From assembly GCA_028714375.1 (NCBI GenBank), contig JAQTMK010000002.1, forward strand, positions 21,812-85,811: a stretch of 64,000 nucleotides of DNA, in the 5' to 3' direction. The position numbers and the translations under genes are program-made. The notes under the pieces are model-generated. The model ran no database searches. It worked only from the letters and a program-made list of their open reading frames with translations, and was not told the origin of the DNA. Shown here one piece after another: positions 1-64,000 of this stretch (positions are counted from its first letter, which is position 1; the number at the start of each line of letters is the position of its first letter). Source of the stretch: Candidatus Nanoarchaeia archaeon. Lineage in GTDB: Archaea; Nanobdellota; Nanobdellia; SCGC-AAA011-G17; JACPNG01.

Positions 1-390
1 CTCCATAACATTGAATGTATCAGGTAAAATACTATCAGATTGGCATTTGCCAATATAATTGCCATTAGAAAATTCAGCTAAGCAATATCCCTTGCAGTGG
101 CTGGAATCATAACAAGATAATCCTGCATCTTCATAAGTAAACTGACATTCTCCATTAATTATTTTTCCATTTTTAGACAAACAGTCTGCATTGACTAAGC
201 TGTCAGTAAGTCCATTTTCAGTAACGTCTTCAATCTTATCTTGTATATTAAAATCCATCAAGTCAAATTTAAAAATACTAAAGACCAAAGCCAATAAAAT
301 TGCAACCAAAACAACTCTAAAAATTAAACCACCCACTTTTATAACAAGTAAAATAATAAAAGCAACAATAAGCAGATATACAAATCCCAT
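1..390 (-). CDS. Partial CDS whose C-terminus runs off the window start. Membrane-anchored, Cys-rich secreted protein of unknown function. Its start abuts the stop of the HAD gene.
   Basis: The reverse-strand ATG at 390 opens a frame reading MGFVYLLIVAFIILLVIKVGG... (N-terminal TM or signal anchor), followed by a Cys-rich region (CLSKNGKIINGECQFTYEDAGLSCYDSSHCKGYCLAEF). It is not in the ORF track because no stop lies inside the window. Confidence 0.45.
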   Translation of the reverse strand, partial: MGFVYLLIVAFIILLVIKVGGLIFRVVLVAILLALVFSIFKFDLMDFNIQDKIEDVTENGLTDSLVNADCLSKNGKIINGECQFTYEDAGLSCYDSSHCKGYCLAEFSNGNYIGKCQSDSILPDTFNVME

Positions 391-391
391 A

Positions 392-1051
392 CTAAGGTTC
401 ATTATTTATCATCTCCAACAATTTTGGTAAATATCTTACTGATTTTATAATATAATCTGGTTTTTTCTCTTTTAATACTTTTCTAGAAGTATGACCAGTC
501 AAAACAGATATGATTTTGACTTTTGCTCTTTTTGCAGCCATAATATCATAGATAGAATCACCAACAACATAGCTTGCTTTTGTTTTTGTTATTCTTACAG
601 CTTTTTTTATTTCATTAGGGCTTGGTTTGGGAACCTTAACATCATCATCGCCGACAATAGCATCAAATAATTTATAATCAATGCCTGCATTTTTTAACAA
701 ATTAATGATTGTCTTATGCGCACAGTTAGAAGTCACAGCCAGTTTATAATTTTTCTTTAGTTTCTTCAATGCTTTTTTGGCTCCAAATAATCTCCATGTA
801 AAGAATTTATATTTGGTTGTTATCAATTTAAATTGCAGCTTATTGATTTTATAATATATTTCTTCATCTTTGCCCTGTCCAACCATCTCCCTCACCATCT
901 GCTCTTTTGGCATCCCCATCAGACTAAGAAATTTCAAAAAACTAACACTCCTAAAACCATAATGTTTAATCGCTTTATTATAGGTAAAAAAATGGGAAAC
1001 ATCAGAGTTAATCAAAGTATTATCTAAATCAAAGCAAATTAATTTTTTCAT
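392..1051 (-). CDS. HAD-superfamily hydrolase (phosphatase / beta-phosphoglucomutase-like)
   Basis: N-terminal DxD nucleophile motif FDLDNTL, a conserved S/T (VTSN) and the C-terminal GDSxxD (VVGDSIYD) of haloacid dehalogenase-like hydrolases. Confidence 0.8.
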   Translation of the reverse strand: MKKLICFDLDNTLINSDVSHFFTYNKAIKHYGFRSVSFLKFLSLMGMPKEQMVREMVGQGKDEEIYYKINKLQFKLITTKYKFFTWRLFGAKKALKKLKKNYKLAVTSNCAHKTIINLLKNAGIDYKLFDAIVGDDDVKVPKPSPNEIKKAVRITKTKASYVVGDSIYDIMAAKRAKVKIISVLTGHTSRKVLKEKKPDYIIKSVRYLPKLLEMINNEP

Positions 1052-1052
1052 T

Positions 1053-1874
1053 TTAAAATAACTCTGGGTATCTTTTCTTAACCTCTCTTATAAATCCTTT
1101 CACATTATAGGTTCCAAATTCACAGATAACTCCGGTTATTAATTCAGGATTGATAAACTCAAAAGCAGGATTTCTCACATTAATGTAAGGTTTGTCTATA
1201 TCCCAGACTTCCTGTTTGCTTCTTTGTTCTATTTTTTCCTCAAAACCTTTTATTGTATCAACATCAAACTTCCACGAATGTGTGCAGACATAAACAGGAA
1301 TATTACGCTTCTTGGCAATTTCACAAAACATCTCACTTCCGATTTTATTTACAACCTTGCCTTCAGAAGTTATCGCATCAGCGCCTATAAGCATAAGATT
1401 TGCTTTTTTCAAAGCCACTCTTCCTGCAGAATCAACATAATGCTCAACATGAATTTTGTTTTTAGCAAGTTCAATCGCAGTCCTTCTTCCCTGATACCTT
1501 GGTCTTGTTTCTGTGTTATGAACAACAAAGTTTTTCTTTTTTCTTGCTTCTTTCAGAATATTAATCACAGTAGTTGCATGGCAGTGTGTGAATACTATTG
1601 AATTTTTCTGCACTTTGGCAGCACCATATTTTGATATTTTTTCCATATCGGTTTTTATTTTCTTAAAAAATATTTTTGAATTCTTGTTTGGATTTTTCCT
1701 TACAAACTTCAAAGCGTTCCTTAAAAATGGTTCTGTTGGTCTTAATGATATTAATTTCCTATATGAAGAATTACTAAAGCTTAACATGTAAGCTCTTACA
1801 GCCCAGATAGCAACATTTGTTGCACCCTGAATTTTTAAAGATTTGATATCACCTGCAATTTTCCTAAAGTTCAT
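1053..1874 (-). CDS. eIF-2B alpha/beta/delta family protein (ribose-1,5-bisphosphate isomerase / methylthioribose-1-phosphate isomerase-like)
   Basis: Contains GADAITSEGKVVNKIGS and CTHSWKFD, hallmarks of the eIF2B / MtnA / R15P-isomerase family. At 273 aa it is a short member. Confidence 0.7.
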   Translation of the reverse strand: MNFRKIAGDIKSLKIQGATNVAIWAVRAYMLSFSNSSYRKLISLRPTEPFLRNALKFVRKNPNKNSKIFFKKIKTDMEKISKYGAAKVQKNSIVFTHCHATTVINILKEARKKKNFVVHNTETRPRYQGRRTAIELAKNKIHVEHYVDSAGRVALKKANLMLIGADAITSEGKVVNKIGSEMFCEIAKKRNIPVYVCTHSWKFDVDTIKGFEEKIEQRSKQEVWDIDKPYINVRNPAFEFINPELITGVICEFGTYNVKGFIREVKKRYPELF

Positions 1875-1957
1875 ATATATTCAAAACTATATTTTGTTTA
1901 TAAATATTACTAAATAGATTCAAAAACATTTAAATAAAACAAAACATAACCAAAATA

Positions 1958-2413
1958 ATGAAGAGTTGGTTAAAATTTATAATCTCAATTTTGATATGTC
2001 AGCTAGCAGGAATAATCGGTTCTTTTTTTACAAGTTCCTCTGTCAATTCCTCGTATCTAACACTAATAAAACCAAGTTTCAATCCACCAAGCTGGGTTTT
2101 TGCTCCAGTATGGACAATATTATTTATTATGATGGGAGTAAGTTTATTTTTAATATGGAATAAGAGCAAAAAAATACCAATAATCTTTTGGATTCAGCTA
2201 TCATTAAACATCCTTTGGTCAGTTTTCTTCTTCGGGTTAGAGTCTCCATTTTTGGCATTTATATGCATACTTTTGCTCTGGACAGCAATCTTGTTGACAA
2301 TCATAAGGTTCCATAAAACCTCAAGAATAGCCTCCTATCTGCTGATTCCTTACCTCCTTTGGGTCAGTTTTGCAGCAATACTCAACTTCTCAATTTGGGT
2401 GCTAAATCTGTAA
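1958..2413 (+). CDS. tspO: TspO/MBR family tryptophan-rich sensory protein
   Basis: Five-TM protein of about 150 aa with LIKPSFNPPSWVFAPVWTILFIMMGVSLFLIW, a TspO signature. Confidence 0.8.
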   Translation: MKSWLKFIISILICQLAGIIGSFFTSSSVNSSYLTLIKPSFNPPSWVFAPVWTILFIMMGVSLFLIWNKSKKIPIIFWIQLSLNILWSVFFFGLESPFLAFICILLLWTAILLTIIRFHKTSRIASYLLIPYLLWVSFAAILNFSIWVLNL

Positions 2414-2489
2414 AACTATAAGTTTATAAACAGAGGATATTCCAAAATATTAGGCATAGAAGTTCTTATGTCAACTATGGAGGAATCAG

Positions 2490-2657
2490 ATGAGAGAATT
2501 CAACAGAGGCGCCCCTAGAAGAGATTTTGGTGGCCCAAGAGAAATGCATAAAGCAACCTGTTCTGAATGTGGTCAAGAATGTGAAGTTCCATTCAAACCT
2601 ACTGAAGGAAAACCTGTTTTTTGCAGAGAATGTTACAGAAAGAAGAAGTCATTCTAA
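2490..2657 (+). CDS. Small (55 aa) CxxC...CxxC zinc-ribbon protein, absent from the ORF track.
   Basis: Read directly as MREFNRGAPRRDFGGPREMHKATCSECGQECEVPFKPTEGKPVFCRECYRKKKSF. It has two CxxC pairs and a basic tail, and sits in an otherwise empty 360-bp gap. Confidence 0.55.
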   Translation: MREFNRGAPRRDFGGPREMHKATCSECGQECEVPFKPTEGKPVFCRECYRKKKSF

Positions 2658-2777
2658 ATTCTATAAATTCATAACCTATTTTTAAATATTTTTTATAATT
2701 TTTATTCAACAACCATTAATTAGAACTACCAAATATCAAAACATTTTTAAACTAAAATAAGTAACTTAAACTAAAAG

Positions 2778-3635
2778 ATGGTGCTTGAATCTCTAATAAA
2801 CGCAGAAAACGCAGAATCACATCCGTTTAAGATGTTCTTGTTAGGAATTTTATTCTCGTCTGTAGGTATTCTCTTAAGTTTATGGATTTTCAAAGATCAG
2901 TCCAGTTTGGTCGCTGTATTTCTTACAGTCTTCGCATGTATTCCATTAATATACCACACAATAAGATTGGAAGAAAAAAAAGAAGTAGAGATTGATTCAG
3001 AAAAAAAATTATTAAAAGAACACAGCAGAGCAATAACTTATTTTGTTATGTTATTCCTGGGTTTTGTAGTTTCATTCTTTGTATGGTATCTTTTCCTTCC
3101 ACAAAACCTGATTGAAACTTTGTTTAACACGCAGCATGCAACAATAAATGCTATTAACGCACAGGTTTCAAGTATCTCAGGCAATGCAATTTCATCAAAA
3201 TTCTTCTTGCAGATATTTACAAACAATCTTAAAGTTTTATTGTTTTGTGTTTTTTTTGCGTTCTTCTACGGAGCAGGAGCAGTTTTCATTTTGACATGGA
3301 ACGCATCTGTAATCGGAACCGCAATTGGCTCATTCATAAGGAATAATCTAAGTGAATACGCCTCCCATATTGGTCTAGCAAAAGTAGCAGGTTATTTTCA
3401 TGTGGTTTCATTTGGAATCTTAAAATATATGACCCATGGTATTTTTGAAATAGTCGCATATTTTGTAGGAGGATTGGCGGGAGGAATAATTTCCGTAGCA
3501 GTGATAAGAAGAGACATAAATGGGGAAAGATTTAAAAGGATAATGTATGATTCATTAGATTTGGTACTAATTGCCCTGGTAATATTGATACTCGGAGCAA
3601 TAATAGAAGTTTATGTAACACCAAGGTTGTTTTAA
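2778..3635 (+). CDS. SpoIIM-like / DUF95 family integral membrane protein
   Basis: Multi-TM protein. The conserved C-terminal block HGIFEIVAYFVGGLAGG resembles stage II sporulation protein M / DUF95. Confidence 0.45.
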   Translation: MVLESLINAENAESHPFKMFLLGILFSSVGILLSLWIFKDQSSLVAVFLTVFACIPLIYHTIRLEEKKEVEIDSEKKLLKEHSRAITYFVMLFLGFVVSFFVWYLFLPQNLIETLFNTQHATINAINAQVSSISGNAISSKFFLQIFTNNLKVLLFCVFFAFFYGAGAVFILTWNASVIGTAIGSFIRNNLSEYASHIGLAKVAGYFHVVSFGILKYMTHGIFEIVAYFVGGLAGGIISVAVIRRDINGERFKRIMYDSLDLVLIALVILILGAIIEVYVTPRLF

Positions 3636-3636
3636 A

Positions 3637-4182
3637 ATGAAGCAAAAAAGCAAAAAATGGGTAACAGTTATTGTAGGATTATTTATAATATCCTTAATGG
3701 TAACCAGTATCCTGTCTTTAAATTCTGACTCAGAAGAAAAAATAAAAGTAAATGGTTACAAATTTACAAAAGTAAATACTGGATATATGACCTACAAAGA
3801 TGACAAACAGATAATAGTAACAAATAATCCATTAGAACTTCAGTCCCTAGAAATAAACAAGGATATTTTAAATCTGAATAATAATCTAAAGATTTATCTT
3901 TCAGTGGATTCTTTATTGTCAGCGAGATTAAAAACAGCAATATCTGGACTGTTTACATCACCAATAACTATGGCAGCAAATACAAATGAAAAATCAATTG
4001 AATATAATCTCCCATTAAAGACTTGCAAAGATTCTACATCAACTGAAGGGGTCATCACCCTAGTATCAACTGAAACAAATCAGCTAAGTTTTAATGATAA
4101 CTGCCTAGAATTAAAAGGCAATGATGACTACTTTATCAAAGTACTTGAAAAATTAAAATTAACTTCAGAGGGGATATTATGA
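3637..4182 (+). CDS. N-terminally anchored hypothetical protein (extracytoplasmic)
   Basis: Single N-terminal TM (VTVIVGLFIISLMVTSIL), no recognisable domain. It overlaps the stop of the next gene by 4 nt. Confidence 0.45.
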   Translation: MKQKSKKWVTVIVGLFIISLMVTSILSLNSDSEEKIKVNGYKFTKVNTGYMTYKDDKQIIVTNNPLELQSLEINKDILNLNNNLKIYLSVDSLLSARLKTAISGLFTSPITMAANTNEKSIEYNLPLKTCKDSTSTEGVITLVSTETNQLSFNDNCLELKGNDDYFIKVLEKLKLTSEGIL

Positions 4183-4769
4183 AAAACAAAAAAGTGATTA
4201 TAACCATTGTGGTTTTGGTATTAATCTTGGCTCTTTTAGGCTACTCATTATACTCCATAATGCTAAGTAAGTATAAATTTAAATATGAAGGATTCAATAT
4301 TGAAAAAATAGCTGATCAGGGTTATGAAGGATATAGAACTGAAATTTACATAAACGGAGCAGAAGAACCATTTTATATAAATTCAAGGTATGCTCCTGGT
4401 GATGTTGAAGATATTCCATTTGAACAGGGATTAAAACAGAAAATTAATGGAAAAAACCCGATTTACGTAACAATAGATCCAACTCAACAATTGACAGGAA
4501 AAACAACAATTGCCGCCCTAAACATTAACAACATGATTGAACAAGTATTTAGGGTAGAAGTAAAATCAGCTTTAACTCAAGATGTTAGAAACAATATGAC
4601 AATAAAAAACTGTGAGAATAAAGAAGATGCAGTTATATGGTTAAAGTTAGGTGACTCAAATAGGATTTATTCTCAAGATTTATGTATAATCATAGAAGGT
4701 CGAACTCAAGATGATTTGGTAAAGGGTGCAGATTTATTCGACTTTGTGCTTCTTGACATAATAAAGTAA
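4179..4769 (+). CDS. N-terminally anchored hypothetical protein (extracytoplasmic)
   Basis: N-terminal TM (VIITIVVLVLILALLGYSLY). Coupled to the upstream ORF by an ATGA overlap. Confidence 0.45.
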   Translation: MKNKKVIITIVVLVLILALLGYSLYSIMLSKYKFKYEGFNIEKIADQGYEGYRTEIYINGAEEPFYINSRYAPGDVEDIPFEQGLKQKINGKNPIYVTIDPTQQLTGKTTIAALNINNMIEQVFRVEVKSALTQDVRNNMTIKNCENKEDAVIWLKLGDSNRIYSQDLCIIIEGRTQDDLVKGADLFDFVLLDIIK

Positions 4770-4803
4770 ACATTTATAAATAATCTTTTTTAATTATATT
4801 CTT

Positions 4804-5823
4804 ATGAAGAAATTAATATTAACAATATTGTTTTTTGTCTTACTGAGTTTTTCAGTAAACGCAGGAGTACTTTCTCTTTACCAATCAGAATGTAACGATA
4901 AAGGAAGTCTTAAATTAACCTTCACTATAACTGAAGCAGATTATAAAGTTGAGGCTAATTCCTTAAATCTAGAAGTTGGTGGAATTAAATACACAGACGC
5001 TTGGTCTAACACAAGGTATCTTAAAAAAGGTGAAGACTCTTCAAAAGAAAATACATTAGCAACTTATAATGAGAGTACGTTTAATGGAAATAAAATATAT
5101 AATGGAAAATTAACTTATATTCAAACCGCATTAACCGGCTCAACCAAAGGAGAACCAGAAACAAAAACCTTGGATTTTAGTGTTAATTGCCCAGGATTAA
5201 AATTTACTTGTGCTCAGCTAGGACTTTCAATTGATTCCTGCATCAATACTCCTAATGGTTTTGAAGCAATCATAACAATGAAAGGTATGGAACAATCTCC
5301 AGGCTACGAACTTGACCCAGTTAAAGCAATAACTTATAGATTTAGTGCAGAATCTGCATACCTACAGGCAACAGGAGCAAACACAAAAGACGGAATGTTA
5401 CCAAAAGATTATACAATTGAAAAAATATCTCAAGATATTTATAAATTATCATTTAACATTGGAGAAAACAAAATAAAAGAAATGCATGTTTATTATGATG
5501 AGTTTGGGATGAAAGCCTCATGTTTGGAAGATGATTATCCTGAAGTAGATTTTTATTCAAGTCAGGATTGTACAGTTGGAGAATCAGTTGAAGACTCCTG
5601 CATTTGTGCAGAAATATACAAGCCTGTCTGTGGAGAAGATGGCAAAACCTATCCAAACGAATGTAACGCAAAATGCGAGAATGTCAAAATTACCCATGAA
5701 GGTGAATGTACTAAAAAAGATTCAGCAAAAGAATTCCCCCTAATGTGGATAATTTTAATAGTTATTATAATCTTAGGGACTGTAATTGCAATATCTTTAA
5801 AAAAGAAAAAATCTAAAAAATAA
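4804..5823 (+). CDS. Secreted, C-terminally anchored protein with a Kazal-type protease-inhibitor-like domain
   Basis: Signal peptide (LILTILFFVLLSFSVNA) and a C-terminal TM plus KKKKSKK tail. Just before the anchor is a Kazal pattern: CICAEIYKPVCGEDGKTYPNECNAKCENVKITHEGEC. Confidence 0.6.
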   Translation: MKKLILTILFFVLLSFSVNAGVLSLYQSECNDKGSLKLTFTITEADYKVEANSLNLEVGGIKYTDAWSNTRYLKKGEDSSKENTLATYNESTFNGNKIYNGKLTYIQTALTGSTKGEPETKTLDFSVNCPGLKFTCAQLGLSIDSCINTPNGFEAIITMKGMEQSPGYELDPVKAITYRFSAESAYLQATGANTKDGMLPKDYTIEKISQDIYKLSFNIGENKIKEMHVYYDEFGMKASCLEDDYPEVDFYSSQDCTVGESVEDSCICAEIYKPVCGEDGKTYPNECNAKCENVKITHEGECTKKDSAKEFPLMWIILIVIIILGTVIAISLKKKKSKK

Positions 5824-5825
5824 TT

Positions 5826-6521
5826 ATGAAACCACGGGTTTTAGTTGGCTGTCCAACCTCTTATCACAAGGAATATTGTTTTGATGAATATCTTAAGGCT
5901 GTTAAAAATCTAACTTATGACAATTATGATATTCTTTTAGTTGAAAACTCAGAAAATGATAACTTTTTCAATAAAATAAAGTCTAAACTTCCTGTAATTA
6001 AAGGGCCTTATGACGAATCTGCAAGAGAAAGAATAATTATGTCTAGAAATTTATTAAAAGAAAAAACAATAGAGAATTATGATTATTTTTTAAGTTTAGA
6101 ACAGGATGTTATTCCTCCTTCAAATATAATTGAGCTTTTTCTTGAACATGATAAAAAAGTGATTTCAGGAATTTATTTTAATAGAGATCTTAAAACAAGG
6201 AATCTAACACCATTAGCTTATATCGAACTTCCAAAAGAAAAAGGAGAAGAGTTACCCTCAATGAGATCATTAACAGATTCAGAAATATTAAGTGATAAAT
6301 TAATAAAAATTGTTTCCTGCGGTCTTGGCTGTGTTTTAATTCATAAAGACATTCTTAAAAAAATCATTTTTAGATATGAAAAAGATAAAGACGCTTTCGA
6401 TGATAGATTTTTTGGAATCGATTTGTATAAATTAAACGAATCAATATATTGCGATACAAGAGTAAAATGCAAACACTTTATTTTAAACCGGCCTTATGAA
6501 TGGAAAGATATTAAGAAATAA
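5826..6521 (+). CDS. Hypothetical protein, possibly a GT-A-fold (glycosyltransferase-like) protein
   Basis: Weak resemblance to nucleotide-diphospho-sugar transferase folds (ILLVENSEND ... EQD ... CGLGCVLIHKDIL). No firm motif. Confidence 0.3.
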   Translation: MKPRVLVGCPTSYHKEYCFDEYLKAVKNLTYDNYDILLVENSENDNFFNKIKSKLPVIKGPYDESARERIIMSRNLLKEKTIENYDYFLSLEQDVIPPSNIIELFLEHDKKVISGIYFNRDLKTRNLTPLAYIELPKEKGEELPSMRSLTDSEILSDKLIKIVSCGLGCVLIHKDILKKIIFRYEKDKDAFDDRFFGIDLYKLNESIYCDTRVKCKHFILNRPYEWKDIKK

Positions 6522-7074
6522 TCAGTTCCTCATCATTACCTAAATCAAACTTTTTGGCTTCTTCCTTATCCATATGAATCTGACTAGAACCATCTTTAAT
6601 AATGCAAAGAGTAGCATCATCGCAGATTAATCCCTTTTTAGGATGCATTAACTTAACTTTCTTCTTGTTGATTAATCCAAGTTTTCTAGCCTCTTCTTCA
6701 ATTAGATGAATGTGTGTTCTTGCTAAAATAACCCCCTCACATAATTCCACTGTACCTTTAGGACCAATAATTGTTAATCCAGGGGTTTCTTTCAAATCAC
6801 CAGAATCTCTCCTGCTAGATTCAATGTCCAGATATTTCTGGTCAGATTCTAAAATCTCAATTTGTGTTCTTAATCTTTCAGGACCTATGATTCTTACATT
6901 CTCAATCTGAAAATCCCCCTTCTTTAAAATAACAGTTTCCTCAGCAGCAAAATTTTCTTTATCCATTAAATACTTTTTAACATTCAAAGAATAACTTTTT
7001 CCAAAGAGTTTATCAATATGCTCTCTTGTCAAATGGGCGTGCCTGTTTGATATTCCTAATTTTACTTTGTTCAT
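6511..7074 (-). CDS. PduL/EutD-like phosphate acyltransferase (phosphotransacylase)
   Basis: Two copies of the RHxH metal-binding repeat typical of PduL (GISNRHAHLTREH and ILARTHIHLIEEE) in a roughly 190-aa protein. Confidence 0.55.
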   Translation of the reverse strand: MNKVKLGISNRHAHLTREHIDKLFGKSYSLNVKKYLMDKENFAAEETVILKKGDFQIENVRIIGPERLRTQIEILESDQKYLDIESSRRDSGDLKETPGLTIIGPKGTVELCEGVILARTHIHLIEEEARKLGLINKKKVKLMHPKKGLICDDATLCIIKDGSSQIHMDKEEAKKFDLGNDEELIIS

Positions 7075-7118
7075 ATAAAAATTAAGCTAGCTAACAATAT
7101 AAAAACGTTTTGGAAAGG

Positions 7119-7126
7119 TTTAAAAA
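7119..7126 (+). promoter_or_regulatory. Putative archaeal TATA box (TTTAAAAA) about 30 nt upstream of tRNA-Arg
   Basis: AT-rich TATA-like octamer with a purine-rich stretch immediately upstream, at the expected distance for an archaeal promoter. Sequence only. Confidence 0.3.
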
Positions 7127-7152
7127 CTAAAACTAGGTTTAAAAGCTTAACT

Positions 7153-7227
7153 GGGCCTGTAGCTCAGCTTGGATAGAGCGGCAGCCTTCTAAGCTGAAGG
7201 TCGGGGGTTCAAATCCTCCCAGGCCCG
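7153..7227 (+). tRNA. tRNA-Arg (anticodon TCT)
   Basis: Acceptor GGGCCTG/CAGGCCC, D-arm GCTCAGCTTGGATAGAGC, anticodon stem-loop CAGC-CTTCTAA-GCTG with TCT at positions 34-36, T-arm GGGGGTTCAAATCCTCC, discriminator G. No CCA encoded. Confidence 0.85.
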
Positions 7228-7229
7228 CT

Positions 7230-7301
7230 GCAGACGTAGCCAAGCGGTTAAGGCAGGAGGCTGCAACCCTCCGACCCCAGGTTCGAATCCTGGCGTCTGC
7301 T
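7230..7301 (+). tRNA. tRNA-Cys (anticodon GCA)
   Basis: Acceptor GCAGACG/CGTCTGC, anticodon arm GGAGG-CTGCAAC-CCTCC with GCA at 34-36, T-arm CCAGGTTCGAATCCTGG, discriminator T. No CCA. Starts 2 nt after tRNA-Arg. Confidence 0.85.
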
Positions 7302-7316
7302 TAATAAATTTAAGAA

Positions 7317-7691
7317 TTATTTCTTTTTCTTATTCTTTCTTCTGAATCTTAAGTATCTGAAAAACATAACAATTGGGATAAAATTAAATGTTCCGGGAAC
7401 TGTCAGCATAAAAACAACAAACAACCATTTTAGTTTGTTTTGTTTTGGGTTTTTCATAATTTCTATGGCATTTTTTCTCAATCTCTCAACATCGCCCTCC
7501 ATATAAATATACATTTCTGTCTTTTTGAATTTGTTTAAAAGAATAAGGAATTCCCTTGATAATTTCTTAACTCTTTTTTTATTACCAATTGATTTTAGAA
7601 GCTGTAAGTACTTGTGCTCTGTTTTATTTATTAAAGGCTTTGTTTTTCTAAACTTCTCTCTAAAGCTTTTAATTTTTCTAAGTAAATACAT
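7317..7691 (-). CDS. Small basic hypothetical protein with a C-terminal TM segment
   Basis: Lys/Arg-rich N-terminal half, a hydrophobic segment (WLFVVFMLTVPGTFNFIPIVMFF), and a basic tail RKNKKKK. Confidence 0.35.
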   Translation of the reverse strand: MYLLRKIKSFREKFRKTKPLINKTEHKYLQLLKSIGNKKRVKKLSREFLILLNKFKKTEMYIYMEGDVERLRKNAIEIMKNPKQNKLKWLFVVFMLTVPGTFNFIPIVMFFRYLRFRRKNKKKK

Positions 7692-7705
7692 AAATATAAA
7701 AGAAA

Positions 7706-8446
7706 CTATATATTTAAAAATCTAACTATTAAAACCAAAAGAACAACTAAAAACAACAAACCAACAAACACAAAAATTCCATAATTTACCTGTTTAGGTT
7801 CTTCTTTAATGTCTAAGTTAGCGCTTAGTTCATCTGTTTCTAAGTTATTGTAATTTATTTTAACTTTAAAGAAATAATATCCGAGATTAGTAAGGTTATA
7901 ATAGACCGGGATTACTTTTTTGTCTTCAATCAAATAACTTTCAGATTTCAAAATATCAATTAATTCATTCTCATAATAAACTTCAACATTGGAATATGCT
8001 TCAACCTTTCTTCCTTGATTAACAAAAACAGAATCTATTCTTATCAATCCTGGTTTGTTTCCATTAATTCTAACATCGCTTATGTAACCATCAATCTTTT
8101 TATCTTCTTTAATCAAAATAGGCTCGCTGATTTTATCAAACAAAAGCTTGATCCCTAAGGAGTTTTCAAAATAAGACTCGCTAACTTCCTGGATATAAAC
8201 CCTATACTCACTTTTATTAATCTCCTCTCTGATTAAAAAATCAACTTTGCTGAAATTACCAGGATCTAGTTCTAAAGTTTCAGGTTCAAATTTAATATCC
8301 AAATCAGAAGAAAAACTAAAATTAGTCCTGACAGAATTATCATTATAGACAACAAAATAACCGTTATCAGCGTTTTCAAAACTTGAAGGATAAACTCCCA
8401 AACCAGATGCAAAAGGTATTATTAAGAGAAATATTAAAAATTTCAT
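7706..8446 (-). CDS. Secreted hypothetical protein with a C-terminal membrane anchor
   Basis: Signal peptide (FLIFLLIIPFASG), several N-x-S/T sequons, and a C-terminal TM (IFVFVGLLFLVVLLVLIV). Overlaps the upstream gene by 4 nt. Confidence 0.45.
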   Translation of the reverse strand: MKFLIFLLIIPFASGLGVYPSSFENADNGYFVVYNDNSVRTNFSFSSDLDIKFEPETLELDPGNFSKVDFLIREEINKSEYRVYIQEVSESYFENSLGIKLLFDKISEPILIKEDKKIDGYISDVRINGNKPGLIRIDSVFVNQGRKVEAYSNVEVYYENELIDILKSESYLIEDKKVIPVYYNLTNLGYYFFKVKINYNNLETDELSANLDIKEEPKQVNYGIFVFVGLLFLVVLLVLIVRFLNI

Positions 8447-9639
8447 TCTTCCACAGCAGATATAGTCACCTTCCCTTCATATTCATCTGGAGCAGTATTT
8501 TCATTCAATTTAACCCTAAAATCAAGATTTGACTCATCATTGGCCTTAAGATTTATTAAAAATAAACTTGGTATCTTTGTTAAGGGATTCCAATTATTGC
8601 TAAAGTAAAACTCTAAACTGTCTGCATTAATATTTTCGTCTCCAGAACTAAAATCTGTTCCAGAAACTTCAATATTAAAATTAACATTACCAAGATTTTT
8701 AATCTTAAGATTTTTGATTTCAGATATCAATCCCTGCTTAACATTTCCAAAATCTAGGTTCTTGGTATCCAAGGAAGAAGCAAGTAAAGGTAAATATTCA
8801 AACTCAAGTTCATTTAAAGAACTTTTATTATTGTCTTCAAGATAAACCTCAATAGTATAATTTCCAGGACTTAAATCATAATACAAATCAAAATATCCTT
8901 CCAATTTATTCCCATTACTTTCCAGTATAATAACTTCATTGTTAAATTCAGCTTTAACATTACTTACCCTGGAAGAACTTGTTGCATTTATATAAATTCT
9001 TTTTTTCTGTCCTGGTAATGGTAATATCTGTATTCCTTCTTCCTCTAAATCATCTGGATGCATTGAAAAAGAAGTTATTTCAAGATTACTCTCTGTAACA
9101 TTAAAAACGACATCAACAGAATCATCATAATAACCTGGACTTCCATCCATCTTTCCTAGTCTCCAATTATTGACATCATCGTTTCCATTCAAATCTATTT
9201 TTTCCATAGAATAACCAGCTTCACTAGGAAAATCTTCAGTATAATTTAAACTTACATTAAAATCACTACATTCAATAAAAATCAAATCTTCTCCGTTATT
9301 CAAAGAAAAACTACCATCTACAGCCTTATAGTTCCCATCAGTTTCATCCCAGATTGTATTATTGTTTCCATAATAACCTTCAAAAGAGGCTCCAGTATCA
9401 CTTGTTAATGTTCTTGCAATCACAATAAACTCAAACGGTTCTATTACTATATCTTCAAAATCACTTCCGTCTATTGTACACTCACTTAAATCAATTTTTG
9501 TATAATTATTGTAAAGTTCAATCCATTCCAAAGCAGTATCACTCATAGCACTTGGATCGTTCATAACTTCAGATATCATCAAATCTGCATAAGCAAAAGG
9601 GATTACCAAAAGTAAAACCAGTATGATTGTTGTTTTCAT
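8443..9639 (-). CDS. Secreted protein with an N-terminal lamin-tail-domain (LTD)-like module
   Basis: Signal peptide, then DLMISEVMNDPSAMSDTALEWIELYNNYTKIDLSECTI, matching the LTD consensus (ISEv..nP.g.d..EWIELyN...dLsg..l). Many N-x-S/T sequons. Confidence 0.55.
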   Translation of the reverse strand: MKTTIILVLLLVIPFAYADLMISEVMNDPSAMSDTALEWIELYNNYTKIDLSECTIDGSDFEDIVIEPFEFIVIARTLTSDTGASFEGYYGNNNTIWDETDGNYKAVDGSFSLNNGEDLIFIECSDFNVSLNYTEDFPSEAGYSMEKIDLNGNDDVNNWRLGKMDGSPGYYDDSVDVVFNVTESNLEITSFSMHPDDLEEEGIQILPLPGQKKRIYINATSSSRVSNVKAEFNNEVIILESNGNKLEGYFDLYYDLSPGNYTIEVYLEDNNKSSLNELEFEYLPLLASSLDTKNLDFGNVKQGLISEIKNLKIKNLGNVNFNIEVSGTDFSSGDENINADSLEFYFSNNWNPLTKIPSLFLINLKANDESNLDFRVKLNENTAPDEYEGKVTISAVEE

Positions 9640-9719
9640 AGATTGTTTTTAACAAAAATCCTTTATAATTTTTAAGATAAAAAATCCAAAAGATTTGCGG
9701 CTCTGTTTAAATAATAAGC

Positions 9720-9727
9720 TTTAAAAA
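9720..9727 (+). promoter_or_regulatory. Putative archaeal TATA box (TTTAAAAA) centred about -26 relative to tRNA-Ser
   Basis: Positioned as expected for an archaeal TATA element, with a purine-rich BRE-like stretch upstream. Confidence 0.35.
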
Positions 9728-9749
9728 CCTCTTAAAAGTCATATAATAT

Positions 9750-9833
9750 GCCGAGGTGGCACAATCTGGTACTGCGCAGGTCTTGAAAACCTGTTTCCGT
9801 AAGGATATCTGGGTTCAAATCCCAGCCTCGGCG
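9750..9833 (+). tRNA. tRNA-Ser (anticodon TGA)
   Basis: Acceptor GCCGAGG/CCTCGGC, anticodon arm CAGGT-CTTGAAA-ACCTG (TGA at 34-36), long variable arm, T-arm TGGGTTCAAATCCCA, discriminator G. No CCA. Confidence 0.85.
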
Positions 9834-9839
9834 TTTTAA

Positions 9840-10451
9840 ATGTTCCAAAAAGATAAACTAACAAGAAAGGCAAAAAAAGAAGGTTATGAAGCTAGATCTG
9901 CATATAAATTAATAGAAATCAACCAAAAATTCAAAATAATAAAACCAAATTCAAGAGTATTAGATATAGGTTGCTGGCCTGGCTCATGGTTACAGGTTTC
10001 TTCAAAAATAGCAAAAGAAGTTGTAGGTGTTGATATAAAACAAACAAAAATAAATCTCCCAAATGTAAAAACCCATGTCTTAGATATCAACTCTGATGAA
10101 GTGTTTAAATTAGGCACTTTTGATTCAATAATTTCAGATGTAGCTCCAAACACATCAGGGAAAATAGAAATAGACCAATACAAAAGTTATGAACTAAGCT
10201 CCAGGGCTTTTGAAATAGCAAAACGTCTTCTAAAACCAAACGGTAATTTTCTAGTAAAAATTTTTCAGGGAGAAGAAAGTAATATATTGTTGAACCAGAT
10301 GAAAAAAAGATTCAGAACAGTAAAGGTAACAAAACCTAAAGCATCAAAGAAAACAAGTAAAGAAGTTTATTTTGTTGGCTTAGGTTTCAATCCTTCTTCT
10401 AAGCCTTCTAAACATTCTTTTGATTCTTCTTCTGTTGAACAAGAGGATTAA
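9840..10451 (+). CDS. rlmE: FtsJ/RlmE-family SAM-dependent rRNA 2'-O-ribose methyltransferase
   Basis: N-terminus RKAKKEGYEARSAYKLIEINQKF and motif I VLDIGCWPGSW are typical of RrmJ/FtsJ. The start is 6 nt after tRNA-Ser. The Ser/Lys-rich C-terminal tail overlaps a convergent ORF. Confidence 0.8.
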   Translation: MFQKDKLTRKAKKEGYEARSAYKLIEINQKFKIIKPNSRVLDIGCWPGSWLQVSSKIAKEVVGVDIKQTKINLPNVKTHVLDINSDEVFKLGTFDSIISDVAPNTSGKIEIDQYKSYELSSRAFEIAKRLLKPNGNFLVKIFQGEESNILLNQMKKRFRTVKVTKPKASKKTSKEVYFVGLGFNPSSKPSKHSFDSSSVEQED

Positions 10452-11027
10452 AATTATTAAAACAACACCAACGATAATCTTCCAGTCAGTATACCAGTTA
10501 TAATTGTCTGTAGCTGGTTTTTCCTCTTTTGGGTACCAATTTTTTTCTTTAGCAATTATTCTTAGATCAGGATTCCCATCTTCTGGAAGCATAACAAGTT
10601 GTAGACTAACCTGGTCATTTAATATTGAAACAATCTTGATAGTCATATCATCTATAAAATCTCTCTCAATATCCAAGTTTATTTCTTTGCCTTTCTCAAG
10701 TGTAACGTATTGTGGAGTTTCAGCTCCCTCAATAAAAATAGCTAAATCTACACCATTACTATTAACATCATCTATCTTAATGACTTCTGAGTGTTTTAAA
10801 CGGGCAAAATTAATTTGTTCTTTACCCTCCTCATTAATAAATGGTTTTTCATAGTCTCTGAATTCTAAACCAAATTTAACTGCATCTCTTGCACTCAAAA
10901 CAACAATTTGTTCTTTATTTTCAGTAAGATTAACAGTCTTGATTTCTCCCGCATATACCAGATTCATTAAAACTAAGACTATGAATATAAAAATAACTTT
11001 TTTCATAAGAATAAAGTAAAATCTCAA
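10380..11027 (-). CDS. Secreted hypothetical protein with a C-terminal TM and a strongly basic cytoplasmic tail
   Basis: Signal peptide (IFIFIVLVLMNLVYA), a C-terminal TM (IIVGVVLIILILLF), and the tail NRRRIKRMFRRLRRRIET. Confidence 0.4.
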   Translation of the reverse strand: MRFYFILMKKVIFIFIVLVLMNLVYAGEIKTVNLTENKEQIVVLSARDAVKFGLEFRDYEKPFINEEGKEQINFARLKHSEVIKIDDVNSNGVDLAIFIEGAETPQYVTLEKGKEINLDIERDFIDDMTIKIVSILNDQVSLQLVMLPEDGNPDLRIIAKEKNWYPKEEKPATDNYNWYTDWKIIVGVVLIILILLFNRRRIKRMFRRLRRRIET

Positions 11028-11058
11028 TTTATAAACTTTTATTAGATGTAGAATATAA

Positions 11059-11598
11059 TTACTTTATTAACTCTACTTCTATATCCATGGCTGGGAAAAT
11101 TCTGGATAAAAATGTCTTTTCATATAAAATCTGCATCTTATTGGAAGAATTGATCAAAGGTTCAATCAAATGATTAAAAAATAATATTCCTTTCTCAAAC
11201 GTAATTTTCTGGTTGATTATCTTGTTAAAATGAAAATGAAAATAATAATCCCTTCCATGCTTAGAATCTTCAACAAAAAACTCAAAGGTTTTAATGGAAA
11301 ATCTCTTTTTATGAGTTGGATCTATATAATTGTTTCTTGAAGTAAAATGGGGGACTTGTATCTTTATTTTTCCTCCCTTTTTAAGAATCCTGTGCAAATC
11401 TTCTAAGACCGAAACATATTCAACGTGTTCTAAAATATCCAAACATAATATTTCATCAAATTCCTCATTTTTAAAGGGGAGTGGTAGTTTTTCAATATCA
11501 TGGACAACATCTACTCCCTGAAGATTGATAGAATCTAGATTAATCCAACCTTTTCTTATATCCGAACCACAGCCTAAGTTTAATTTTTGAACCATCAA
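11059..11598 (-). CDS. Class I SAM-dependent methyltransferase (type 11-like)
   Basis: Motif I LNLGCGSD and post-I acidic residue. Short Rossmann-fold methyltransferase architecture. Confidence 0.65.
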   Translation of the reverse strand: MMVQKLNLGCGSDIRKGWINLDSINLQGVDVVHDIEKLPLPFKNEEFDEILCLDILEHVEYVSVLEDLHRILKKGGKIKIQVPHFTSRNNYIDPTHKKRFSIKTFEFFVEDSKHGRDYYFHFHFNKIINQKITFEKGILFFNHLIEPLINSSNKMQILYEKTFLSRIFPAMDIEVELIK

Positions 11599-11656
11599 AA
11601 TTCAGAATAGATTTGATTTAAATAAGTTACTAAAAAAGAAAAAAAGAAAAAGAGAT

Positions 11657-13879
11657 TTAATCTCTTCTTTTAATTACAAAGTAAACGATTATAGCTACTA
11701 CAATTACTGCTAAGATAATCCATAGCCATATTTTACTTCCACTCTCAGTTCCTTCAGTTGGTGTTTCTTCTCCACCAATTACTTCTTCACCTTCTTCAGT
11801 TTCAGGAGTTGATGTACTTACACTCTCTGTAGCCAATTTTTCAACTGTGTATTCAACAATTCCGTTGTTAATGCCATCAAGTGTAACTTGTATATCCTTT
11901 GATCCATCTCCGTCTATATCAACCGATTCAGATTCCCCAACAGCTAAAGTCAAAGTTACAGGGTTAGAGCTTACTATAAATGTAACTTTTTTATCTTCAA
12001 CCTGGCTTACTCTGATTTTATGGGTTGATGTTCCACCCAAACTGAATGTTCTTTCACTTCCTTGGCTTGAAGTAAATGTTGCTGAAGTTGCAGTAGTTAA
12101 GTCAGCATCCACAGTTGTTGTGGTTGTTGTAGATCCTCCACCACCGCCTCCGCCTGTTCCAGATGTTGATCCACCATATGAAGCAGTAAATGTACTTGTA
12201 GTAGATCCTTCATTGCCTACAGCATCTGTTGCATAACAAGTAACTGTATATGTTCCAGCAGACTGTGTATCTGTGTTTGTCCAAGTTACAGATTCTTTTT
12301 CGCTCACTGTTGTTGAAGCTCTTATAATTGTGCTTGCGTCTGGCTTAGTTAGTTTCCATGAATAACTCGATACTCCAGATAGGTCATCACTAGCTTCACA
12401 GGTAAATGTAACTGAACCAGATACGTCAATTGAAGTATCACTTGGATCTGTAATTGTTGCGGCCGGAGCAGTTCCATCTACTGTAAATGTATCCTTAAAG
12501 ATAGTGGTATATCCTTCTATCCCTGCACATCCTGCACTTTGGTTTAGTGTAATTACAAAGTAAGATACATTTGATGTATTCCAAACCCCCGATGGGAACG
12601 TAATATTATAAGCCAAAGTTACATGCTGGGTTGCACCACCAGTACTATTAACAGTCTTAAGAGTCTCTTTAGCTTCTACGTAATTTAAAGATCTTAAATC
12701 CGTTCCGTTGTTGGTGTAATATGTATATATTGTATCATCCTTAAATGGTCCAGTTGCTTCTAAATCAATAATAATACTTGTGTAGGGTTTAAAATACTTA
12801 ACCGGATTTGTACTAAGATAATCTACCGCATTTGTCTCATCAGTAATATTCAACAACGTAATTGTTACAACATCTGAAGAGTTTATAAGTACATATCCTG
12901 GAACCGTTGCAGCCATTGCAGATTCATTAAAGTTTGCAGTATTTCCCACTGAATCATTTGCAAATATGGAGAATGATAAATTATTTCCTTCACTCAACGC
13001 AGATTGTGGAATTGTTCCAGTGTACATTGAAGGCTCTGTCTTAGTAAAGAACACGATGGTTCCCTGATTATTAGCAGTTTCTGCAATTCCGGTAGTGTTA
13101 TAACTCATCCAAACCGCAGAGACATCGTTCATCGCATCAGTCATTGTCAACAATAATCTAATATCTGAACTCACTCCACTTAAAACCAAACTTCCATTAA
13201 AGTGATTGGCTGTACTATTCACCCATGTCATATTTCCATCTGTAATGTTTAAACTTCCAGTTAAAACAGTTGGATTTATACCATCGATTCCAATACTAAT
13301 ACTTGTTGTGTTTGTGATTCCAGCAGCAACAGCAGTACTAGTCAATACCACAATATTGGAAGCTGACTCCGCACTTGCAGTGGCAGTCATATTAAGATAA
13401 AGTATTATGGTTGTATTAGTTGAACCCAATGCTGCACTAGCACTATTATTACTACAAATAATTGTTGAAGTAAAATTAGAACAACTCCAGTCTAACTGAT
13501 TACCTGAACTATCATAAGTAACATTACTCAAACTGTTTGTTGAGTTAGGGAAAGTTGCCCAATCTAATCCTGCAACTCCTTCTATAACTAATTCATCAGT
13601 TGCCGCTGCTGAATTTGTAAATCTCAAAAGTGAGTAATTTCCTTCATCCAAGGTAATGTTAAAGTTAGTTATCAAACTTCCAGTACCATCATGGACGATT
13701 GTAATTTTAAATAATTCTGTCTCACCACCCTTTGTCATGTTATTTACTCCATCAGATCCCAGTGTTGCAGTTACAGCAGTATTCGTTGTATCCAAATCTG
13801 CAAGAACAAAAGAACCAAAGAGTACTAACAAAACAAAAAAAACACTAGAAAGAATAAACACATTTCTCTTTTTATCCAT
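11657..13879 (-). CDS. Large secreted surface (S-layer-like) glycoprotein candidate, very rich in N-glycosylation sequons, with a C-terminal TM anchor
   Basis: Signal peptide (VFILSSVFFVLLVLFGSFVLA), dozens of N-x-S/T sequons, a PKD/Ig-like segment (TFTCEASDDLSGVSSYSWKL), a Gly/Thr low-complexity linker (SGTGGGGGGGSTTTTTT), and a C-terminal TM (IWLWIILAVIVVAIIVYFVI) followed by KRRD. Confidence 0.6.
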   Translation of the reverse strand: MDKKRNVFILSSVFFVLLVLFGSFVLADLDTTNTAVTATLGSDGVNNMTKGGETELFKITIVHDGTGSLITNFNITLDEGNYSLLRFTNSAAATDELVIEGVAGLDWATFPNSTNSLSNVTYDSSGNQLDWSCSNFTSTIICSNNSASAALGSTNTTIILYLNMTATASAESASNIVVLTSTAVAAGITNTTSISIGIDGINPTVLTGSLNITDGNMTWVNSTANHFNGSLVLSGVSSDIRLLLTMTDAMNDVSAVWMSYNTTGIAETANNQGTIVFFTKTEPSMYTGTIPQSALSEGNNLSFSIFANDSVGNTANFNESAMAATVPGYVLINSSDVVTITLLNITDETNAVDYLSTNPVKYFKPYTSIIIDLEATGPFKDDTIYTYYTNNGTDLRSLNYVEAKETLKTVNSTGGATQHVTLAYNITFPSGVWNTSNVSYFVITLNQSAGCAGIEGYTTIFKDTFTVDGTAPAATITDPSDTSIDVSGSVTFTCEASDDLSGVSSYSWKLTKPDASTIIRASTTVSEKESVTWTNTDTQSAGTYTVTCYATDAVGNEGSTTSTFTASYGGSTSGTGGGGGGGSTTTTTTVDADLTTATSATFTSSQGSERTFSLGGTSTHKIRVSQVEDKKVTFIVSSNPVTLTLAVGESESVDIDGDGSKDIQVTLDGINNGIVEYTVEKLATESVSTSTPETEEGEEVIGGEETPTEGTESGSKIWLWIILAVIVVAIIVYFVIKRRD

Positions 13880-13990
13880 TCTCTAACCTCCTTTTTTTGT
13901 GAATTCACACTATTTTTAATATATATTTTGATTATATACTTAATAAATATAACATAAGAACTTATATATAAATCTTACAGTTTCAAAAAA

Positions 13991-15265
13991 TCATTCTCCT
14001 TCGAATGAAATCATAGAATAAATATCATATTTTCTTAATTTATCTCTTCCTTTCAAATCAGGAAGTTCGATTACAAAAGCAATCTCAAAAACTTTTGCAT
14101 TTCTTCTTTCAATTAAGTCTGCAGCAGCTTTTGCAGTTCCACCAGTAGCAAGTAAATCATCAATAAGCAAAACATTTTGGTTTTCTTTTATAGAATCCAC
14201 ATGAATCTCAAGTTTATCAGTTCCATATTCCAATGAATACTCAACACTGTCAACATTAAATGGTAACTTCCCAGGTTTTCTTATTGGAACAAAACCGACT
14301 CCTAATAAGTTAGCTAGAGCACCGCCAATAATGAATCCTCTGCTTTCAATCCCAGCGATAACATCAATCTTTGAATCCCTATATCTTTCATAAAGTTTTT
14401 CCAGAACATAACTGAATGCATATTTATCATTCAGTAAAGTTGTAATATCCCTAAACATTATCCCTTTTTTAGGAAAATCAGGTATTGTTCTTACTTTTGA
14501 TTTCAGATCAATCTCTTTTTTGGCCAGTTTAGGTATAATATTTATCAACAAACTTTTCATCTTCTCAGCATTTTGCTCAAAGATTTTATATACCATTTCC
14601 CATGAAACACTTTCTTCTCCTTCTTTCCAGCAATCATAATCAGTACTCATCGCAACAGCAGAATATCTTATACCAAGTTCATTGGCTAAGATAGCCTCAG
14701 GAGCAATAGACATATTGATAACGTCAGCTCCCCACATCCTAAACATTTTACTTTCTGCTTTAGTGGAAAATCTTGGACCTTCGATTGTAATCACAGTCCC
14801 TTTTTCATGAACTTTTAATTTCAATTCTTTAGCAGTTTCAATTAAAACTTCTCTTAAATTTTTATCAAAAGGTTCTGCTGTTGAAACATGTACAGGCTTA
14901 TCGTCAAAGTGCTCAAAAAAACTTACTTTCCTGTGCCTTGTAAAATCTATAAACTGATCTAGAATAACAAAATCACCTCTCCCAATCTCCTCTCTCAAAG
15001 ATCCCACAGCAGTTGTAGCAATTATCAAATCACATCCAATTTGTTTTAAAGCATAAACATTAGCTCTATAATTAACCTGGCTTGGAGGAATATTATGTTT
15101 TCTTCCATGTCTGGCAAGTATAGCTACCTCTACTCCTTTAATTTTTCCTTCAACTATTCTATCAGAAGGTTTTCCGTATGGAGTTTCTACTTCATATTCA
15201 AATTTATCTTCTAGAATATTAGGATTATCCAGTCCAGATCCTCCAATGATTCCAATTTTAGTCAT
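13991..15265 (-). CDS. Fusion protein: 5'-methylthioadenosine / purine nucleoside phosphorylase (N-terminal) fused to adenine phosphoribosyltransferase (C-terminal)
   Basis: N-terminal [12 protein letters not shown]...[30 protein letters not shown] is the MTAP/PNP-family signature. The C-terminal part has the PRTase PRPP-binding loop [13 protein letters not shown] and APRT-like flanks. Confidence 0.8.
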
Positions 15266-15348
15266 TTTTACTTTATTAATGGGTGAGACAAACTTTAAAT
15301 ATATTATTCTACAAAAAAATAGATAAAAGAGAGGTTCTATTCAAGAAT

Positions 15349-17025
15349 ATGAAAAAAACAACAAAAATAGTGATTTTGGTATTTCTGATAGCTATAATAT
15401 TAAAATTTGCTTTAAGTTTTTTAGTAAACAATCCAATAGCGTTCAGTGATGATTATACCTATATAAAATTAGCAAGAAATATTTTTTATTTTAACACATT
15501 CTCGGTAAACAGCCAAAACCCATTGTACTATCCTCCGTTATATCCACTTATTTTATCTTTTACTTATTTGGTTAAAGATATGAATTTAATATTCGTTCTT
15601 ATGAAACTAATAAATTCAATAATTTCATCCCTGATTATCTTTCCGATTTTCCTTCTAGCCAGAGAATTTCTGGATGAGAGAGAAACAATTATCTTAACGA
15701 TAATAACTGCCCTGCTTCCTTACAATATCTTATTCTCAAATGTAATAATGGCAGAGAATTTATTTTATCCTCTGGTTTTATTTTCAATATATTTTATTTA
15801 CAAGTCCTTCACAACAAAGAAAATTACCTATGACATTCTTGCCGGAATTTTTATTTCACTAAGTTATTTAACAAAAACTCTCGGTCTCGGATTAATATTT
15901 GTGGTGTTAATCCCATTCTTGTATAAATTAATTAAAGGAAATTATTATGAAATAAAGAAAAAAATAGTTATGGCAGTATTCTTTATTTTAGTTTCATTAC
16001 CTTGGTTTATCAGAAATTTCGAGTTGTTTGGTTTTAGTTTAGGTCTATTTGCAGGAGGCTATCCAACAACAAAAATAACAACTGCGATTTCTTCAACGAA
16101 CTATTTAACATTAATTGGATGGTTTTTTGTTTATCTTGGCTATTTAATAATTTCTTCAGCAATAATCTTTTTTGTATTTAATTTATCTTTCATAAAAAAT
16201 GCATCTGAAAAAAGAGAAAAAATTTTAAGTTTAATAGTCATATCCTCAATCTTTAGTTTTTTAATAATAGCTTCGATGCATCACATCAATGCTATTGCAG
16301 ATTCTCTTACAAATCTATTTTTCCTAAGAGGAAGACCTCTTGGAAGATATATTGAATTTTTAACTCCTTTAATTATTATCGGTGCGTTTATCGGATTTAA
16401 AAAAAGAAATCTTAAGTTTGAAAAAACAGCCCTAATCATACTAACTGCCTTAGCAGCGGTTGTAATCTCACAACTGATATATTATCAATTGTTCCCGGTG
16501 AATACAATTAGTCTATCATTGGTGGGGGGGATAACTTATATAATTGGAACAAATTTATCCTCATTTTTGTTGCCACTACTCTTAATTTTTTTAGCTGTGT
16601 TTGTATTTATAATTTCAAAGATAAAAATAAACTATCTTGTTTATGTTTTCATAACTTTAATGATGTTAACCAGCTTAATAGGTTACTCAGCTATGCTAAA
16701 ACAATCTGGAGACTGGTCAAAAAATCCTCAGATTCATCTGGGAGAATTCCTGAATGATAATAAAATCTCAAATATCTTGATAGATAGGAATAATTGTATA
16801 GAAAAGCTTACAAAAACAACAACTAATGAAGGAATTTGTGATTATGAACATGACATAACTATTATAGGTTTAAAAACAAATGACAATATTTTGATAGATT
16901 TTCCGTCAGAACAGAACCTAAAAAATAATGATTTCCTAATAAGCAAGGAACAGTATAGTTATAAAATAGTAAAAGAAGAAAACAAAATCTATATATATTC
17001 CCTAAAAGACCCAGAATTAAAATGA
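15349..17025 (+). CDS. GT-C-fold membrane glycosyltransferase (ArnT/PMT-like, Dol-P-sugar dependent)
   Basis: Polytopic membrane protein with an acidic first-loop motif (FSDDYTYIKLARN) as in ArnT/PMT/GT83-like enzymes. The ORF-track start at 15283 would leave only 17 bp to the divergent upstream gene, so the Met at 15349 (MKKTTKIVILVFL) is more plausible. Confidence 0.5.
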   Translation: MKKTTKIVILVFLIAIILKFALSFLVNNPIAFSDDYTYIKLARNIFYFNTFSVNSQNPLYYPPLYPLILSFTYLVKDMNLIFVLMKLINSIISSLIIFPIFLLAREFLDERETIILTIITALLPYNILFSNVIMAENLFYPLVLFSIYFIYKSFTTKKITYDILAGIFISLSYLTKTLGLGLIFVVLIPFLYKLIKGNYYEIKKKIVMAVFFILVSLPWFIRNFELFGFSLGLFAGGYPTTKITTAISSTNYLTLIGWFFVYLGYLIISSAIIFFVFNLSFIKNASEKREKILSLIVISSIFSFLIIASMHHINAIADSLTNLFFLRGRPLGRYIEFLTPLIIIGAFIGFKKRNLKFEKTALIILTALAAVVISQLIYYQLFPVNTISLSLVGGITYIIGTNLSSFLLPLLLIFLAVFVFIISKIKINYLVYVFITLMMLTSLIGYSAMLKQSGDWSKNPQIHLGEFLNDNKISNILIDRNNCIEKLTKTTTNEGICDYEHDITIIGLKTNDNILIDFPSEQNLKNNDFLISKEQYSYKIVKEENKIYIYSLKDPELK

Positions 17026-17897
17026 AAGTAATAATTTCAATACCTGCATACAATGAAGAAAAAAATCTCCTAGATGTAATAAAAGAAATAAAAGAAACTA
17101 TGTCAAAAACAAAATATAATTATTCTATTCTTGTCTTAGATGATGGTTCTAGAGATAAAACTGCAGAAATTGCTAAAAAAGCAGGAGCAATAATTATTTC
17201 AAATTCCAGAAACTTAGGCCTGGCTGAAACATTCAAAAAAGAAATGCAAGAGTGTGTTAATCTAGATGCAGATATAATTGTCCATACTGACGCAGATGGT
17301 CAGTATCCAGCGTTGTATATTCCTTACCTAATAAAAAAAATAGAAGAAGGGTATGATTTGGTTTTAGGAAGTAGATTTGGAAAAGGAAAATATTCAGAAA
17401 CCTTTTTAAAAAAAATTGGAAATGTTGCATTCGCTAAAATCTTCTCTGGATTGTTAAAAACAAAAATAACAGATACGACAACTGGATTCAGAGCATTTAC
17501 TAAAGAGGTTGCAAAACTCCCTCTTATTAACACATTTACCTATACCCAAGAACAATTAATAAGAGCAGGAAAAACTAAAATGAAAATAACAGAAATCCCG
17601 ATAACGACAAGAAAAACAAGAAAAAGTAAATTATTCAATGGTCCAATAGATTATGCAATAAAAGCGTGGATTAACATTTTTAGAATCTATAGGGATTATG
17701 CTCCATTAAAATTCTTCGGCCTGTTTGGTGGGATTTTCATATTAGTGGGATTTATTTTGGGTGTGTGGGTAATTTATAATATAATAACCGCTGGAGCAGC
17801 TGGCGGAATCCCAAGAGTAATACTCTCCGCATTGTGTATAATTACCGGTCTACAGATTTGGTTCTTTGGATTCTTAGCAGATATGATAAGAAAATAA
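17022..17897 (+). CDS. GT2 glycosyltransferase, dolichyl-phosphate mannose/glucose synthase-like, with a C-terminal TM hairpin
   Basis: ISIPAYNEEKNL ... VLDDGSRDKT ... HTDADGQ (DxD) is the GT2 DPM1-like signature. The ATGA overlap with the upstream GT-C gene indicates coupling. Confidence 0.8.
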   Translation: MKVIISIPAYNEEKNLLDVIKEIKETMSKTKYNYSILVLDDGSRDKTAEIAKKAGAIIISNSRNLGLAETFKKEMQECVNLDADIIVHTDADGQYPALYIPYLIKKIEEGYDLVLGSRFGKGKYSETFLKKIGNVAFAKIFSGLLKTKITDTTTGFRAFTKEVAKLPLINTFTYTQEQLIRAGKTKMKITEIPITTRKTRKSKLFNGPIDYAIKAWINIFRIYRDYAPLKFFGLFGGIFILVGFILGVWVIYNIITAGAAGGIPRVILSALCIITGLQIWFFGFLADMIRK

Positions 17898-17898
17898 A

Positions 17899-19320
17899 TT
17901 ACTTCTTCATAATTCTTTTTATAATGGACATCGGACTTACATATCCTCCCATTAACTGGTGGAATCCTTTAACCCTTTTCTTGAATTCATAAAAAGAATT
18001 TATTTTAGATAGTTGATGGATAATATACCCAGGTCTGAAATAAAAACTCTTCAAAAAATATTTTTGCATTTTTCTTACTTGCTCTGGTGTAAAATCTTTA
18101 GTTTTTATAACGCCCAATTCCATATAATCCATCTTTTCCCAATCCAGTTCTTCCATCTCACCAAATTTTTTGACCAGTTCAACAACCTCGGTCCCTGGGA
18201 AAGGAGTCATAACACTAACTTGAATGCAATCTGGTTTAATTTCCTTGGCAAATTTCAGACTCTGTTTCATATCTCTTATTGTCTCCCCTGGAGTCCCAAC
18301 AATAAATGTAGCTTGGGTAAATATCCCAACCTTGTTAGCTAATCTAAATGCTCTTCTCACCTGATCTAAAGTAATTCCTTTCTTGAGATAGTTATCTAAG
18401 ACCGCCTGTACTCCAGACTCAACACCAAATGAAATGAATTCGCATCCATGTTCTTTCATTTTTATCAGCAAATCTTCATCAACTAAATTAACTCTTGTAT
18501 TGCATCCCCATTTAATTTTTATCCCCCTCTGTTTCAAAATTTCAAATATTTCAATAGCCCATTTCTTGTTCATAGTAAAAGAATCATCATTAAACCATAT
18601 ACCTTTAATGTAATAGGTTTTAACCAAATGTTCGATTTCATCAGCATAGTTTTTAGCACTTCGGAAAAATACTTTTCCATTACAATTTAAGTTAGTTGCA
18701 CAGAAAGTACAATGATAAGGACATCCTCTCGTACCAATTACTGTAGTAGATGGGCTTGGAACAGTCCAACTGGACCTCCCAACACTATATTCTAAGTATT
18801 TATCCATAGGCAATAAATCTCTTGCAGGAAAAGGCAGCTCATCTAAGTTCTCAATAAAGGTTTCAGCACCAGTAAATTTTATTTTTTCATTTTCTTTGTA
18901 ATAAATCCCCTTTACACTCTTAATATTTTTTCCGCTCTTTAATGCATCTAGCAGATTAACTATTATCTTTTCCCCCTGCCCCTTAATAACTACATCAAAA
19001 CCATAAGAGTTAAGCATATCTTCTGGTAAAGTAGAAGGATGGACTCCCCCCGCAACAAAAATAGCATTAGAAACATTAATTCTTATATCACTAACTAGAG
19101 ATTTCATATCTTTAAGCATGTCTGTCATAAAGCCAATTCCAATCACGTCAGGTTTAATTTCTCTAACCTGTTTGATTAAATCCTCGCGACTAGTATTAAA
19201 TGTGCAATCTATTATACTAACCTCCAATCCATTTTTTCTCATATAAGAAGCCAAATAAGCAATTCCCAACGGTGGGCTGCTATAAGGAAAAAATCTTGGA
19301 TATATCAATAAAGTTTTCAT
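17899..19320 (-). CDS. B12-binding-domain radical SAM enzyme (class B radical SAM; probable methyltransferase/tailoring enzyme)
   Basis: N-terminal cobalamin-binding-like Rossmann domain (LLIYPRF...PLGIAYLASYMRKNGLEVSIID) followed by the CxxxCxxC cluster GTRGCPYHCTFCATN. Confidence 0.85.
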   Translation of the reverse strand: MKTLLIYPRFFPYSSPPLGIAYLASYMRKNGLEVSIIDCTFNTSREDLIKQVREIKPDVIGIGFMTDMLKDMKSLVSDIRINVSNAIFVAGGVHPSTLPEDMLNSYGFDVVIKGQGEKIIVNLLDALKSGKNIKSVKGIYYKENEKIKFTGAETFIENLDELPFPARDLLPMDKYLEYSVGRSSWTVPSPSTTVIGTRGCPYHCTFCATNLNCNGKVFFRSAKNYADEIEHLVKTYYIKGIWFNDDSFTMNKKWAIEIFEILKQRGIKIKWGCNTRVNLVDEDLLIKMKEHGCEFISFGVESGVQAVLDNYLKKGITLDQVRRAFRLANKVGIFTQATFIVGTPGETIRDMKQSLKFAKEIKPDCIQVSVMTPFPGTEVVELVKKFGEMEELDWEKMDYMELGVIKTKDFTPEQVRKMQKYFLKSFYFRPGYIIHQLSKINSFYEFKKRVKGFHQLMGGYVSPMSIIKRIMKK

Positions 19321-19351
19321 GTTTTTTTACCCTATTTGCTTGTTTAAAAAT

Positions 19352-20308
19352 CTATTTCTTTAAAATATAACTAACCTGAATCCCGTTTTTATCATCTTTT
19401 AAACTTCTGGCTAACCCATCATACCTTATATATAAGGAGAATATGTTCCCATTCCTAGACTTATTAGCAATTTTAAATCCTGCATTAATAAACATTTTTT
19501 CATACCTTTCTGGTTTCCATAGCTTAGTCATCTCTTCAATAAAATTATTATTCCATCCATGGGCATTTTTTCCCAAAGCATATCTAATTGGGTCTCTATA
19601 AAACTTTTTATCCCTTAGGGCTTCTTTAATATAACCAACTTGGGTTCCAATAGATATAAAATGGGCAAGATACCATTTGGGTGTTGGAAATGAGATTAAA
19701 ACTTCTCCATCTTTCTTTAAGGTTCTATACATCTCATTAAGATAAAGCTGTTGTTGTTTAACGTGTTCCAAAACAAAATTAGATATAAAAAAATCAACAC
19801 AACCATCCCTGAGGGGCAGATATTCACTATTAGCATAAAAATCTATGGGGGAGATAGGGTCAACAGGAGCATAAGCACTTTTTCCAAAATTATATTCGAT
19901 TCCATGTATTCTTAAATTAATTAATCTCTGTAACCCCTTATGTCCACATCCATTATCAATAATCAAAGAATTTTCTTTTCCACTCAGATGTTCTAAAACA
20001 AGATTATTAGCGATTTCAGCATTATAACAATACCTTGGATTTTCTTCTTTAACAATAATTTCATTTAAAAATTCTCCATTCGTTTCTTTAAAATCTTTAG
20101 CAAAACTTTCTATGAAAGGATACAAAAATGGAGTTTCAAATGATAAGTTTCCTTGAAATTTAACATTCCTTATTGGATATGCTCGCTTACACTCTCCACA
20201 ATAGAATATTTTCTTCCCAAAAGATTCTCCCAATTTTAATCTAGGCCTTCCTATACAACTAGGACATCCCAATAAACTAAAGAGTTGTCTAGATAATGAT
20301 AGGGTCAT
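19352..20308 (-). CDS. Trm112-like zinc-ribbon domain fused to a class I SAM-dependent methyltransferase
   Basis: N-terminal LLGCPSCIG...FYCGECKRAYPIRNV matches the Trm112p/YcaR-like motif (CP.C...C..C...YPI). The downstream segment has motif I IIDNGCGHKG and a type-11 methyltransferase core. Confidence 0.65.
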   Translation of the reverse strand: MTLSLSRQLFSLLGCPSCIGRPRLKLGESFGKKIFYCGECKRAYPIRNVKFQGNLSFETPFLYPFIESFAKDFKETNGEFLNEIIVKEENPRYCYNAEIANNLVLEHLSGKENSLIIDNGCGHKGLQRLINLRIHGIEYNFGKSAYAPVDPISPIDFYANSEYLPLRDGCVDFFISNFVLEHVKQQQLYLNEMYRTLKKDGEVLISFPTPKWYLAHFISIGTQVGYIKEALRDKKFYRDPIRYALGKNAHGWNNNFIEEMTKLWKPERYEKMFINAGFKIANKSRNGNIFSLYIRYDGLARSLKDDKNGIQVSYILKK

Positions 20309-20354
20309 AGGTATCTAGGATTAAATCCATTTAATAAGATTTCTGAACAAAAAA

Positions 20355-21179
20355 CTATTTTTTGTATCCATATAAAATTATATGGGTCATAAAGGGTCTT
20401 AAAATCTTGCTCATTATTTTATCCATCCTGTAAAAGAAATTTGGAAAAAGGTTTGGCATCCAAAGAGGATTAAACATCAAAGAAGAATCATAACCCAGAT
20501 TTTGTAGATTGTTTTTCCTGAGTAATTTTTTCATTTGACCAATACTAAAATAAATTCCATAGGGTTGATGTCTTTTCCCTTTTTTTGTGTCTGATGTTGA
20601 ATATTTTAGATTTCCATGTCTGACCCACCTATACAGATAAGCAATAGACAATAAACTAACCTTATTCGGAAATCCTAGGATCACCTTATCTCTACTTACT
20701 CTGGCTAACTCAGAGATTGCTGTTTCATAGCTCTTAAGGTGATTAAAAACCGAGATACTATAAACAATATCAAAAGATTTATCTTTAAATGGCAACTCTA
20801 AGGCATTAGCAACAAGGTAGGTTCCTTTCTTATCATTTTTTTTACAATAATCAATCATATTTTTACTTGTATCTACCCCCGTAACGTCTGCCCCCCTCTC
20901 AGAGAGAAGTTTTGTAAACCTGCCAACTCCGCACCCAATTTCAAGAATTTTCTTACCTTTGACATTATTAACTACATTAAAAAAAGATTCCATCTGTCTT
21001 TTATCACAAATCTTCCCGCCTTTTGAAGAATATCTGATATCATTATAACTCTTAACAACCTCTGGATCATCATAAAAACTGGCAGTTAAAATATCTTCTT
21101 TTTCCATTTTAATCCTGACTGTTTCCTTTATCATATCTCTTAGCTTTAATAGTGAATATAATTGTTTGGATAATAACAC
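20355..21179 (-). CDS. Class I SAM-dependent methyltransferase (UbiE/type 11-like)
   Basis: Motif I ILEIGCGVGRF and acidic motif II (VTGVDTS). The 5' end of the ORF overlaps the upstream gene. The true start is probably the internal Met at about 21134 or 21107, the latter 1 nt after the upstream stop. Confidence 0.7.
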   Translation of the reverse strand: MLLSKQLYSLLKLRDMIKETVRIKMEKEDILTASFYDDPEVVKSYNDIRYSSKGGKICDKRQMESFFNVVNNVKGKKILEIGCGVGRFTKLLSERGADVTGVDTSKNMIDYCKKNDKKGTYLVANALELPFKDKSFDIVYSISVFNHLKSYETAISELARVSRDKVILGFPNKVSLLSIAYLYRWVRHGNLKYSTSDTKKGKRHQPYGIYFSIGQMKKLLRKNNLQNLGYDSSLMFNPLWMPNLFPNFFYRMDKIMSKILRPFMTHIILYGYKK

Positions 21180-21804
21180 TTAATATACCATAGCTTCCAA
21201 CCAAAATTAAAAATAGATCCAATCTATTAAATAAAGCAAATAAAATTAACAGAACAGAAGCCAATGGATCTCCATAATATACCTGTCTTACAATCCACAT
21301 CTTAGATTTAAATCCTGAAATAAAATTGTTTCCTTCTGAGAATAGAAATCTAAAGATTTCATAGGTTATAGCCATCAGTAAATAGGAAGAAATCAATAAA
21401 AATCCAAATAGCCAATAAATATCTCCAAATTGATTTGCTGCCCCCCAAGTAACTCCAAGGAAAATGACTATTCTGGAAAAATCGTTCAAAACTCTATCAA
21501 GCCAGAAGCCATAATCATTTTGTATCCCTTTGATTCTTGCTAAAGAACCATCTACTTTATCCAGAATAAGAATTAAAAAAAGCAAAAAAGCCCCTATTAG
21601 ATTTGTTTTAGCTGTATTTAAATAAAACAAATAAGCAATTGGAAAAGACAAGATTAAATAAAAAAAAGTAATCATATTCGGAGTAATAAAACTATTTTTA
21701 AGAGCATTAGCAATAGGTAAAGATAATATCCTTAAAAGTTTTCTGAGTAATGAAGCTTCATAATCCTTTTTTTTGGTTCCTTCTAATTTATTTAAATCTA
21801 ACAT
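21109..21804 (-). CDS. CDP-alcohol phosphatidyltransferase-family membrane protein
   Basis: Canonical D-x2-D-G-x2-A-R...G-x3-D-x3-D motif (DKVDGSLARIKGIQNDYGFWLDRVLND) in a polytopic membrane protein. Confidence 0.8.
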   Translation of the reverse strand: MLDLNKLEGTKKKDYEASLLRKLLRILSLPIANALKNSFITPNMITFFYLILSFPIAYLFYLNTAKTNLIGAFLLFLILILDKVDGSLARIKGIQNDYGFWLDRVLNDFSRIVIFLGVTWGAANQFGDIYWLFGFLLISSYLLMAITYEIFRFLFSEGNNFISGFKSKMWIVRQVYYGDPLASVLLILFALFNRLDLFLILVGSYGILSVIIQTIIFTIKAKRYDKGNSQD

Positions 21805-22678
21805 CTTTCCTTAAAATATAAACGAAAAAAATTATAAAGGTTGCGAAAAAGTAATAAAACACTCTTAATGTCAGGTAAACTGCTAAAACCAGCTCCTTGC
21901 CTGCTCCGTAGGGGGCATACATTAAGATAGCTATCCCTTCTCTTAAGCCTAACCCATTAATTGTTATGGGTATTGAAGACAATAATAATATTGCCATATT
22001 CAATAAAACAACTGTAATTAAACTAATCTCAAATCCCATCGCCTTAAAGGCAAACCAAAAAGCTATTCCGGTAACCCCCCATTTAAGAACTGTAAGTATA
22101 AGATTAAGGATAATTTTCATATAATTTTCTAAGATATAAAGTCTAGCTTCAGCAATATATCCATAAATCCTCTTAAAGAATATTTTAGCAATAAAATAAA
22201 AGATTAAACCAAGAATAATAACCCCCACTATCAAATAAAGAATATATTTCATTGGGATAAGTTTAGGGAGAATAAAAAAAGAAAATAGAACTAAAACAAT
22301 AAGAGTTATCGTTTTATCCAGGATCATATAAAACACAGATTTATGATATTCAATGTTTTCTTTTTTTAGAAAAAAGGCTATTGAAAACTCTCCAAGTCTT
22401 CCAGGAAGAAAACAACCATAAGCCCAGCTCAATGAATAATATCCCAAAAATTTCTTTAGATCAAATTCTTTTGGTAAAAAAATATATACTGAATAAGCAG
22501 AAAGTAACAAAGCGATTAACAATAAAACAAGAACAACCAAGATATAGACTAAATTAATATTCTCGAATATAAAAAAAAACTCTTTAAAATCCACTTTCCA
22601 TAAAATAAATAAAATAATAGCTGCAGAAACAAAAATCCTAAGCAGATTCCTAAACACTCTTTTTTTATCCATTTTCAA
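21788..22678 (-). CDS. Flippase-like / LPG-synthase-TM (UPF0104) family integral membrane protein
   Basis: Eight predicted TM segments and the N-terminal RNLLRIFVSAAIILFILWKVDFKEF typical of this family, which is often paired with GT2 or lipid-headgroup enzymes. Confidence 0.5.
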   Translation of the reverse strand: MKMDKKRVFRNLLRIFVSAAIILFILWKVDFKEFFFIFENINLVYILVVLVLLLIALLLSAYSVYIFLPKEFDLKKFLGYYSLSWAYGCFLPGRLGEFSIAFFLKKENIEYHKSVFYMILDKTITLIVLVLFSFFILPKLIPMKYILYLIVGVIILGLIFYFIAKIFFKRIYGYIAEARLYILENYMKIILNLILTVLKWGVTGIAFWFAFKAMGFEISLITVVLLNMAILLLSSIPITINGLGLREGIAILMYAPYGAGKELVLAVYLTLRVFYYFFATFIIFFVYILRKDVRFK

Positions 22679-24138
22679 CCTTTATAAAACATGATTCTCG
22701 AGATAATTGAACTAACTCCTCTAATGATCCTTCTTATATCTTTTAAGTTTCTTATAGACCTCATATTCTGGAAGATAACTCTGGGAGAAGTGTAATATCT
22801 CAGGTTCATCTTTCTTATAATCCCATTTAGTTCTTTCTTAGAAAGATATTTGGTTTTCATAACAGCGCCATGACAACCATCAAAATCTTCCCAAGAATTA
22901 TATTCAAATAAATTCATAGATCTAGCCTCTTCATACAATTTTGTTCCAGGGAATGCCGCAGCCAATGTAAATTGCACATAATCTGCATGAACTTGTTTTG
23001 CAAATTTAATAGTTTCACTGATTGTTTCTTTTGACTCTTCTGGTAATCCAATAACAAAACTTCCAGAAGACATGATCCCTGCTTTTTTAGTTAATTTAAC
23101 CGCATTAATTATTTGTTCTTTAGTTATCCCTTTAGAGGAGGTTTTTAATATTTTATCGCTGCCAGATTCAAAACCATAAAAAATATCTTTGCATCCAGCT
23201 TTTTTCATTAATCCCAATGTTTCTTCGTCAACATTATTAACTCTAGCCATGCACCTCCATATCAGATTGATTTTTCTTTTTATTAATTCATTGCATAACT
23301 CCCTTACTCTTTCCTTATCTATTAGGAAAGAATCATCATCAAAATAAATTTCATCTATATTGTAATTTCTTTTCAAAAACTCTATTTCTTCTGCTACATT
23401 CTTTGCAGACCTTGCCCTAAATTTATGACCATATAAAGTATCAGGCCATAAACAAAAAGTACACCGATAAGGACACCCCCTAGTAGAAATTAATAACGCA
23501 GCTTTTTTACCAGTATAAAATGCTTGTTGATATTTTTCAATTCTAAAGTCTTCTCTGTCAGCAAAAGGCAACTCATCCAAATTATCAATCAATTCTCTTG
23601 GATCATTAACAATTACCTTATCTTTTTCCCTATAAGTAATCCCCCTAATCTCTTTAACACCTTTTTTATTAGAATAATTGTTACACAATTCCAATAAAGT
23701 ACAATCAAGTTCTCCTTTTATTATAAGATCTACAAATTTGTAATTCTCAATAATTTCTTTGTCAAAATAACTTGCATGAGGCCCCCACAAAACAACTAAA
23801 CAGTTAACTTCTTTTTTGATTTGAAAAGCTGTTTCCAAATCATACATTATTGATGGTGTTGAAACTTCTAGTAAGATAATTTCAGGATTAAATTTTTTGA
23901 CATAATCAACAAAAGCAGGGATCCCAAACTCTTTTTCCACAGCATCAATACCTTTTGCATCAAAACCATTTTTCTTAAGAACTGCCAAAGCAGTCGCTAA
24001 ATAAACTGGGAAAGTTAAAACTTTATCTCCCCTCCTGTGTGGCCATCTAATGTTGGTCCTCGTTCCATATCCTTCTCCAGGCCAAGGAGGATTAGCAATT
24101 AAAACTCTCATATTAATCAATATTTCTCCAAACAACAA
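22675..24138 (-). CDS. B12-binding-domain radical SAM enzyme
   Basis: N-terminal B12-binding-like domain plus STRGCPYRCTFCLWP (CxxxCxxC). Paralogous to the radical SAM enzymes at 17899, 33634, 35165 and 45097. Confidence 0.85.
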   Translation of the reverse strand: MLFGEILINMRVLIANPPWPGEGYGTRTNIRWPHRRGDKVLTFPVYLATALAVLKKNGFDAKGIDAVEKEFGIPAFVDYVKKFNPEIILLEVSTPSIMYDLETAFQIKKEVNCLVVLWGPHASYFDKEIIENYKFVDLIIKGELDCTLLELCNNYSNKKGVKEIRGITYREKDKVIVNDPRELIDNLDELPFADREDFRIEKYQQAFYTGKKAALLISTRGCPYRCTFCLWPDTLYGHKFRARSAKNVAEEIEFLKRNYNIDEIYFDDDSFLIDKERVRELCNELIKRKINLIWRCMARVNNVDEETLGLMKKAGCKDIFYGFESGSDKILKTSSKGITKEQIINAVKLTKKAGIMSSGSFVIGLPEESKETISETIKFAKQVHADYVQFTLAAAFPGTKLYEEARSMNLFEYNSWEDFDGCHGAVMKTKYLSKKELNGIIRKMNLRYYTSPRVIFQNMRSIRNLKDIRRIIRGVSSIISRIMFYKG

Positions 24139-24171
24139 CCTATTTAAAGGTTATTGTAATAGAAAATCACC

Positions 24172-25305
24172 ATGAAACAAAATCAATTTTCTAGGACTGA
24201 ACAATTAGGATATTTCATACTCTCAAGGTTACCATTCAAGAAAAATATACTAAAGATTTTAAATAAAAAAAGGTTGGATAATATTAAAAAATTGAAAACT
24301 CCACTAAATCTTGTTTATTACATTACCAATAATTGTAACCTAAGATGTAAACATTGTTTCTACTGGAAGAACCTTAACAAAAATAATAAGAATGAATTAA
24401 CCCAGGAAGAACTGATTAAAATAGCAAAGAGTCTGAAACATCCATTAAATGTTTTATCAATAACTGGAGGAGAACCCTTTCTGAGAAAAGACATAGTTGA
24501 GGTTTGTGATCTTTTTTACAAACATAATAACACAAAGAGGATTAACATAACAACAAATGGCTTTGACTCAGAATTTATTTATGAGTCCGTAAAAAGAATC
24601 CTAAAGGATAATCCAAGGAAAAGACTTACGATCTTTATATCTCTTGATGGTATGGAATCCACCAATAATAAGATAAGAAGTAATGACAAGGCGTTTGCAA
24701 AGGCAACAGAAACAATAAAAAAATTAAAGCAAATTAAAAATTCGAACCTCTCATTACTGATTGCAACAACGATCCATAAAGAAAACTACCGAGAACTTCC
24801 TGAATTAATTAATTATTTAAAACTACTCAAGGTTGTACATAAGTTCAATCTATTAAGGGATAGTTCTATGGTTTTAGGTGTTGATAAAGACCTTACCTAT
24901 AATTTTAACCCACAATACTTCCATCCTCTTGAAAAAGAAGAGTTGTTCCATGTACACTCCTTAATAAAAGAAAACATAACAAATTTGCCATCCAAAGTAG
25001 AAGCACTAAAAATAAAAAATTCAATAGAAATTATCTTAAATAAAATTTCACCAGTAAAATGCCTCGCAAGATACACGGATGCAGTTCTGTTCCCAGAAGG
25101 AGATATCTCAATCTGTGAACCAACAAAAACTTTTACAAATATAAGAGATTATAACTATGATTTTTATAGGTTATGGAATTCTGAAGAAACTAAAAAAATA
25201 AAAGAAAAATTAAGGAATTGCAGTTGTATACAACCTGAAAACTTATTAAATTCAATGAAATACGATACAAATACCCTTACAAATGTATTTTCTCGCAAAT
25301 ACTGA
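24172..25305 (+). CDS. Radical SAM enzyme with a Cys-containing C-terminal (twitch/SPASM-like) extension
   Basis: YYITNNCNLRCKHCFY (CxxxCxxC), GGEPFL glycine-rich SAM motif, and C-terminal cysteines (CLARY...ICEPT...CSCIQ). Confidence 0.75.
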   Translation: MKQNQFSRTEQLGYFILSRLPFKKNILKILNKKRLDNIKKLKTPLNLVYYITNNCNLRCKHCFYWKNLNKNNKNELTQEELIKIAKSLKHPLNVLSITGGEPFLRKDIVEVCDLFYKHNNTKRINITTNGFDSEFIYESVKRILKDNPRKRLTIFISLDGMESTNNKIRSNDKAFAKATETIKKLKQIKNSNLSLLIATTIHKENYRELPELINYLKLLKVVHKFNLLRDSSMVLGVDKDLTYNFNPQYFHPLEKEELFHVHSLIKENITNLPSKVEALKIKNSIEIILNKISPVKCLARYTDAVLFPEGDISICEPTKTFTNIRDYNYDFYRLWNSEETKKIKEKLRNCSCIQPENLLNSMKYDTNTLTNVFSRKY

Positions 25306-26431
25306 CAATTTCATCAGCCAAGAGATTATCATTAAATTTCTTAGAATCAATAAATCCATTTTTTCTTATTTTTTCTCTAAGTTTATCATCATGATATAAT
25401 ATTAAAATTTTTTCAGCTAAATCCCCAGCATTTTCTACTCTATATAGTAATCCATTTTCTTTATCTCTTACAACTTCTTTAATTGAAGTCAGATTTGGAG
25501 CAATTATCGGCAGATTACATGCCCAATATTCAAAGGTTCTCAAGGTGATCCTTATCTTGCCGGATAATCTGTCTGGCAGAATAACTAAGCCAATATCCGC
25601 ATCTGACATATACTGCCTGACCTCATCCTGACTAACCCAACCAGTAAATTTAAAATTCCTGCTTAGATTGTTGGTTTTAACCTGCTCTTTAAGGATTGGG
25701 AGCATTTTACCATCTCCCACGACCCAACATTCAAAATTTTTAATTTGATTAATAACCAATTTGACACAAGGAACCAAAATCTCTAAACCATCTTGGGGGT
25801 CCATCCCCCCTTGTATAACCACCACAAATTTTTTATTATTCCTCTTTCTAGAAGAATAAAACTTATTCAAATCAACTCCATCATAAACTATTTCAACTTC
25901 CCGATGATATTTATCCTCAAGATATTTTTTGATAAATTTCGTATTGCTGATCACTTTGTCTGCATTTCTCATAGTCCATCCTTCAAAAAATCCTGCAAGA
26001 TTAGATAAAAATCCTTTGAAACCTTTGGTGTCCCTAACAAATTCAGCAACAAAATCCGTAGGATCAAAAATAACTGGAATATTTAAGATTTTACCAACTA
26101 ACAAAGAAGGGAAACCACAGATTGCATTATGCACAAAAATTAAATCAATTTTATTTTTTTTAACAATTCTTAATAATTTTATAAACAAAAAAGGATTATA
26201 AACTGCGTATTTAACTATCTTTTTTTTATCATTCCTATCAATATATTTCATCTTAACAAAGTTAATCCCAGTTTTGCTGCTCACCTCTTCCTCGGATCCT
26301 TCAAATGGAGAAAAAAGGAATGTATTATATCCCTTTCTTTTAAAAGCCCTTGCTATAGCATAAACTCTTGGTGCCCCCCCTCCTTTATTCGGGATAATCA
26401 TATCATTTACGACTAACAGGACATTTTTCAT
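25277..26431 (-). CDS. GT4 (GT-B fold) glycosyltransferase
   Basis: N-terminal GGGAPRVYAIARAF and a C-terminal EX7E-like region (FEYWACNLPIIAP...GLLY), typical of group 1 glycosyltransferases. Confidence 0.8.
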   Translation of the reverse strand: MKNVLLVVNDMIIPNKGGGAPRVYAIARAFKRKGYNTFLFSPFEGSEEEVSSKTGINFVKMKYIDRNDKKKIVKYAVYNPFLFIKLLRIVKKNKIDLIFVHNAICGFPSLLVGKILNIPVIFDPTDFVAEFVRDTKGFKGFLSNLAGFFEGWTMRNADKVISNTKFIKKYLEDKYHREVEIVYDGVDLNKFYSSRKRNNKKFVVVIQGGMDPQDGLEILVPCVKLVINQIKNFECWVVGDGKMLPILKEQVKTNNLSRNFKFTGWVSQDEVRQYMSDADIGLVILPDRLSGKIRITLRTFEYWACNLPIIAPNLTSIKEVVRDKENGLLYRVENAGDLAEKILILYHDDKLREKIRKNGFIDSKKFNDNLLADEIVSICEKIHL

Positions 26432-26526
26432 AAAATTAAAATCTAAATGGTCTATTTAAGGTTTATTAAACTAAACAACCAGAATATTTTCCCAACATTT
26501 ATAAACCTTAATTTTCAATTAAAATT

Positions 26527-28059
26527 ATGTCTTCGGATGGATTAAAAAAAATATCAGAAGGAGCTTTAATAATTTTAGTCGGAACCATTCTGGCAAAATT
26601 ATTAGGGTATGCCTATAGGTTTATAATTGCAAGAACTGGGTCAGAAACTTATGGGATGATTTCAATAGGATTAGCGACCTTGGGAGTTTTGAGTGTAATA
26701 TCCACCTTAGGATTAGATCTCGCAGTAACAAGATATATCTCCTATTATCAGGAAAAAAATCAAACTGAAAGAGCAGTTGCCACTCTAAAATCCGCTCTTA
26801 AGATTACTACAATAACTTCAATCTTTATAGGAATTCTTCTATTTTTATTTTCAGATCAACTAGCTAATATATTATTCCACAAAGCAGAAGTAGCAATTAT
26901 CCTAAAGATATTTGCATTCGCAATACCCCTCTCAACAATAAGAAATATTTTCTTAGCTGCGACACGGGGTCTCAAAAAAATACAATATGAAATTTATTCT
27001 AAGAGTCTATCTGAAAATATACTAAGAATAGCCTTTACGATTATTGTAATTATAATGGGTTATAGACTATTTGGGATATCGGTTGCATATGTTCTTGCAA
27101 TTCTAATCAGTTTAGTTATTTCATTCTACTTTTCAGAAAAAAATATTCCAATACTAAAAACAAACAAAACAGCTTCTATGAAAAAAGAACTTTTAACATA
27201 TGCTATTCCATTAACAATCGCATCTATATTTCTTCTTATTATGGTCTGGACAGATACAATAATGATTGGTTTTTTTAGAACAATGTCTGAAGTTGGGATC
27301 TACAATGCTGTAATGCCTCTCTCACAATTAATGCATATCTTTACAACCGCATTCATTGCCTTGTTCCTCCCTATTATAACTGAACTTTTCGCCAAAAACA
27401 ATTTAGAAGAGATAAATCAAATATACAAAACAATCCTCAAATGGGTATTAATTATAAATCTTATAATCCTTTCATTGTTCTTAACATTCCCATCACAAAT
27501 TTTAACAATCCTTTTTGGTCCAGAATACTCAATTGGAGCAACCTCTTTGATGATCTTATCTGTTGGAGCATTTCTCTATTCTTTTGCTCTAATCTCCTTC
27601 CAAATCCTGATAATATTCAAAGAAACAAAAAGAATAATGTTTATTTCAATAGCTGCTACTCTAATAAATATCATCCTGAATTATCTGCTCATCCCAAGGA
27701 TGGGAATTAATGGTGCGTCAATAGCAACAAGCATTTCATTCCTCATCTTTTCTATCTTAATCTTCTTAAAAAGTACAAATCTTATAAAAAGATATCCAAT
27801 TAGCTCTAAGTTTTTAAATGTAATTTTCTGTTCAGTAGTATCTCTCAGTTTCTTAATTTTAATTAAAGGATACGTTAATTTTAATAATAAAATTTTAAAT
27901 CTGATTGTGTTAGGGGTTTCACTTATTATAGTTTATTTGATACTCTTAATAATAACAAAATCCTTTGGCAAAGAAGACATAGATACTATAAGAAATCTTC
28001 AACAGAAGGTGAGGATTAATTTTAACCCAATAAATAATATTCTAAGAAGATTTATCTGA
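26527..28059 (+). CDS. MOP-superfamily oligosaccharide flippase (Wzx/AglR-like polysaccharide biosynthesis protein)
   Basis: Protein of about 510 aa with at least 12 TM segments. The N-terminus (ALIILVGTILAKLLGYAYRFIIAR) is typical of Wzx/RfbX-like transporters. Confidence 0.75.
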   Translation: MSSDGLKKISEGALIILVGTILAKLLGYAYRFIIARTGSETYGMISIGLATLGVLSVISTLGLDLAVTRYISYYQEKNQTERAVATLKSALKITTITSIFIGILLFLFSDQLANILFHKAEVAIILKIFAFAIPLSTIRNIFLAATRGLKKIQYEIYSKSLSENILRIAFTIIVIIMGYRLFGISVAYVLAILISLVISFYFSEKNIPILKTNKTASMKKELLTYAIPLTIASIFLLIMVWTDTIMIGFFRTMSEVGIYNAVMPLSQLMHIFTTAFIALFLPIITELFAKNNLEEINQIYKTILKWVLIINLIILSLFLTFPSQILTILFGPEYSIGATSLMILSVGAFLYSFALISFQILIIFKETKRIMFISIAATLINIILNYLLIPRMGINGASIATSISFLIFSILIFLKSTNLIKRYPISSKFLNVIFCSVVSLSFLILIKGYVNFNNKILNLIVLGVSLIIVYLILLIITKSFGKEDIDTIRNLQQKVRINFNPINNILRRFI

Positions 28060-28128
28060 ATCTAGATACAAAAATATATAAATCACAAACAAAGAAACCT
28101 TATAAAACAAGTTTAATGGTTCTTTAAA

Positions 28129-37740: not shown

Positions 37741-38445
37741 ACTAATATCTTTGCTCTCACTAAAATGAAATGCTTTTTTTCTTAACAAACAATTATGACA
37801 TTTCCCACAATGGATTGGGAGATTACCTCTAAAACCGCCACCATTATAACAACTGTAAGTATATTGCCATGGAACTTTTAATTTACTTCCAATTTCAACA
37901 ACCTCTGGTTTATCTTTGTCAATAAAAGGAGCTAAAAATTTATATCCTCCATGAAATGTAGCTTCCTCACTTAGTAAATTTAATTTCTTTAAAAATTCAG
38001 GAGTTGTATCTTTCAGTTGAACCTGTCCTTCGTCTTTTATTCCAAGATAAACATCCCATCTTTCCTTTGTTGAGATAAACAAAGATTCAGCATGGCTTAA
38101 TCCAACCAAACCAAAAATAGCATTCCTGCATGGAACCCAGTATAATATCTCATGTTCCTGTTCTTTTTTAATATCTTTTAAATCTTCATCCCTGACATCC
38201 GGTAGTTTATCTTTTCTGTTAATCAAAGATGTGCTAATTTTTCCAAGCCATTCCAGGTTAATTTCTTTGAATTCAGCATTTAATTCATAAGCTATTTTTT
38301 TAACACAAAATCTTTCTTCTTCAAGTGGTTTTTGACCATAATTAAAGAATAATAATATCATTTTTTTAGGATTCATAGATTTAACTTTATATGCAACAGC
38401 CACACTATCAAGTCCTCCCGAACACAAAATAATTGCATTATTCAT
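37726..38445 (-). CDS. queC: QueC-like PP-loop ATPase (7-cyano-7-deazaguanine synthase family)
   Basis: PP-loop ILCSGGLDS near the N-terminus and a C-terminal zinc-binding cluster CYNGGGFRGNLPIHCGKCHNCLLRKKAF, as in QueC. Confidence 0.7.
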   Translation of the reverse strand: MNNAIILCSGGLDSVAVAYKVKSMNPKKMILLFFNYGQKPLEEERFCVKKIAYELNAEFKEINLEWLGKISTSLINRKDKLPDVRDEDLKDIKKEQEHEILYWVPCRNAIFGLVGLSHAESLFISTKERWDVYLGIKDEGQVQLKDTTPEFLKKLNLLSEEATFHGGYKFLAPFIDKDKPEVVEIGSKLKVPWQYTYSCYNGGGFRGNLPIHCGKCHNCLLRKKAFHFSESKDISLYLS

Positions 38446-38497
38446 GTTTATTCTGGAACAGAAAAAACCTTATAAATCTATACCCTAACCAAATTAG

Positions 38498-38692
38498 ATG
38501 GAAAAAGAGCTTAAAGACTTAAAACCTGGAGAAAAAATCAATCTTGAAGGAAATAACTATATTGTAAAAGAAATTGAAGTGTCAAATATAGGGAAACACG
38601 GAAGATCAAAGTGCAGGTTAGTTGTTATTACTTCAAAAAAAGAAGAAAAAATTTTAGTAAGACTTTCTGACATGAAAGCAGAACTAATATGA
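38498..38692 (+). CDS. Stand-alone aIF5A-like N-terminal (KOW/SH3-like) domain mini-protein (64 aa)
   Basis: LKPGEKINLEGNNYIVKEIEVSNIGKHGRSKCRLVV parallels the aIF5A/eIF5A N-domain including the hypusine-loop consensus GKHG.aK. The C-terminal OB domain is absent. Confidence 0.5.
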   Translation: MEKELKDLKPGEKINLEGNNYIVKEIEVSNIGKHGRSKCRLVVITSKKEEKILVRLSDMKAELI

Positions 38693-39600
38693 TCCATATT
38701 ATTATAGCTTCTTATAATGAGCCAAAATCAACAGAAAAAGCAGTTAATGCATTTCTTAATCAGAATATTCCAAAACCTTTTGAAATCATAGTTTCAGATC
38801 CTTTCCCAGAAGTTGAAGAATATTTGGTTGACAAATTTAGTAAAAAAATAAGATTTTTCCAGGATCCTGATGAAGGTAAATCCTTTGCTTTAAATATGAT
38901 TCTTGAAGAGATTTATTCTGAAAACAAAAACGATATTATTATTTTCACAGATGGGGATGTTTATATTTCAGAAAACGCTGTAAAAGAGATTTTGGATAAA
39001 TTCAAAAACCCGGAAATTGGTTTGGTTTGCGGTCATCCTGTTTCTTTAAATTCAAGAAATGAAAAATATGGTTATTATTCTCATTTATTTTTTGATGAGA
39101 TGAATTTAACTAGAAAAAAACTAAGTGAAAAAAAAGAGTTCTTTGAAGTCTCCGGCTATTTATTCGCAATAAGAAATGGCATAATAAAAAATTTCCCAGT
39201 GGAAAGTTCAGAAGATAATATTATTCCAATTCTATTATGGAACAAAGGATACAAACTAAGTTACGCTGAAGAAGCAAAAGTCTATGTTTTAAATCCCCAG
39301 AATGAAAAAGACTGGCTAACTCAGAAAAAAAGAAACATAAAAGGTCATCTTGCTTTGGAAAAATTAGTTGATAAGATACCTAAAAGAAAAAATACCTTCT
39401 TGCAGGAAGCTTTTAGGGGTTTTAAGATTATGTTCAGGCACCCAAAAAATTTTAAAGAATTTTTCTGGTTGATTAACTCTGCATTTCTAAGACTAAAAGC
39501 CTGGAAGCTGGCTAAAAAAGACTTGAAAAAAGGGAAAGAATACAAAGACGGCTGGCGTGGTTATGAAGGAACTACAGATTCAACCAAACCATTGGATTAG
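38689..39600 (+). CDS. GT2 (GT-A fold) glycosyltransferase
   Basis: HIIIASYNEPKSTEKAVNAFLNQ ... IIFTDGDVY (DxD). ATGA overlap with the upstream mini-ORF. Confidence 0.75.
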   Translation: MIHIIIASYNEPKSTEKAVNAFLNQNIPKPFEIIVSDPFPEVEEYLVDKFSKKIRFFQDPDEGKSFALNMILEEIYSENKNDIIIFTDGDVYISENAVKEILDKFKNPEIGLVCGHPVSLNSRNEKYGYYSHLFFDEMNLTRKKLSEKKEFFEVSGYLFAIRNGIIKNFPVESSEDNIIPILLWNKGYKLSYAEEAKVYVLNPQNEKDWLTQKKRNIKGHLALEKLVDKIPKRKNTFLQEAFRGFKIMFRHPKNFKEFFWLINSAFLRLKAWKLAKKDLKKGKEYKDGWRGYEGTTDSTKPLD

Positions 39601-39636
39601 ATAAATACTTATAAACTGAAATTATCTATCAAAAAT

Positions 39637-40008
39637 ATGGATACATTAGAAGAAAAAATTAAGGGAGCTATAGAAAAAGAGTTACTTAAAGCGATCACCA
39701 ATCCAAAAGCTCGATTAAAAGATCGTCTAGACGCAGTCGACCAAATAAATAACTTTAAATTAGATGAATATGATCAGTCCAGTTTGATTATTAAAGCGAT
39801 CAAGAAGATGATGGGTTATGAGCCAAGAAAATTATTTTATAGATTACCCACCCCAAATAACCAAGAAGTAATTTATAAACTTATAAGAGATGGGATTCAT
39901 AAAATTGAACCACCTATACGCGCTAATACTGCTGATACGATCCTAGAATTGTATCCTAAAGGTTCATATCCCTATGATATGGCATTCAGTTGCTATTTTG
40001 ATGATTAA
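39637..40008 (+). CDS. Hypothetical cytoplasmic protein
   Basis: Clean ORF, no recognisable motif. Confidence 0.35.
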   Translation: MDTLEEKIKGAIEKELLKAITNPKARLKDRLDAVDQINNFKLDEYDQSSLIIKAIKKMMGYEPRKLFYRLPTPNNQEVIYKLIRDGIHKIEPPIRANTADTILELYPKGSYPYDMAFSCYFDD

Positions 40009-40402
40009 TTTTTTTCTTTAATTCCGTCTTCAACTCATCCAAATTCTCAACTAATTTAACAGAATTCAAAACCATAACACAAACTCTGTCAAACTGGTTT
40101 AGACTAGTCTTGTCTTCAACCAACCCAATAACCGGAATGTTTTTAGCATAAGCATAACCAATTTCCCATGCAGTTCCACTTCCAATCCCTTTCCAATCTA
40201 AGATAGCTATCATCAATCCACATGAATCTATTACTTTAGAATCCTTAATAAAAAAAGGCTTAGAATCCCCTTTGGTAAAAACTCCAACATCTCTGTGAGG
40301 CAAAAAAGTATCAAAACCTAGCTCCTTACATATCTTATCAATTTTCTCAAGCTTTTTCCTTTGTTTTTCTTCCCATAAAGGCCCAGCTACGTAAATTTTC
40401 AT
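39986..40402 (-). CDS. Nucleoside 2-deoxyribosyltransferase-like (NDT/PF05014-like) protein
   Basis: MKIYVAGPLW at the proposed start (an internal Met of the ORF-track frame) and GTAWEIGYAYAKNIPVIGL match the NDT-family motifs. Confidence 0.55.
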   Translation of the reverse strand: MKIYVAGPLWEEKQRKKLEKIDKICKELGFDTFLPHRDVGVFTKGDSKPFFIKDSKVIDSCGLMIAILDWKGIGSGTAWEIGYAYAKNIPVIGLVEDKTSLNQFDRVCVMVLNSVKLVENLDELKTELKKKINHQNSN

Positions 40403-40453
40403 AGTATAACCCTTCATATAAAACCTTATAAATCTTATGTATACTAAAAAAGT

Positions 40454-41569
40454 ATGCAATTTAAATGGAATAAAAACTGTAAGGAATTCACCGCTTATGG
40501 CGGTTTTGCCTGCGATTTAATCAAAACAGAAGGCTACAAATCCTGTGAAGAGTGCAAATTCTATGACCCTTACTCAGAAAAGATATTAATAATAAAACTT
40601 GGAGCAATTGGAGATGTGATAAGAACAACTCCAATACTTACCGCACTAAGAAGAAAATATGAAAACCCCCAGATAATCTGGCTTGTAAAAGAGGAATCCA
40701 TAGATGCATTAAAAAATAATTATTTAATAGATAAAATCTACATCTATAATCAAGAAACTCTATTAAAATTAAAATATGAAAAGTTTGATATTTTATATTC
40801 TCTGGAAACAGATATGCCTGGAACTGCAATAGCCAATGAAATAAAAGCAGACAAAAAATATGGATTCTATCTAGATGAGTTTGGACAGCCTTCTGCATTC
40901 AATAAAGAAGCAGAATTTATAATTGAAAAGGCATTGTCAGATTATCTTAATAAAAATAATAGAAAAACCTATCAGCAATATATTTTTGAAGCATCACATC
41001 TGCCATTTACAAACGAAGAGCCAATTCTAAACCTAAGTGAACATCAGAGGTTCTTTGCTTCAGAATTCCTTCACAAGAATAATCTAAGAAAAGAAGATAA
41101 GATTCTAGGTATTCACATTGGTGGCGGAGGAAAAAGATGGCCTTCAAAAGTCTGGCACAAAGATGAAGTATTAAAATTTATAAGATTATTAAAAGATAAA
41201 TACAAAGTTATAATTTTCTCAAGTACCCAGGAAAAAGAAATTCAAAAAGAATTAATTAACAATCCAGAAATAAAAAATTATGTTTACCCAAATAACCCAG
41301 AAAATTCTTTAGGAGAATTTATTGCAGTAGCAAACTTATGTGAAACAATAGTAACTGGAGACAGTATGGCTTTGCATGTTTCAACTGCTCTAAAGAAAAA
41401 AACAATAGCATTGTTCTTCTGCACTCCAGACTGGGAAATAGAAACTTATGGAAGAGTTAAAAAGTTAGTTTCTCCTTTATTGATGAAGTATTTCTTCACA
41501 GATCAATACCATGAAGATTTAGTAAAAAGTATTACAGCAGAACAAGTCTATAGTAAATTAGAACAATAA
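40454..41569 (+). CDS. GT9 glycosyltransferase (heptosyltransferase-like) with an N-terminal Cys-rich extension
   Basis: ILIIKLGAIGDVIRTTPILTALRRKYENPQIIWLV (GT9 signature), C-terminal GDSMALHVSTAL block, and N-terminal CDLIKTEGYKSCEECKFY. Confidence 0.75.
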   Translation: MQFKWNKNCKEFTAYGGFACDLIKTEGYKSCEECKFYDPYSEKILIIKLGAIGDVIRTTPILTALRRKYENPQIIWLVKEESIDALKNNYLIDKIYIYNQETLLKLKYEKFDILYSLETDMPGTAIANEIKADKKYGFYLDEFGQPSAFNKEAEFIIEKALSDYLNKNNRKTYQQYIFEASHLPFTNEEPILNLSEHQRFFASEFLHKNNLRKEDKILGIHIGGGGKRWPSKVWHKDEVLKFIRLLKDKYKVIIFSSTQEKEIQKELINNPEIKNYVYPNNPENSLGEFIAVANLCETIVTGDSMALHVSTALKKKTIALFFCTPDWEIETYGRVKKLVSPLLMKYFFTDQYHEDLVKSITAEQVYSKLEQ

Positions 41570-41600
41570 ACTTCTTAAATAAAAAAACTTCTTAAAACTT

Positions 41601-43316
41601 ATGTCTGAGGAAAATCTTCTAAAAGAAAAGTTTAAAGAAATAAAAAATGATAAATTAATCTTTATTCTGTTAGTTATTGTGATTATTCTGGGTATCTTTA
41701 CCAGAGTTCAGGATACTTCTGGAATCAGTTACTGGGGGGATGATGAATCAACTATCCCAGTTGGATTATTATTTTTTTATCCCCATACATATTTTCCAGG
41801 ACTTTCTGGAGTGTCAGAACCCCCACTAGGAAATCTTATTATTGCATCTGGATGCATGTTATCTGGAGAAGATTTCTCCAAAGTTACGGAGATTCAACCT
41901 TCATTTTATCCTGGAAGAGAACTACTCCTGGGAGAGCCTTTAATTAATGCGCAGGATTATTGCCATGCCCCCATAATCCTTTTCGGAATCCTCTTTTTCT
42001 TAGCCGTTATAGTTATTGCAATTTTATTGTTAAACCGATACTCTGCAATTTATGTAATTTCATTTTTTGCATTTTTGCCTGAATTATTAACATATTCAAG
42101 ATATATTCACACAGATATAATTTATATGACATTCTCAGCAATAGGTTTGATCTTCCTGTTCCTTTTCTTTAAATCAGAAAAACAAACCAAAAAAGAAAAA
42201 CTATTTTTAATTCTTTCAGTTTCTTTTTTTGGATTAGCCTCTGCAACTAAGTTTCCAGGATTGGGTTTTATAGCTTTTGCAGGGATAATCTTCCTAATAA
42301 AATTCTGGGATGAGATAAAAACAACTTCTAATGAAAAAATAAAACCCTTGGTAATTTTTGCCATAGAATCAATAATTGCATTTTTATTCTTCTTTTTATT
42401 GCCATTCCAGCTAAATCCAAAAAATCTGATAGATGTGTTAAAATCATATTCTACTGTGTATAGTGATGTCTCAGGTTTTACATTTGGTAGTTTATTTTTT
42501 AAGAATATTTACAATTTATTTTTGAACGTCAATATTCTAGACCTTATCCTGCTGATCGTTTCAATTTACATAATATATAAATTAATAAAAAATAAAGAAA
42601 AAACAAAGGAAGAAAAATTTATTATTTATCTTTCAAGCTGGTTTATCCTCCTAAGTTTCTTTTCATATGCATTAAAATTATTCAGAATATCTATCCCATT
42701 CCTAATGGGAGTAATGTGTTTGGTATCTTTGGTATTTTCAAATAAATATTATCCATTAAAGAAAAACCGAAAATTAATTTTTGGTATTTTTATAATCATT
42801 TATTTGTTATTCTCAGTATTTAGTTCCCTATCAAACAGTCCAACATTCTTAAATAAGAATTCATTGGTATGCTCTATAAGTCCGGATGAAAGTTCATGCA
42901 ATCCAAATCCTATGAATCATGCTGCAAGACAGATTTCAGACTATCTAAAACCAATACTTAAAGAAGAAGATACATTTATTCCAATCACTCCGGTAACCCT
43001 TACTTATTATCTGAATCGTGGAGAATCTCTTTATAATCTACAATTTAATTCTCAGTTCGAACAGCAGTTTAAAAAATCTGCAGACTTAGCAGATTATATT
43101 GCCTACTATCACCCAGGGAATAAATCAGTAAGGTTTGTTATTATAAATCCAAATCGTCTACCAGAACAAAAAGGATTCTACAGTTTATATCAGGAGTTCA
43201 CTCCAACCAAAATAATCAAACTTGCAGGCAAAGATGCAGTTTATATTTATGATTTAAAGAATTTATCTAAAAAAGACATTGGGATAAATACAGCACCTGG
43301 TACAAACACTATTTAA
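41601..43316 (+). CDS. Large polytopic membrane protein, probable GT-C-fold glycosyltransferase
   Basis: At least 12 TM segments, an acidic first-loop motif YWGDDEST, and a large C-terminal extracytoplasmic domain. Architecture is like ArnT/PMT/AglB-type transferases. Confidence 0.45.
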   Translation: MSEENLLKEKFKEIKNDKLIFILLVIVIILGIFTRVQDTSGISYWGDDESTIPVGLLFFYPHTYFPGLSGVSEPPLGNLIIASGCMLSGEDFSKVTEIQPSFYPGRELLLGEPLINAQDYCHAPIILFGILFFLAVIVIAILLLNRYSAIYVISFFAFLPELLTYSRYIHTDIIYMTFSAIGLIFLFLFFKSEKQTKKEKLFLILSVSFFGLASATKFPGLGFIAFAGIIFLIKFWDEIKTTSNEKIKPLVIFAIESIIAFLFFFLLPFQLNPKNLIDVLKSYSTVYSDVSGFTFGSLFFKNIYNLFLNVNILDLILLIVSIYIIYKLIKNKEKTKEEKFIIYLSSWFILLSFFSYALKLFRISIPFLMGVMCLVSLVFSNKYYPLKKNRKLIFGIFIIIYLLFSVFSSLSNSPTFLNKNSLVCSISPDESSCNPNPMNHAARQISDYLKPILKEEDTFIPITPVTLTYYLNRGESLYNLQFNSQFEQQFKKSADLADYIAYYHPGNKSVRFVIINPNRLPEQKGFYSLYQEFTPTKIIKLAGKDAVYIYDLKNLSKKDIGINTAPGTNTI

Positions 43317-44324
43317 TTTTTTACCATTAAATAATTTTCTTGTGTTCTTCATATTTTGACTATTCCAGATTTGTTTGATTTTTTTATCCTTCACATTGCC
43401 AGCAGAATCCCTTAACATTGTACATGGGAATATTTCCCCATAACTGTCAACTAACAAACTTCCCCATAATATTGAACAGGGTTGAACTTCATTATATAAT
43501 CTTAATCCTAAATGAACTTCATTGGTTTCAGCCTCTTTTTTAAGATCAGAAATAACATTCCAAAATTCATCTTTCTCTTCCTTTGGAATTAAAAGTTCCT
43601 GAGGCAAAATCCACTGACTTGGACAAACATCTCGGTTATAAATTCCGTCTACATAATTTTTTATCTCAGGAGTTAAAACCGTAATATACTGGGCATCATA
43701 CTCCCTAATCTCCATTTTTTTCATTAAAGCAGGCATTTCCTTAAGGTGCTTATAATTTAGATTGGAAATAACAGTATTGACTCTCAGGAATGGTTTATCA
43801 AGATTTAATTCTTTTTTATACCTATTTATCATTTCATTTGCTTTCATAACTTTTTCAAAACTTCCGCTAACACCTCTGATGTCATCATGTATTTCAGCAG
43901 TAGGAGCATCTAATGAAAAACATAATTCATCTAATCCAGATTCAACAATCTGTTTAGCCATTTTTTCATTAATCATAAAAGCATTTGTAGTTATTGTAGT
44001 AAAAAATTTCAGTCTTTTAGCAACTTTGATATAATCAAAAATAGATTTTTCCAAGAAAGGTTCTCCTCCGCAAAACATCAAAGTTTTTGTCAAAGGATTC
44101 CATTTCCTTATATCTTGAATAACCTGAACTATTTCAGAATCAGTCAATAATTTTTTGTTTTCAGTATGTTTAGAAAGACCATCTTTCCATAGATTACATT
44201 GTTTGCATTTTAAGCAGCATCTTTCATTGACTTCAATTACAGCATAAAATGGTGGTGTAAAAGCCCTGTCTGTAAATGTCAGTAACTGAAATCCCTTTTC
44301 CATAAGTTTCCTTACTTTTGGCAT
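43263..44324 (-). CDS. Radical SAM enzyme with a C-terminal SPASM domain
   Basis: AVIEVNERCCLKCKQCNLW (CxxxCxxC), GGEPFL, and C-terminal Cys clusters (CSILWG...FPCTML...CTRCCIYPN) typical of SPASM auxiliary Fe-S sites. Confidence 0.8.
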   Translation of the reverse strand: MPKVRKLMEKGFQLLTFTDRAFTPPFYAVIEVNERCCLKCKQCNLWKDGLSKHTENKKLLTDSEIVQVIQDIRKWNPLTKTLMFCGGEPFLEKSIFDYIKVAKRLKFFTTITTNAFMINEKMAKQIVESGLDELCFSLDAPTAEIHDDIRGVSGSFEKVMKANEMINRYKKELNLDKPFLRVNTVISNLNYKHLKEMPALMKKMEIREYDAQYITVLTPEIKNYVDGIYNRDVCPSQWILPQELLIPKEEKDEFWNVISDLKKEAETNEVHLGLRLYNEVQPCSILWGSLLVDSYGEIFPCTMLRDSAGNVKDKKIKQIWNSQNMKNTRKLFNGKKLNSVCTRCCIYPNVFFR

Positions 44325-44425
44325 AAAACCTTAACCAAATTTTGATTTAAATAATTATCTTATATTAAAACCTATCAACAAGAGTATAGAAAACTATAAA
44401 TAACCTCAAAAAGAGCATTTACTAA

Positions 44426-45100
44426 ATGAAAACTTCAGTAATATTCTTAACTTTAAACGAAGAAGCTTCTTTGGAAGAAATGTACAACCAAATGCCAAAC
44501 AAACAAGATATTTACGAATTTCTATTAGTAGATGGCGGTTCTAAAGATAAAACTCTAGAAATAGCTAAAAGATTAGGAATGAAAATAGTAAACCAAAAAG
44601 AAACCGGAAGAGGAAGAGGTTTCTATGAAGGAATGAAAGCAGCAAAAGGGGATATTCTAATTTTTTTCAGTCCAGATGGAAACGAAGACCCAAGAGAAAT
44701 ACCTTTAATGATTAAAAAAATAGAAGAAGGTTATGATATGGTTATTGCTTCAAGATTCATGAAACAATCAGCAAGTCATGATGTTACATTCATAAGAAGA
44801 ATAGGAAACAGAAGTTATGCAATACTAACAAACTTAGTTTTTGGAACAAGATTAAAAGATGCGGTAAATGGTTTCAGGGCAATAAGAAAAGATATAATGG
44901 AAAGATTAAATCTGGAAGCAAAAAGATTTGACATAGAGATGGAAATGACAACAAAAGTCTTAAAACTAAAAGGAAAAATAATAGAAGTTCCAACAACAGA
45001 ACCAAAAAGAATTGAAGGTAGGTCAAGATTAAGAACCTTTTACGATGGTTATTTAATATATAAAAGATTTTTAAAATCATTAAAATACAAAGAAATATGA
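44426..45100 (+). CDS. GT2 glycosyltransferase, dolichyl-phosphate sugar synthase-like
   Basis: VIFLTLNEEASL ... LLVDGGSKDKTLEIAKRLG ... SPDGNEDP (DxD). Confidence 0.8.
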   Translation: MKTSVIFLTLNEEASLEEMYNQMPNKQDIYEFLLVDGGSKDKTLEIAKRLGMKIVNQKETGRGRGFYEGMKAAKGDILIFFSPDGNEDPREIPLMIKKIEEGYDMVIASRFMKQSASHDVTFIRRIGNRSYAILTNLVFGTRLKDAVNGFRAIRKDIMERLNLEAKRFDIEMEMTTKVLKLKGKIIEVPTTEPKRIEGRSRLRTFYDGYLIYKRFLKSLKYKEI

Positions 45101-46416
45101 AATGCCTGTTTTTAAACCCACCAAACAAGGAAAAATTTGTAAAAGAAGGTAGATGCCAGCACGAAGCTAGTTTCTTCTCTGCATTATACCCTCCAATAAC
45201 TTTGGCAATTTGTGCACAGATAGCAAAAGATAGTTCTCATGAAGTTGATTTCATAGATGCAATTGCAGGCAATATCACAATAGAGGATTTCCTGGAAAAC
45301 ATAAAAGAATATGATTTTATACTGGTGGATATAACAACACCGACATTCATTAACGATGCAAACATAATAAAAAAGATAAAAGAAAAATATCCAAAAACAT
45401 TTATAGCGATTTATGGATTCCATGCAAATTATGATCCAAAAAGATCTCTGAAAGAAAGCAACGCAGATGCAGTTTTAGTAGGAGAACCAGAAGCCCATAT
45501 CCAAGACTTCCTAAAGAATCCAAAAAAAGGTGTAACAGAAAAAAAAGAAGTTGAAGATTTAGACAGTTTACCTTTTCCTGCAAGGGATTTAATGTCTTTG
45601 GAAAAGTACAGGCTGGCAAATACAGGCCAGAAATTCACAACAATAGTTACAGGGAGAGGCTGTCCATTTAATTGTTCCTTCTGTGTTGTTCCGTTTAATT
45701 ACGGAAGAAAAGCAAGACTAAGAAGTCCTGAAATAATTGTAAAAGAAATCAAAGAATGTGTTGAAAAATATAATATTAAAAATTTCTGGTTGAACAATGA
45801 TACTTTCACAATAAAAAAAGATCAGGTTATGGAATTATGCAATTTAATAGAAAAACACAAACTAAAAATAAATTGGATGAGCAATTCAAGAGTTGATACT
45901 GTAGACTTGGAAATGTTCCAGGCAATGAAAAAATCCGGATGTTGGTTATTATCATTTGGAATAGAGTCAGGAAATCCTGAAATATTAAAGAACATAAACA
46001 AAAATATCACGTTGGATAAAGTTCAAAACACCATCAAGAATGCAAAAAAAGCAAAATTACTAACCATGGCTCATTATGTTTTGGGTTTACCAGGAGAAAC
46101 CGAACAAACAATTGATAATACAATTAACTTTGCAATCAAATTAGATTCTGATTTTGCTGATTTTTTTATCTTAACTCCATTCCCTGGAGCTAAAATTTAT
46201 GAAGACTTTAAGAAAGAAGGAATATTAGAAATAGAAAACTGGGATTCATACAGATATGCTCAAAAGATATTTAAAACAGAGCTTCCTTTAGAAAAATATC
46301 AAAAACAGGCCTACAGAAAGTTTTATTTAAGGCCAAAAAAGATAATACCTATATTAAAAATTGTTAAACCTGGAGCAATCTCAAGTATGTTCAGGTTCTT
46401 AAAAATACTAAAATGA
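45097..46416 (+). CDS. B12-binding-domain radical SAM enzyme
   Basis: N-terminal B12-like domain and GRGCPFNCSFCVVPF. ATGA overlaps with both the upstream GT2 and the downstream GT-C gene. Confidence 0.85.
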   Translation: MKCLFLNPPNKEKFVKEGRCQHEASFFSALYPPITLAICAQIAKDSSHEVDFIDAIAGNITIEDFLENIKEYDFILVDITTPTFINDANIIKKIKEKYPKTFIAIYGFHANYDPKRSLKESNADAVLVGEPEAHIQDFLKNPKKGVTEKKEVEDLDSLPFPARDLMSLEKYRLANTGQKFTTIVTGRGCPFNCSFCVVPFNYGRKARLRSPEIIVKEIKECVEKYNIKNFWLNNDTFTIKKDQVMELCNLIEKHKLKINWMSNSRVDTVDLEMFQAMKKSGCWLLSFGIESGNPEILKNINKNITLDKVQNTIKNAKKAKLLTMAHYVLGLPGETEQTIDNTINFAIKLDSDFADFFILTPFPGAKIYEDFKKEGILEIENWDSYRYAQKIFKTELPLEKYQKQAYRKFYLRPKKIIPILKIVKPGAISSMFRFLKILK

Positions 46417-47921
46417 ACATAGAAAAAATAAAAACAAACAAATATCTTATTTTATTAATTTTAATATTAGTTCTGGCCTTTTTCCTTAGGGTAAAATACT
46501 TTAATGCAAATGAAGGAGTTTGGTGGGATGAAGCAGAATATCTTAACATGGCTAAAAAATGGTCCCTCCACATACCATCTGATGTAAGTGATAAACGTCC
46601 AATCTTAATCTCCTTTATATTTTATTTGATGTATTCAATCGGATTAGGGGAAACTAGTTTCAGGATCTTAATGCTGCTCTTCTCTTTAGCCGGAGTTCTG
46701 ATGATGTATTTATTTACAAAAGAATTATTTCATAACAAAAAAACAGCGCTGATAGCGTCATTCATTTCAGCAGTATTTTATCTATCTTTATTTTATTGTC
46801 AAAGATTGCTTGTAGAATTCCCGTCTTTAACTCTAACAATCTTAGTTTACTATCTTTTCTGGAAAGGCTATATGAAAGACAAACCAAAATGTCTGTACTG
46901 GATGGGTTTTGTTTTAGCTCTGTCAGTTATGCTAAGGTTTACAGGAGGAATAGCAGCAATAATCATTTTCTTATTCATACTGATAAAAGATAGGCTAAAA
47001 ATAATTAAAAACAAACATCTTTGGATTACATTGTTGATCTTTATTTTAACCTTAACTCCTTACTTCATCTATTCATACAAAGCCTATGGAAATCCTATTC
47101 AATCCTTTATTACTTCTGGAGGTTCAGCAACAGTAGCAGAAACTGGGGGGGCATTTACTTTCTCAATGGGTCTAAAACAGTTAGGAACCTATTTGACATT
47201 CTTACCAGAATATACAAAAATCTTATTCTTTATCTTCCTTTTAATAGGATTATATAAATTACTGGATCTTGTGTTAGGATTTGACTTAATGTTAAAGGGC
47301 AAAGAAGATAAGAATTATTCTTATTTATTATTGGTTCTGATTTTTTTAATTCCATTAATATATTTCAGTTTCTTTGTAAACCACTTCGAAGATAGGTATG
47401 GTCTTTATATGGTGCCTACTTTATTTATTTTAGCTTCATTTGGGATAATTATCCTTTATGACTTAGTTTCAAAATACAGCAAAGAGCTTGCAGTAGTTAT
47501 CATTTTAATTATTCTCGCTGTAGGTGGCTATCAACAATACACAACTGCCGATTCTTTAATTAAAAGCAGAGCATCCAGTTTTGGTGCTTTAAATCCTGCA
47601 GGGAAATGGATTAAGGCAAATTCAAATCCAAATGATAATGTTGTAAGTGTAAACACTCAGATGGAACTCCAGTATTACTCTGAAAGATACACTCGTGGAC
47701 TTGGAAAAAATGAAACAGATGCAGTTGAATACATACAGAAAAACAAACCTAAATATTTGGTTGTTTCAGGATACTATCCTTCACAGGAATGGGAGTTTAA
47801 GTTTGTAGATTATTATACGGATCATCTAAAACCTGTAATGGCTTATGATTCAAACAGCCAAATAATAACAACGCAAGAACAAAAACCAATCCTAATTATT
47901 TATGAGATTCTTTATAATTGA
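46413..47921 (+). CDS. GT-C-fold membrane glycosyltransferase (ArnT/PMT_2-like, polyprenyl-phosphate-sugar dependent)
   Basis: Polytopic protein with a first-loop acidic motif VWWDEAEYLNMAKK and the overall ArnT/GT39/GT83-like architecture. Confidence 0.65.
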   Translation: MNIEKIKTNKYLILLILILVLAFFLRVKYFNANEGVWWDEAEYLNMAKKWSLHIPSDVSDKRPILISFIFYLMYSIGLGETSFRILMLLFSLAGVLMMYLFTKELFHNKKTALIASFISAVFYLSLFYCQRLLVEFPSLTLTILVYYLFWKGYMKDKPKCLYWMGFVLALSVMLRFTGGIAAIIIFLFILIKDRLKIIKNKHLWITLLIFILTLTPYFIYSYKAYGNPIQSFITSGGSATVAETGGAFTFSMGLKQLGTYLTFLPEYTKILFFIFLLIGLYKLLDLVLGFDLMLKGKEDKNYSYLLLVLIFLIPLIYFSFFVNHFEDRYGLYMVPTLFILASFGIIILYDLVSKYSKELAVVIILIILAVGGYQQYTTADSLIKSRASSFGALNPAGKWIKANSNPNDNVVSVNTQMELQYYSERYTRGLGKNETDAVEYIQKNKPKYLVVSGYYPSQEWEFKFVDYYTDHLKPVMAYDSNSQIITTQEQKPILIIYEILYN

Positions 47922-48980
47922 TCCAAACTTTTCCCTTGAACGTTCCCATTCAAATTGTTTGGCAAACTTAATCCCATTGTCTTCAAATCTTTTCCTTAAT
48001 TTAGAATCAATTAAAACCTTAATGATCTTCTCGCTTAGTTCTTTAACATTTCCATATTCATACAAAAATCCAGTCTCATCGTCTTTAACAGTCTCTTTTA
48101 AACCAGGAACGTTTGAATTGATGACAACAGTTCCAGAAGCACTCGCCTCAATAGCAGTCAAACCCCATCCTTCTTTCAAAGAAGTATTAACCAAAACCCA
48201 TGAAGAACCATAAATCTTAGATAGTTCTGGGTTAGGAATAAAACCTAAAAACTTAACAGAGTTTTCTAATTTAAGCTCCTTAACTAACCTCTTTAGTTCT
48301 TCTTCTTTATCTCCTCTCCCAACAATAAGTAACTTAGCGTTTTTGATCTTCTCCAAAACAAGGGGCATTGCCTTAATTAAAACAGGGATACTTTTATACT
48401 TATTTAATCTTCCAACAAAACAAATAGTTGGTTCTTTTGTTTTTTCTTCTTTCTTTAATCCATGATATTCGACTCCAGGATTAACAATTTCAATTTTATT
48501 TTTATTAAGTCCAAGTTTAACAAAATCCTCCTTAGAACTTTCAGAAATGGTAATAAATTTCATATTTTTATAGATTAATTTCATAATTCTTTTTTCAAAA
48601 AATCTTGGGAACCAGCCAATCCCTCTTCCTAGTTCTTTAAGATAAATGTCCCCTAGTTTATGGAAAAAAATTCCTATCTTTTTCTTTCCAATATACATTG
48701 GAGTTCCCCAAGGAACACCATTATAAGCCTCAACAACAAAATCATAGTTATTAAACAAATAATGGAAAAAAGCATAAAACACAACAGTTACCCTAGTTCC
48801 GTTCCTTATGAAATTAATATTGTCATATTTCTCTTTCTTCTTACATCTCTTGAACGCAGAACAATACCAATAAACTTCATTTTTCTCAGCCAAATTAGTA
48901 AATAAATTATGCAGGTATAGTTCAGCCCCTCCAGCGTCGGGGTTTTTTATATCTCTCCAGTTAAGCAATAATATTTTCAT
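47892..48980 (-). CDS. GT4 (GT-B fold) glycosyltransferase
   Basis: MKILLLNWRDIKNPDAGGAELYLHNLF and the C-terminal EGWGLTAIEASASGTVVINS (EX7E). Confidence 0.8.
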   Translation of the reverse strand: MKILLLNWRDIKNPDAGGAELYLHNLFTNLAEKNEVYWYCSAFKRCKKKEKYDNINFIRNGTRVTVVFYAFFHYLFNNYDFVVEAYNGVPWGTPMYIGKKKIGIFFHKLGDIYLKELGRGIGWFPRFFEKRIMKLIYKNMKFITISESSKEDFVKLGLNKNKIEIVNPGVEYHGLKKEEKTKEPTICFVGRLNKYKSIPVLIKAMPLVLEKIKNAKLLIVGRGDKEEELKRLVKELKLENSVKFLGFIPNPELSKIYGSSWVLVNTSLKEGWGLTAIEASASGTVVINSNVPGLKETVKDDETGFLYEYGNVKELSEKIIKVLIDSKLRKRFEDNGIKFAKQFEWERSREKFGSIIKNLINN

Positions 48981-49743
48981 CTTTCAGATAAGAATAGCAG
49001 CTCTTGAAATCATATCCCTTGCTTAAGCACCATTGGATATATTTCTCAAGTATTTTTAAAATCCTGTCTCCTGTATTTTTTTTAATATAAAAAGGAACTT
49101 TTTGTGTAACCTTAACAAACTCCCATGGATGAAATCCTTCAACAATATAATCTAAATCATTCATTCTGGTCATAGCTTTGGCATAAATTAAACCTCCAAA
49201 ATTTCTAAAGGAAAAACCAAACAAAGGTAATCTAAAAAACCAAGATGTCCCCCAAGGCATTTCAATTATATCATCTTCCTTAAAGATTCTTCTGCTTTCA
49301 AAAAAGTGAAAATATCTTCCAGGAATAAAAACAGGATGCAAAGAACTGTCATAAACAAATCCAGCCTTACTCAACTGCTTAAATCCAGGACCATAACCTC
49401 TTGGAGCTCTGAATCCATAAATCTTTTTCTTGATTATTTTCTCAACCTCTTTTTTAGCATCGGTTAATCTTTTAGGCTCTTCAAATCTGTAATCATCAGA
49501 ATGGCTGTAACCATGGCATCCAATCTCATGTTTCTCAGATATTTCCCTAATCAAATCAGGATGTTTCCTGGCAAAATTCAAAGTAACAAAAAAAGTAGCT
49601 TTAATTTTATATTTATCCAATAAATCTAAAACTCTGATTAATCCCTGATAAGACTGTAGATACATCTCTTCCTCACTAATCTTAAGATTAAACTCTCTGG
49701 GTAAGTCAAATTCCTCAACATCAAAACTTAATAGTATATTCAT
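48961..49743 (-). CDS. Polysaccharide deacetylase (CE4 / NodB-homology domain)
   Basis: LSFDVEEF (DxE/TFDD-like motif 1) and IGCHGYSHSD (motif 2, HxxH). Start chosen at the internal Met (MNILLSF), which abuts the upstream GT2 stop. Confidence 0.7.
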   Translation of the reverse strand: MNILLSFDVEEFDLPREFNLKISEEEMYLQSYQGLIRVLDLLDKYKIKATFFVTLNFARKHPDLIREISEKHEIGCHGYSHSDDYRFEEPKRLTDAKKEVEKIIKKKIYGFRAPRGYGPGFKQLSKAGFVYDSSLHPVFIPGRYFHFFESRRIFKEDDIIEMPWGTSWFFRLPLFGFSFRNFGGLIYAKAMTRMNDLDYIVEGFHPWEFVKVTQKVPFYIKKNTGDRILKILEKYIQWCLSKGYDFKSCYSYLKDENIIA

Positions 49744-50438
49744 TTCCCAAACCTCAGTTTTAAAATATTCAAAAGCATAGGCCAAACATAAACCATTTTA
49801 AATGTACTCCCTTCCATATGAAAGGTAGGAATAAACATCTCAAGCATCTTAGCTTTGTTCTGTTTAAGTTTGTATAATAACTCAACATCAAAACTAAAAT
49901 TCTTACAGATAAAATCAAAATCAATTTTTTCAAGAGCCTCTCTTCTGAAAAATTTAGCTCCTGCCTGTGTATCTCTCACGTCCAATCCAAATAATAACCT
50001 GACAAGCAAATTCCATGCACGGCTTGAGATTTTTCTGACAAAAGGCTCATCCACTCTCATAAATCCTTTGTCTTTCCATTTCGAAGCCATAACAACATCA
50101 TATCTGTCCAAAAACACAAGCATGTTCTTGACAGACTCTAAGTGGAATGCATCATCAGCATCAATATAACCAATATATTTAGTATTATCTTTAAGAGCAA
50201 TCTTAAGCCCCTCTAATACAGCACCACCTTTACCCAATGCTTCAGGAAAGATAATGTAATTAAAATTTTTATGTTCTTTTTTCCATTCTTTGTAAACTTC
50301 AACACTTGGATCCTTACTTCCATTATCAACAACTAAAACATTAATACTATCACCGAAAAACCTGTCCAGAGATCTTAGAGTCCTGCCTATTCTTTTCTCT
50401 TCATTGTGTGCCGGTATTATAAATGTGTATTCAGCCAT
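49740..50438 (-). CDS. GT2 glycosyltransferase, dolichyl-phosphate sugar synthase-like
   Basis: FIIPAHNEEKRI ... VVDNGSKDPS ... IDADDAF (DxD). Confidence 0.8.
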   Translation of the reverse strand: MAEYTFIIPAHNEEKRIGRTLRSLDRFFGDSINVLVVDNGSKDPSVEVYKEWKKEHKNFNYIIFPEALGKGGAVLEGLKIALKDNTKYIGYIDADDAFHLESVKNMLVFLDRYDVVMASKWKDKGFMRVDEPFVRKISSRAWNLLVRLLFGLDVRDTQAGAKFFRREALEKIDFDFICKNFSFDVELLYKLKQNKAKMLEMFIPTFHMEGSTFKMVYVWPMLLNILKLRFGK

Positions 50439-51675
50439 GTTTGGTAGTTCCTGCGAGTATGACCATCACTAAAAATAACAAGGTCATCAGCCCAAGCATT
50501 ATGTTAACTACCACCCCTATTGTTCCATGGAACAGCCATATTAAGGCAGTTTCCAATACAACAAACCCCAGCAGAATATAAATAAATTTGTATTTTTTAA
50601 TAGATAATAAGTAGAAGCTAATTATATATATCAGGGAAAACAAAGTCATTATAATCCCAAAATATCCCAGATAACCTGCAACTCCAAAATAATCTTTTCC
50701 ATAAAGCAATCCAACTGAAAACTCTGGAAATAAAAAGTAAAACAAAGTAACAGGAACTCCAAACAATAAAACCAATCCTAATGATTTATATAATAAACTT
50801 TTAGAAGCTTCTTTGGCCTCAAACATCTCAGATGCTTTTGGAAACATAACCATACTCACACTCAAGGTTCCGAAGAAAATAATTTTTCCAAGCAAGGATA
50901 AAGCAACATAAAAACCTGCTTCAGTTGCACTTAGAAAGTGTTTAACCAGTACAACATCAATTGTATAAAGCAAAGTCAGTAAAACCAAAGAAAAGAAAAC
51001 ATAAACGCTATAATTATAAACTGCTTTCGTATCTATCTTTATTTTTGGTAACTTAAACAATTTCCTCAATGGTAAAAGAGCAATTAAAAATGCAGCAATA
51101 TAGGAAAAAGTGATTGCTAAGACAGCCCCATTAACTTTCCATCCAATATAAATAAGTAATATCCCAAAAAAGATTTTAGTTAAACCTTCAAAAACATAAC
51201 TTAACCCTAATTTTTTAAAGTTCTGTAATCCTTGTAGTATTCCTCTGTTAACTGCAATTCCAAAGGATAAAAACAAAAATGTTCCGGTAATAAAAACAGG
51301 CAAAACCTCAGATATATTCAGAAATTTAGCGATGAATGGGCTTAGTGCAAAATAAATCAGAGTCAATATTAATCCGTAAAATGACAATTTCTTTAATGAA
51401 TGCGCAAATAAGTATGATAATTTCCCTTCTTCGTTTTTAAATTCAGATGAAAATTTAGTCATACTTGTCTGAACCACAGTTAAAATAATATTAAACAGGT
51501 AAAGTATTGATAATAAAACTCCAAAAGTACCATAATCTTCAGGTCCTAATTTTCTTCCAGCAAAAAAATGAAAAACATAACCTAAAATATTAAGCAGCAT
51601 AAGTGAAGAAAATAAAATAAAATTATCTCTAAGAATCTCTTTTTCCATAATTTTCTTGAAAATCATACGAACCAT
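50431..51675 (-). CDS. MOP-superfamily oligosaccharide flippase (Wzx/AglR-like)
   Basis: Protein of 414 aa with about 12 TM segments. The N-terminus (FILFSSLMLLNILGYVFHFFAGRKLG) is Wzx-like. Confidence 0.7.
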   Translation of the reverse strand: MVRMIFKKIMEKEILRDNFILFSSLMLLNILGYVFHFFAGRKLGPEDYGTFGVLLSILYLFNIILTVVQTSMTKFSSEFKNEEGKLSYLFAHSLKKLSFYGLILTLIYFALSPFIAKFLNISEVLPVFITGTFLFLSFGIAVNRGILQGLQNFKKLGLSYVFEGLTKIFFGILLIYIGWKVNGAVLAITFSYIAAFLIALLPLRKLFKLPKIKIDTKAVYNYSVYVFFSLVLLTLLYTIDVVLVKHFLSATEAGFYVALSLLGKIIFFGTLSVSMVMFPKASEMFEAKEASKSLLYKSLGLVLLFGVPVTLFYFLFPEFSVGLLYGKDYFGVAGYLGYFGIIMTLFSLIYIISFYLLSIKKYKFIYILLGFVVLETALIWLFHGTIGVVVNIMLGLMTLLFLVMVILAGTTKHG

Positions 51676-52667
51676 ATCAATGCTCCAAAGAATAATTCAA
51701 TCAAGATAACAAATAAAGTAACCTGTTTTTCAGTAAATCTTCCAGTCCTTGTAAATATGTGTGGTAATGAATAAATCTTATCGTAATAAGATTTAACTTT
51801 CCCATTTAAATAATAACCATAACTCTTTGTGTTAAATTTAGCTCTTAATTTTAATAAAAATTCTATGAAAAAGGGTATTGAAACAATGATTGCAGCTTTC
51901 TCTATATCTCCCACAATAGCAACCACAGCTAAAGTAGCACCAATCATGTAGGTTAATGAATCTCCCGGTAAGATTTTAGCAGGATATTTATTAAAAATAA
52001 AAAATCCAATCAAAGAAACAAATACCATAAGAGCAATCAAAGCAGCAAGATAACTATGATTAACAAAAGCAAACAACCCCAGGGAGCCAATTGCAATAAT
52101 ACCTAACCCGGCCTCCATTCCATTAAAACCAGCAAGCATGTTAACCATATTAGAAGCACCGATAAATCCTAAAGGAATAAACAGTAAAGGATAGAGCATT
52201 CCGACATCAACTCTTCCAATAAGTGGCAAAGCCATAATTGTCTGCCCCGCTCCGATAATCATCAAAGGTACTGCAGCAGCCAAAGTTAAAATTGGTTTTT
52301 GCCACTGTTTTAATCCAGCAGAACTCTCATGATCTTTTCTGATAAACAAATCATCAACAAAACCAATAAACGTAACTATGAATATTGAAAACATTGAAGC
52401 GAACAATATCATTAAATCTTGTAAGTCTAATATGATGCCTGAATCTCCTGGGAAAAAAAATTTTCTTAAAAATATGAATAACATTAATCCACCCAAAGTT
52501 CCTGCTGCAACAGCAAGACCTCCAGAAAGGGGAACTAAGGGGGTATTTTCCTTATTCATGTCCTTAACAACCAATCCGATCCTTCTAAGATACCTAATTA
52601 AAAAAGGAGTAAAAATTATAACTATTAAAAAAGCGATTGCTGCACACAGAAAAGCAATATATTTCAT
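51663..52667 (-). CDS. aglH: MraY/WecA-family polyprenyl-phosphate GlcNAc-1-phosphate transferase (AglH-like; first step of N-glycan assembly)
   Basis: Polytopic protein with the conserved FIGFVDDLF aspartate motif and MraY/WecA-like topology. Confidence 0.75.
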   Translation of the reverse strand: MKYIAFLCAAIAFLIVIIFTPFLIRYLRRIGLVVKDMNKENTPLVPLSGGLAVAAGTLGGLMLFIFLRKFFFPGDSGIILDLQDLMILFASMFSIFIVTFIGFVDDLFIRKDHESSAGLKQWQKPILTLAAAVPLMIIGAGQTIMALPLIGRVDVGMLYPLLFIPLGFIGASNMVNMLAGFNGMEAGLGIIAIGSLGLFAFVNHSYLAALIALMVFVSLIGFFIFNKYPAKILPGDSLTYMIGATLAVVAIVGDIEKAAIIVSIPFFIEFLLKLRAKFNTKSYGYYLNGKVKSYYDKIYSLPHIFTRTGRFTEKQVTLFVILIELFFGALIWFV

Positions 52668-52701
52668 CAGATTAAAGCCAAAACCAATTTTAAAAAGATT
52701 T

Positions 52702-55323
52702 CTATTGAACTCCTTCAGGGAAATAATTTGCCAGATACATGGTTCTTAGCTCATCGCTAATACTATATCCATCCGGATAATTGATTTTCCATACCTTTGT
52801 AGGTCCGATAATTCTTCCATTATAGTATGCCAAAGGAACCCCCAAAGATTCATCATTATAAACTAACTTGAATGCAGGAGTTTCCTGTTCAAATAAGTAT
52901 AATCTTCCAAAGTTTCCTTTCATAACTTTATTAGACATATATAATAGAGCTCCGATCCTGTCTCCTTGAGTTCCATCAATCTTAGTTATATATCTTAAGC
53001 ATCCTCCGATTGGACTTTCAATATCAAGCTTATAAATCTGTTTTTCAAAGTAGATACAATTAATCGGAACATTATATTGTTTATTATTATATATCACAAA
53101 AGCATAAGGAATCCCGGTAAATGTGACGTTCCCATCTGTGTTTACACTTATTGGAACTAAAAATCCTCCAATACCAGCACCAAATCTGGGCAATAAAGTA
53201 TCATCAATAATTATATCCTCATCTATAGCAGTCCCACCCAAATAAACATAGCTGGTTTCATTTCTTGTTTCTTGAGTCTTAGTTCTATCAATAACAAAAG
53301 AACTAATCTGAGTATACCTATCAAAGTCCTTATTAGATCCGATTGATGAAAATGCAGGGTATTTTCCAATCTCATCACTAACCATTAAAAGATAACTTGC
53401 ATTGTGGGCATATAAAAATTCTAAAGATTCAGAATCATTCTGTCCAGTTATTACATTTCTCCCCATAAAATAGTTCCATGAACCTATCGCATTTCCTCCA
53501 TCAGTTACTGTGGCTCTTTCTCCACCGGTTTGCACCCAATATCCATAATCCCACCAATGGGCAAAGACAGCATCTTTTGGAGTATTTTCTCTTACCCACT
53601 GCATAGCATACTGCCACTGTCCATTATAGATTGGTCCAGTAACTTTAGCGATACTGATATCATCTTTAGCATAAGTAATAAATGGATTTATCATTAAAAT
53701 TAAGATTAAACCAATTGCTAAAATTTTATAATTTTTATTTTTAATTTTTTCATTTGCAAACAAAATTCCTTCATACAATAAATATGCTACCAAAATGGCA
53801 ACTATTGGCGAGAATATGAATAATAATCTTACTGCTCTTAATGCAGCTAACAAAGTAATTATAAACCATATCAAAACAAAAACATAAGACTTAGAACTTT
53901 CAAAGATTTTTCCAAATTCTTCTTTATTACTCTTAAACAATCTATAGTAACCATAAATTAAAAGTCCTAAAAATATTAATGTAGAACCAACAAGCAAGAA
54001 GATTGCCAGATTTGAGTGCCCATTAAGGGACGCAGCATCCATGGAGTATTTATGTATTCCAAACAAAACAATAAAAACTGTATAAGCAACAGTCAAATAA
54101 ATTTTTGATTTTAATTTTTTAACCAAATTCCAAAATAGCAAGATTGATCCGGCCATAAAAAATAAAGTAACCCAATTCCCATAGTTTCCAAGTATATCAC
54201 TAAAATAGGATTCATGGCTCTCTGCCACTGTTTTACTCCATCTGTCTTCCAGTGGATTAACAAGTTCATGGACTAATGCATGGGGTTTATCAATTATAAA
54301 TAAAGGATCAACAAAGACGGAAGCAAACAAAATCAATAATACTAATGATATAATTGTAATTAAAAATCCCTTTGGAAGTTTCTCAGTAATAGTTTCCTTA
54401 ATTTTGATTAACTTAGCTTCAAAGACAGTATAGTAAACTAAACCCATAAAAAATGCAACAAATGCGATACCAGATGTAAATGAAACCAATAAAGCAGTTA
54501 GGCTAAACTTCCCCAAAATTACAATTGGTAACATAACAATAAACCAAGAGGAGTAAAGTAAAAAGTCTTTTTTCTCAAATTTAAAGAATAATAGCGAAAC
54601 AATTACAAATAATCCTAATATCATATAAACAAAATTAACTCCCCCCCAAACCCTGCTTAGTATTCCAGTAGCAACTCCAGCCAAAGCACCAAACAAAATG
54701 TGCTTCCATGGTTTATCACTTTTATATCCGACAAAATAAAAGTAAAAAGTCATAAAAAAGAATATTGTTGCCATTGGCTCTTTATCTGCAACACCGGCCA
54801 TGGTCCTATAAAGAAATGTTGGAATTACAGCTAAAAATGCAGTTGCTATTAAAGCAATCTTATCATTAAATAACTTTCTAACCAATAAGAAGAAGAAAAT
54901 AAGTCCGATAACAAATGCGATTGGTGGATATAGATTAGCAGCTAACTCAATAGTCATGTTTGGATTAAATATGCTTAAAAATTTAAACAAGTAAACAATG
55001 GAATAACTTAAAAAGCTAAATTCCACTATGCTCGAGTATCCAATCGGAACATATCTCATATAGTCAACCGAGGGTAAACTTCCAGTTTCCAAAATAGTTC
55101 TCGAATATCTTAAAAATGCGAATGGATCTAAATCTGCAGTAATATATCCTCCGGTTGTCGCATCTTTTAATAAAGGCACATTAAGGGTTCTGATATAAAA
55201 ACCAAAAATTAAGATTGCAACTAAAATAACTATACTTATCCATAAATTATTCTTTTTTAAGTTCTTTAATAAATTTCTTTTCCTCTCTTCCACTATACTA
55301 GAACTATTTTCCAAGTCATTCAT
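52702..55323 (-). CDS. aglB: Oligosaccharyltransferase AglB (STT3 family)
   Basis: 873 aa, N-terminal 13-TM domain and a large C-terminal domain carrying the WWDYGYW catalytic-site motif (AVFAHWWDYGYWVQ). Confidence 0.9.
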   Translation of the reverse strand: MNDLENSSSIVEERKRNLLKNLKKNNLWISIVILVAILIFGFYIRTLNVPLLKDATTGGYITADLDPFAFLRYSRTILETGSLPSVDYMRYVPIGYSSIVEFSFLSYSIVYLFKFLSIFNPNMTIELAANLYPPIAFVIGLIFFFLLVRKLFNDKIALIATAFLAVIPTFLYRTMAGVADKEPMATIFFFMTFYFYFVGYKSDKPWKHILFGALAGVATGILSRVWGGVNFVYMILGLFVIVSLLFFKFEKKDFLLYSSWFIVMLPIVILGKFSLTALLVSFTSGIAFVAFFMGLVYYTVFEAKLIKIKETITEKLPKGFLITIISLVLLILFASVFVDPLFIIDKPHALVHELVNPLEDRWSKTVAESHESYFSDILGNYGNWVTLFFMAGSILLFWNLVKKLKSKIYLTVAYTVFIVLFGIHKYSMDAASLNGHSNLAIFLLVGSTLIFLGLLIYGYYRLFKSNKEEFGKIFESSKSYVFVLIWFIITLLAALRAVRLLFIFSPIVAILVAYLLYEGILFANEKIKNKNYKILAIGLILILMINPFITYAKDDISIAKVTGPIYNGQWQYAMQWVRENTPKDAVFAHWWDYGYWVQTGGERATVTDGGNAIGSWNYFMGRNVITGQNDSESLEFLYAHNASYLLMVSDEIGKYPAFSSIGSNKDFDRYTQISSFVIDRTKTQETRNETSYVYLGGTAIDEDIIIDDTLLPRFGAGIGGFLVPISVNTDGNVTFTGIPYAFVIYNNKQYNVPINCIYFEKQIYKLDIESPIGGCLRYITKIDGTQGDRIGALLYMSNKVMKGNFGRLYLFEQETPAFKLVYNDESLGVPLAYYNGRIIGPTKVWKINYPDGYSISDELRTMYLANYFPEGVQ

Positions 55324-55443
55324 TAGAATTAATCTAAAAGGTTTATTTAAATAATTTTCTAATCCTCAGGGGCATGTTTTTACTCAAAAAAAAGGTAACT
55401 GAATCATAATAATATTTATAAAGAAAAATAAGGGTCTAAGACT

Positions 55444-57231
55444 ATGAAAGCGGTAATCCTTGCAGGAGGGGAAACTATTAAAGAAAGAGGTAGAGAAATC
55501 CCTATAAGTCTAGTTGAAATCAATGGCAAAAAATTTTTAGAATATCAGATTACTTTATTAAAAAATAATTTCATTAATGAAATAATTTTATGTGTAAATT
55601 CCAAAAAAGAGATTGAAGATTATTTTGGGGATGGTTCAAGATTCGGAGTTAAGATCCACTATTCAGAAGAACCCACAGCATTAGGTACTGCAGGAGCAAT
55701 AAAAAAAGTATCATCTTTGATTGGAAATGAATCTTTTATAATTTTAAACGGAGATGTTTATATTCAGGATGGATTAGGAGAATTAATAATAAAACATAAA
55801 GAAAACAAAGAAAAGGAAAACATAATTCTAACAGTAAGCTATGTCCAGGTAGAAAATAGCAAAGCTTTGATGGCTGGATTAATAGATTCTAAGTATATAA
55901 TCAAAAGTTTACTAAAAGGAATAAACACGGAAGATCTAACAAATTCCGGAGTTTATATTGCAGAACCTTCTCTTCTTTCGTTCATCAGAGAAGATGAAAA
56001 AGTCTCATTGGAAAATCAGATATTTCCAATGTTGTATGAAAAAAAACTGGTAAATGGAGAAATGTTATATCCCAATTATTTTACAGACATAGGAACAATC
56101 GAAAGATTAAAAGGATTTAGAGAATATATTAAATGTCCAACAAAATCTATCCCAGTAGCAGAAATTTCTTTAGATGGAAATGAATTAAAATATATGAATG
56201 ATTGTTTAAACACAAATTGGATATCTTCTGCAGGAGAATATATCCGAAGATTTGAAGAAGAATTTGCAGAATTTTGTGACTGCAAACATGGAGTTGCAGT
56301 AAATAACGGAACCTCAGCCTTGCAGCTTGCTTTGGCCACCATTGGAATCAAAGAGGGGGATGAAGTTATTATTCCATCCCTGACATTTATAGCAACTGCA
56401 AATGCGGTTAGATATTGTAATGCTACCCCAATATTGGTAGATTCTGACAAAGAGACCTGGAATATGGACCCAAAGAAAATAGAAGAAAGGATTACTCCAA
56501 AAACTAAAGCAATCATCCCAGTTCATCTTTATGGGAATCCCTGTGATATGGAGTCTATAATTAATCTTGCAAGCAAGTATGGGTTATATATAATTGAAGA
56601 TTCTGCAGAAGCCCATGGTGCAGAGTTTATGGGAAGAAAAGCAGGGTCATTAAGCCATATTTCGTGTTTTAGTTTCTATGGGAATAAAATCATAACTACC
56701 GGAGAAGGTGGGATGTGTTTGACAAATAGTGAAGAACTTGCAGAAAGAATGAAATATCTAAGAGATCATGGTATGAAAAAAGAAAAAAGATACTGGCATG
56801 ATGAAATCGGATTCAATTTCAGGATGACTAATATGCAGGCAGCAATCGGTCTTGCCCAATTGGAAAAAATAAAAGAATTGATTAACCGGAAAATAAAAAA
56901 TGCCAATCACTATAATCAAAACTTAAAAGGAATAAATGGAATAACCTTACCTCCAACAACCAAAAATTCAAAAAATGTGTTTTGGATGTATACGATTTTA
57001 ATCGAGGATGATTTTCCATTATCAAAAGAAGAGCTTACGAGAAAATTAAAAGAACATGGAGTTGATACAAGACCAGCATTCTATCCTTTAAATCAGATGC
57101 CTCCCTATAAAACTCCTGAGTCCTTCCCGATTGCAGAAGAAATCTCAAGAAAAGGCTTAACACTTCCATCTTCAATTAAATTGACTGAAGAACAGATCAA
57201 TTATATCTGTAATATTATAAAAAACATTTAA
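55444..57231 (+). CDS. Bifunctional fusion: sugar-1-phosphate nucleotidyltransferase (N-terminal) and DegT/DnrJ/EryC1/StrS PLP-dependent sugar aminotransferase (C-terminal)
   Basis: N-terminus MKAVILAGGETIKERGRE...GTAGAIKK (NTP-transferase G-loop). C-terminal half NWISSAGEYIRRFEEEFAEF ... FSFYGNKIITTGEGG ... LRDHGM (DegT-family with the PLP-lysine). Confidence 0.8.
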   Translation: MKAVILAGGETIKERGREIPISLVEINGKKFLEYQITLLKNNFINEIILCVNSKKEIEDYFGDGSRFGVKIHYSEEPTALGTAGAIKKVSSLIGNESFIILNGDVYIQDGLGELIIKHKENKEKENIILTVSYVQVENSKALMAGLIDSKYIIKSLLKGINTEDLTNSGVYIAEPSLLSFIREDEKVSLENQIFPMLYEKKLVNGEMLYPNYFTDIGTIERLKGFREYIKCPTKSIPVAEISLDGNELKYMNDCLNTNWISSAGEYIRRFEEEFAEFCDCKHGVAVNNGTSALQLALATIGIKEGDEVIIPSLTFIATANAVRYCNATPILVDSDKETWNMDPKKIEERITPKTKAIIPVHLYGNPCDMESIINLASKYGLYIIEDSAEAHGAEFMGRKAGSLSHISCFSFYGNKIITTGEGGMCLTNSEELAERMKYLRDHGMKKEKRYWHDEIGFNFRMTNMQAAIGLAQLEKIKELINRKIKNANHYNQNLKGINGITLPPTTKNSKNVFWMYTILIEDDFPLSKEELTRKLKEHGVDTRPAFYPLNQMPPYKTPESFPIAEEISRKGLTLPSSIKLTEEQINYICNIIKNI

Positions 57232-57232
57232 A

Positions 57233-64000: not shown

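Follow-up and report, generated by a model that had tools for sequence, protein, structure and literature searches.

The gene at 13991–15265 on the minus strand of the window (the whole 64 kb stretch of DNA that was analysed, from a small uncultured DPANN archaeon) encodes a natural fusion of S-methyl-5'-thioadenosine phosphorylase (MTAP) with adenine phosphoribosyltransferase (APRT) in one ATG-to-TGA open reading frame of 424 amino acids. Both halves pass their NCBIfam equivalog cut-offs and keep intact active sites, and the fusion proposed in an earlier sequence-only reading is accordingly real. We consider it probable (about 80%) that the product is a bifunctional purine-salvage enzyme, acting first as an MTAP and then as an APRT, which was derived from an adjacent gene pair by loss of a stop codon. 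The features delineated on the gene and its flanks are as follows:

13991..15265, minus strand: whole mtnP-apt fusion gene, 424 codons plus a TGA stop at 13991–13993 (ORF list)
14513..15265, minus strand: MTAP domain (NP-I fold), aa 1–251 (TIGR01694, human MTAP alignment, Foldseek)
14633..14641, minus strand: codons for Asp209-Tyr210-Asp211, with the adenine-recognising pair of MTAP (human Asp220 and Asp222), both Asp being invariant in 120 of 120 fused homologues (alignment)
14507..14521, minus strand: connector KKEID, aa 249–253 (AF2 secondary structure, junction codons, 9vlf_B alignment)
13994..14512, minus strand: APRT domain (type I PRTase), aa 252–424 (TIGR01090, NF002636, bacterial APRT alignments)
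14222..14239, minus strand: APRT flexible catalytic loop YSLEYG, aa 343–348, with Y343, E346, Y347 and G348 invariant in 120 of 120 (alignment to solved APRTs)
14135..14173, minus strand: PRPP-binding loop, aa 365–377, with D369, D370, A373 and T374 invariant and G375, G376 and T377 present in at least 116 of 120 (sequence)
13984..13990, minus strand: T6 run (TGA TTTTTTG) directly 3' of the stop codon, a possible archaeal oligo-T terminator (read from the sequence)
15266..15349, no strand assigned: divergent intergenic region, presumed promoter site (read from the sequence)

The two domains and their junction

The N-terminal half recovers the MTAP equivalog model TIGR01694 almost end to end (316.8 bits against a cut-off of 274.85; aa 3–245 on profile positions 1–239 of 240) and the Pfam PNP_UDP_1 domain (aa 3–244, E 4e-52), whereas the cut-offs of the PNP models are missed. 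It aligns with human MTAP (MtnP of the eukaryote type; PDB 1CB0) at about 57% identity over aa 2–251, a span of 250 residues, and Foldseek matches the two structures with an E-value of 3e-35, a target-normalised TM-score of 0.89 and an rmsd of 1.1–2.5 Å, consistent with the NP-I α/β fold. The phosphate site of the human enzyme (Thr18, Arg60, His61, Thr93, Ala94 and Thr197) is represented by S10, R52, H53, T85, A86 and S186, involving two conservative Thr-to-Ser changes, and the residues specifying 6-aminopurines are likewise kept (D209, D211, F166, S167 and M185 for human Asp220, Asp222, Phe177, Ser178 and Met196). Together with H57 and H126, these make up a phosphate/ribose/base set that is invariant or nearly so across the 120 fused homologues.

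The claim that the MTAP domain is complete holds against the family model but fails against human MTAP: the alignment ends at human residue 262, and the C-terminal tail of about 20 residues is missing, including the helix that places Leu279 in the 5'-alkylthio pocket of the neighbouring subunit (PMC5147791). Since standalone relatives of this clade also end at about 245–250 aa, the loss of the tail is native to the clade and the C-terminal helix residue is not a family-wide requirement of MTAPs. We considered whether the APRT domain substitutes for the tail in closing the neighbouring active site, and rejected this because standalone and split relatives are equally tail-less. Similarly, Trp222 (human Val233) and Ser10 (human Thr18) were discarded as signs of a fusion-specific shift in substrate: both are clade-wide prokaryotic features found in standalone MTAPs too, and mutants of the Schistosoma mansoni enzyme (SmMTAP) indicate that such residues do not set specificity.

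The C-terminal half is an APRT rather than an orotate or xanthine PRTase. It scores 225.7 bits with the apt equivalog TIGR01090 (cut-off 185.85; aa 254–420 on profile positions 1–168 of 169) and 234.8 bits with NF002636 (cut-off 125), against 42–53 bits for XPRT models and 48 bits for archaeal HPT, the generic Pfam Pribosyltran match covering aa 289–409 (E 5e-17). Bacterial-type APRTs (Apt; PDB 2DY0, 4MB6, 5YW2, 4LZA and 9VLF, of which 5yw2, 4lza and 9vlf were aligned with this half) are about 55% identical to it end to end, sharing the adenine hood, the Glu-Tyr loop and the PRPP loop; unlike them, the fused domain lacks a separate start codon, Ile252 standing where they have Met1 and being joined to the last MTAP helix. 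The PRPP loop, which the sequence-only reading had already called APRT-like, fits the pattern of hydrophobic residues, DD, further hydrophobic residues and ATGGT. Upstream of it, the hood motif MFRDIT (aa 270–275; FxDI[TS]) and the segment ESRGF with the PPi-binding Arg (aa 307–311) are both invariant or nearly so; indeed, this is true of the entire series FRDIT, ESRGF, RKxGKLP, YxLEYG and DDLxATGGT across the 120 fused homologues. We take the Glu-Tyr of the flexible loop and the PPi-binding Arg to be the counterparts of Glu104-Tyr105 and Arg67 in human APRT numbering.

The domain boundary, anticipated at about 14480–14560, was placed at 14507–14521 by alignment with both families: the MTAP alignment stops at aa 251, and Met1 of the standalone APRT 9vlf_B aligns with aa 252. 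In the AF2 model a helix (222–248) is followed by the coil of the connector (249–253) and a further helix (254–257). The same model has a pLDDT of 90.5 and a pTM of 0.64, its inter-domain confidence being modest.

GC content is even, with the MTAP half, the APRT half and the 64 kb window alike, and we found no second MTAP or APRT copy in the window, where the fusion gene looks monocistronic. Within the presumed promoter region lies a candidate A/T-rich TATA-like element, CTTTAAATATATTA (15293–15306, about 28–41 nt upstream of the ATG); the genome GC is 31%.

Fused and split relatives

A search of relatives for the same fusion recovered this architecture in at least 120 distinct protein clusters (clustered at 90% identity; 60–80% identical) from NCBI, JGI, ENA and Logan assemblies, the closest of which (P0002) is 80% identical and has the same junction type. 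The fusion is common among relatives and is of an ordinary kind; within the open-access literature we found no published description of a natural MTAP-APRT fusion. Across the fused homologues, divergence is equally fast in both halves (0.33 and 0.345), their distances being correlated (r = 0.67), and no active-site change specific to the fusion was found. Their linkers range from about 0 to 46 residues, with 79 in one reverse-order form, and are not conserved in sequence. One cluster with a 46-aa linker (P0122) is a separate fusion, and two others (P0124 and P0125) are independent fusions in the reverse, APRT-MTAP order, pointing to at least three fusion events. The fused APRT domain is not active in every relative: in a Pacearchaeota form it has degenerated and lacks both the catalytic loop and the PRPP motif.

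In 31 species-level genomes, belonging to Desulfobacterota, Bathyarchaeia and some Woesearchaeota, mtnP and apt are neighbours without being fused. These pairs (e.g., L001, L003–L009 and L012) are orthologous to the fusion (47–64% identity), have the same order (mtnP, then apt) and strand, and group with the fused forms in the tree, differing in that they make two polypeptides and that the bacterial spacers often carry a purine-rich motif of the GGAGG/GAGGA type (read by eye). Their spacers span 0–113 nt; at L001 the junction is simply TAA|ATG, and some pairs share one frame with a single stop codon between the two genes. Full-length tblastn matches (1–424) had suggested that fusions are common in Desulfobacterota and Bathyarchaeia, a reading that we rejected when inspection of the ORFs revealed two adjacent genes; among the 75 tblastn loci, the only true fusion at the ORF level is L002.

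With the MTAP domain alone, the NJ tree gave no resolution and suggested extensive interleaving; we accordingly used a bootstrapped tree of the concatenated domains, which is also NJ only. Its deep branches are split pairs, and the main fused group lies beside a split Desulfobacterota clade (bootstrap 99). As the monophyly of that group has a bootstrap of 35 and the split locus L001 is nested inside it, it is uncertain how many fusion and fission events took place and in which direction. The most likely source of the fusion is an older mtnP-apt pair of neighbouring genes, probably joined through loss of the stop codon. Glu251 (GAG) and Ile252 (ATT) occupy the positions of the mtnP stop and apt start codons of split relatives, such that GAG-ATT (Glu-Ile) would now stand where translation formerly ended and restarted.

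Proposed function and competing readings

As predicted from its conserved residues, the MTAP domain would catalyse the phosphate-dependent cleavage of 6-aminopurine nucleosides with a modified 5' position, releasing free adenine and the matching 5-substituted ribose-1-phosphate, and the APRT domain would then convert adenine and PRPP to AMP and pyrophosphate. The probable substrates include 5'-methylthioadenosine (MTA), very probably 5'-deoxyadenosine (5'-dAdo), both by-products of SAM use, and possibly adenosine; preference among the three is not readable from sequence, given that the SmMTAP mutants show it to depend on more than a few active-site residues. If both activities operate in vivo, fusion would guarantee their 1:1 expression and co-localisation, and adenine would be consumed as fast as it is released with its ring kept, a likely advantage where purine synthesis is probably missing.

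Comparable couplings are known. In Schistosoma mansoni, which has neither de novo purine synthesis nor methionine salvage, MTAP acting as an adenosine phosphorylase feeds adenine to APRT (PMC5147791); the logic is the same, but this eukaryote makes two separate proteins, and its SmMTAP retains the C-terminal helix (Gln289). The MtnP-initiated salvage of MTA and 5'-dAdo (methionine salvage, DHAP shunt; PMC8102628, PMC6079011) shares the first step, phosphorolysis to adenine and a 5-substituted ribose-1-phosphate; the fusion, by contrast, centres on the adenine half of the molecule. The HGPRT/adenylate kinase of Zobellia galactanivorans likewise joins a type I PRTase to an enzyme that acts at a neighbouring step of salvage (PMC7326950), differing from MTAP-APRT in the partner enzyme and step and in having been biochemically characterised.

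The proposal that 5'-dAdo is a relevant substrate is reasonable: MtnP cleaves both MTA and 5'-dAdo, the latter inhibiting radical SAM enzymes (PMC8102628), and the window holds seven radical SAM genes and at least four SAM methyltransferases. Elsewhere, an Elp3-like radical SAM gene and a methyltransferase adjoin the fusion on four Woesearchaeota contigs, a MtaD/DadD-like deaminase occurs at seven Desulfobacterota loci, and at one locus (L080) the order is ahcY, PfkB, fusion, with overlapping gene ends. These neighborhoods are suggestive of a tie to SAM by-products, and in part reflect shared ancestry within one clade. At five Desulfobacterota loci, apt is followed directly by a PfkB kinase gene, which we rejected as a pathway partner; its product is a heptose kinase of the RfaE type (342.5 bits; cut-off 345) that probably has no connection.

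A compact MTA recycling route involving the eIF2B-family ORF at 1053–1874, also raised by the sequence-only reading, found no such backing. This ORF scores higher with ribose-1,5-bisphosphate (R15P) isomerase than with MtnA, both in profile searches (TIGR00511, 157.5 bits against a cut-off of 314.1; TIGR00512, 108.9 against 279) and against PDB entries (113–118 bits for the R15P isomerases 5yfj and 3a11; 70 and 54 for the MtnA structures 1t9k and 2yrf). It resembles an R15P isomerase, while falling below both cut-offs, and is not demonstrably MtnA. Moreover, it lies 12 kb from the fusion and is absent near five other fused homologues; neither here nor in the relatives examined did we detect a gene for MtnA, aldolase or MtnB next to the fusion.

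The isomerase resemblance also bears on the alternative that survives best, namely that the MTAP half is mainly a general adenosine (6-aminopurine nucleoside) phosphorylase of nucleoside catabolism, its MTAP name being nominal. Its ribose-1-phosphate would enter a route of the pentose bisphosphate type, passing in turn through R1P kinase, R15P isomerase and either RuBisCO or a phosphatase/aldolase branch, with the APRT half recycling adenine. The alternative overlaps with our main explanation and does not exclude it. MTAP-family enzymes do play this role in S. mansoni (PMC5147791), the pentose bisphosphate pathway of T. kodakarensis includes a dedicated adenosine phosphorylase, TK1895 (PMC9700705), and for CPR bacteria Wrighton et al. 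put APRT upstream of the AMP/RuBisCO pathway (PMC5113843). Ser10, which is invariant in the fused family, matches Ser12 of SmMTAP and differs from human Thr18; however, Ser at this position is common in ordinary standalone MTAPs of the clade. The R15P-isomerase-like protein of the window abuts a HAD hydrolase, but it is distant from the fusion and no conserved neighbor of it. Likewise, the PfkB kinase that adjoins the fusion in L080 and is fused to MTAP in P0138 has weak similarity to R1P kinases, yet these PfkB proteins fall far under every NCBIfam cut-off, and the window has no RuBisCO, AMP phosphorylase or PfkB gene. The MTAP equivalog cut-off is passed and those of the PNP models are not. 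We regard a mainly adenosine-directed role as possible but unlikely.

The purpose of the fusion could instead be channelling, as the sequence-only reading had supposed, with adenine passing directly between the MTAP and APRT sites by virtue of a defined quaternary arrangement. The two reactions are consecutive, the connector here is only about five residues long, and the fusion arose repeatedly. MTAP is usually a trimer and APRT a dimer, and from these established oligomeric states a C3 trimer and a C2 dimer could close as a D3 hexamer. Nevertheless, the family has linkers of widely varying length and unconserved sequence, both domain orders exist, many lineages keep mtnP and apt separate, the active sites lack fusion-specific changes, and the AF2 model predicts no confident inter-domain interface (pTM 0.64 despite a pLDDT of 90). 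Channelling was not borne out and appears doubtful; the evidence from linkers, order and split pairs fits co-expression and co-localisation better than a fixed channel. A more specific version appears somewhat more doubtful still: with a connector of at most five residues, trimer and dimer would assemble into a D3 hexamer or larger, passing adenine from 5'-dAdo or MTA straight to APRT, such that a purine-auxotrophic DPANN archaeon would combine the detoxification of SAM by-products and the regeneration of AMP in one polypeptide.

In other systems PRTase domains have become regulators, as in PurR and PyrR, and the degenerate Pacearchaeota homologue illustrates how an APRT half can decay. By analogy, the APRT half might be a non-catalytic structural or regulatory module binding PRPP or adenine, the protein being functionally an MTAP only, as its GenBank name implies. 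This is very improbable: all catalytic and binding motifs of APRT are intact here and in 120 relatives, as conserved as those of the MTAP half, and the apt equivalog cut-off is passed. Finally, although the abutting mtnP and apt genes of close relatives, sometimes in frame with one stop, mean that a single base error could mimic a fusion, a frameshift or assembly artefact merging two neighboring genes is excluded for practical purposes by the 120 or more fused clusters from independent projects and assemblers (P0002 with the same junction type among them), and by the former start position being Ile with the next in-frame Met only at residue 270, which is unlike a mere misread stop codon.

Implications for purine salvage and gene fusion

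MTAP, APRT and their metabolic coupling are textbook knowledge, and the biochemistry proposed for the bifunctional enzyme is unsurprising. Its one-protein route from MTA or 5'-dAdo and PRPP to AMP could serve as a biocatalyst or assay reagent. Several stages of gene fusion also coexist in the family: unfused genes, genes whose stop and start codons abut, fused forms with linkers of 0–46 residues, a fusion in reverse order and, in one lineage, decay of one half. Hundreds of database entries, including the 100% identical GenBank protein MDD5331697.1, are named MTA phosphorylase only, with the result that metabolic reconstructions under-call APRT in Woesearchaeota and other DPANN archaea, for which the case for host dependence turns largely on the capacity for purine salvage.

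Architecture and conservation of the MTAP-APRT fusion

The gene joining mtnP to apt lies in the window as follows:
13991-15265, minus strand, mtnP-apt fusion ORF, a single ATG-to-TGA frame of 424 codons

Pfam assigns residues 3-244 to the PNP_UDP_1 phosphorylase family (E=4e-52) and residues 289-409 to the type I phosphoribosyltransferases (PRTases; E=5e-17). Against the NCBI equivalog models, the N-terminal half scored 316.8 bits with TIGR01694 (MTAP; cut-off 274.85), covering the entire model, and the C-terminal half 225.7 bits with TIGR01090 (APRT; cut-off 185.85) versus only 42-53 bits with the xanthine and hypoxanthine PRTase models. Thus, the sequence-only reading of one 424-aa ORF as MTAP plus APRT holds, and the C-terminal half is APRT, not the orotate or xanthine PRTase that it had considered. 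Among solved structures, the top match for residues 2-251 is human MTAP (~57% identity), and those for residues 252-424 are bacterial APRTs (~55%); no PDB chain spanning both halves was recovered by sequence, or by fold among the best 50 Foldseek matches. In sequence and predicted fold, both halves fit well-known families without anything unusual, showing the features expected of them except for the MTAP C-terminal helix, which is absent clade-wide. The MTAP alignment stops at residue 251, and Met1 of the standalone APRT 9vlf_B pairs with residue 252. An AlphaFold2 model using 90 homologues is confident (mean pLDDT 90.5) and predicts the last MTAP helix (222-248), a connector of five non-helical residues (249-253) and then the first APRT helix; since the pTM is only 0.64, the relative domain orientation is not confidently predicted.

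A homologue search of 5.8 billion proteins, clustered at 90% identity, retrieved at least 120 fused clusters (422-449 aa, 60-80% identical over their full length, all with both Pfam domains) from NCBI, JGI, ENA and Logan assemblies, those with taxonomic names being Woesearchaeota, Nanoarchaeota or Nanoarchaeia. Relatives with the same fusion, which the earlier reading had suggested seeking, are therefore plentiful, and their recurrence across several assembly sources rules out its worry that a frameshift or assembly error had joined two genes. In these 120 fused proteins, all mapped catalytic and substrate-binding positions of both halves are invariant or nearly so, the halves evolve equally fast (average divergence between pairs 0.33 versus 0.345), and the distances of one half correlate with those of the other (r=0.67), indicating that both domains are under purifying selection. 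GC content is even throughout, at 0.34 and 0.32 in the two halves and 0.31 across the window.

Split pairs, fusions and possible fissions

When GTDB was scanned with each species represented by one genome, the first impression was that the fusion occurs in many Desulfobacterota and Bathyarchaeia; this was rejected, as ORF-level inspection revealed two separate genes. At 31 loci, mtnP is followed by an adjacent, co-directional apt with a gap of 0-113 nt. Two of these, L001 and L008, are from Woesearchaeota; in L001 (9588-9596; MAG JAFGCE010000038.1) the genes share a frame with only TAA and then ATG between them. The abutting genes of L001 meet at ...AAA TAA|ATG CCT..., the equivalent codons of the window gene are ...AAA GAG ATT GAT... 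(Glu251-Ile252-Asp253), and the apt of split relatives starts M-D/N-L-K. Given these abutting pairs and matching junction codons, we infer stop-codon loss as the simplest origin of the fusion.

In a bootstrapped neighbor-joining tree of the concatenated halves (78 taxa, 100 replicates, arbitrarily rooted on Bathyarchaeia), the deep branches are split pairs. The main DPANN fused group unites with a 22-member split Desulfobacterota clade (bootstrap 99) but is itself only weakly supported as monophyletic (bootstrap 35). Within it falls the split L001, sister to the fused protein P0021 (bootstrap 60), which represents either a pre-fusion state that has been kept or a secondary fission via a nonsense mutation in the linker. 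Other fusions are independent: P0122, which lies outside that clade, has a 46-residue linker, and in two 50%-identity cluster representatives, P0124 (519 aa) and P0125 (452 aa), APRT precedes MTAP; hence at least three separate events have joined MTAP and APRT. Further representatives at this level fuse a PfkB kinase to MTAP (P0138, 598 aa) and MTAP to a UDP-glucose dehydrogenase (P0133, 684 aa); these two and the reverse-order forms come from Logan and other metagenome contigs. Within the main family, 50 to 73 residues separate the DYD motif of the MTAP half from the adenine 'hood' of the APRT half, and the linker sequence is unconserved. Fusion and fission of mtnP and apt seem easy, which, with the repeated joining, speaks against the domains being held in one exact, conserved arrangement. 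Such joining is classic Rosetta-stone evidence for functional coupling of MTAP and APRT.

One fused homologue from Pacearchaeota (P0271, GenBank MCK9568014.1, in the cluster of P0128) has a degenerate APRT half, with the catalytic flexible loop lost through a 22-residue deletion and a PRPP loop reading VLLIDE--AFSENS. Its MTAP phosphate site is also changed (TSDVNSL versus TTAVGSL). The APRT half appears to be a pseudo-enzyme domain kept inside the fusion.

Gene neighborhoods of the fusion and its relatives

In locus L080 (4604-8335), genes for an adenosylhomocysteinase (AhcY, SAH hydrolase; 637.7 bits versus a cut-off of 497.6), a PfkB-family kinase and the fusion follow one another with overlapping ends in an apparent operon. 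The fused protein of this locus (P0066) was found on 25 contigs. On four contigs of a single Woesearchaeota clade (L076, L078, L079, L081), synteny is kept for ~2 kb on each side, in the order divergent Elp3-like radical SAM gene, small ORF, fusion, UbiE-type methyltransferase, ThrRS and class Ib tRNA synthetase. The Elp3-like gene combines Radical_SAM and Radical_SAM_C, to which two of the four loci add a GNAT match that is faint or weak; the small ORF (84-146 aa) overlaps the fusion start, has no Pfam match and is absent from the window. Seven Desulfobacterota split loci have an MtaD/DadD-like deaminase nearby.

In the window, the fusion gene looks monocistronic, with a divergent 85-nt A/T-rich region upstream and a T6 run after its stop codon, both noted by eye. 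The surroundings form a glycosylation island with at least four SAM methyltransferases and seven radical SAM genes, of which five encode B12-binding domains, set among glycosyltransferase and flippase genes and aglB:
17899-19320, radical SAM gene
22675-24138, radical SAM gene
24172-25305, radical SAM gene
33634-35163, radical SAM gene
35165-36595, radical SAM gene
43263-44324, radical SAM gene with SPASM domain
45097-46416, radical SAM gene
52702-55323, AglB
This density of class B radical SAM genes (glycan/lipid modification) is unusually high for a small-genome archaeon. Other genes of the window are:
1958-2413, TspO/MBR protein
4804-5823, Kazal-type protease-inhibitor domain protein
6511-7074, PTAC-family phosphate propanoyltransferase-like protein
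11657-13879, minus strand, 740-aa protein directly downstream of the fusion gene
28483-30246, carbamoyltransferase (NodU/CmcH type)
37726-38445, QueC
The 740-aa protein has an N-terminal signal-like segment, many N-x-S/T sequons, a Gly/Thr-rich tract (GGSTSGTGGGGGGGSTTTTTT), a C-terminal transmembrane anchor and only a weak Ig-like domain match; it is probably a glycosylated, S-layer-like surface protein.

The sequence-only reading had also linked the fusion to an eIF2B-family ORF in a compact MTA recycling route:
392-1051, minus strand, HAD-family hydrolase directly abutting the eIF2B-family ORF
1053-1874, minus strand, eIF2B-family, ribose-1,5-bisphosphate (R15P) isomerase-like ORF of 273 aa
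This ORF falls below all NCBIfam cut-offs, scoring 157 bits for R15P isomerase versus 109 for MtnA; its nearest solved structures are the Pyrococcus and Thermococcus R15P isomerases (113-118 bits, versus 54-70 for MtnA structures). The Cys and the Asp of the active site common to both enzyme types are kept. The ORF is shorter than the solved enzymes (324-338 aa). Given the R15P isomerase-like scores, the 12 kb separating it from the fusion and the fact that it is not a conserved neighbor, the proposed route is not supported. In haloarchaea, R15P isomerase is paired with a HAD RuBP phosphatase in their non-carboxylating pentose bisphosphate pathway (PMC9700705), a pairing that the two adjacent genes may recall; we saw no gene for RuBisCO, AMP phosphorylase or PfkB within the 64-kb window.

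Predicted adenine salvage and its significance

Phosphorolysis of MTA by MTAP gives adenine plus methylthioribose-1-phosphate, and APRT makes AMP from adenine and PRPP; in human polyamine metabolism, APRT chiefly removes MTAP-made adenine. The MTAP half of the fusion would free adenine from SAM by-products, which the APRT half would convert with PRPP to AMP, and the gene neighborhoods fit such salvage of the adenine ring. 5′-Deoxyadenosine, which radical SAM enzymes form as a by-product and which inhibits them, is also an MtnP substrate (PMC8102628). Certain MTAPs act on adenosine no less efficiently than on MTA and then feed APRT, as in Schistosoma mansoni, which lacks de novo purine synthesis and methionine salvage (PMC5147791). 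Members of the family carry Ser10, which matches S. mansoni where human MTAP has Thr18, Thr85, which matches the human enzyme, and Trp222, which takes the place of human Val233. All three recur in MTAPs of the clade that are standalone or split; mutant kinetics of SmMTAP show that adenosine use is not set by residues of this kind (PMC5147791). In human MTAP the C-terminal helix contributes Leu279 to the neighboring active site, whereas the fusion lacks this helix, as does the whole MTAP clade. The fusion puts a trimeric enzyme, MTAP, and a dimeric one, APRT, in one chain.

The identical GenBank entry, MDD5331697.1, is named only 'S-methyl-5'-thioadenosine phosphorylase [Candidatus Nanoarchaeia archaeon]', and the names that JGI and NCBI give to other members likewise cover the MTAP half only. 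We found no paper describing the fused architecture in the open-access literature; it is an undescribed variant already present in public databases as MTAP only. Given such names, metabolic reconstructions made automatically for these archaea probably count APRT as absent. The fusion is real, conserved and sensible, and its surprise value is modest; its main uses are in correcting how DPANN archaea are annotated and their metabolism reconstructed, and in offering a clean natural series of gene-fusion intermediates.

What the first reader, a model, noticed from the sequence alone, without database searches (positions are those of the whole stretch)
17899..24138. Minus-strand operon: two B12-radical SAMs bracketing a lipid-headgroup-like module
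Read in transcription order the genes are: a B12-radical SAM (22675-24138), a UPF0104/LPG-synthase-TM-like membrane protein, a CDP-alcohol phosphatidyltransferase with the full DG..AR...G...D...D motif, and a type-11 SAM methyltransferase. These are followed by a Trm112-like zinc-ribbon fused to a second methyltransferase and another B12-radical SAM. CDP-alcohol transferases plus PmtA-like type-11 methyltransferases are the classic route to N-methylated phospholipid headgroups. In a glycan island the same set could instead install a methylated phospho-alcohol substituent (phosphoethanolamine/phosphocholine-like) on a glycan. Either reading is interesting in an archaeon.
Basis: inference. Interest (0 to 1): 0.7.

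Follow-up and report, generated by a model that had tools for sequence, protein, structure and literature searches.

The report
Variable phospho-alcohol cassette in archaeal glycan island
Six real co-directional genes in a DPANN archaeon's surface-sugar island combine a conserved radical-SAM/flippase backbone with a strain-specific two-gene insert (an unusual CDP-alcohol phosphotransferase plus a methyltransferase), which most likely decorates a lipid-linked sugar or lipid head group and is not a housekeeping phospholipid pathway.

Summary
All six minus-strand genes are real and carry the stated domains. One detail is wrong: the CDP-alcohol transferase has Asn where the catalytic fourth Asp should be, with an Asp one residue later.

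The organism is a Candidatus Nanoarchaeia (DPANN) MAG. The locus lies in a ~47 kb glycosylation island with AglB, three GT2+GT-C pairs and five B12-radical SAM genes.

The "operon" is a mosaic:
- A sister genome (radical SAMs 90-91% identical) has rSAM1, the UPF0104 protein, the Trm112-methyltransferase and rSAM2, but lacks the 1.45 kb CDP-OH + MT11 pair.
- rSAM1 is HpnJ-like (below cutoff). In 41 of 62 bacterial loci it sits directly after a homolog of the upstream GT4.
- The UPF0104 + CDP-OH + methyltransferase trio, with a B12-radical SAM nearby, recurs in three other loci.

The transferase is not a housekeeping archaetidylinositol-phosphate or archaetidylserine synthase. Its closest solved relative is AF2299, whose donor and acceptor I know of no assignment for. 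The closest homolog in the metagenome scan sits in a PEP-mutase phosphonate cluster, but no PEP mutase or cytidylyltransferase homolog turned up in ~75 kb here.

Best reading: an accessory make, tailor and flip module that adds a methylated phospho(no)-alcohol to a lipid-linked sugar. The chemistry is unresolved.

The parts
22675..24111 (-). rSAM1: HpnJ-like class-B radical SAM enzyme (478 aa from M10; the ORF extends to 24138)
   Evidence: Radical_SAM 81.7 bits; B12-binding 25.4 bits, sub-threshold. Best NCBIfam match is HpnJ at 315.7 bits, full length, against a cutoff of 577.6. CxxxCxxC motif is RGCPYRCTFC. The family has more than 2000 members. It is 91% identical in the sister genome. A GT4a homolog sits directly upstream in 41 of 62 bacterial loci.
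21788..22672 (-). UPF0104 / LPG_synthase_TM (MprF-flippase-like, 'PplT') membrane protein
   Evidence: PF03706 121.9 bits. TIGR00374 flippase-like domain 46.4 bits, above the 43.2 cutoff; HpnL 26 bits, far below 196. Only 52% identical to the sister-genome ortholog, the most diverged shared gene. It overlaps the CDP-OH start by 17 nt.
21109..21804 (-). AF2299-like CDP-alcohol phosphotransferase with D4 replaced by Asn (N107-D108); first gene of the variable cassette
   Evidence: PF01066 35.9 bits. Below every equivalog cutoff. Best PDB match is AF2299 (4O6M) at 78.7 bits, against 28 bits for PIP synthases. Absent from the sister genome. Closest relatives are P0156 (50%) and P0157 (43%, same N-D motif).
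20355..21107 (-). MT11: class I SAM methyltransferase (250 aa from the ATG 1 nt after the CDP-OH stop; NCBI aa); second gene of the variable cassette
   Evidence: Methyltransf_11 88.7 bits. Absent from the sister genome at this position. Near-orphan: the next homolog is 33% identical. Top PDB hits are phosphoethanolamine N-methyltransferases at 55-56 bits, over the SAM core only.
19352..20308 (-). Zinc-ribbon (Trm112-like, CPSC...CGEC) fused to a class I methyltransferase
   Evidence: Methyltransf_11 40.8 bits; Trm112p 18.2 bits, below the 22 cutoff. 81% identical ortholog in the sister genome. No PDB sequence hit.
17899..19320 (-). rSAM2: B12-binding radical SAM enzyme
   Evidence: B12-binding 86.9 bits and Radical_SAM 85.4 bits. 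Best NCBIfam matches are BchE 222, HpnJ 199, Sden_1168 P-methyltransferase 169 and PhpK 144, all below cutoff. Orthologs scoring above 570 bits lie next to rSAM1 in L015, L019 and L022 and in the same operon in L011.
17022..17897 (+). AglJ-like GT2 (polyprenyl/dolichyl-phosphate hexose synthase type), convergent with rSAM2
   Evidence: Glycos_transf_2 87 bits. AglJ 146.6 bits (cutoff 325) and dolichyl-phosphate hexose transferase 100 bits. 85% identical in the sister genome.
15283..17025 (+). PMT_2-type GT-C glycosyltransferase, overlapping the GT2 start
   Evidence: PMT_2 32.7 bits. The GT2 + UPF0104 + PMT/STT3-like GT-C neighbourhood is a described conserved archaeal context (PMC5898192). 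No homolog within the 21 kb sister locus.
24172..25305 (+). rSAM377: non-B12 radical SAM enzyme, divergent from rSAM1
   Evidence: Radical_SAM 83.7 bits and Fer4_12. 86% identical in the sister genome. Homologs lie within 5 kb of rSAM1 in 9 of 18 archaeal loci.
25277..26431 (-). GT4a: GT4 glycosyltransferase upstream of rSAM1 on the same strand
   Evidence: Glycos_transf_1 and Glyco_transf_4. Homologs scoring 200-250 bits lie directly upstream of rSAM1 homologs in 41 of 62 bacterial loci.
26527..28059 (+). Wzx/MurJ-type oligosaccharide flippase of the same island
   Evidence: Polysacc_synt 106.5 bits, plus MatE and MurJ. 60% identical to the sister ortholog, the second most diverged shared gene.

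Best explanation
The locus is a lipid-linked-sugar (or glycolipid head-group) tailoring line in the surface-glycan island of a DPANN archaeon. It is built from nested modules.

1. Conserved backbone. A GT4 (and/or the AglJ-like GT2) puts a sugar on a membrane-anchored carrier at the cytoplasmic face. The HpnJ-like rSAM1 and its frequent partner rSAM2 remodel that sugar by radical chemistry, either C-methylation or an HpnJ-type rearrangement. The UPF0104 protein flips the product. A PMT_2-type GT-C can then transfer it outside the cell.

2. Strain-variable cassette. This is inserted immediately after the UPF0104 (flippase-like) gene. The AF2299-like CDP-alcohol phosphotransferase transfers a phospho-alcohol from a CDP-alcohol, or a phosphonyl group from a CMP-phosphonate, onto the lipid-anchored acceptor. 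MT11 methylates the added group or the sugar.

What is shown: gene content, the presence/absence polymorphism, the recurrent synteny, family assignments and the motif deviation.

What is inferred: the order of reactions, the carrier (dolichyl phosphate versus a membrane lipid), the donor, the methylation site, and the flippase role.
For: Island context:
- The island holds AglB/STT3, a GPT-family GT4, two Wzx flippases, three GT2+GT-C pairs, a carbamoyltransferase and an SGNH acyltransferase.
- A tightly coupled GT2, B12-radical SAM and PMT_2 operon at 44426-47921 shows the same logic: a radical SAM enzyme placed between a GT2 and its GT-C.

Precedents:
- UPF0104 + AglD-like GT2 + PMT/STT3-like GT-C is a described archaeal neighbourhood, with the UPF0104 protein predicted to be the flippase (PMC5898192).
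- GT4 + tailoring enzyme + UPF0104 is an experimentally supported scheme in the bacterial GpgSDF operon, with HexSDF cited there as analogous (PMC12713373).
- HpnJ, the nearest named family to rSAM1, is proposed to act on a lipid-linked glucosamine (PMC13459092).

Synteny:
- GT4a followed by rSAM1 is conserved in 41 of 62 bacterial loci.
- rSAM1 is followed directly by UPF0104 in the window, in L011 and in L010/L020.
- The cassette is absent from the 90%-identical sister locus.
- The neighbouring UPF0104 protein (52%) and Wzx (60%) are the most diverged shared genes. This fits a change in the flipped substrate.
- The sister genome instead carries a sulfotransferase and PAPS-synthesis module.
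- The trio recurs: L175 has GT2, UPF0104, CDP-OH (43% identical, same N-D motif), MT and an rSAM1-like B12-radical SAM. L019/L109 has GT-C, UPF0104, CDP-OH, MT, rSAM1 and rSAM2. L006 has MT, CDP-OH and UPF0104.
- Other CDP-OH + MT pairs sit between GT2 genes and a Wzx gene (L147, L148, L153, L156, L167).
Against: - No cytidylyltransferase is encoded in or next to the operon, and none homologous to the phosphonate-cluster enzymes exists in the window, so the donor's origin is unknown. The one NTP_transferase domain in the window is fused to a DegT aminotransferase 34 kb away.
- The catalytic base D4 is Asn. The same D-to-N change nearly abolishes M. tuberculosis PIP synthase activity (PMC4634129).
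- Every characterised CDP-alcohol phosphotransferase that I know of makes phospholipids or soluble inositol/glycerol phosphodiesters. None is known to modify a glycan (my own knowledge).
- The methyltransferases in the recurrent trios are related only at the Pfam-family level, not as orthologs. Class I methyltransferases are also common in glycan clusters.
- Synteny enrichment was not tested against a formal null model.
- No biochemical or transcript data exist.
Confidence: 0.45

Rival explanations
1. Membrane phospholipid head-group pathway. The CDP-alcohol transferase makes an archaetidyl-X lipid from CDP-archaeol. MT11 and/or the Trm112-methyltransferase N-methylate the head group in a PmtA/PEAMT-like way. 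The UPF0104 protein flips the new lipid, as MprF flips lysyl-PG.
For: - To my knowledge, the characterised family members use a lipid donor or acceptor, apart from those that make soluble inositol or glycerol phosphodiesters.
- The UPF0104 domain is the MprF lipid flippase domain.
- MT11's two best PDB hits are plant phospho(methyl)ethanolamine N-methyltransferases at 56 and 55 bits.
- CDP-OH + UPF0104 pairs are widespread in metagenomic loci.
Against: - It scores far below the cutoffs of every lipid-synthase equivalog.
- It is absent from a sister genome whose flanking radical SAM genes are 90-91% identical, so it is dispensable.
- It is embedded in a glycan island with no CDP-archaeol synthase, decarboxylase or other lipid gene within ~75 kb.
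- The PEAMT similarity covers only the SAM-binding core and barely exceeds generic methyltransferases (48.6 bits).
- MT11's nearest homologs show no lipid context.
- DPANN archaea generally lack lipid biosynthesis (my own knowledge).
Confidence: 0.22
2. Phosphonate decoration. The donor is a CMP-activated phosphonate such as CMP-2-aminoethylphosphonate or CMP-hydroxyethylphosphonate. The B12-radical SAM enzymes and the methyltransferases tailor the phosphonate by Fom3/PhpK-like C- or P-methylation and by N-methylation. The transferase then installs it on a lipid or glycan.
For: - The closest homolog in the metagenome scan (L091/L092, 37% identical, 135 bits) lies in a cluster with a cytidylyltransferase-PEP mutase fusion, phosphonopyruvate decarboxylase, an NTP_transf_3 protein, a B12-radical SAM enzyme, two methyltransferases, a GT4 and a PMT_2 GT-C.
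- L093 (103 bits) has a cytidylyltransferase-like ORF at the contig end. L138/L141, L145 and L169 also couple CDP-OH genes to PEP mutase and/or phosphonopyruvate decarboxylase.
- CDP-OH genes are a recognised hallmark of predicted phosphonolipid clusters (PMC8942020).
- CMP activation of phosphonates has been demonstrated (PMC6697681).
- rSAM1 and rSAM2 both hit P-methyltransferase models at 144-169 bits, sub-threshold.
Against: - No PEP mutase, phosphonopyruvate decarboxylase or homologous cytidylyltransferase is present in the six-frame translation of the 64 kb window, nor in the 3 kb and 7 kb beyond its ends.
- The closer relative L175 and L019/L109 show none in the DNA available.
- The L091 B12-radical SAM enzyme is about equally distant from the rSAM1 and rSAM2 clades (256-313 bits), so it is not an ortholog.
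- BchE and HpnJ models score higher than the P-methyltransferase models.
Confidence: 0.15
3. The CDP-alcohol transferase is catalytically inactive. It would be a decaying or non-enzymatic membrane subunit, because its catalytic base is lost. The cassette would then contribute only a methyltransferase.
For: - D4 is Asn107.
- D93N at the equivalent position nearly abolishes MtPIPS activity without affecting substrate binding (PMC4634129).
- The protein is a near-orphan: 6 representatives at E<=1e-30 among 1.84 billion.
Against: - The ORF is intact and its start overlaps the end of the upstream gene by 17 nt.
- The other 7 signature residues are kept.
- The identical N-D dipeptide is conserved in a 43%-identical relative (P0157) that sits in the same gene context.
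- 10 of the 45 nearest representatives lack Asp at D4 (G, N, T or C) yet otherwise retain the motif pattern. This suggests the subfamily tolerates or compensates for the loss.
Confidence: 0.1

Closest known systems
AF2299 of Archaeoglobus fulgidus (PDB 4O6M) and the CDP-alcohol phosphotransferase family
   Same: It is the best solved-structure match, at 78.7 bits over residues 6-152. D1, D2, G1, A, R, G2 and D3 all align. It shares the small polytopic membrane core.
   Different: AF2299 carries an extra N-terminal cytoplasmic domain, and I know of no assigned donor or acceptor for it. The window protein has Asn at D4. It is not fused or adjacent to a cytidylyltransferase, unlike the IPCT/DIPPS-type relatives.
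Archaetidylinositol-phosphate, PIP, PGP and archaetidylserine synthases (housekeeping CDP-alcohol phosphotransferases)
   Same: Same Pfam family and the same signature region.
   Different: Scores are 56/180, 48/170 and 16-19/109-304 bits against the curated cutoffs. The gene is dispensable between sister genomes. Its context is glycan genes, not lipid genes.
Predicted phosphonolipid or phosphonoglycan tailoring clusters ('Burkholderiales_CDP-OH' group; Pnt pathway)
   Same: Relatives of this transferase (L091/L092 and others) sit beside a PEP mutase-cytidylyltransferase fusion, phosphonopyruvate decarboxylase, methyltransferases and a B12-radical SAM enzyme. The literature links CDP-OH genes to phosphonate clusters.
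   Different: No pepM, ppd or pntC in the ~75 kb examined here. The published clusters are bacterial and their products are uncharacterised.
HpnI/J/K(/L) hopanoid side-chain module
   Same: rSAM1's best model is HpnJ, at 316 bits over its full length. It is followed by a UPF0104 protein, as HpnL is in that family, and preceded by a glycosyltransferase.
   Different: It scores below the HpnJ cutoff of 578, and HpnL scores 26 against 196. There are no shc, hpnH or hpnG genes, the organism is an archaeon, and no deacetylase lies in the operon. The family occurs mostly in non-hopanoid glycan clusters.
GpgSDF (P. aeruginosa) and HexSDF (C. difficile) glycolipid operons; MprF
   Same: The logic of a GT4, then a cytoplasmic tailoring enzyme, then a UPF0104 flippase-like protein. 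The flippase domain is the MprF/PplT domain.
   Different: Tailoring here uses radical SAM enzymes, a CDP-alcohol transferase and methyltransferases instead of a deacetylase. The carrier lipid is unknown. GpgF's flippase activity is itself unproven.
Archaeal AglD-like GT2 + UPF0104 (arCOG00899) + PMT/STT3-like GT-C neighbourhood; bacterial ArnC/ArnD/ArnEF/ArnT
   Same: An AglJ-like GT2 and a PMT_2 GT-C flank the operon and a UPF0104 protein lies inside it. Tailoring a polyprenyl-phosphate sugar before it is flipped parallels ArnD.
   Different: Four extra tailoring genes lie between the flippase-like gene and the GT2. No member of this neighbourhood type has been reported with a CDP-alcohol transferase.

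Membership tests
CDP-alcohol phosphotransferase (PF01066) | Pfam domain above the gathering score | tested here: met
   35.9 bits against a cutoff of 22.
CDP-alcohol phosphotransferase (PF01066) | Eight-residue signature D1xxD2G1xxAR...G2xxxD3xxxD4, with D4 as catalytic base | tested here: not met
   Seven of eight residues are present. D4 is Asn107, followed by Asp108. D4N nearly abolishes MtPIPS activity. The N-D variant is shared with P0157, and 10 of 45 nearest representatives lack D at D4.
Housekeeping archaetidylinositol-phosphate synthase (NF040950), PIP synthase or PgsA | Score at or above the curated equivalog cutoff | tested here: not met
   56.1/180, 47.8/170, 18.7/304 and 16.4/109 bits.
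Housekeeping lipid synthase | Conserved presence and synteny in close relatives | tested here: not met
   Absent from the sister locus whose flanking radical SAM genes are 90-91% identical.
HpnJ (TIGR03471) | Equivalog score of at least 577.6 | tested here: not met
   rSAM1 scores 315.7 bits and rSAM2 199.3 bits.
HpnJ (TIGR03471) | Hopanoid biosynthesis context (shc, hpnH, hpnG, hpnI, hpnK) | tested here: not met
   None of these families is present in the window. Family contexts are glycan clusters.
Class B (cobalamin-dependent) radical SAM | CxxxCxxC radical SAM core plus an N-terminal B12-binding domain | tested here: met
   This row is for rSAM2: B12-binding 86.9 bits and Radical_SAM 85.4 bits, with the motif CPYHCTFC.
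Class B (cobalamin-dependent) radical SAM | N-terminal B12-binding domain in rSAM1 | tested here: inconclusive
   PF02310 scores 25.4 bits against a cutoff of 32.1. Homologs are flagged weak, faint or absent. Full-length similarity to HpnJ and BchE suggests the domain is retained.
UPF0104 / LPG_synthase_TM flippase-like domain (PF03706, TIGR00374) | Domain models above their cutoffs | tested here: met
   PF03706 scores 121.9 against 33.4, and TIGR00374 scores 46.4 against 43.2. Flippase activity is not testable here.
MprF (bifunctional) / HpnL | C-terminal aminoacyl-PG synthase domain; HpnL subfamily score | tested here: not met
   The protein is 296 aa and consists of the membrane domain only. 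MprF scores 21.6/600 and HpnL 26.2/195.65.
PmtA / phosphoethanolamine N-methyltransferase | Specific similarity beyond the SAM-binding fold, or conserved pairing with a phospholipid pathway | tested here: inconclusive
   Top PDB hits are PEAMTs at 55-56 bits, but only over residues ~28-129, against 48.6 bits for generic methyltransferases. No PmtA model appears among the 25 NCBIfam hits shown, out of 68. Homolog contexts are uninformative.
Phosphonate (Pnt) tailoring cluster | PEP mutase, usually with phosphonopyruvate decarboxylase and a PntC cytidylyltransferase | tested here: not met
   No homolog in the window six-frame ORFs, in the Pfam scans, or just beyond the window ends.
Trm112 | Pfam Trm112p above its gathering score | tested here: not met
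   18.2 bits against 22. The four-Cys zinc ribbon (CPSC...CGEC) is present in the sequence.

The most novel reading that the evidence does not exclude
DPANN archaea and some other uncultivated lineages have an undescribed surface-decoration pathway. In it, a D4-less AF2299-type CDP-alcohol phosphotransferase attaches a CMP/CDP-activated, methylated phospho- or phosphono-alcohol to a dolichol- or lipid-anchored sugar. That sugar has first been rebuilt by an HpnJ-like radical SAM enzyme, for example by ring contraction to a cyclitol or by C-methylation. A dedicated UPF0104 flippase then exports the product. This would be the first CDP-alcohol phosphotransferase that modifies a glycoconjugate, and the first assigned function for the large GT4-associated HpnJ-like radical SAM family.
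Probability: 0.15. Interest if true: 0.8.

Novelty: new variant of a known kind. Interest (0 to 1): 0.55.

Why it matters
- DPANN archaea depend on host contact, and their surface chemistry is essentially unknown.
- This locus gives a concrete, testable set of genes for a strain-variable surface or lipid decoration. One strain carries a phospho(no)-alcohol cassette where its sister carries a sulfation module.
- It points to a small subfamily of CDP-alcohol phosphotransferases (157 representatives at E<=1e-10) that tolerates loss of the 'invariant' catalytic Asp. Its members sit in glycan and phosphonate clusters rather than in phospholipid pathways.
- It shows that an HpnJ-like radical SAM family with more than 2000 members is coupled to a GT4 across Bacteria and Archaea, with no known function.
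- It raises a physiological question: why does a reduced-genome DPANN, not expected to make cobalamin (my expectation, not checked here), carry six B12-domain radical SAM genes in one island?

Tried and rejected
- Housekeeping lipid synthase: rejected on NCBIfam scores and on the presence/absence polymorphism.
- Mobile-element insertion of the cassette: no direct or inverted repeats of note flank it, only AT-rich chance matches. No integrase lies nearby, and the nearest tRNAs are about 8 kb beyond the operon's downstream end.
- Structured RNAs: Rfam finds only three tRNAs in the window.
- MT11 function from homolog context: the three nearest homologs lie in one glycan and two unrelated contexts, none with a CDP-OH gene. 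No inference was possible.
- PDB sequence searches for the UPF0104 protein and the Trm112-methyltransferase returned nothing.
- PDB hits for the radical SAM enzymes (QCMT, AprD4, OxsB, TsrM, TokK at 28-89 bits) do not discriminate between possible chemistries.
- Calditol synthase comparison: the primary paper (PMC6305003) is not held and I had no Cds sequence. No Sulfolobus locus appeared among the 80 best GTDB hits.
- Extending the window to look for pepM gave only +3 kb and +7 kb, from short Logan contigs.
- The NJ placement of L138/L141 (PEP mutase, phosphonopyruvate decarboxylase, then CDP-OH) next to the window protein is not backed by pairwise scores. I do not rely on it.
- Literature search for DPANN + radical SAM + glycosyltransferase + B12 returned no paper.
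- Structure prediction was not run. The tool returns no coordinates, so it could not resolve the N107/D108 geometry.

Full report
**1. Observation**

The region 17899-24138 holds six long minus-strand ORFs in DNA of about 30% G+C.

- Radical_SAM with a weak B12-binding hit.
- LPG_synthase_TM.
- CDP-OH_P_transf.
- Methyltransf_11.
- Methyltransf_11 with a sub-threshold Trm112p zinc ribbon.
- B12-binding plus Radical_SAM.

Two of the genes are identical to proteins annotated in an NCBI MAG of 'Candidatus Nanoarchaeia archaeon', on a 154,785-nt contig (P0001, P0138). The host is therefore a DPANN archaeon.

With the start codons I prefer, the junctions are a 2-nt gap, a 17-nt overlap, a 1-nt gap, 46 nt and 31 nt (sequence). 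The 1-nt gap depends on my choice of MT11 start; NCBI's own call begins 27 nt further upstream. This layout fits one transcription unit. It diverges from a non-B12 radical SAM gene at 24172 and converges on a GT2 gene that ends at 17897.

One stated detail fails. The signature of the CDP-alcohol transferase is DKVDGSLAR-x8-GFWLDRVLND. The fourth Asp is Asn107, followed by Asp108. Alignment to the solved AF2299 structure places N107 on its D4. Alignments with homologs agree.

**2. Surroundings**

Coordinates of about 15-62 kb form one glycosylation island. It contains:
- AglB/STT3 at 52702-55323 and a GPT-family GT4 at 51663-52667.
- Two Wzx-type flippases.
- Three GT2+GT-C pairs.
- A carbamoyltransferase and an SGNH/AlgX-like protein.
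- Sugar aminotransferases and acyltransferases.
- Five B12-domain radical SAM genes, with a sixth just beyond the window end.

Immediately downstream of the operon, and convergent with it, lie an AglJ-like GT2 (146.6 bits; dolichyl-phosphate hexose transferase 100 bits) and a PMT_2 GT-C. Upstream lie rSAM377, a GT4 ('GT4a') and a Wzx gene.

No PEP mutase or CDP-archaeol synthase was found. No cytidylyltransferase is encoded in or near the operon. The window's one NTP_transferase domain is fused to a DegT aminotransferase at 55444-57231. This covers ORFs of at least 150 aa scanned against Pfam, six-frame ORFs searched with cluster proteins from a relative, and the few kb beyond either end of the window.

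**3. The operon is a mosaic**

A sister MAG (JAQTMY010000002, loci L009/L011) carries the same island. At this position it has rSAM1, the UPF0104 protein, the Trm112-methyltransferase and rSAM2, with no CDP-OH or MT11 gene. A DNA alignment shows a clean block of about 1.45 kb present only in the window.

Protein identities between the two genomes are:

| Gene | Identity |
|---|---|
| rSAM1 | 91% |
| rSAM2 | 90% |
| rSAM377 | 86% |
| GT2 | 85% |
| Trm112-methyltransferase | 81% |
| carbamoyltransferase | 80% |
| GT4a | 74% |
| Wzx | 60% |
| UPF0104 | 52% |

The two predicted flippases are the most diverged genes. The UPF0104 gene directly abuts the cassette.

The sister genome has, beyond the GT2, a sulfotransferase with APS kinase and sulfate adenylyltransferase genes, plus an extra methyltransferase. 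None of these has a window homolog. The window's PMT_2 and cassette have no sister homolog in the 21 kb compared.

This is the pattern of strain-specific decoration cassettes in a shared glycan locus.

**4. rSAM1 and rSAM2**

rSAM1's best curated model is HpnJ: 315.7 bits, end to end, against a cutoff of 577.6. The word-index search returned more than 2000 homologs, with 43-62% identity among the 120 best listed. They come from Woesearchaeota, Aenigmatarchaeota, Bathyarchaeota and Thermoplasmata, and from many bacteria including Anaerolineae, the PVC group, Acidobacteriota and Desulfobacterales.

Gene contexts are glycan clusters. Among 62 bacterial loci, 41 have a GT4a homolog (at least 150 bits) directly upstream on the same strand. 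rSAM377-like and Wzx genes recur nearby. rSAM1 therefore belongs functionally with GT4a, not with the 'head-group' genes.

rSAM2 orthologs (above 570 bits) sit next to rSAM1 in three other DPANN-type loci (L015, L019, L022) and in the sister operon. rSAM2's best models are BchE (222), HpnJ (199) and two P-methyltransferase families (169 and 144), all below cutoff.

The solved structures matched are QCMT, AprD4, OxsB, TsrM and TokK. They do not decide the chemistry.

**5. The CDP-alcohol transferase**

It is far below every equivalog cutoff. Its best solved relative is AF2299 at 78.7 bits; PIP synthases reach only 28 bits.

An exhaustive HMMER search of 1.84 billion representatives gives 2644 hits at E<=1e-3, 157 at E<=1e-10 and only 6 at E<=1e-30. 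The closest are P0156 (50% identical, canonical D4) and P0157 (43% identical, same N-D dipeptide).

Among the 45 nearest representatives, the D4 position holds D in 35, G in 6, N in 2, T in 1 and C in 1. Among 85 homologs from the fetched loci, it holds D in 68 and another residue in 17.

In M. tuberculosis PIP synthase, D4N nearly abolishes activity (PMC4634129). This subfamily is therefore unusual. Conservation of N-D across 43% identity, in the same gene context, argues against simple decay.

**6. Recurrent neighbours**

- P0157 lies in L175: GT2, UPF0104, CDP-OH, then on the opposite strand a methyltransferase, a 70-aa ORF and a B12-radical SAM gene 39% identical to rSAM1.
- L019/L109 have PMT_2, UPF0104, CDP-OH, a methyltransferase, rSAM1 and an rSAM2 ortholog.
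- L006 (P0002, 33% identical) has a methyltransferase, CDP-OH and UPF0104 on a 2.5 kb contig.
- Other CDP-OH + methyltransferase pairs lie between GT2 genes and a Wzx gene (L147, L148, L153, L156, L167). Many CDP-OH + UPF0104 pairs exist.

The methyltransferases in these sets are related only at the family level. MT11 itself is a near-orphan, and the contexts of its homologs are uninformative. I did not test the enrichment against a formal null model.

**7. A phosphonate lead**

The closest homolog found in the metagenome scan (L091/L092, 37% identical, 135 bits) is surrounded by:
- PMT_2, a GT4 and a DUF362 protein.
- A methyltransferase, a B12-radical SAM enzyme and a second methyltransferase.
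- An NTP_transf_3 protein and a SPASM radical SAM enzyme.
- A cytidylyltransferase-PEP mutase fusion and phosphonopyruvate decarboxylase.

L093 has a cytidylyltransferase-like ORF at its truncated end. L138/L141, L145 and L169 also join CDP-OH genes to PEP mutase and/or phosphonopyruvate decarboxylase.

The literature already links CDP-OH genes with predicted, still uncharacterised phosphonolipid clusters (PMC8942020). It also shows CMP activation of phosphonates (PMC6697681).

The window lacks all of the phosphonate-forming genes. This remains a rival reading about the identity of the donor.

**8. Mechanistic reading**

Several published schemes share one logic: synthesise on a lipid carrier at the cytoplasmic face, tailor, flip with a UPF0104 protein, then use the product outside the cell.
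- The archaeal AglD-like GT2 + UPF0104 + PMT/STT3-like GT-C neighbourhood (PMC5898192).
- GpgSDF, with HexSDF cited there as analogous (PMC12713373).
- MprF/PplT.
- HpnJ, proposed to act on lipid-linked glucosamine (PMC13459092). HpnL's function is still unknown.

The window's own operon at 44426-47921 places a B12-radical SAM gene between a GT2 and its PMT_2 GT-C, with overlapping gene boundaries. This independently suggests radical SAM tailoring of a polyprenyl-phosphate sugar.

I therefore read the focal locus as such a tailoring line. Its strain-variable cassette adds a phospho(no)-alcohol and methylates it or the sugar.

Only the following are shown: gene content, family assignment, the polymorphism and the synteny. 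The carrier, donor, acceptor, methylation site and flippase activity are all inferred. Confidence is about 0.45.

**9. Rivals**

- A true membrane phospholipid head-group pathway, about 0.22.
- A phosphonate donor, about 0.15. This is compatible with the main scheme.
- An inactive transferase, about 0.1.

**10. Verdict**

The locus is an uncharacterised variant of known make, tailor and flip glycoconjugate or lipid modules.
- The cassette polymorphism between sister genomes.
- The D4-less transferase subfamily and its relatives in phosphonate clusters.
- The HpnJ-like radical SAM family coupled to a GT4 across both domains.

Noticed in passing
window 44426-47921 (+): A tightly coupled three-gene operon: GT2 (224 aa), B12-radical SAM (439 aa) and PMT_2 GT-C (502 aa), with overlapping gene boundaries. 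It suggests that a B12-radical SAM enzyme acts on a polyprenyl-phosphate sugar between its synthesis and its transfer. GT2 next to a B12-radical SAM gene also recurs in L010/L020, L015 and L106.
   Followed up: partly
window 17899-19320, 22675-24138, 33634-35163, 35165-36595, 45097-46416; L171 11425-12810: There are five B12-domain radical SAM genes in the window, a sixth just past its end, and non-B12 radical SAM genes at 24172-25305 and 43263-44324, all in one glycan island of a DPANN genome. This implies a heavy dependence on cobalamin, which I would expect to be acquired externally (not checked).
   Followed up: no
L009/L011 16391-21437 (sister genome JAQTMY010000002.1): The sister strain carries a sulfotransferase, APS kinase and CysN/CysD-like PAPS-synthesis genes plus an AdoMet_dc-like gene. 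The window instead has the PMT_2 GT-C and the CDP-OH/MT11 cassette. Different decoration modules occupy the same island.
   Followed up: partly
window 52702-55323 (-), 51663-52667 (-), 50431-51675 (-): AglB/STT3 oligosaccharyltransferase, a GPT-family (PF00953) initiating transferase and a Wzx-like flippase sit side by side. This is the core N-glycosylation machinery of the island.
   Followed up: no
window 28483-30246 (+), 31381-32457 (+): A carbamoyltransferase (NodU/CmcH type) and an SGNH/AlgX-like protein suggest O-carbamoylation and O-acylation of the glycan. Both are conserved in the sister genome.
   Followed up: no
window 37726-38445 (-): A QueC-family (7-cyano-7-deazaguanine synthase-like) gene is embedded between glycosyltransferase genes. 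This is an odd place for a queuosine/archaeosine gene. It may be a PP-loop amidotransferase recruited to sugar chemistry.
   Followed up: no
window 55444-57231 (+): A fusion of a sugar-phosphate nucleotidyltransferase with a DegT/EryC1-type aminotransferase (595 aa). It is followed by a second DegT-like gene, a hexapeptide acyltransferase and a FemAB/GNAT-like protein.
   Followed up: no
window 13991-15265 (-): A fusion of a PNP_UDP_1 nucleoside phosphorylase domain with a phosphoribosyltransferase domain (424 aa). Homologs also lie near the GT2/GT-C pair in L022 and L085.
   Followed up: no
window 1053-1874 (-); L172 7211-8467: An IF-2B-family protein (possibly ribose-1,5-bisphosphate isomerase) lies in the window, and a RuBisCO large subunit lies about 1 kb outside it. 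Together these may represent the archaeal AMP/nucleoside salvage pathway (my inference).
   Followed up: no
window 4804-5823 (+), 8443-9639 (-), 11657-13879 (-): Proteins with a Kazal protease-inhibitor domain, a lamin-tail domain and a weak, sub-threshold Ig-like hit, respectively. They are candidate surface or host-interaction proteins flanking the island.
   Followed up: no
L122, L130-L135, L146, L154, L157 (metagenome contigs): A recurrent unrelated locus: a ~600-aa gene weakly similar to the B12-radical SAM queries on the opposite strand, then CDP-OH, UPF0104, NTP-transferase, and a second CDP-OH on the opposite strand. It shows that CDP-OH + UPF0104 pairing is widespread beyond this subfamily.
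   Followed up: no

Follow-up and report, generated by a model that had tools for sequence, protein, structure and literature searches.

The loop tip of IF5A and EF-P carries hypusine, beta-lysylation, rhamnosylation or aminopentanol. It is among the most thoroughly examined sites of modification in biology, and so far the ribosome has without exception been the setting of that work. The N-terminal domain of IF5A contacts the acceptor end of the P-site tRNA, and loss of the OB domain removes half of the interface of IF5A with the ribosome and tRNA. In human eIF5A, the substitution K47D abolishes hypusination. Among paralogues of these factors, EfpL is reported to keep all domains and to act on the ribosome (PMC11611912). 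We found no description in the literature of a stand-alone IF5A/EF-P domain I, and none of aIF5A or hypusine in Woese- or Pacearchaeota.

Small partner proteins are familiar from cellulose-synthase-like glycosyltransferases: IcaD, PgaD, DPM2/3 and the PilZ barrel of BcsA serve related GT2 enzymes, and control of a gating loop by a beta-barrel is an established design. The surface glycans of host-dependent DPANN archaea are thought to mediate host contact. Eukaryotic queuosine glycosyltransferases belong to the GT2 and GT4 families. Members of the QueC family attach 7-carboxy-7-deazaguanine to amines of proteins (Wassarman et al., bioRxiv 10.1101/2025.04.06.647259; Libby et al., PMC13329287). 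The canonical QueC signature consists of SGGxDS, YxQxHxxE, VPxRN, YPDC, K165, Y189 and C(x)8CxxCxxC (Libby et al. 2026, PMC13329287), and Cap9 retains it (PMC13329287). Because Cap9 keeps the same core, QueC motifs do not tell synthases and protein ligases apart.

Here we describe a locus in which an IF5A domain and a QueC-family gene lie side by side among glycosyltransferase genes. The window (the whole stretch of DNA analysed, 64 kb) contains the following features.

36592..37740, + strand: GT4 glycosyltransferase of 382 aa with a GT-B fold (Pfam)
37726..38445, - strand: QueC-family PP-loop ATPase of 239 aa, divergent from mini-IF5A (Pfam QueC, 8e-39)
38446..38497, no strand: divergent intergenic region of 52 nt with one near-palindromic TATA box (sequence; putative promoter)
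38498..38692, + strand: mini-IF5A, a stand-alone aIF5A N-domain (KOW/SH3-like barrel) of 64 aa (ORF, profiles, fold, selection)
38689..39600, + strand: GT2 of 303 aa, a cellulose-synthase-like catalytic domain (Pfam, orthologues, AF2)
39986..40402, - strand: nucleoside 2-deoxyribosyltransferase-like (NDT-like) protein (Pfam PF05014, 5e-19; PDB 7m5h, 7e-11)
40454..41569, + strand: GT9 of 371 aa, heptosyltransferase-like, GT-B (Pfam PF01075; PDB 3tov, 1psw)
41601..43316, + strand: PMT-family GT-C membrane glycosyltransferase of 571 aa, downstream of GT9 (Pfam PMT)

The ORF at 38498-38692 (+) runs from an ATG to a TGA stop, and members of its family are at present annotated as 'hypothetical protein'. 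The preliminary description, made by eye, had taken it for an N-domain of aIF5A, and the profile matches agree. Pfam IF5A-like_N (PF21485) matches at E=5e-5 (23.5 bits, short of the gathering score of 27.1) and EFP_N at E=3.6e-4. NCBIfam aIF5A PRK03999 matches at E=5e-8 over model positions 5-54 of 129 only, and its 32.5 bits against a cut-off of 138 miss the whole-protein threshold, as does the score of 20.4 against the TIGR00037 cut-off of 75.45. The top PDB sequence match is aIF5A 1bkb. At family level, IF5A-like_N is matched by 25 of 29 members at E<=0.01 (best E=1.6e-9), and when hhalign compares the family with a DPANN aIF5A of 130 aa, the match covers aIF5A residues 9-67 at a probability of 97.9%. 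The top 50 PDB neighbours found by Foldseek for the AF2 model (pLDDT 76) are a/eIF5A and EF-P domain I only (TM 0.7-0.8); they include the complexes of EF-P domain I with EarP (5wxk, 6j7m), of EF-P with GenX (3a5z) and of aIF5A with deoxyhypusine synthase (DHS; 8put). The resemblance to the N-domain of aIF5A is genuine and clearly exceeds chance, yet it stays under curated cut-offs for a single short protein; from the fold and profile-profile results, domain-level homology is secure. One relative already carries a precomputed PF21485 match.

mini-IF5A ends at the aIF5A interdomain linker and, as had been noted, lacks the C-terminal OB-fold domain (PF01287). A tblastn search of the window and ten related loci with two full-length DPANN aIF5A proteins as queries matched the N-domain ORF alone and revealed no OB-domain coding potential in any frame. 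In L003-L006, an apparent 120-aa aIF5A alignment reads through the stop into the in-frame GT2 and gains no score.

The family occurs in several hundred species of the Woese-, Pace- and Nanoarchaeota (DPANN). Its length is 61-72 aa across 78 species and ~70 metagenome contigs, the metagenome loci having been found with a tighter family alignment set; the broad family alignment has no conserved stretch of 7-10 columns. Of the 48 cluster representatives from an exhaustive search, ~35 are free-standing proteins of that length, and full-length aIF5A surfaces only at E~1e-5. The family is under purifying selection, with dN/dS ~0.05-0.09 (0.09 at dS 0.36 between the window and L001; 0.045 between the window and L002). 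It is basic throughout (median pI 9.3, net +4), including a conserved basic N-terminus.

The preliminary description had expected a canonical aIF5A elsewhere, and in the related genome L081 a separate, complete 129-aa aIF5A is encoded on the same contig as mini-IF5A. A second mini-IF5A genome probably also has one, and we counted 3,531 canonical aIF5A in these lineages, where the factor is ubiquitous. The two proteins coexist, and within the same lineages the canonical factor retains 65-84% identity, against 35-55% for mini-IF5A. mini-IF5A is a true paralogue of the N-terminal domain of aIF5A, free-standing and under selection, which arose by aIF5A duplication and OB-domain loss in the Woese-/Pacearchaeota branch of DPANN. 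Of the options offered earlier, the truncated paralogue was the correct one, and the regulatory role suggested with it is possible. That the ORF is a pseudogene remnant, a split gene or a sequencing-error frameshift of a full-length aIF5A, as also considered there, is extremely improbable: the missing OB domain and nothing else speaks for it, and we rejected it on the conserved length and low dN/dS, on the ORF having its own conserved TATA box, on GT2 starting at the stop codon with nothing OB-like nearby in any frame, and on the intact aIF5A of L081.

The order of the surrounding genes is fixed, as is their orientation: GT4 runs towards the QueC-like gene and overlaps its 3' end, the QueC-like gene diverges from mini-IF5A, GT2 follows mini-IF5A on the same strand, the NDT-like gene is convergent with GT2 and divergent from GT9 (in places a GT9-NUDIX fusion), and a PMT-like GT-C gene follows GT9. 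In GTDB species, the mini-ORF lies upstream of GT2 in 78 of 79 evaluable loci (GT2-anchored); in metagenomes, GT2 lies downstream of the mini-ORF in 71 of 74 (mini-ORF-anchored). The distance from the mini-IF5A stop to the GT2 start is -8 to +5 nt in 54/76 loci. In the window, the stop forms an ATGA overlap with the GT2 ATG (38689), and the two genes are translationally coupled. Both this overlap and the glycan-island setting, in which the module usually lies, had been recorded before; the adjacency proves near-invariant, not incidental. An unbiased census of neighbours within +/-6 kb in 80 loci recovered the QueC-like gene in 74 (in all of them divergent from mini-IF5A), GT9 in 73, the NDT-like gene in 72 (71 with the orientation above), the same GT4 family in 62 and the PMT-like gene in 53. 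mini-IF5A lies at the centre of a compact seven-gene module that is widely conserved.

The TATA box in the 52-nt divergent region, TTATAAAT at 38470-38477, stands 21-28 nt before the ATG of mini-IF5A and 25-32 nt before that of the QueC-like gene, and the same cTTATAAA box is seen ~25-30 nt upstream of the ATG in 6/6 loci compared. mini-IF5A apparently shares this box with the QueC-like gene, and by its sequence the region is probably a bidirectional archaeal promoter giving leaderless or short-leader mRNAs. A mirror-tree comparison of distance matrices for mini-IF5A, GT2, QueC-like, NDT-like and GT9 (67 loci) gave r of 0.66-0.78 throughout and singled out no partner of mini-IF5A, for which the partial correlations (0.12-0.35, highest with GT9) are not discriminating in a 64-column protein.

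The modification loop deserves closer description, as the preliminary description had called it intact. In the window it reads S29-N-I-G-K33-H-G-R-S-K38-C-R40 and protrudes from the barrel; the motif quoted at the time, SNIGKHGRSKC, is present but typical of its own clade only. The family consensus is S-D-I-G-K-Q-G-K-x-K-[CV]-R, with S29 at 100%, K33 at 99%, K38 at 100%, R40 at 100% and E27 at 99%, so that S29, K33, K38 and R40 are held at 99-100% while the remaining protein drifts to 35-55% identity. The lysine, both glycines, the downstream lysine and the arginine are kept, and in this respect the claim stood. It did not for the rest: position 34 is Gln in 66% and His in 28%, the equivalent of human Lys47 is Asp, Glu or Asn in 85% (D62/E14/N9; Asn in the window), and 12/79 members fall outside the standard-length pattern, most with 1-7 extra residues. 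The family thus departs from the invariant, fixed-length hypusination loop (S/T)-K-x-G-K-H-G-x-x-K, of which the canonical aIF5A of the same lineages retains S-K-T-G-K-H-G. The N-terminus is M-[KE]-K-x-[AL], and Gly2 is not conserved. There is no DHS gene in the 64-kb window.

These features bear on whether mini-IF5A could act independently of its neighbours, either as an autonomous minimal translation factor still placed at the ribosomal E/P-site region and aiding peptide-bond formation, or as a decoy that competes with aIF5A for DHS and so regulates hypusination. mini-IF5A has kept the aIF5A domain with its Lys/Gly/Lys/Arg loop residues, a canonical aIF5A is available as a target of regulation, and DHS homologues exist in some Woesearchaeota (PMC10407285). 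However, synteny with GT2 of 96-99% in both directions speaks for a function linked to the module, the changes at His34, at the Lys47 equivalent and in loop length run against it, and the canonical factor is far more conserved. We consider this very unlikely.

We next turn to the enzymes to which mini-IF5A is linked. GT2 has the DxD, ED and QxxRN motifs and no transmembrane channel, and ends in a conserved, flexible tail (Y-x-D-G-W-R...S-T-K-P-L-D). It has >690 orthologues at >50% identity (295 GTDB species). Its AF2 model (pLDDT 92, pTM 0.91) has low confidence in the tail, its nearest structures are PcManGT, HAS, Chs1 and BcsA, and its top NCBIfam match is PgaC/IcaA. The NDT-like protein likely starts at the ATG at 40402 (MKIYVAGPLW...), the mechanical ORF extending to 40459, and 67/67 sequences have the motif G-[TS]-x-[WFYV]-E-x-G, which includes the catalytic Glu. 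For GT9, the NCBIfam heptosyltransferase I/II matches are under the cut-off; at 9 GTDB and 2 metagenome loci it is encoded in a single frame together with a NUDIX domain, and an N-terminal four-Cys cluster marks the window clade (17/67). The PMT-like position is occupied by a ~518-aa membrane family, and PMT/PMT_2 genes are also present in L001, L003, L007 and L010.

Taken with the translational coupling and the near-obligate adjacency of the two genes, the GT2 data could mean that mini-IF5A is a non-covalent accessory or regulatory subunit of this enzyme, which is the main rival to the reading we favour and which we regard as possible but doubtful. A small basic beta-barrel would bind the channel-less GT2, where it could help to place an anionic substrate, anchor the enzyme at the membrane or govern the gating-loop-like tail. 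The GT2 fold near PcManGT, HAS, Chs and BcsA, the absence of TM helices, the conserved low-confidence tail (D-G-W-R...S-T-K), the PgaC/IcaA match, the basic charge and N-terminus of mini-IF5A, and the presence of GT4, GT9 and GT-C in a glycan island all suit such a subunit. It leaves unexplained, however, both the tight divergent pairing with the QueC-like gene and the invariance of the IF5A modification-site residues (G-K-x-G-x-x-K-x-R), and the known small partners of GT2 enzymes are membrane proteins or PilZ domains, none of them IF5A-like.

The QueC-like protein scores 113.2 bits against TIGR00364 (canonical QueC), short of the equivalog cut-off of 150.3, and its sole PDB sequence match is Cap9 (9nto_B). 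SGGxDS is conserved at 100%, as are C188 and CxxCxxC, and Y35, Q37, E42, R99, N100, D133, K165, Y189 and the Zn cysteines are kept (96-100%). In all members His39 is lost (S/A/T) and Cys134 is lost (T/A/S), and the Cys spacer is longer. Residue 131, an aromatic position that is essential in E. coli, is Y/F in 85% and Leu in the window. No QueD, QueE, GTP cyclohydrolase or tRNA-guanine transglycosylase gene is present in the 64-kb window, and none is recurrent within +/-6 kb in the 80 loci. A Vut_1/YhhQ-type transporter for 7-deazaguanine precursors occurs within the module, at varied positions, in L002, L026, L027, L052, L058 and L123, and because it is inserted in several loci it ties the module to 7-deazaguanine chemistry. 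The PADLOC QueC model matches the QueC-like protein (2.6e-24) and PADLOC matches no other module protein; an anti-phage defence island was rejected, since the module occurs almost throughout the lineage rather than sporadically.

A link to 7-deazaguanine could also run through RNA, with mini-IF5A as the RNA- or tRNA-binding subunit of a machinery for 7-deazaguanine tRNA modification or tRNA glycosylation. The free domain would then deliver GT2 (and GT4) to tRNA bearing a 7-deazaguanine base, as in eukaryotic queuosine glycosylation. The QueC-like gene and the occasional Vut_1 transporter fit this, as does the retained basic character of an ancestral RNA-contacting domain, and some DPANN carry bacterial queuosine genes (PMC8204110). 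On the other hand, the transglycosylase, QueD and QueE are missing from the window and not recurrent in the census, a membrane GT-C enzyme belongs to the module (53/80), which lies among surface-glycan genes, and a variable loop length would be odd for precise RNA contact. We judge it quite unlikely.

We tentatively favour a reading, drawn from the conservation and the gene linkage together, in which the enzymes of the module modify mini-IF5A on its loop lysine. mini-IF5A would no longer be a ribosomal factor but a dedicated protein acceptor or carrier, whose protruding loop would present the invariant Lys33, the lysine of the hypusine site, to these enzymes. On the model of Cap9 and QatC, the QueC-family ATPase would activate a carboxylate by adenylation, most plausibly that of 7-carboxy-7-deazaguanine, and join it to the amine of the lysine. 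The adduct would then be elaborated by the NDT-like N-glycosyl enzyme and by the glycosyltransferases, with the coupled GT2 acting first. In support, domain I of IF5A/EF-P is by itself a recognised modification substrate, as the EarP, GenX and DHS complexes show; the near-invariant loop residues, the protein ligation known from QueC-family enzymes, the Cap9 match and the Vut_1 transporter also speak for it.

Several points count against this acceptor role. The residue that Cap9 and QatC modify is an N-terminal glycine rather than the side chain of a lysine; the QueC-like protein, with a near-full canonical signature, may be a housekeeping preQ0 synthase; and in the window it has Leu at the essential aromatic position 131. 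GT2 is structurally closest to membrane-associated synthases of the polysaccharide/polyprenyl type, and we know of no lysine-directed GT2. The GT2 fold, the GT-C enzyme and the glycan islands also suit a machinery that assembles glycolipids or glycans and in which the mini-protein is no more than a subunit, and the mirror-tree comparison favoured no partner. A fuller version would be a lineage-wide housekeeping pathway in which the QueC-family ligase puts the 7-deazaguanine carboxylate on the hypusine-site Lys, the NDT-like enzyme N-glycosylates it and GT2, GT9 and GT4 extend it, yielding a nucleobase-glycan-protein conjugate; this we think unlikely.

Across a whole family, a loop-bearing IF5A domain has been freed from the translation factor and hard-wired to a QueC-family enzyme and several glycosyltransferases, and this linkage, judged from gene order and sequence, suggests a new, non-ribosomal job for the hypusine loop. 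If the module enzymes modify the loop, both the protein modification and this application of 7-deazaguanine chemistry would be new; if mini-IF5A is instead a subunit, it would be a new type of regulator for cellulose-synthase-like glycosyltransferases. Were the full deazaguanylation pathway true, deazaguanylation of a lysine would be without precedent, as would the reaction in archaea and in a role other than anti-phage defence, and the known ways of modifying the IF5A/EF-P loop would rise to five, the new one chemically unrelated to the other four. The seven module genes offer a testable handle; few gene clusters of these host-dependent archaea, which are uncultivated, are so conserved and still uncharacterised.

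Among related known systems, mini-IF5A can be compared with a/eIF5A, with which it shares homologous sequence, the SH3-like/KOW barrel with a protruding beta-hairpin loop, the hypusine-position Lys with its flanking Gly and downstream Lys and Arg, and a basic charge like that of the aIF5A N-domain. It differs in the missing OB domain, in scores under the full-length and domain cut-offs, in a loop of variable length whose His is mostly Gln and whose upstream Lys is Asp/Glu/Asn, and in much faster evolution. It is encoded in a glycosyltransferase/QueC-like module, whereas ribosomal and housekeeping genes adjoin canonical aIF5A at the single locus examined. Like EfpL/YeiP, it is a lineage-specific paralogue of the EF-P/IF5A family alongside a canonical factor, but it keeps domain I only and is tied to non-translational genes.

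The pairing of a putative acceptor gene with a glycosyltransferase gene recalls EF-P and EarP, where the target is the loop tip of a KOW-like domain, where EarP recognises and glycosylates EF-P domain I alone, and where the two genes are adjacent, as are mini-IF5A and GT2 (78/79 and 71/74 loci). In contrast, the GT2 here is a cellulose-synthase-like GT-A enzyme and EarP a GT-B arginine rhamnosyltransferase of GT104, the tip residue is Lys33 in mini-IF5A and Arg in EF-P, and EF-P is a working three-domain factor, while mini-IF5A is a domain only whose modification is predicted.

As in Cap9-CdnD (type IV CBASS) and QatC-QatB, a QueC-family ATPase gene stands beside that of a small or partner protein. 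The QueC-like protein keeps SGGxDS, YxQ...E, VPxRN, D133 and the Zn motifs, with Cap9 its only solved relative, and the attack of a protein amine on an adenylated carboxylate is chemistry that would suit a lysine. Unlike those systems, the module has no CD-NTase, Cap10/TGT or QatA/B/D in the window or the 80-locus census; it is near-universal in its lineage and in a glycan context rather than a sporadic defence island, and it additionally has the NDT-like protein, NUDIX and four glycosyltransferases. The known targets there are N-terminal glycines, whereas in mini-IF5A, which has no conserved Gly2, a lysine side chain would be the nucleophile. Finally, IcaA-IcaD, PgaC-PgaD, DPM1-DPM2/3 and the BcsA PilZ domain resemble the locus in joining a cellulose-synthase-like or PgaC-like GT2 to a small co-translated neighbour; their partners are membrane proteins or c-di-GMP-binding PilZ domains, whereas mini-IF5A is a soluble, IF5A-derived barrel beside a GT2 that has no transmembrane segment.

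The 64-aa ORF mini-IF5A is a selected stand-alone IF5A N-domain inside a conserved seven-gene module with a QueC-family ATPase. It comes from a Candidatus Nanoarchaeia (DPANN) metagenome-assembled genome (MAG), in which the protein is annotated as a 'hypothetical protein'; all genomes in this analysis are MAGs or metagenome contigs.

38498-38692, + strand: mini-IF5A ORF, ATG start and TGA stop, product MEKELKDLKPGEKINLEGNNYIVKEIEVSNIGKHGRSKCRLVVITSKKEEKILVRLSDMKAELI

Pfam IF5A-like_N matches mini-IF5A at E=5e-5 (23.5 bits, slightly below the gathering score of 27.1), EFP_N at E=3.6e-4, and the NCBIfam aIF5A model PRK03999 at E=5e-8, with only model positions 5-54 of 129 aligned. These profile matches agree with the alignment to the aIF5A N-domain that the preliminary description had made by eye, as do fold neighbours and the family profile. 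Archaeal and eukaryotic IF5A are the top sequence matches among solved structures. The AF2 model (pLDDT 76) shows a small barrel of beta strands only, whose hairpin loop at about residues 30-38 has low confidence. Its top 50 PDB fold neighbours (query-normalised TM ~0.7-0.8) are exclusively domain I of a/eIF5A and EF-P, among them EF-P domain I with bound rhamnosyltransferase EarP (5wxk, 6j7m), EF-P with bound GenX (3a5z) and aIF5A with bound deoxyhypusine synthase (DHS; 8put). The mini family profile aligns with 97.9% probability to residues 9-67 of a 130-aa DPANN aIF5A, which is the whole N-domain as far as the interdomain linker. Like that domain, the mini proteins are basic (median pI 9.3).

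A word-indexed search recovered six near relatives, every one 64-65 aa long. When 1.8 billion cluster representatives were scanned exhaustively with HMMER, 48 matched. About 35 of these have the same loop and are stand-alone proteins 51-90 aa long; DPANN aIF5A of full length (130-132 aa) appeared only at E~1e-5 to 1e-4. The dN/dS of the mini-gene is 0.09 between the window and the related locus L001 (an unsaturated pair, dS 0.36), and 0.045 between the window and a second locus, L002. As first noted by eye, the ORF has no OB-fold: tblastn with complete aIF5A queries found no OB-domain sequence near the mini-genes in any frame, in the window or related loci, which rules out a frameshifted full-length aIF5A at the mini locus. 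One related contig (L081) encodes a complete 129-aa aIF5A, with N-domain and OB domain, 5.7 kb from its own mini-gene, and a second contig probably also bears a canonical aIF5A. Canonical aIF5A is found throughout these lineages and is better conserved by far: among the best matches listed, identity to the query is 64-84%, whereas most minis from outside the window clade share 33-55% with the window protein. At the one canonical locus examined, the neighbours are ribosomal and housekeeping genes. The family of stand-alone minis, the low dN/dS, the lack of OB sequence and the separate canonical aIF5A therefore exclude a pseudogene, split gene or frameshift, and we give virtually no credence to mini-IF5A being such a product or an artefact. 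Of the options raised initially, the truncated paralogue stands: mini-IF5A is a retained paralogue that has lost its OB domain.

One HMMER match, the 90-aa protein P0150, joins a QueC-like N-terminus (MIILSGGLDS...) to the C-terminal two-thirds of mini-IF5A. Because the QueC-like and mini genes normally lie on opposite strands, it is more likely a chimera of assembly or gene calling than a genuine inversion fusion.

The hypusination loop had been described as intact. This holds for its lysines, arginine and glycines: among 79 members, S29, K33 (the hypusine-position lysine), K38 and R40 are conserved at 99-100%, E27 at 99%, G35 at 96% and G32 at 91%. It does not hold for His34 (Gln in 66%, His in merely 28%), for the position before the loop matching human Lys47 (Asp 62%, Glu 14%, Asn 9%), or for loop length. 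The K47D substitution in human eIF5A abolishes hypusination. Twelve of the 79 loops depart from the standard-length pattern, mostly by 1-7 additional residues, with one in L040, L046, L057, L060, L071, L072 and L074 and long inserts in L020, L028, L037, L051 and L055. These Lys/Gly-rich insertions, of up to ~7 residues, lie upstream of an invariant K-Q-G-x-x-K-x-R segment; we know of none in canonical IF5A, and they could act as a flexible tether or offer several lysines as acceptors. Thus, the lysine at the modification site and the residues C-terminal to it are the most constrained, and the DHS- or ribosome-type context is relaxed.

The first related loci shared one gene order, QueC-like (-), mini-ORF (+), 303-aa GT2 (+), nucleoside 2-deoxyribosyltransferase-like (NDT-like; -) and GT9 (+), which is kept even where the wider surroundings differ. 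In L002, the module lies outside any glycan island and adjoins NAD-salvage genes and ThrRS. The GT2 has an orthologue in 295 GTDB species genomes; co-occurrence was counted in the best 80 of these 295 matches, all Woese-, Pace- or Nanoarchaeota, and in the best 80 of 188 metagenome matches. By the mini family HMM, 78 of the 80 species loci have a mini-ORF upstream of GT2; of the other two, one has a contig that extends just 94 nt beyond GT2 on that side, and one truly lacks a mini-ORF. Anchored on the mini-ORF, GT2 comes next in 71/74 metagenome contigs with sufficient downstream sequence, and a transposase-like ORF or radical-SAM genes in the other three; in L126 and L133 a radical-SAM gene immediately follows the mini-ORF in place of GT2. 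Clustering all ORFs of the 80 species loci against each other, without bias, returned these recurrent families, each at a fixed position:

GT2: 80/80 loci, the anchor
QueC-like: 74/80 loci, divergent from the mini-gene without exception
GT9: 73/80 loci, downstream, + strand
NDT-like: 72/80 loci, convergent with GT2
GT4: 62/80 loci, beyond the QueC-like gene; 36592-37740 in the window
PMT-like GT-C membrane enzyme: 53/80 loci, after GT9; 41601-43316 in the window

The distance from mini stop to GT2 start is -8 to +5 nt in 54/76 loci. Nineteen of these 54 have the identical ATGA overlap noted earlier in the window, where it joins the mini-IF5A TGA to the ATG of the 303-aa GT2 (38689-39600). On sequence grounds, mini-IF5A is evidently co-transcribed and translationally coupled with this cellulose-synthase-like GT2. 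In 6/6 loci compared, a TTATAAA box precedes the mini ATG by ~25-30 nt, and the 52-nt QueC-like/mini intergenic region of the window has one such near-palindromic box at its middle. We infer a bidirectional promoter common to both genes. Synteny of 96-99%, together with the relaxed loop, argues against an autonomous mini-factor or a decoy for DHS, which we regard as very unlikely.

GT9 is heptosyltransferase-like. In the window clade alone (17/67 orthologues), its domain is preceded by a four-cysteine cluster, C-x10-C-x10-C-x2-C (window 40454-40580), which is reminiscent of the metal 'finger' in GT9 enzymes that heptosylate proteins (TibC, for example). In nine species and two metagenome loci, GT9 is followed by a MutT-type NUDIX domain or lies in one frame with it. 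The one-frame ORFs (~425-524 aa; L027, L031, L033, L055, L059, L064, L077, L079, L089; L137, L153) are apparently fusions; other loci have a separate NUDIX gene immediately before or after GT9. This association suggests that the two have a nucleotide-linked donor or by-product in common. In several loci a gene of the Vut_1/YhhQ family (7-deazaguanine precursor transporter) is inserted within the module, at positions that differ between loci, either in the QueC-like/mini interval or downstream of GT2 (L002 9003-9581; L026, L027, L052, L058, L123). Between GT2 and the NDT-like gene, the window has a 123-aa ORF (39637-40008, +) without a Pfam, NCBIfam or PADLOC match or a homologue in the 80 species loci. 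It has the look of an insertion confined to one clade, the module being otherwise compact; L001 has an unrelated 271-aa gene at this position.

The window is a large surface-glycan island, as first described, with AglB/STT3, flippases, ~12 glycosyltransferases, sugar aminotransferases and five B12-radical-SAM genes, a family found near the module in 29/80 loci:

17899-19320, 22675-24138, 33634-35163, 35165-36595 and 45097-46416: B12-binding radical-SAM genes
24172-25305 and 43263-44324: further radical-SAM genes, one with SPASM
52702-55323, - strand: AglB/STT3 oligosaccharyltransferase, 873 aa
55444-57231, + strand: sugar nucleotidyltransferase and DegT-type aminotransferase fusion, 595 aa

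The last two genes mark the surroundings of the module as an N-glycosylation and amino-sugar island. DHS, tRNA-guanine transglycosylase, QueD, QueE and aIF5A were not found within the 64-kb window. A 424-aa fusion of PNP_UDP_1 (purine/uridine nucleoside phosphorylase) and phosphoribosyltransferase domains (13991-15265, -) may salvage nucleosides to nucleotides within a single protein, as would suit a scavenging lifestyle. Two proteins, one with a Kazal-type protease-inhibitor domain (4804-5823, +) and one with a lamin-tail domain (8443-9639, -), are of kinds unusual in archaea and may act at the surface or in host interaction. Genes for tRNA-Arg(TCT) and tRNA-Cys(GCA) lie one base apart (7153-7301, +), and 2.4 kb past them tRNA-Ser(TGA) (9749-9834, +) adjoins an FtsJ-like methyltransferase gene.

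The GT2 model is very confident (pLDDT 92, pTM 0.91), and its predicted fold resembles the 'minimal cellulose-synthase-like' PcManGT and hyaluronan, chitin and cellulose synthases. The protein lacks a transmembrane segment. Its C-terminal tail (Y-x-D-G-W-R...S-T-K-P-L-D), strongly conserved and of low model confidence, we take to be equivalent to the gating loops of BcsA (FxVTxK) and HAS (WGTR). The synthase-like architecture and gating-type tail of GT2, together with the membrane GT-C enzyme and the setting in a glycan island, favour a mini-IF5A that is a non-covalent subunit or regulator of GT2, a reading that we find somewhat doubtful.

The QueC-like protein (37726-38445, -) scores 113 bits, below the NCBI QueC equivalog cut-off of 150. 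Cap9 is its sole sequence match among solved structures, and it matches the PADLOC QueC model, presumably that of type IV CBASS (Cap9). Across 74 members, SGGxDS, Y35, Q37, E42, VPxRN, D133, K165, Y189 and the zinc cysteines are conserved at 95-100%, and His39 and Cys134 are absent from all. These signatures are the published set (PMC13329287), numbered on an E. coli QueC reference that yields the published Y35, R99, Y131, K165 and Y189. Residue 131, where an aromatic is reported essential in E. coli, is Tyr/Phe in 85%, Met in 12% and Leu in the window copy; its segment reads Leu-Lys-Asp-Thr in the window, Tyr/Phe-Pro-Asp-Thr in most of the family and Tyr-Pro-Asp-Cys in canonical QueC. Cap9 likewise retains the canonical core (PMC13329287), and QueC motifs therefore cannot separate a preQ0 synthase from a protein ligase. 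The NDT-like catalytic-Glu motif is present in 67/67 members. Mini-IF5A could instead be a tRNA-binding subunit for 7-deazaguanine-related tRNA glycosylation, which seems unlikely.

By analogy, we tentatively propose that mini-IF5A is a dedicated acceptor or carrier whose loop lysine would be modified by the module enzymes. To our knowledge, all characterised IF5A/EF-P proteins carry a modification at this loop tip. Their modifying enzymes are often encoded adjacent to the substrate gene, and the fold-neighbour structures indicate that these enzymes recognise domain I on its own. QueC-family enzymes can attach 7-carboxy-7-deazaguanine to amines on proteins; N9 then stays free 'for subsequent addition of ribose' (bioRxiv 10.1101/2025.04.06.647259). 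The NDT-like N-glycosyl enzyme and the glycosyltransferases could then act on the free N9 of the adduct.

Our literature searches turned up neither a family of stand-alone IF5A/EF-P domain I proteins nor the mini-IF5A module, and databases name the minis 'hypothetical protein'; were the modification hypothesis true, the novelty would be considerably greater. Mini-IF5A descends from the aIF5A N-domain and appears to work like it, but it falls outside aIF5A by its missing OB domain, scores under the cut-offs and altered loop. It resembles EF-P/EarP in its acceptor-glycosyltransferase arrangement; however, the partner belongs to another glycosyltransferase family and the loop tip is Lys, not Arg. 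The substrate-ligase arrangement recalls Cap9/QatC, whereas mini-IF5A has no N-terminal Gly and its module no defence partners. The module thus has the defining features of neither EF-P/EarP nor Cap9/QatC.

Follow-up and report, generated by a model that had tools for sequence, protein, structure and literature searches.

A GT2-radical SAM gene pair ahead of a GT-C glycosyltransferase gene in a Nanoarchaeia glycosylation island: a candidate tailoring step on a lipid-linked sugar

Does a radical SAM enzyme act on lipid-linked sugars between the synthase that loads them and the glycosyltransferase that uses them? The question is raised by three genes in a glycosylation island of 30% GC from a Candidatus Nanoarchaeia archaeon (DPANN), within the 64,000-nucleotide stretch of DNA that was analysed (JAQTMK010000002.1:21812-85811, hereafter the window). 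A GT2 glycosyltransferase of 224 aa (44426-45100), a radical SAM enzyme (rSAM) of 439 aa (45097-46416) and a GT-C glycosyltransferase of 502 aa, with about 11 transmembrane (TM) segments and a small C-terminal alpha/beta domain (46413-47921), are all encoded on the plus strand. An earlier note on this DNA had read them as a translationally coupled triad in which the rSAM may tailor a lipid-linked monosaccharide before its transfer. Its coordinates for the three reading frames are correct, and its domain labels agree with Pfam (PF00535 for the GT2, PF02310 and PF04055 for the rSAM, PF13231 PMT_2 for the GT-C). Reading of the sequence also confirmed that both junctions are 4-nt ATGA overlaps, the ATG at 45097-45099 overlapping the TGA at 45098-45100 and the ATG at 46413-46415 overlapping the TGA at 46414-46416.

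The first gene encodes a GT-A-type GT2 catalytic domain (PF00535 at 1e-22, 81 bits against a cut-off of 23.3 bits), in which no TM segments are predicted. Among curated models, AglJ, Dol-P hexose transferase, PpgS and ArnC match it best, and it resembles Pyrococcus DPMS, in agreement with its assignment to the polyprenyl-phosphate glycose synthase type. None of the named equivalog cut-offs is reached (127 bits against 325 for AglJ, TIGR04182; lower for Dol-P hexose transferase, PpgS and ArnC), so the placement of the enzyme stops at family level. Among solved structures it is closest to Pyrococcus DPMS (PfDPMS, 5mlz; 9e-25), whose D91 of the DXD motif, R117, R131 and S135 were taken as the criterion for the metal and acceptor-phosphate sites. 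Residues D84, N86, R110, R124, R195 and R201 of the triad GT2 align with D91, Q93, R117, R131, R202 and K208 of PfDPMS; the metal-binding aspartate (D84), both arginines for the Dol-P phosphate (R110, R124) and A-loop residues R195 and R201 are retained. Elsewhere, PfDPMS D39, D89, S135 and K178 are replaced by G37, S82, N128 and D169. Judging from these residues and matches, the donor is probably not GDP-mannose.

The third gene encodes a genuine GT-C, as had been proposed. PMT_2 is matched at 5e-15, and in a Foldseek search with the predicted model (pLDDT 91.6) every match at E<1e-3 is a GT-C enzyme, ArnT among them with TM-scores of 0.66/0.62. Within the WWDE motif of the first outer loop, W37 and D39 are invariant, the latter across 37 homologues in the family alignment. 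We infer from its family that this GT-C would use a polyprenyl-phosphate sugar donor from the adjacent GT2.

Comparison with related genomes showed that the first two genes form a unit separable from the third. A radical SAM/SPASM gene (43263-44324, minus strand; PF04055 and PF13186) is divergent from the triad, and its orthologues occupy the same position in L002 and L091 (68% and 69% identical). The divergent intergenic region (44325-44425) contains a TATA-like box, TATAAATA, at 44395-44402, approximately 24 nt upstream of the start codon of the GT2, suggesting that the triad has an archaeal promoter of the leaderless type. The same region is 72% identical in nucleotide sequence to the SPASM/GT-C intergenic region of L091, a sister Nanoarchaeia genome, where it directly precedes the GT-C gene. 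By blastn, window 43276-44404 corresponds to L091 4861-5981 and the match picks up again at window 46436 and L091 6036. The intervening indel of about 2.03 kb (44405-46435, plus strand), comprising exactly the GT2 and rSAM genes, is shared by the window and L002, and the orthologous L091 locus lacks it. Since L091 keeps the same promoter region, GT-C and flanks (the proteins on either side are 63-78% identical to those of the window) and lacks exactly these two genes, the pair is an accessory cassette, flanked by the shared promoter region on one side and the GT-C on the other. In L002, where the pair is 82% and 78% identical to that of the window, a DegT aminotransferase gene is coupled upstream. 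Such a cassette would make for diverse surface glycans among closely related strains.

The GT-C of L091 thus persists without an adjacent GT2, and the conserved partner of this GT-C family lies on its other side. A convergent run on the minus strand (47892-52667) encodes, by Pfam, a GT4, a PF01522 deacetylase, a small GT2, a Wzx-type flippase (50431-51675; the other Wzx-type gene of the window is at 26527-28059) and a PF00953 phosphoglycosyltransferase. By sequence, the deacetylase and GT2 are an ArnC/ArnD-like pair, and it is this convergent pair that accompanies the GT-C again in L091 and L093. Because the GT-C is retained without the cassette in L091 and has the deacetylase-GT2 pair as its partner, the cassette product may not be its only donor, or its donor at all.

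Similar gene groupings recur in the window. At 15349-19320 the described arrangement is present: a second GT-C (15283-17025, plus strand; 580 aa, about 12 TM) shares an ATGA overlap with a second GT2 (17022-17897, plus strand; 291 aa, with C-terminal TM segments and 36% identity to the triad GT2), and an rSAM gene (17899-19320) lies on the minus strand. The start at 15349 assigned earlier to this GT-C is an internal ATG; the reading frame begins at 15283. The rSAM gene is the last of a separate six-gene minus-strand run, from 24138 to 17899, that holds, by Pfam, two B12-type rSAMs, an LPG_synthase_TM protein (PF03706, at 21788-22678 beside an rSAM gene), a CDP-alcohol phosphatidyltransferase and two methyltransferases. 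With the HpnJ model, the rSAM at 22675-24138 scores 315.7 bits. The grouping reported at 59787-64000 was likewise found, with its first membrane protein on the minus strand: a small GT2 (59787-60491, plus), a PTPS_related protein with 9 TM segments (60474-61955, minus), a 10-TM protein without a match in the Pfam search (62014-63369, plus) and the N-terminus of a B12-type rSAM (from 63420, plus), cut by the window end at 64000.

Such recurrence is not statistically remarkable. Overlaps of 4 nt occur at 7 of the 36 co-directional junctions in the window and overlaps of any kind at 16 of them, so ATGA overlaps are routine here. When gene labels were shuffled, given the 5 small GT2, 6 GT-C-like and 6 B12-type rSAM genes of the island, one or more co-directional triads arose in 25% of trials, and two or more triads, irrespective of strand, in 14%. 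The triad inside the window is therefore compatible with chance (P about 0.25), and its significance rests on other genomes only.

In other genomes, the GT2-rSAM pair recurs, and the full GT2-rSAM-GT-C triplet is not conserved. Close relatives of the rSAM (36-42% identity) have a small AglJ/DPMS-type GT2 in the gene string at most sampled loci, and within its NJ clade (62% bootstrap) a GT2 is in the same gene string at 8 of 10 other loci. Across 80 species-level loci, a GT2 occupies the adjacent slot in 10.2% of cases, as compared with 4.7% at ranks 3-7 (OR 2.3, p=0.026), and 14 of 15 GT2s adjoining an rSAM are on the same strand. At these loci, GT-Cs are enriched regionally but not positionally next to the rSAM, and the GT-C partners at different loci are not orthologous to one another; together with the sister genome lacking the GT2 and rSAM genes, this does not bear out the conserved triad that had been supposed.

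The arrangements vary. The Altiarchaeales loci L004-6 have GT2, PMT_2, a 586-aa protein, rSAM and GT4 between housekeeping genes; in L088 (Aenigmarchaeota) a PMT is divergent from GT2, rSAM and rSAM, with an LPG-synthase-domain gene beside the rSAM; L089 and L090 have GT2, DUF2304, one or two more genes and rSAM. L092, found from the GT-C side, reads PMT, GT2, rSAM, SDR, rSAM, rSAM, GT-C. L096 (PMT, GtrA_DPMS_TM, GT2, DUF2304, rSAM, the last with an 11-nt overlap) is one locus with a full three-component set of GT-C, GtrA flippase, GT2 and GacJ-like DUF2304. No GT-C lies near the bacterial GT2-rSAM pairs L008, L009 and L012; a GT2 is missing from the surroundings of the rSAM in L087 and L003, and in L087 a GT-C too. 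In addition, a family of B12-rSAM::GT2 fusions comprises about 70 clusters in at least 5 bacterial phyla; its rSAM half belongs to a neighbouring HpnJ-like clade, not to that of the triad rSAM, and its GT2 is MftF/PgaC-like rather than AglJ-like. Across several phyla, both archaeal and bacterial, members of the triad's rSAM subfamily again lie next to a GT2 of the triad's kind. With same-strand adjacency in other phyla, the GacJ/GtrA operon of L096 and the fusions, the rSAM appears functionally tied to a GT2, as its position in the triad had led the earlier note to propose.

These neighbourhoods bear on the alternative that survives best, namely that the two enzymes are not directly linked in one pathway. 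The rSAM would then be one of many paralogous tailoring enzymes dispersed over a fast-evolving island, adjacent to the GT2 through shared regulation only, with a substrate other than the GT2 product, for instance a nucleotide sugar precursor, a dolichol or lipid chain, or a protein. This would be consistent with the chance expectation for the triad, with an enrichment of GT2s in the adjacent slot that is only 2.3-fold over local background, with the setting of L087, and with a window in which six B12-type and two SPASM rSAM genes lie beside GT9, GT4, methyltransferase and lipid head-group enzyme genes. We nevertheless consider it unlikely: the same-strand overlapping arrangement is found again in phyla far apart, in part in compact operons that belong to no island (L004, L008 and L096), the two cassette genes come and go jointly, and the rSAM::GT2 fusion is widespread.

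The rSAM itself has the class B layout. PF02310 (B12-binding) is matched at 3e-11 with 43.5 bits against a cut-off of 32.1, and Radical_SAM PF04055 at 9e-29 with 101 bits; an N-terminal Rossmann domain of the 'B12-binding' type accompanies a CxxxCxxC motif (C189, C193, C196) that is invariant in the subfamily alignment. By sequence, the enzyme falls in a distinct subfamily, AprD4 and HpnJ being the closest relatives. HpnJ (TIGR03471) is the best curated match, over the full length, but its 239.9 bits lie far below the 577.6-bit cut-off, identity is 29%, and true HpnJ forms a separate clade (96% bootstrap). AprD4 (6fd2) is the best PDB sequence match by profile (190 bits; others at most 134) and the closest fold (Foldseek E 1e-27, TM-scores 0.81/0.79, rmsd 3.8 Å; others at most 0.72). 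The triad rSAM is likewise outside AprD4 proper (NF033070, 132 bits against 500; the triad encodes no AprD3-type reductase), and it reaches no methylase equivalog cut-off. AprD4, a sugar 1,2-diol dehydratase, is no methylase and does not bind cobalamin; the next closest curated families are also non-methylating, namely HpnJ, for which ring contraction is proposed, and BchE. Methylases make up most of the B12-type rSAM enzymes that have been characterised (PMC12931638). Because the nearest relatives are AprD4 and HpnJ, a non-methylating reaction is favoured.

AprD4, which acts with AprD3 in apramycin biosynthesis, is the closest solved structure, with paromamine bound, and by analogy the substrate of the triad rSAM is likely a sugar. 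The two share the Rossmann-like N-terminal domain, with AprD4 acting by radical chemistry on a sugar ring, and the SDR (L092) or DegT aminotransferase (L002) genes beside related rSAMs would suit a keto-sugar product. They differ in that identity is only about 20%, that the AprD4 substrate is a soluble aminoglycoside pseudodisaccharide, and that the triad encodes no reductase, whereas an SDR follows an rSAM in L092.

The likeness to HpnJ raises another possibility, that of a head-group route akin to HpnI/HpnJ or to Cds. The GT2 would glycosylate a membrane lipid or carrier, the rSAM would convert that sugar into an end product that cannot be transferred, for instance a ring-contracted cyclitol, and the GT-C would be a mere co-promoter neighbour using another donor, for example from the convergent GT2-deacetylase pair. 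In the HpnI/HpnK/HpnJ system (bacteriohopanetetrol cyclitol ether), the GT2 and B12-type rSAM genes also overlap by 4 nt, HpnJ is proposed to remodel a lipid-anchored hexosamine, and the canonical hpnJ-hpnI pair is followed by an LPG-synthase-domain gene, a family that adjoins rSAMs at 21788-22678 and in L088. The calditol synthase Cds of Sulfolobus acidocaldarius, compared by description, is an archaeal rSAM proposed to act on a lipid-linked glucose, which becomes a modified head group. HpnJ as best curated match, the GT-C of L091 staying in place beside its deacetylase-GT2 partner, and the bacterial pairs without a GT-C all fit such a route. We judge it improbable: the rSAM scores far under the HpnJ cut-off and outside the HpnJ clade, and BLASTP found no match to HpnI among the small GT2s of the window, a stretch from an archaeal MAG. 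The triad GT2 resembles Dol-P/Und-P glycose synthases instead, with the phosphate-binding arginines kept. Hopanoids are absent from the DPANN host, and the pair is accompanied by GacJ-like and GtrA-like genes and a GT-C in L096, L089 and L090. Cds yields an ether-linked cyclitol that is terminal, without involvement of a GT-C; that a GT-C follows the triad rSAM implies a transferable product rather than a terminal one such as that of HpnJ.

The example that the earlier note had offered, a cobalamin-dependent class B rSAM C-methylating the lipid-linked monosaccharide (+14 Da) before GT-C transfer, draws on the PF02310 score, on the methylase majority, on class B sugar C-methylases such as GenK and GenD1 (PMC12931638) and on significant fold similarity, at TM-scores of about 0.69, to QCMT, TsrM, TokK and CysS, but is not specifically supported and seems rather unlikely given the closeness to AprD4, HpnJ and BchE. 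Moreover, class I methyltransferases are separately encoded beside rSAMs in L090 and L095 and fused to one in L082. To our knowledge, DPANN archaea are generally unable to make cobalamin, which would also count against it.

Tailoring of a lipid-linked donor is not in itself new, ArnD and DprE1/E2 being cases of it. The earlier note was aware of no described precedent for the triad, but rSAM enzymes are proposed to remodel a lipid-linked hexose in the HpnI/HpnK/HpnJ and Cds systems (PMC13459092), and auxiliary epimerases are established as tailoring the polyprenyl-P-sugar between synthase and GT-C in pentofuranose three-component systems (Kelly et al. 2024). We compared the triad with the latter and with GtrA/GtrB/GtrV, GacI/GacJ/GacK/GacL, PpgS/Rv3632/Rv3779 and ArnC/ArnD/ArnEF/ArnT. 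These, too, rely on a GT2 for the polyprenyl-monophosphate sugar on which a GT-C draws outside the membrane. DUF2304 corresponds to the GacJ family. The Und-P-GlcNAc synthase GacI, which supplies the GT-C GacL, is bound and stimulated by GacJ, as PpgS is by Rv3632 (bioRxiv 10.1101/180810). Loci related to the triad carry a GacJ-like DUF2304 and a GtrA-type flippase. The triad encodes synthase and GT-C together; it differs in having no flippase or GacJ-like gene and a GT2 without TM segments. No three-component system with a radical SAM enzyme was found described in the literature searched.

Our preferred explanation, to which we give somewhat less than an even chance, is that the triad is a surface-glycan decoration route of the three-component (Gtr/Gac/Arn-like) type with an added radical SAM tailoring enzyme. 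At the cytoplasmic face, dolichyl phosphate would receive a single sugar from the TM-less GT2, with a nucleotide sugar that is not GDP-mannose as donor. The soluble rSAM would take a hydrogen from the lipid-linked sugar and remodel it, preferably by dehydration or deoxygenation to a keto-deoxy sugar or by rearrangement, C-methylation being possible too. A flippase encoded outside the operon would flip the product, and the GT-C would pass the sugar to a surface acceptor, whether glycan, glycoprotein or lipid. Further points against this explanation are the missing flippase gene and the moderate support (62%) for the rSAM clade.

On sequence grounds, the recurrence of the GT2-rSAM pair points to a radical step, so far undescribed, on a sugar carried by a lipid. 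More tentatively, a widespread rSAM clade of DPANN, other archaea and several bacterial phyla may act directly on polyprenyl-phosphate-linked monosaccharides, with GT-Cs installing the products on the cell surface. If so, deoxy, keto, branched or rearranged sugars would arise at the membrane surface, which would add radical chemistry to three-component glycosylation and provide closely related strains, through the cassette, with a means of varying their surface glycans.

The three genes of the triad occupy the + strand where the earlier note had placed them, and their domains match its labels: a GT2 glycosyltransferase (44426-45100), a B12-type radical SAM enzyme (rSAM; 45097-46416) and a GT-C glycosyltransferase (46413-47921), with ATGA overlaps at both junctions. 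A simple hydropathy scan found no transmembrane segment in the GT2 or the rSAM and ∼11 in the GT-C. The region 5' of the GT2 gene is 101 nt long, with a SPASM rSAM gene diverging from its other side, and carries TATAAATA ∼24 nt ahead of the GT2 start codon, suggesting a leaderless-type archaeal promoter. Because 4-nt overlaps are common in the window (7 of 36 co-directional junctions), those of the triad indicate an operon and nothing more. When the GT2, GT-C and rSAM labels were shuffled over the island genes, 25% of trials yielded one or more co-directional triads, and 14% yielded two or more triads when strand was disregarded; the triad is not more than chance within the window. The recurrences of three-component logic noted earlier at 15349-19320 and 59787-64000 do exist as groupings, but they are loose. 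In the first, whose GT-C ORF in fact spans 15283-17025, the rSAM is the end gene of a separate minus-strand run (17899-24138; rSAM, LPG_synthase_TM, CDP-alcohol phosphatidyltransferase, two methyltransferases, rSAM), and in the second one of the two membrane proteins is encoded on the opposite strand.

The window has a GC content of ∼30% throughout, and its Pfam domains reveal a single large glycosylation island from ∼15 kb rightward. The island contains an STT3/AglB oligosaccharyltransferase (52702-55323, −), a PF00953 phosphoglycosyltransferase, two Wzx-type flippases, GT4 and GT9 enzymes, DegT aminotransferases, one carbamoyltransferase, five small GT2s and at least four PMT/PTPS-type polytopic proteins, along with six B12-type rSAM genes [17899-19320 (−), 22675-24138 (−), 33634-35163 (+), 35165-36595 (+), 45097-46416 (+) and 63420-64000 (+)] and two SPASM rSAM genes [24172-25305 (+) and 43263-44324 (−)]. 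Eight rSAM genes in 64 kb represent a very heavy investment by a genome-reduced DPANN archaeon in one glycosylation island. The B12-type rSAMs of the window are 24-31% identical to one another and the GT2s at most 36%, while its GT-Cs have no BLAST similarity to one another; the paralogues of all three families are old. A QueC (7-cyano-7-deazaguanine synthase) gene lies amid the glycosyltransferase genes (37726-38445, −), and two gene fusions were seen, a nucleotidyltransferase–DegT aminotransferase of 595 aa (55444-57231, +) and a purine/uridine phosphorylase–phosphoribosyltransferase of 424 aa (13991-15265, −). Directly left of the island lie possible glycosylation targets, namely proteins that are putatively secreted or at the surface and carry Kazal-type inhibitor, lamin-tail and Ig-like domains [4804-5823 (+), 8443-9639 (−) and 11657-13879 (−)].

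The best curated matches of the triad GT2 are all polyprenyl-phosphate glycose synthases (AglJ, the haloarchaeal Dol-P hexose transferase, PgfS, PpgS and ArnC), although no cut-off was reached for any of these five. Its best solved relative is the Dol-P-mannose synthase of Pyrococcus furiosus (PfDPMS), followed by ArnC and GtrB, and its alignment was mapped onto the residues described for PfDPMS, in which D91 binds metal, R117 and R131 hold the Dol-P phosphate, D39 reads guanine, D89 contacts mannose, and R202 and K208 belong to the A-loop (PMC5526996). The metal-binding aspartate (D91→D84), Q93 (→N86), both Dol-P-phosphate arginines (R117→R110, R131→R124) and the A-loop residues (R202→R195, K208→R201) are kept, whereas the guanine-reading D39 (→G37), the mannose-contacting D89 (→S82) and S135 (→N128) are altered. 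Retention of the metal and phosphate residues, together with alteration of those contacting guanine and mannose, suggests that the enzyme is a polyprenyl-P glycose synthase using a donor other than GDP-mannose.

A search with the triad rSAM returned more than 3,600 matches at E ≤ 1e-10. The closest external enzymes, 36-42% identical and nearer than any paralogue in the window, define its subfamily (A1). The best curated match is HpnJ, at 239.9 bits over the full length against a cut-off of 577.6 bits, and the best PDB profile match is AprD4 (190 bits), with the B12-dependent methylase QCMT next (134 bits). The predicted structure is confident (pLDDT 93.2) and matches paromamine-bound AprD4 at TM 0.81/0.79, as compared with 0.69/0.72 for QCMT and ∼0.65-0.70 for TsrM, CysS, OxsB and TokK. 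AprD4 is a radical SAM 1,2-diol dehydratase that, with the reductase AprD3, deoxygenates C3' of an aminoglycoside sugar (PMC5461906). It binds no cobalamin despite its Rossmann-like domain (PMC12931638), so that the label 'B12 radical SAM' is a domain call rather than evidence of methyl transfer. C-methylation of the lipid-linked sugar, as first proposed, is a possible activity of the triad rSAM, but with a cobalamin-free nearest relative it gains no specific support.

The GT-C of the triad belongs to a small family (67 matches, mostly Nanoarchaeota proteins labelled 'GT39'), in the alignment of which W37 and D39 of the WWDE motif are invariant. Its sequence found no match in the PDB. The predicted structure, also confident (pLDDT 91.6), matches GT-C enzymes only (AglB/STT3, ArnT, ALG12, ALG9, PglB, Pmt4, DPY19 and AftB), with TM 0.66/0.62 against ArnT. 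When each GT-C of the window was compared by phmmer with the rSAM-anchored loci from other genomes, that of the triad had no orthologue there, and the idea of a conserved orthologous triad was dropped.

The view from the GT-C side was obtained from a sister Nanoarchaeia genome (L091), which carries a GT-C 72% identical to that of the triad in the order SPASM rSAM (−), GT-C, then, on the minus strand, GT4, PF01522 deacetylase, GT2, Wzx and PF00953. Its flanks are 63-78% identical to the window, and the GT2 and rSAM genes are missing; DNA similarity extends up to 44404 and resumes from 46436. As this genome lacks exactly the pair and keeps the flanks, the pair is an accessory cassette of ∼2.03 kb (44405-46435), flanked by a promoter region common to both genomes and by the GT-C, and an obligatory triad does not hold. 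The GT-C, deacetylase and GT2 are arranged alike in a second locus (L093), which has no rSAM, while a third (L092) reads PMT, GT2, rSAM, SDR, rSAM, rSAM, GT-C. The triad GT-C family thus has an ArnC/ArnD-like GT2–deacetylase pair as its conserved partner. In the window, a small GT2 gene overlaps that of a PF01522 polysaccharide deacetylase, the two being convergent on the GT-C (48961-50438, −), and this ArnC/ArnD/ArnT-like arrangement is kept in the two other genomes (L091 8561-10035; L093 2243-3741). The overlapping pair looks like the primary donor pathway of the family.

Coupling of the rSAM to a GT2, by contrast with its link to the GT-C, was borne out by recurrent adjacency in other genomes. 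In a species-level scan of 80 loci with rSAMs of 25-44% identity, using ORF extraction and iterated profiles, a GT2 filled 15 of the 147 slots next to the rSAM (10.2%; 14 on the same strand) and 21 of 445 at ranks 3-7 (4.7%), giving an adjacent-slot odds ratio of 2.3 (p = 0.026). GT-Cs made up ∼4% of genes at every rank; they are enriched across rSAM regions, and the evidence for their link is regional rather than positional. Slots were used in place of distance bins, where an apparent 15-fold GT2 enrichment at ≤150 nt was judged to be inflated, since the edge of any neighbouring gene falls within that distance.

Individual loci illustrate both patterns. A Nanoarchaeia locus (L002; rSAM 78% identical) reads PMT, SPASM (−), DegT, GT2, rSAM, the DegT aminotransferase gene being coupled upstream of the pair (6116-8897). 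Altiarchaeales (L004-6) have GT2 (223 aa), PMT_2, a 586-aa membrane protein, rSAM and GT4 in a compact operon flanked by pilus-type genes and Cdc6/ThrRS. An Aenigmarchaeota locus (L088) has a PMT divergent from GT2 (224 aa), rSAM, rSAM and then LPG_synthase_TM; a Pacearchaeota locus (L089) has a PMT and, further along, GT2, DUF2304, a 69-aa ORF and rSAM; and L090 has GT2, DUF2304, methyltransferase, rSAM. L003 (rSAM, carbamoyltransferase, PMT_2, with several PMT genes close by) is without a GT2, and both GT2 and GT-C are absent from the rSAM surroundings in an Aminicenantes locus (L087). L096 reads PMT, GtrA_DPMS_TM, GT2, DUF2304, rSAM, the last gene overlapping by 11 nt. DUF2304 corresponds to the GacJ family, whose namesake complexes with and stimulates the Und-P-GlcNAc synthase GacI; the product of GacI is, once flipped, the substrate of the GT-C GacL, and Rv3632 acts on PpgS as GacJ does on GacI (bioRxiv 10.1101/180810). 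Given this role, L096 is a textbook three-component system with the rSAM attached.

Other neighbours were recorded. A NodU/CmcH-type carbamoyltransferase directly follows a subfamily rSAM in two unrelated loci (L003 9416-11110; L012 11618-12496) and is also found in the island (28483-30246, +). In an Omnitrophota locus (L082 9857-12196) a B12-type rSAM is fused to a class I SAM methyltransferase domain and adjoins a GT2. In a Thermodesulfobacteriota genome (L008 8042-11422) the GT2-rSAM pair stands alone, with chemotaxis-type genes on one side and an IS200-family transposase gene ∼750 nt upstream, one unannotated ORF between, a setting compatible with the two genes moving together. A RiPP-type role, raised by a PqqD gene near the rSAM of L090, is unlikely, as that gene is part of a different group with the opposite arrangement; none was found in the window or the other loci examined.

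GT2 and rSAM can also be one protein. In L044 (10001-12394) a single 797-aa protein has B12-binding, radical SAM and GT2 domains, and such fusions form ∼70 clusters with identities as low as 38%, distributed over Cloacimonadota, Wallbacteria, Riflebacteria, Planctomycetota and Desulfobacteraceae. Their GT2 half is MftF/PgaC-like and their rSAM half falls in a neighbouring clade, which rules them out as direct proof for the triad subfamily; they support rSAM–GT2 coupling in the wider clade rather than the exact pairing of the triad. These proteins (∼800 aa; P0121-P0189) are annotated only as 'glycosyltransferase' or 'BchE-like cyclase'.

In a neighbour-joining tree (200 bootstraps), there was 62% support for a group of the triad rSAM and those of L003, L004, L008, L009, L012, L018, L087, L088 (two copies), L089 and L090. 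True HpnJ, from the annotated Paraburkholderia hpnJ-hpnI locus (L094), lay in a separate clade (96%) with an rSAM from a Lawsonia plasmid, which is likewise preceded by a GT2 and two DUF2304 genes. On this 27-kb plasmid of Lawsonia intracellularis, an obligate intracellular pathogen, the order is GT2, DUF2304, DUF2304, SIS, rSAM, methyltransferases, rSAM and several more methyltransferases (L095 3600-13230); the first rSAM is the one that groups with true HpnJ, yet it is partnered by a GT2 of the small GacI type. The canonical hpnJ-hpnI pair is followed by an LPG-synthase-domain gene (L094 5001-8741), comparable to the window run 17899-24138 (−), whose HpnJ-like rSAM scores 316 bits to HpnJ, and to L088, with an LPG-synthase gene beside its rSAM pair. 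Such modules may have their flippase or membrane partner in the PF03706 protein.

We consider the triad most likely to be a decoration route of the three-component type that includes radical tailoring, a reading that builds on the anatomy, family assignments, cassette behaviour and recurrent GT2 partnership established here. The GT2 would make a Dol-P-sugar, the cytoplasmic rSAM would remodel the linked sugar, a flippase encoded elsewhere would carry it across the membrane, and the GT-C would transfer the modified sugar; we infer which substrate the rSAM acts on, in what order the steps run and what the chemistry is. A rival is an HpnJ/Cds-type ring contraction, with the GT-C outside the pathway. 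HpnJ is the best curated match of the rSAM, but the score is below the HpnJ cut-off, true HpnJ is in a separate clade, and the partner GT2 is not of the HpnI type. The same three points rule out a true HpnI/HpnJ system. The partner GT2s in the Thermodesulfobacteriota, Acidobacteriaceae and Syntrophales loci are AglJ-like, not HpnI-like, next to rSAMs that are HpnJ-like but under the cut-off. For the tailoring step we lean towards a non-methylating chemistry, either AprD4-like dehydration to a keto-deoxy sugar or a rearrangement. Dehydration would also make sense of the SDR (epimerase/dehydratase family) between rSAM genes in the GT2...GT-C string of L092 (329-7524) and of the DegT upstream of the pair in L002, whereas a full ring contraction removes the anomeric centre and would not fit a downstream GT-C.

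The GT2-to-GT-C logic is already established in the literature, and the earlier view that the tailoring step had no precedent is too strong. Auxiliary epimerases are established as tailoring the lipid-linked donor in three-component systems; ArnD and DprE1/E2 are further examples. To our knowledge, the known tailoring of such donors is limited to deformylation/deacetylation and epimerisation. For HpnJ and Cds, genetic evidence has led to the proposal that a radical SAM enzyme remodels a lipid-anchored hexose (PMC13459092). The open-access literature yielded no description of an rSAM within polyprenyl-P-sugar/GT-C or archaeal N-glycosylation systems, or of a module of AglJ-type GT2 and AprD4/HpnJ-like rSAM. 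What appears to be new here, with support from comparative genomics, is an rSAM embedded in a polyprenyl-P-sugar/GT-C system.

The cassette is a concrete candidate for radical chemistry of a new kind acting on lipid-linked sugars, and the role of its rSAM is directly testable, since it comprises only two genes and sister genomes exist both with it (this MAG and GCA_028713535) and without it (GCA_028714095). Three-component systems are a general route of surface glycan decoration in bacteria and archaea, and drive antigenic and phage-receptor diversity. If the reading is correct, radical SAM chemistry would enlarge the repertoire of sugars produced at the membrane, and a role could be assigned to the many proteins that now carry no annotation beyond 'B12-binding radical SAM protein' or are wrongly labelled 'BchE-like cyclase'. 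It would also help to account for the heavy investment of genome-reduced DPANN archaea in rSAM genes in their glycosylation islands.
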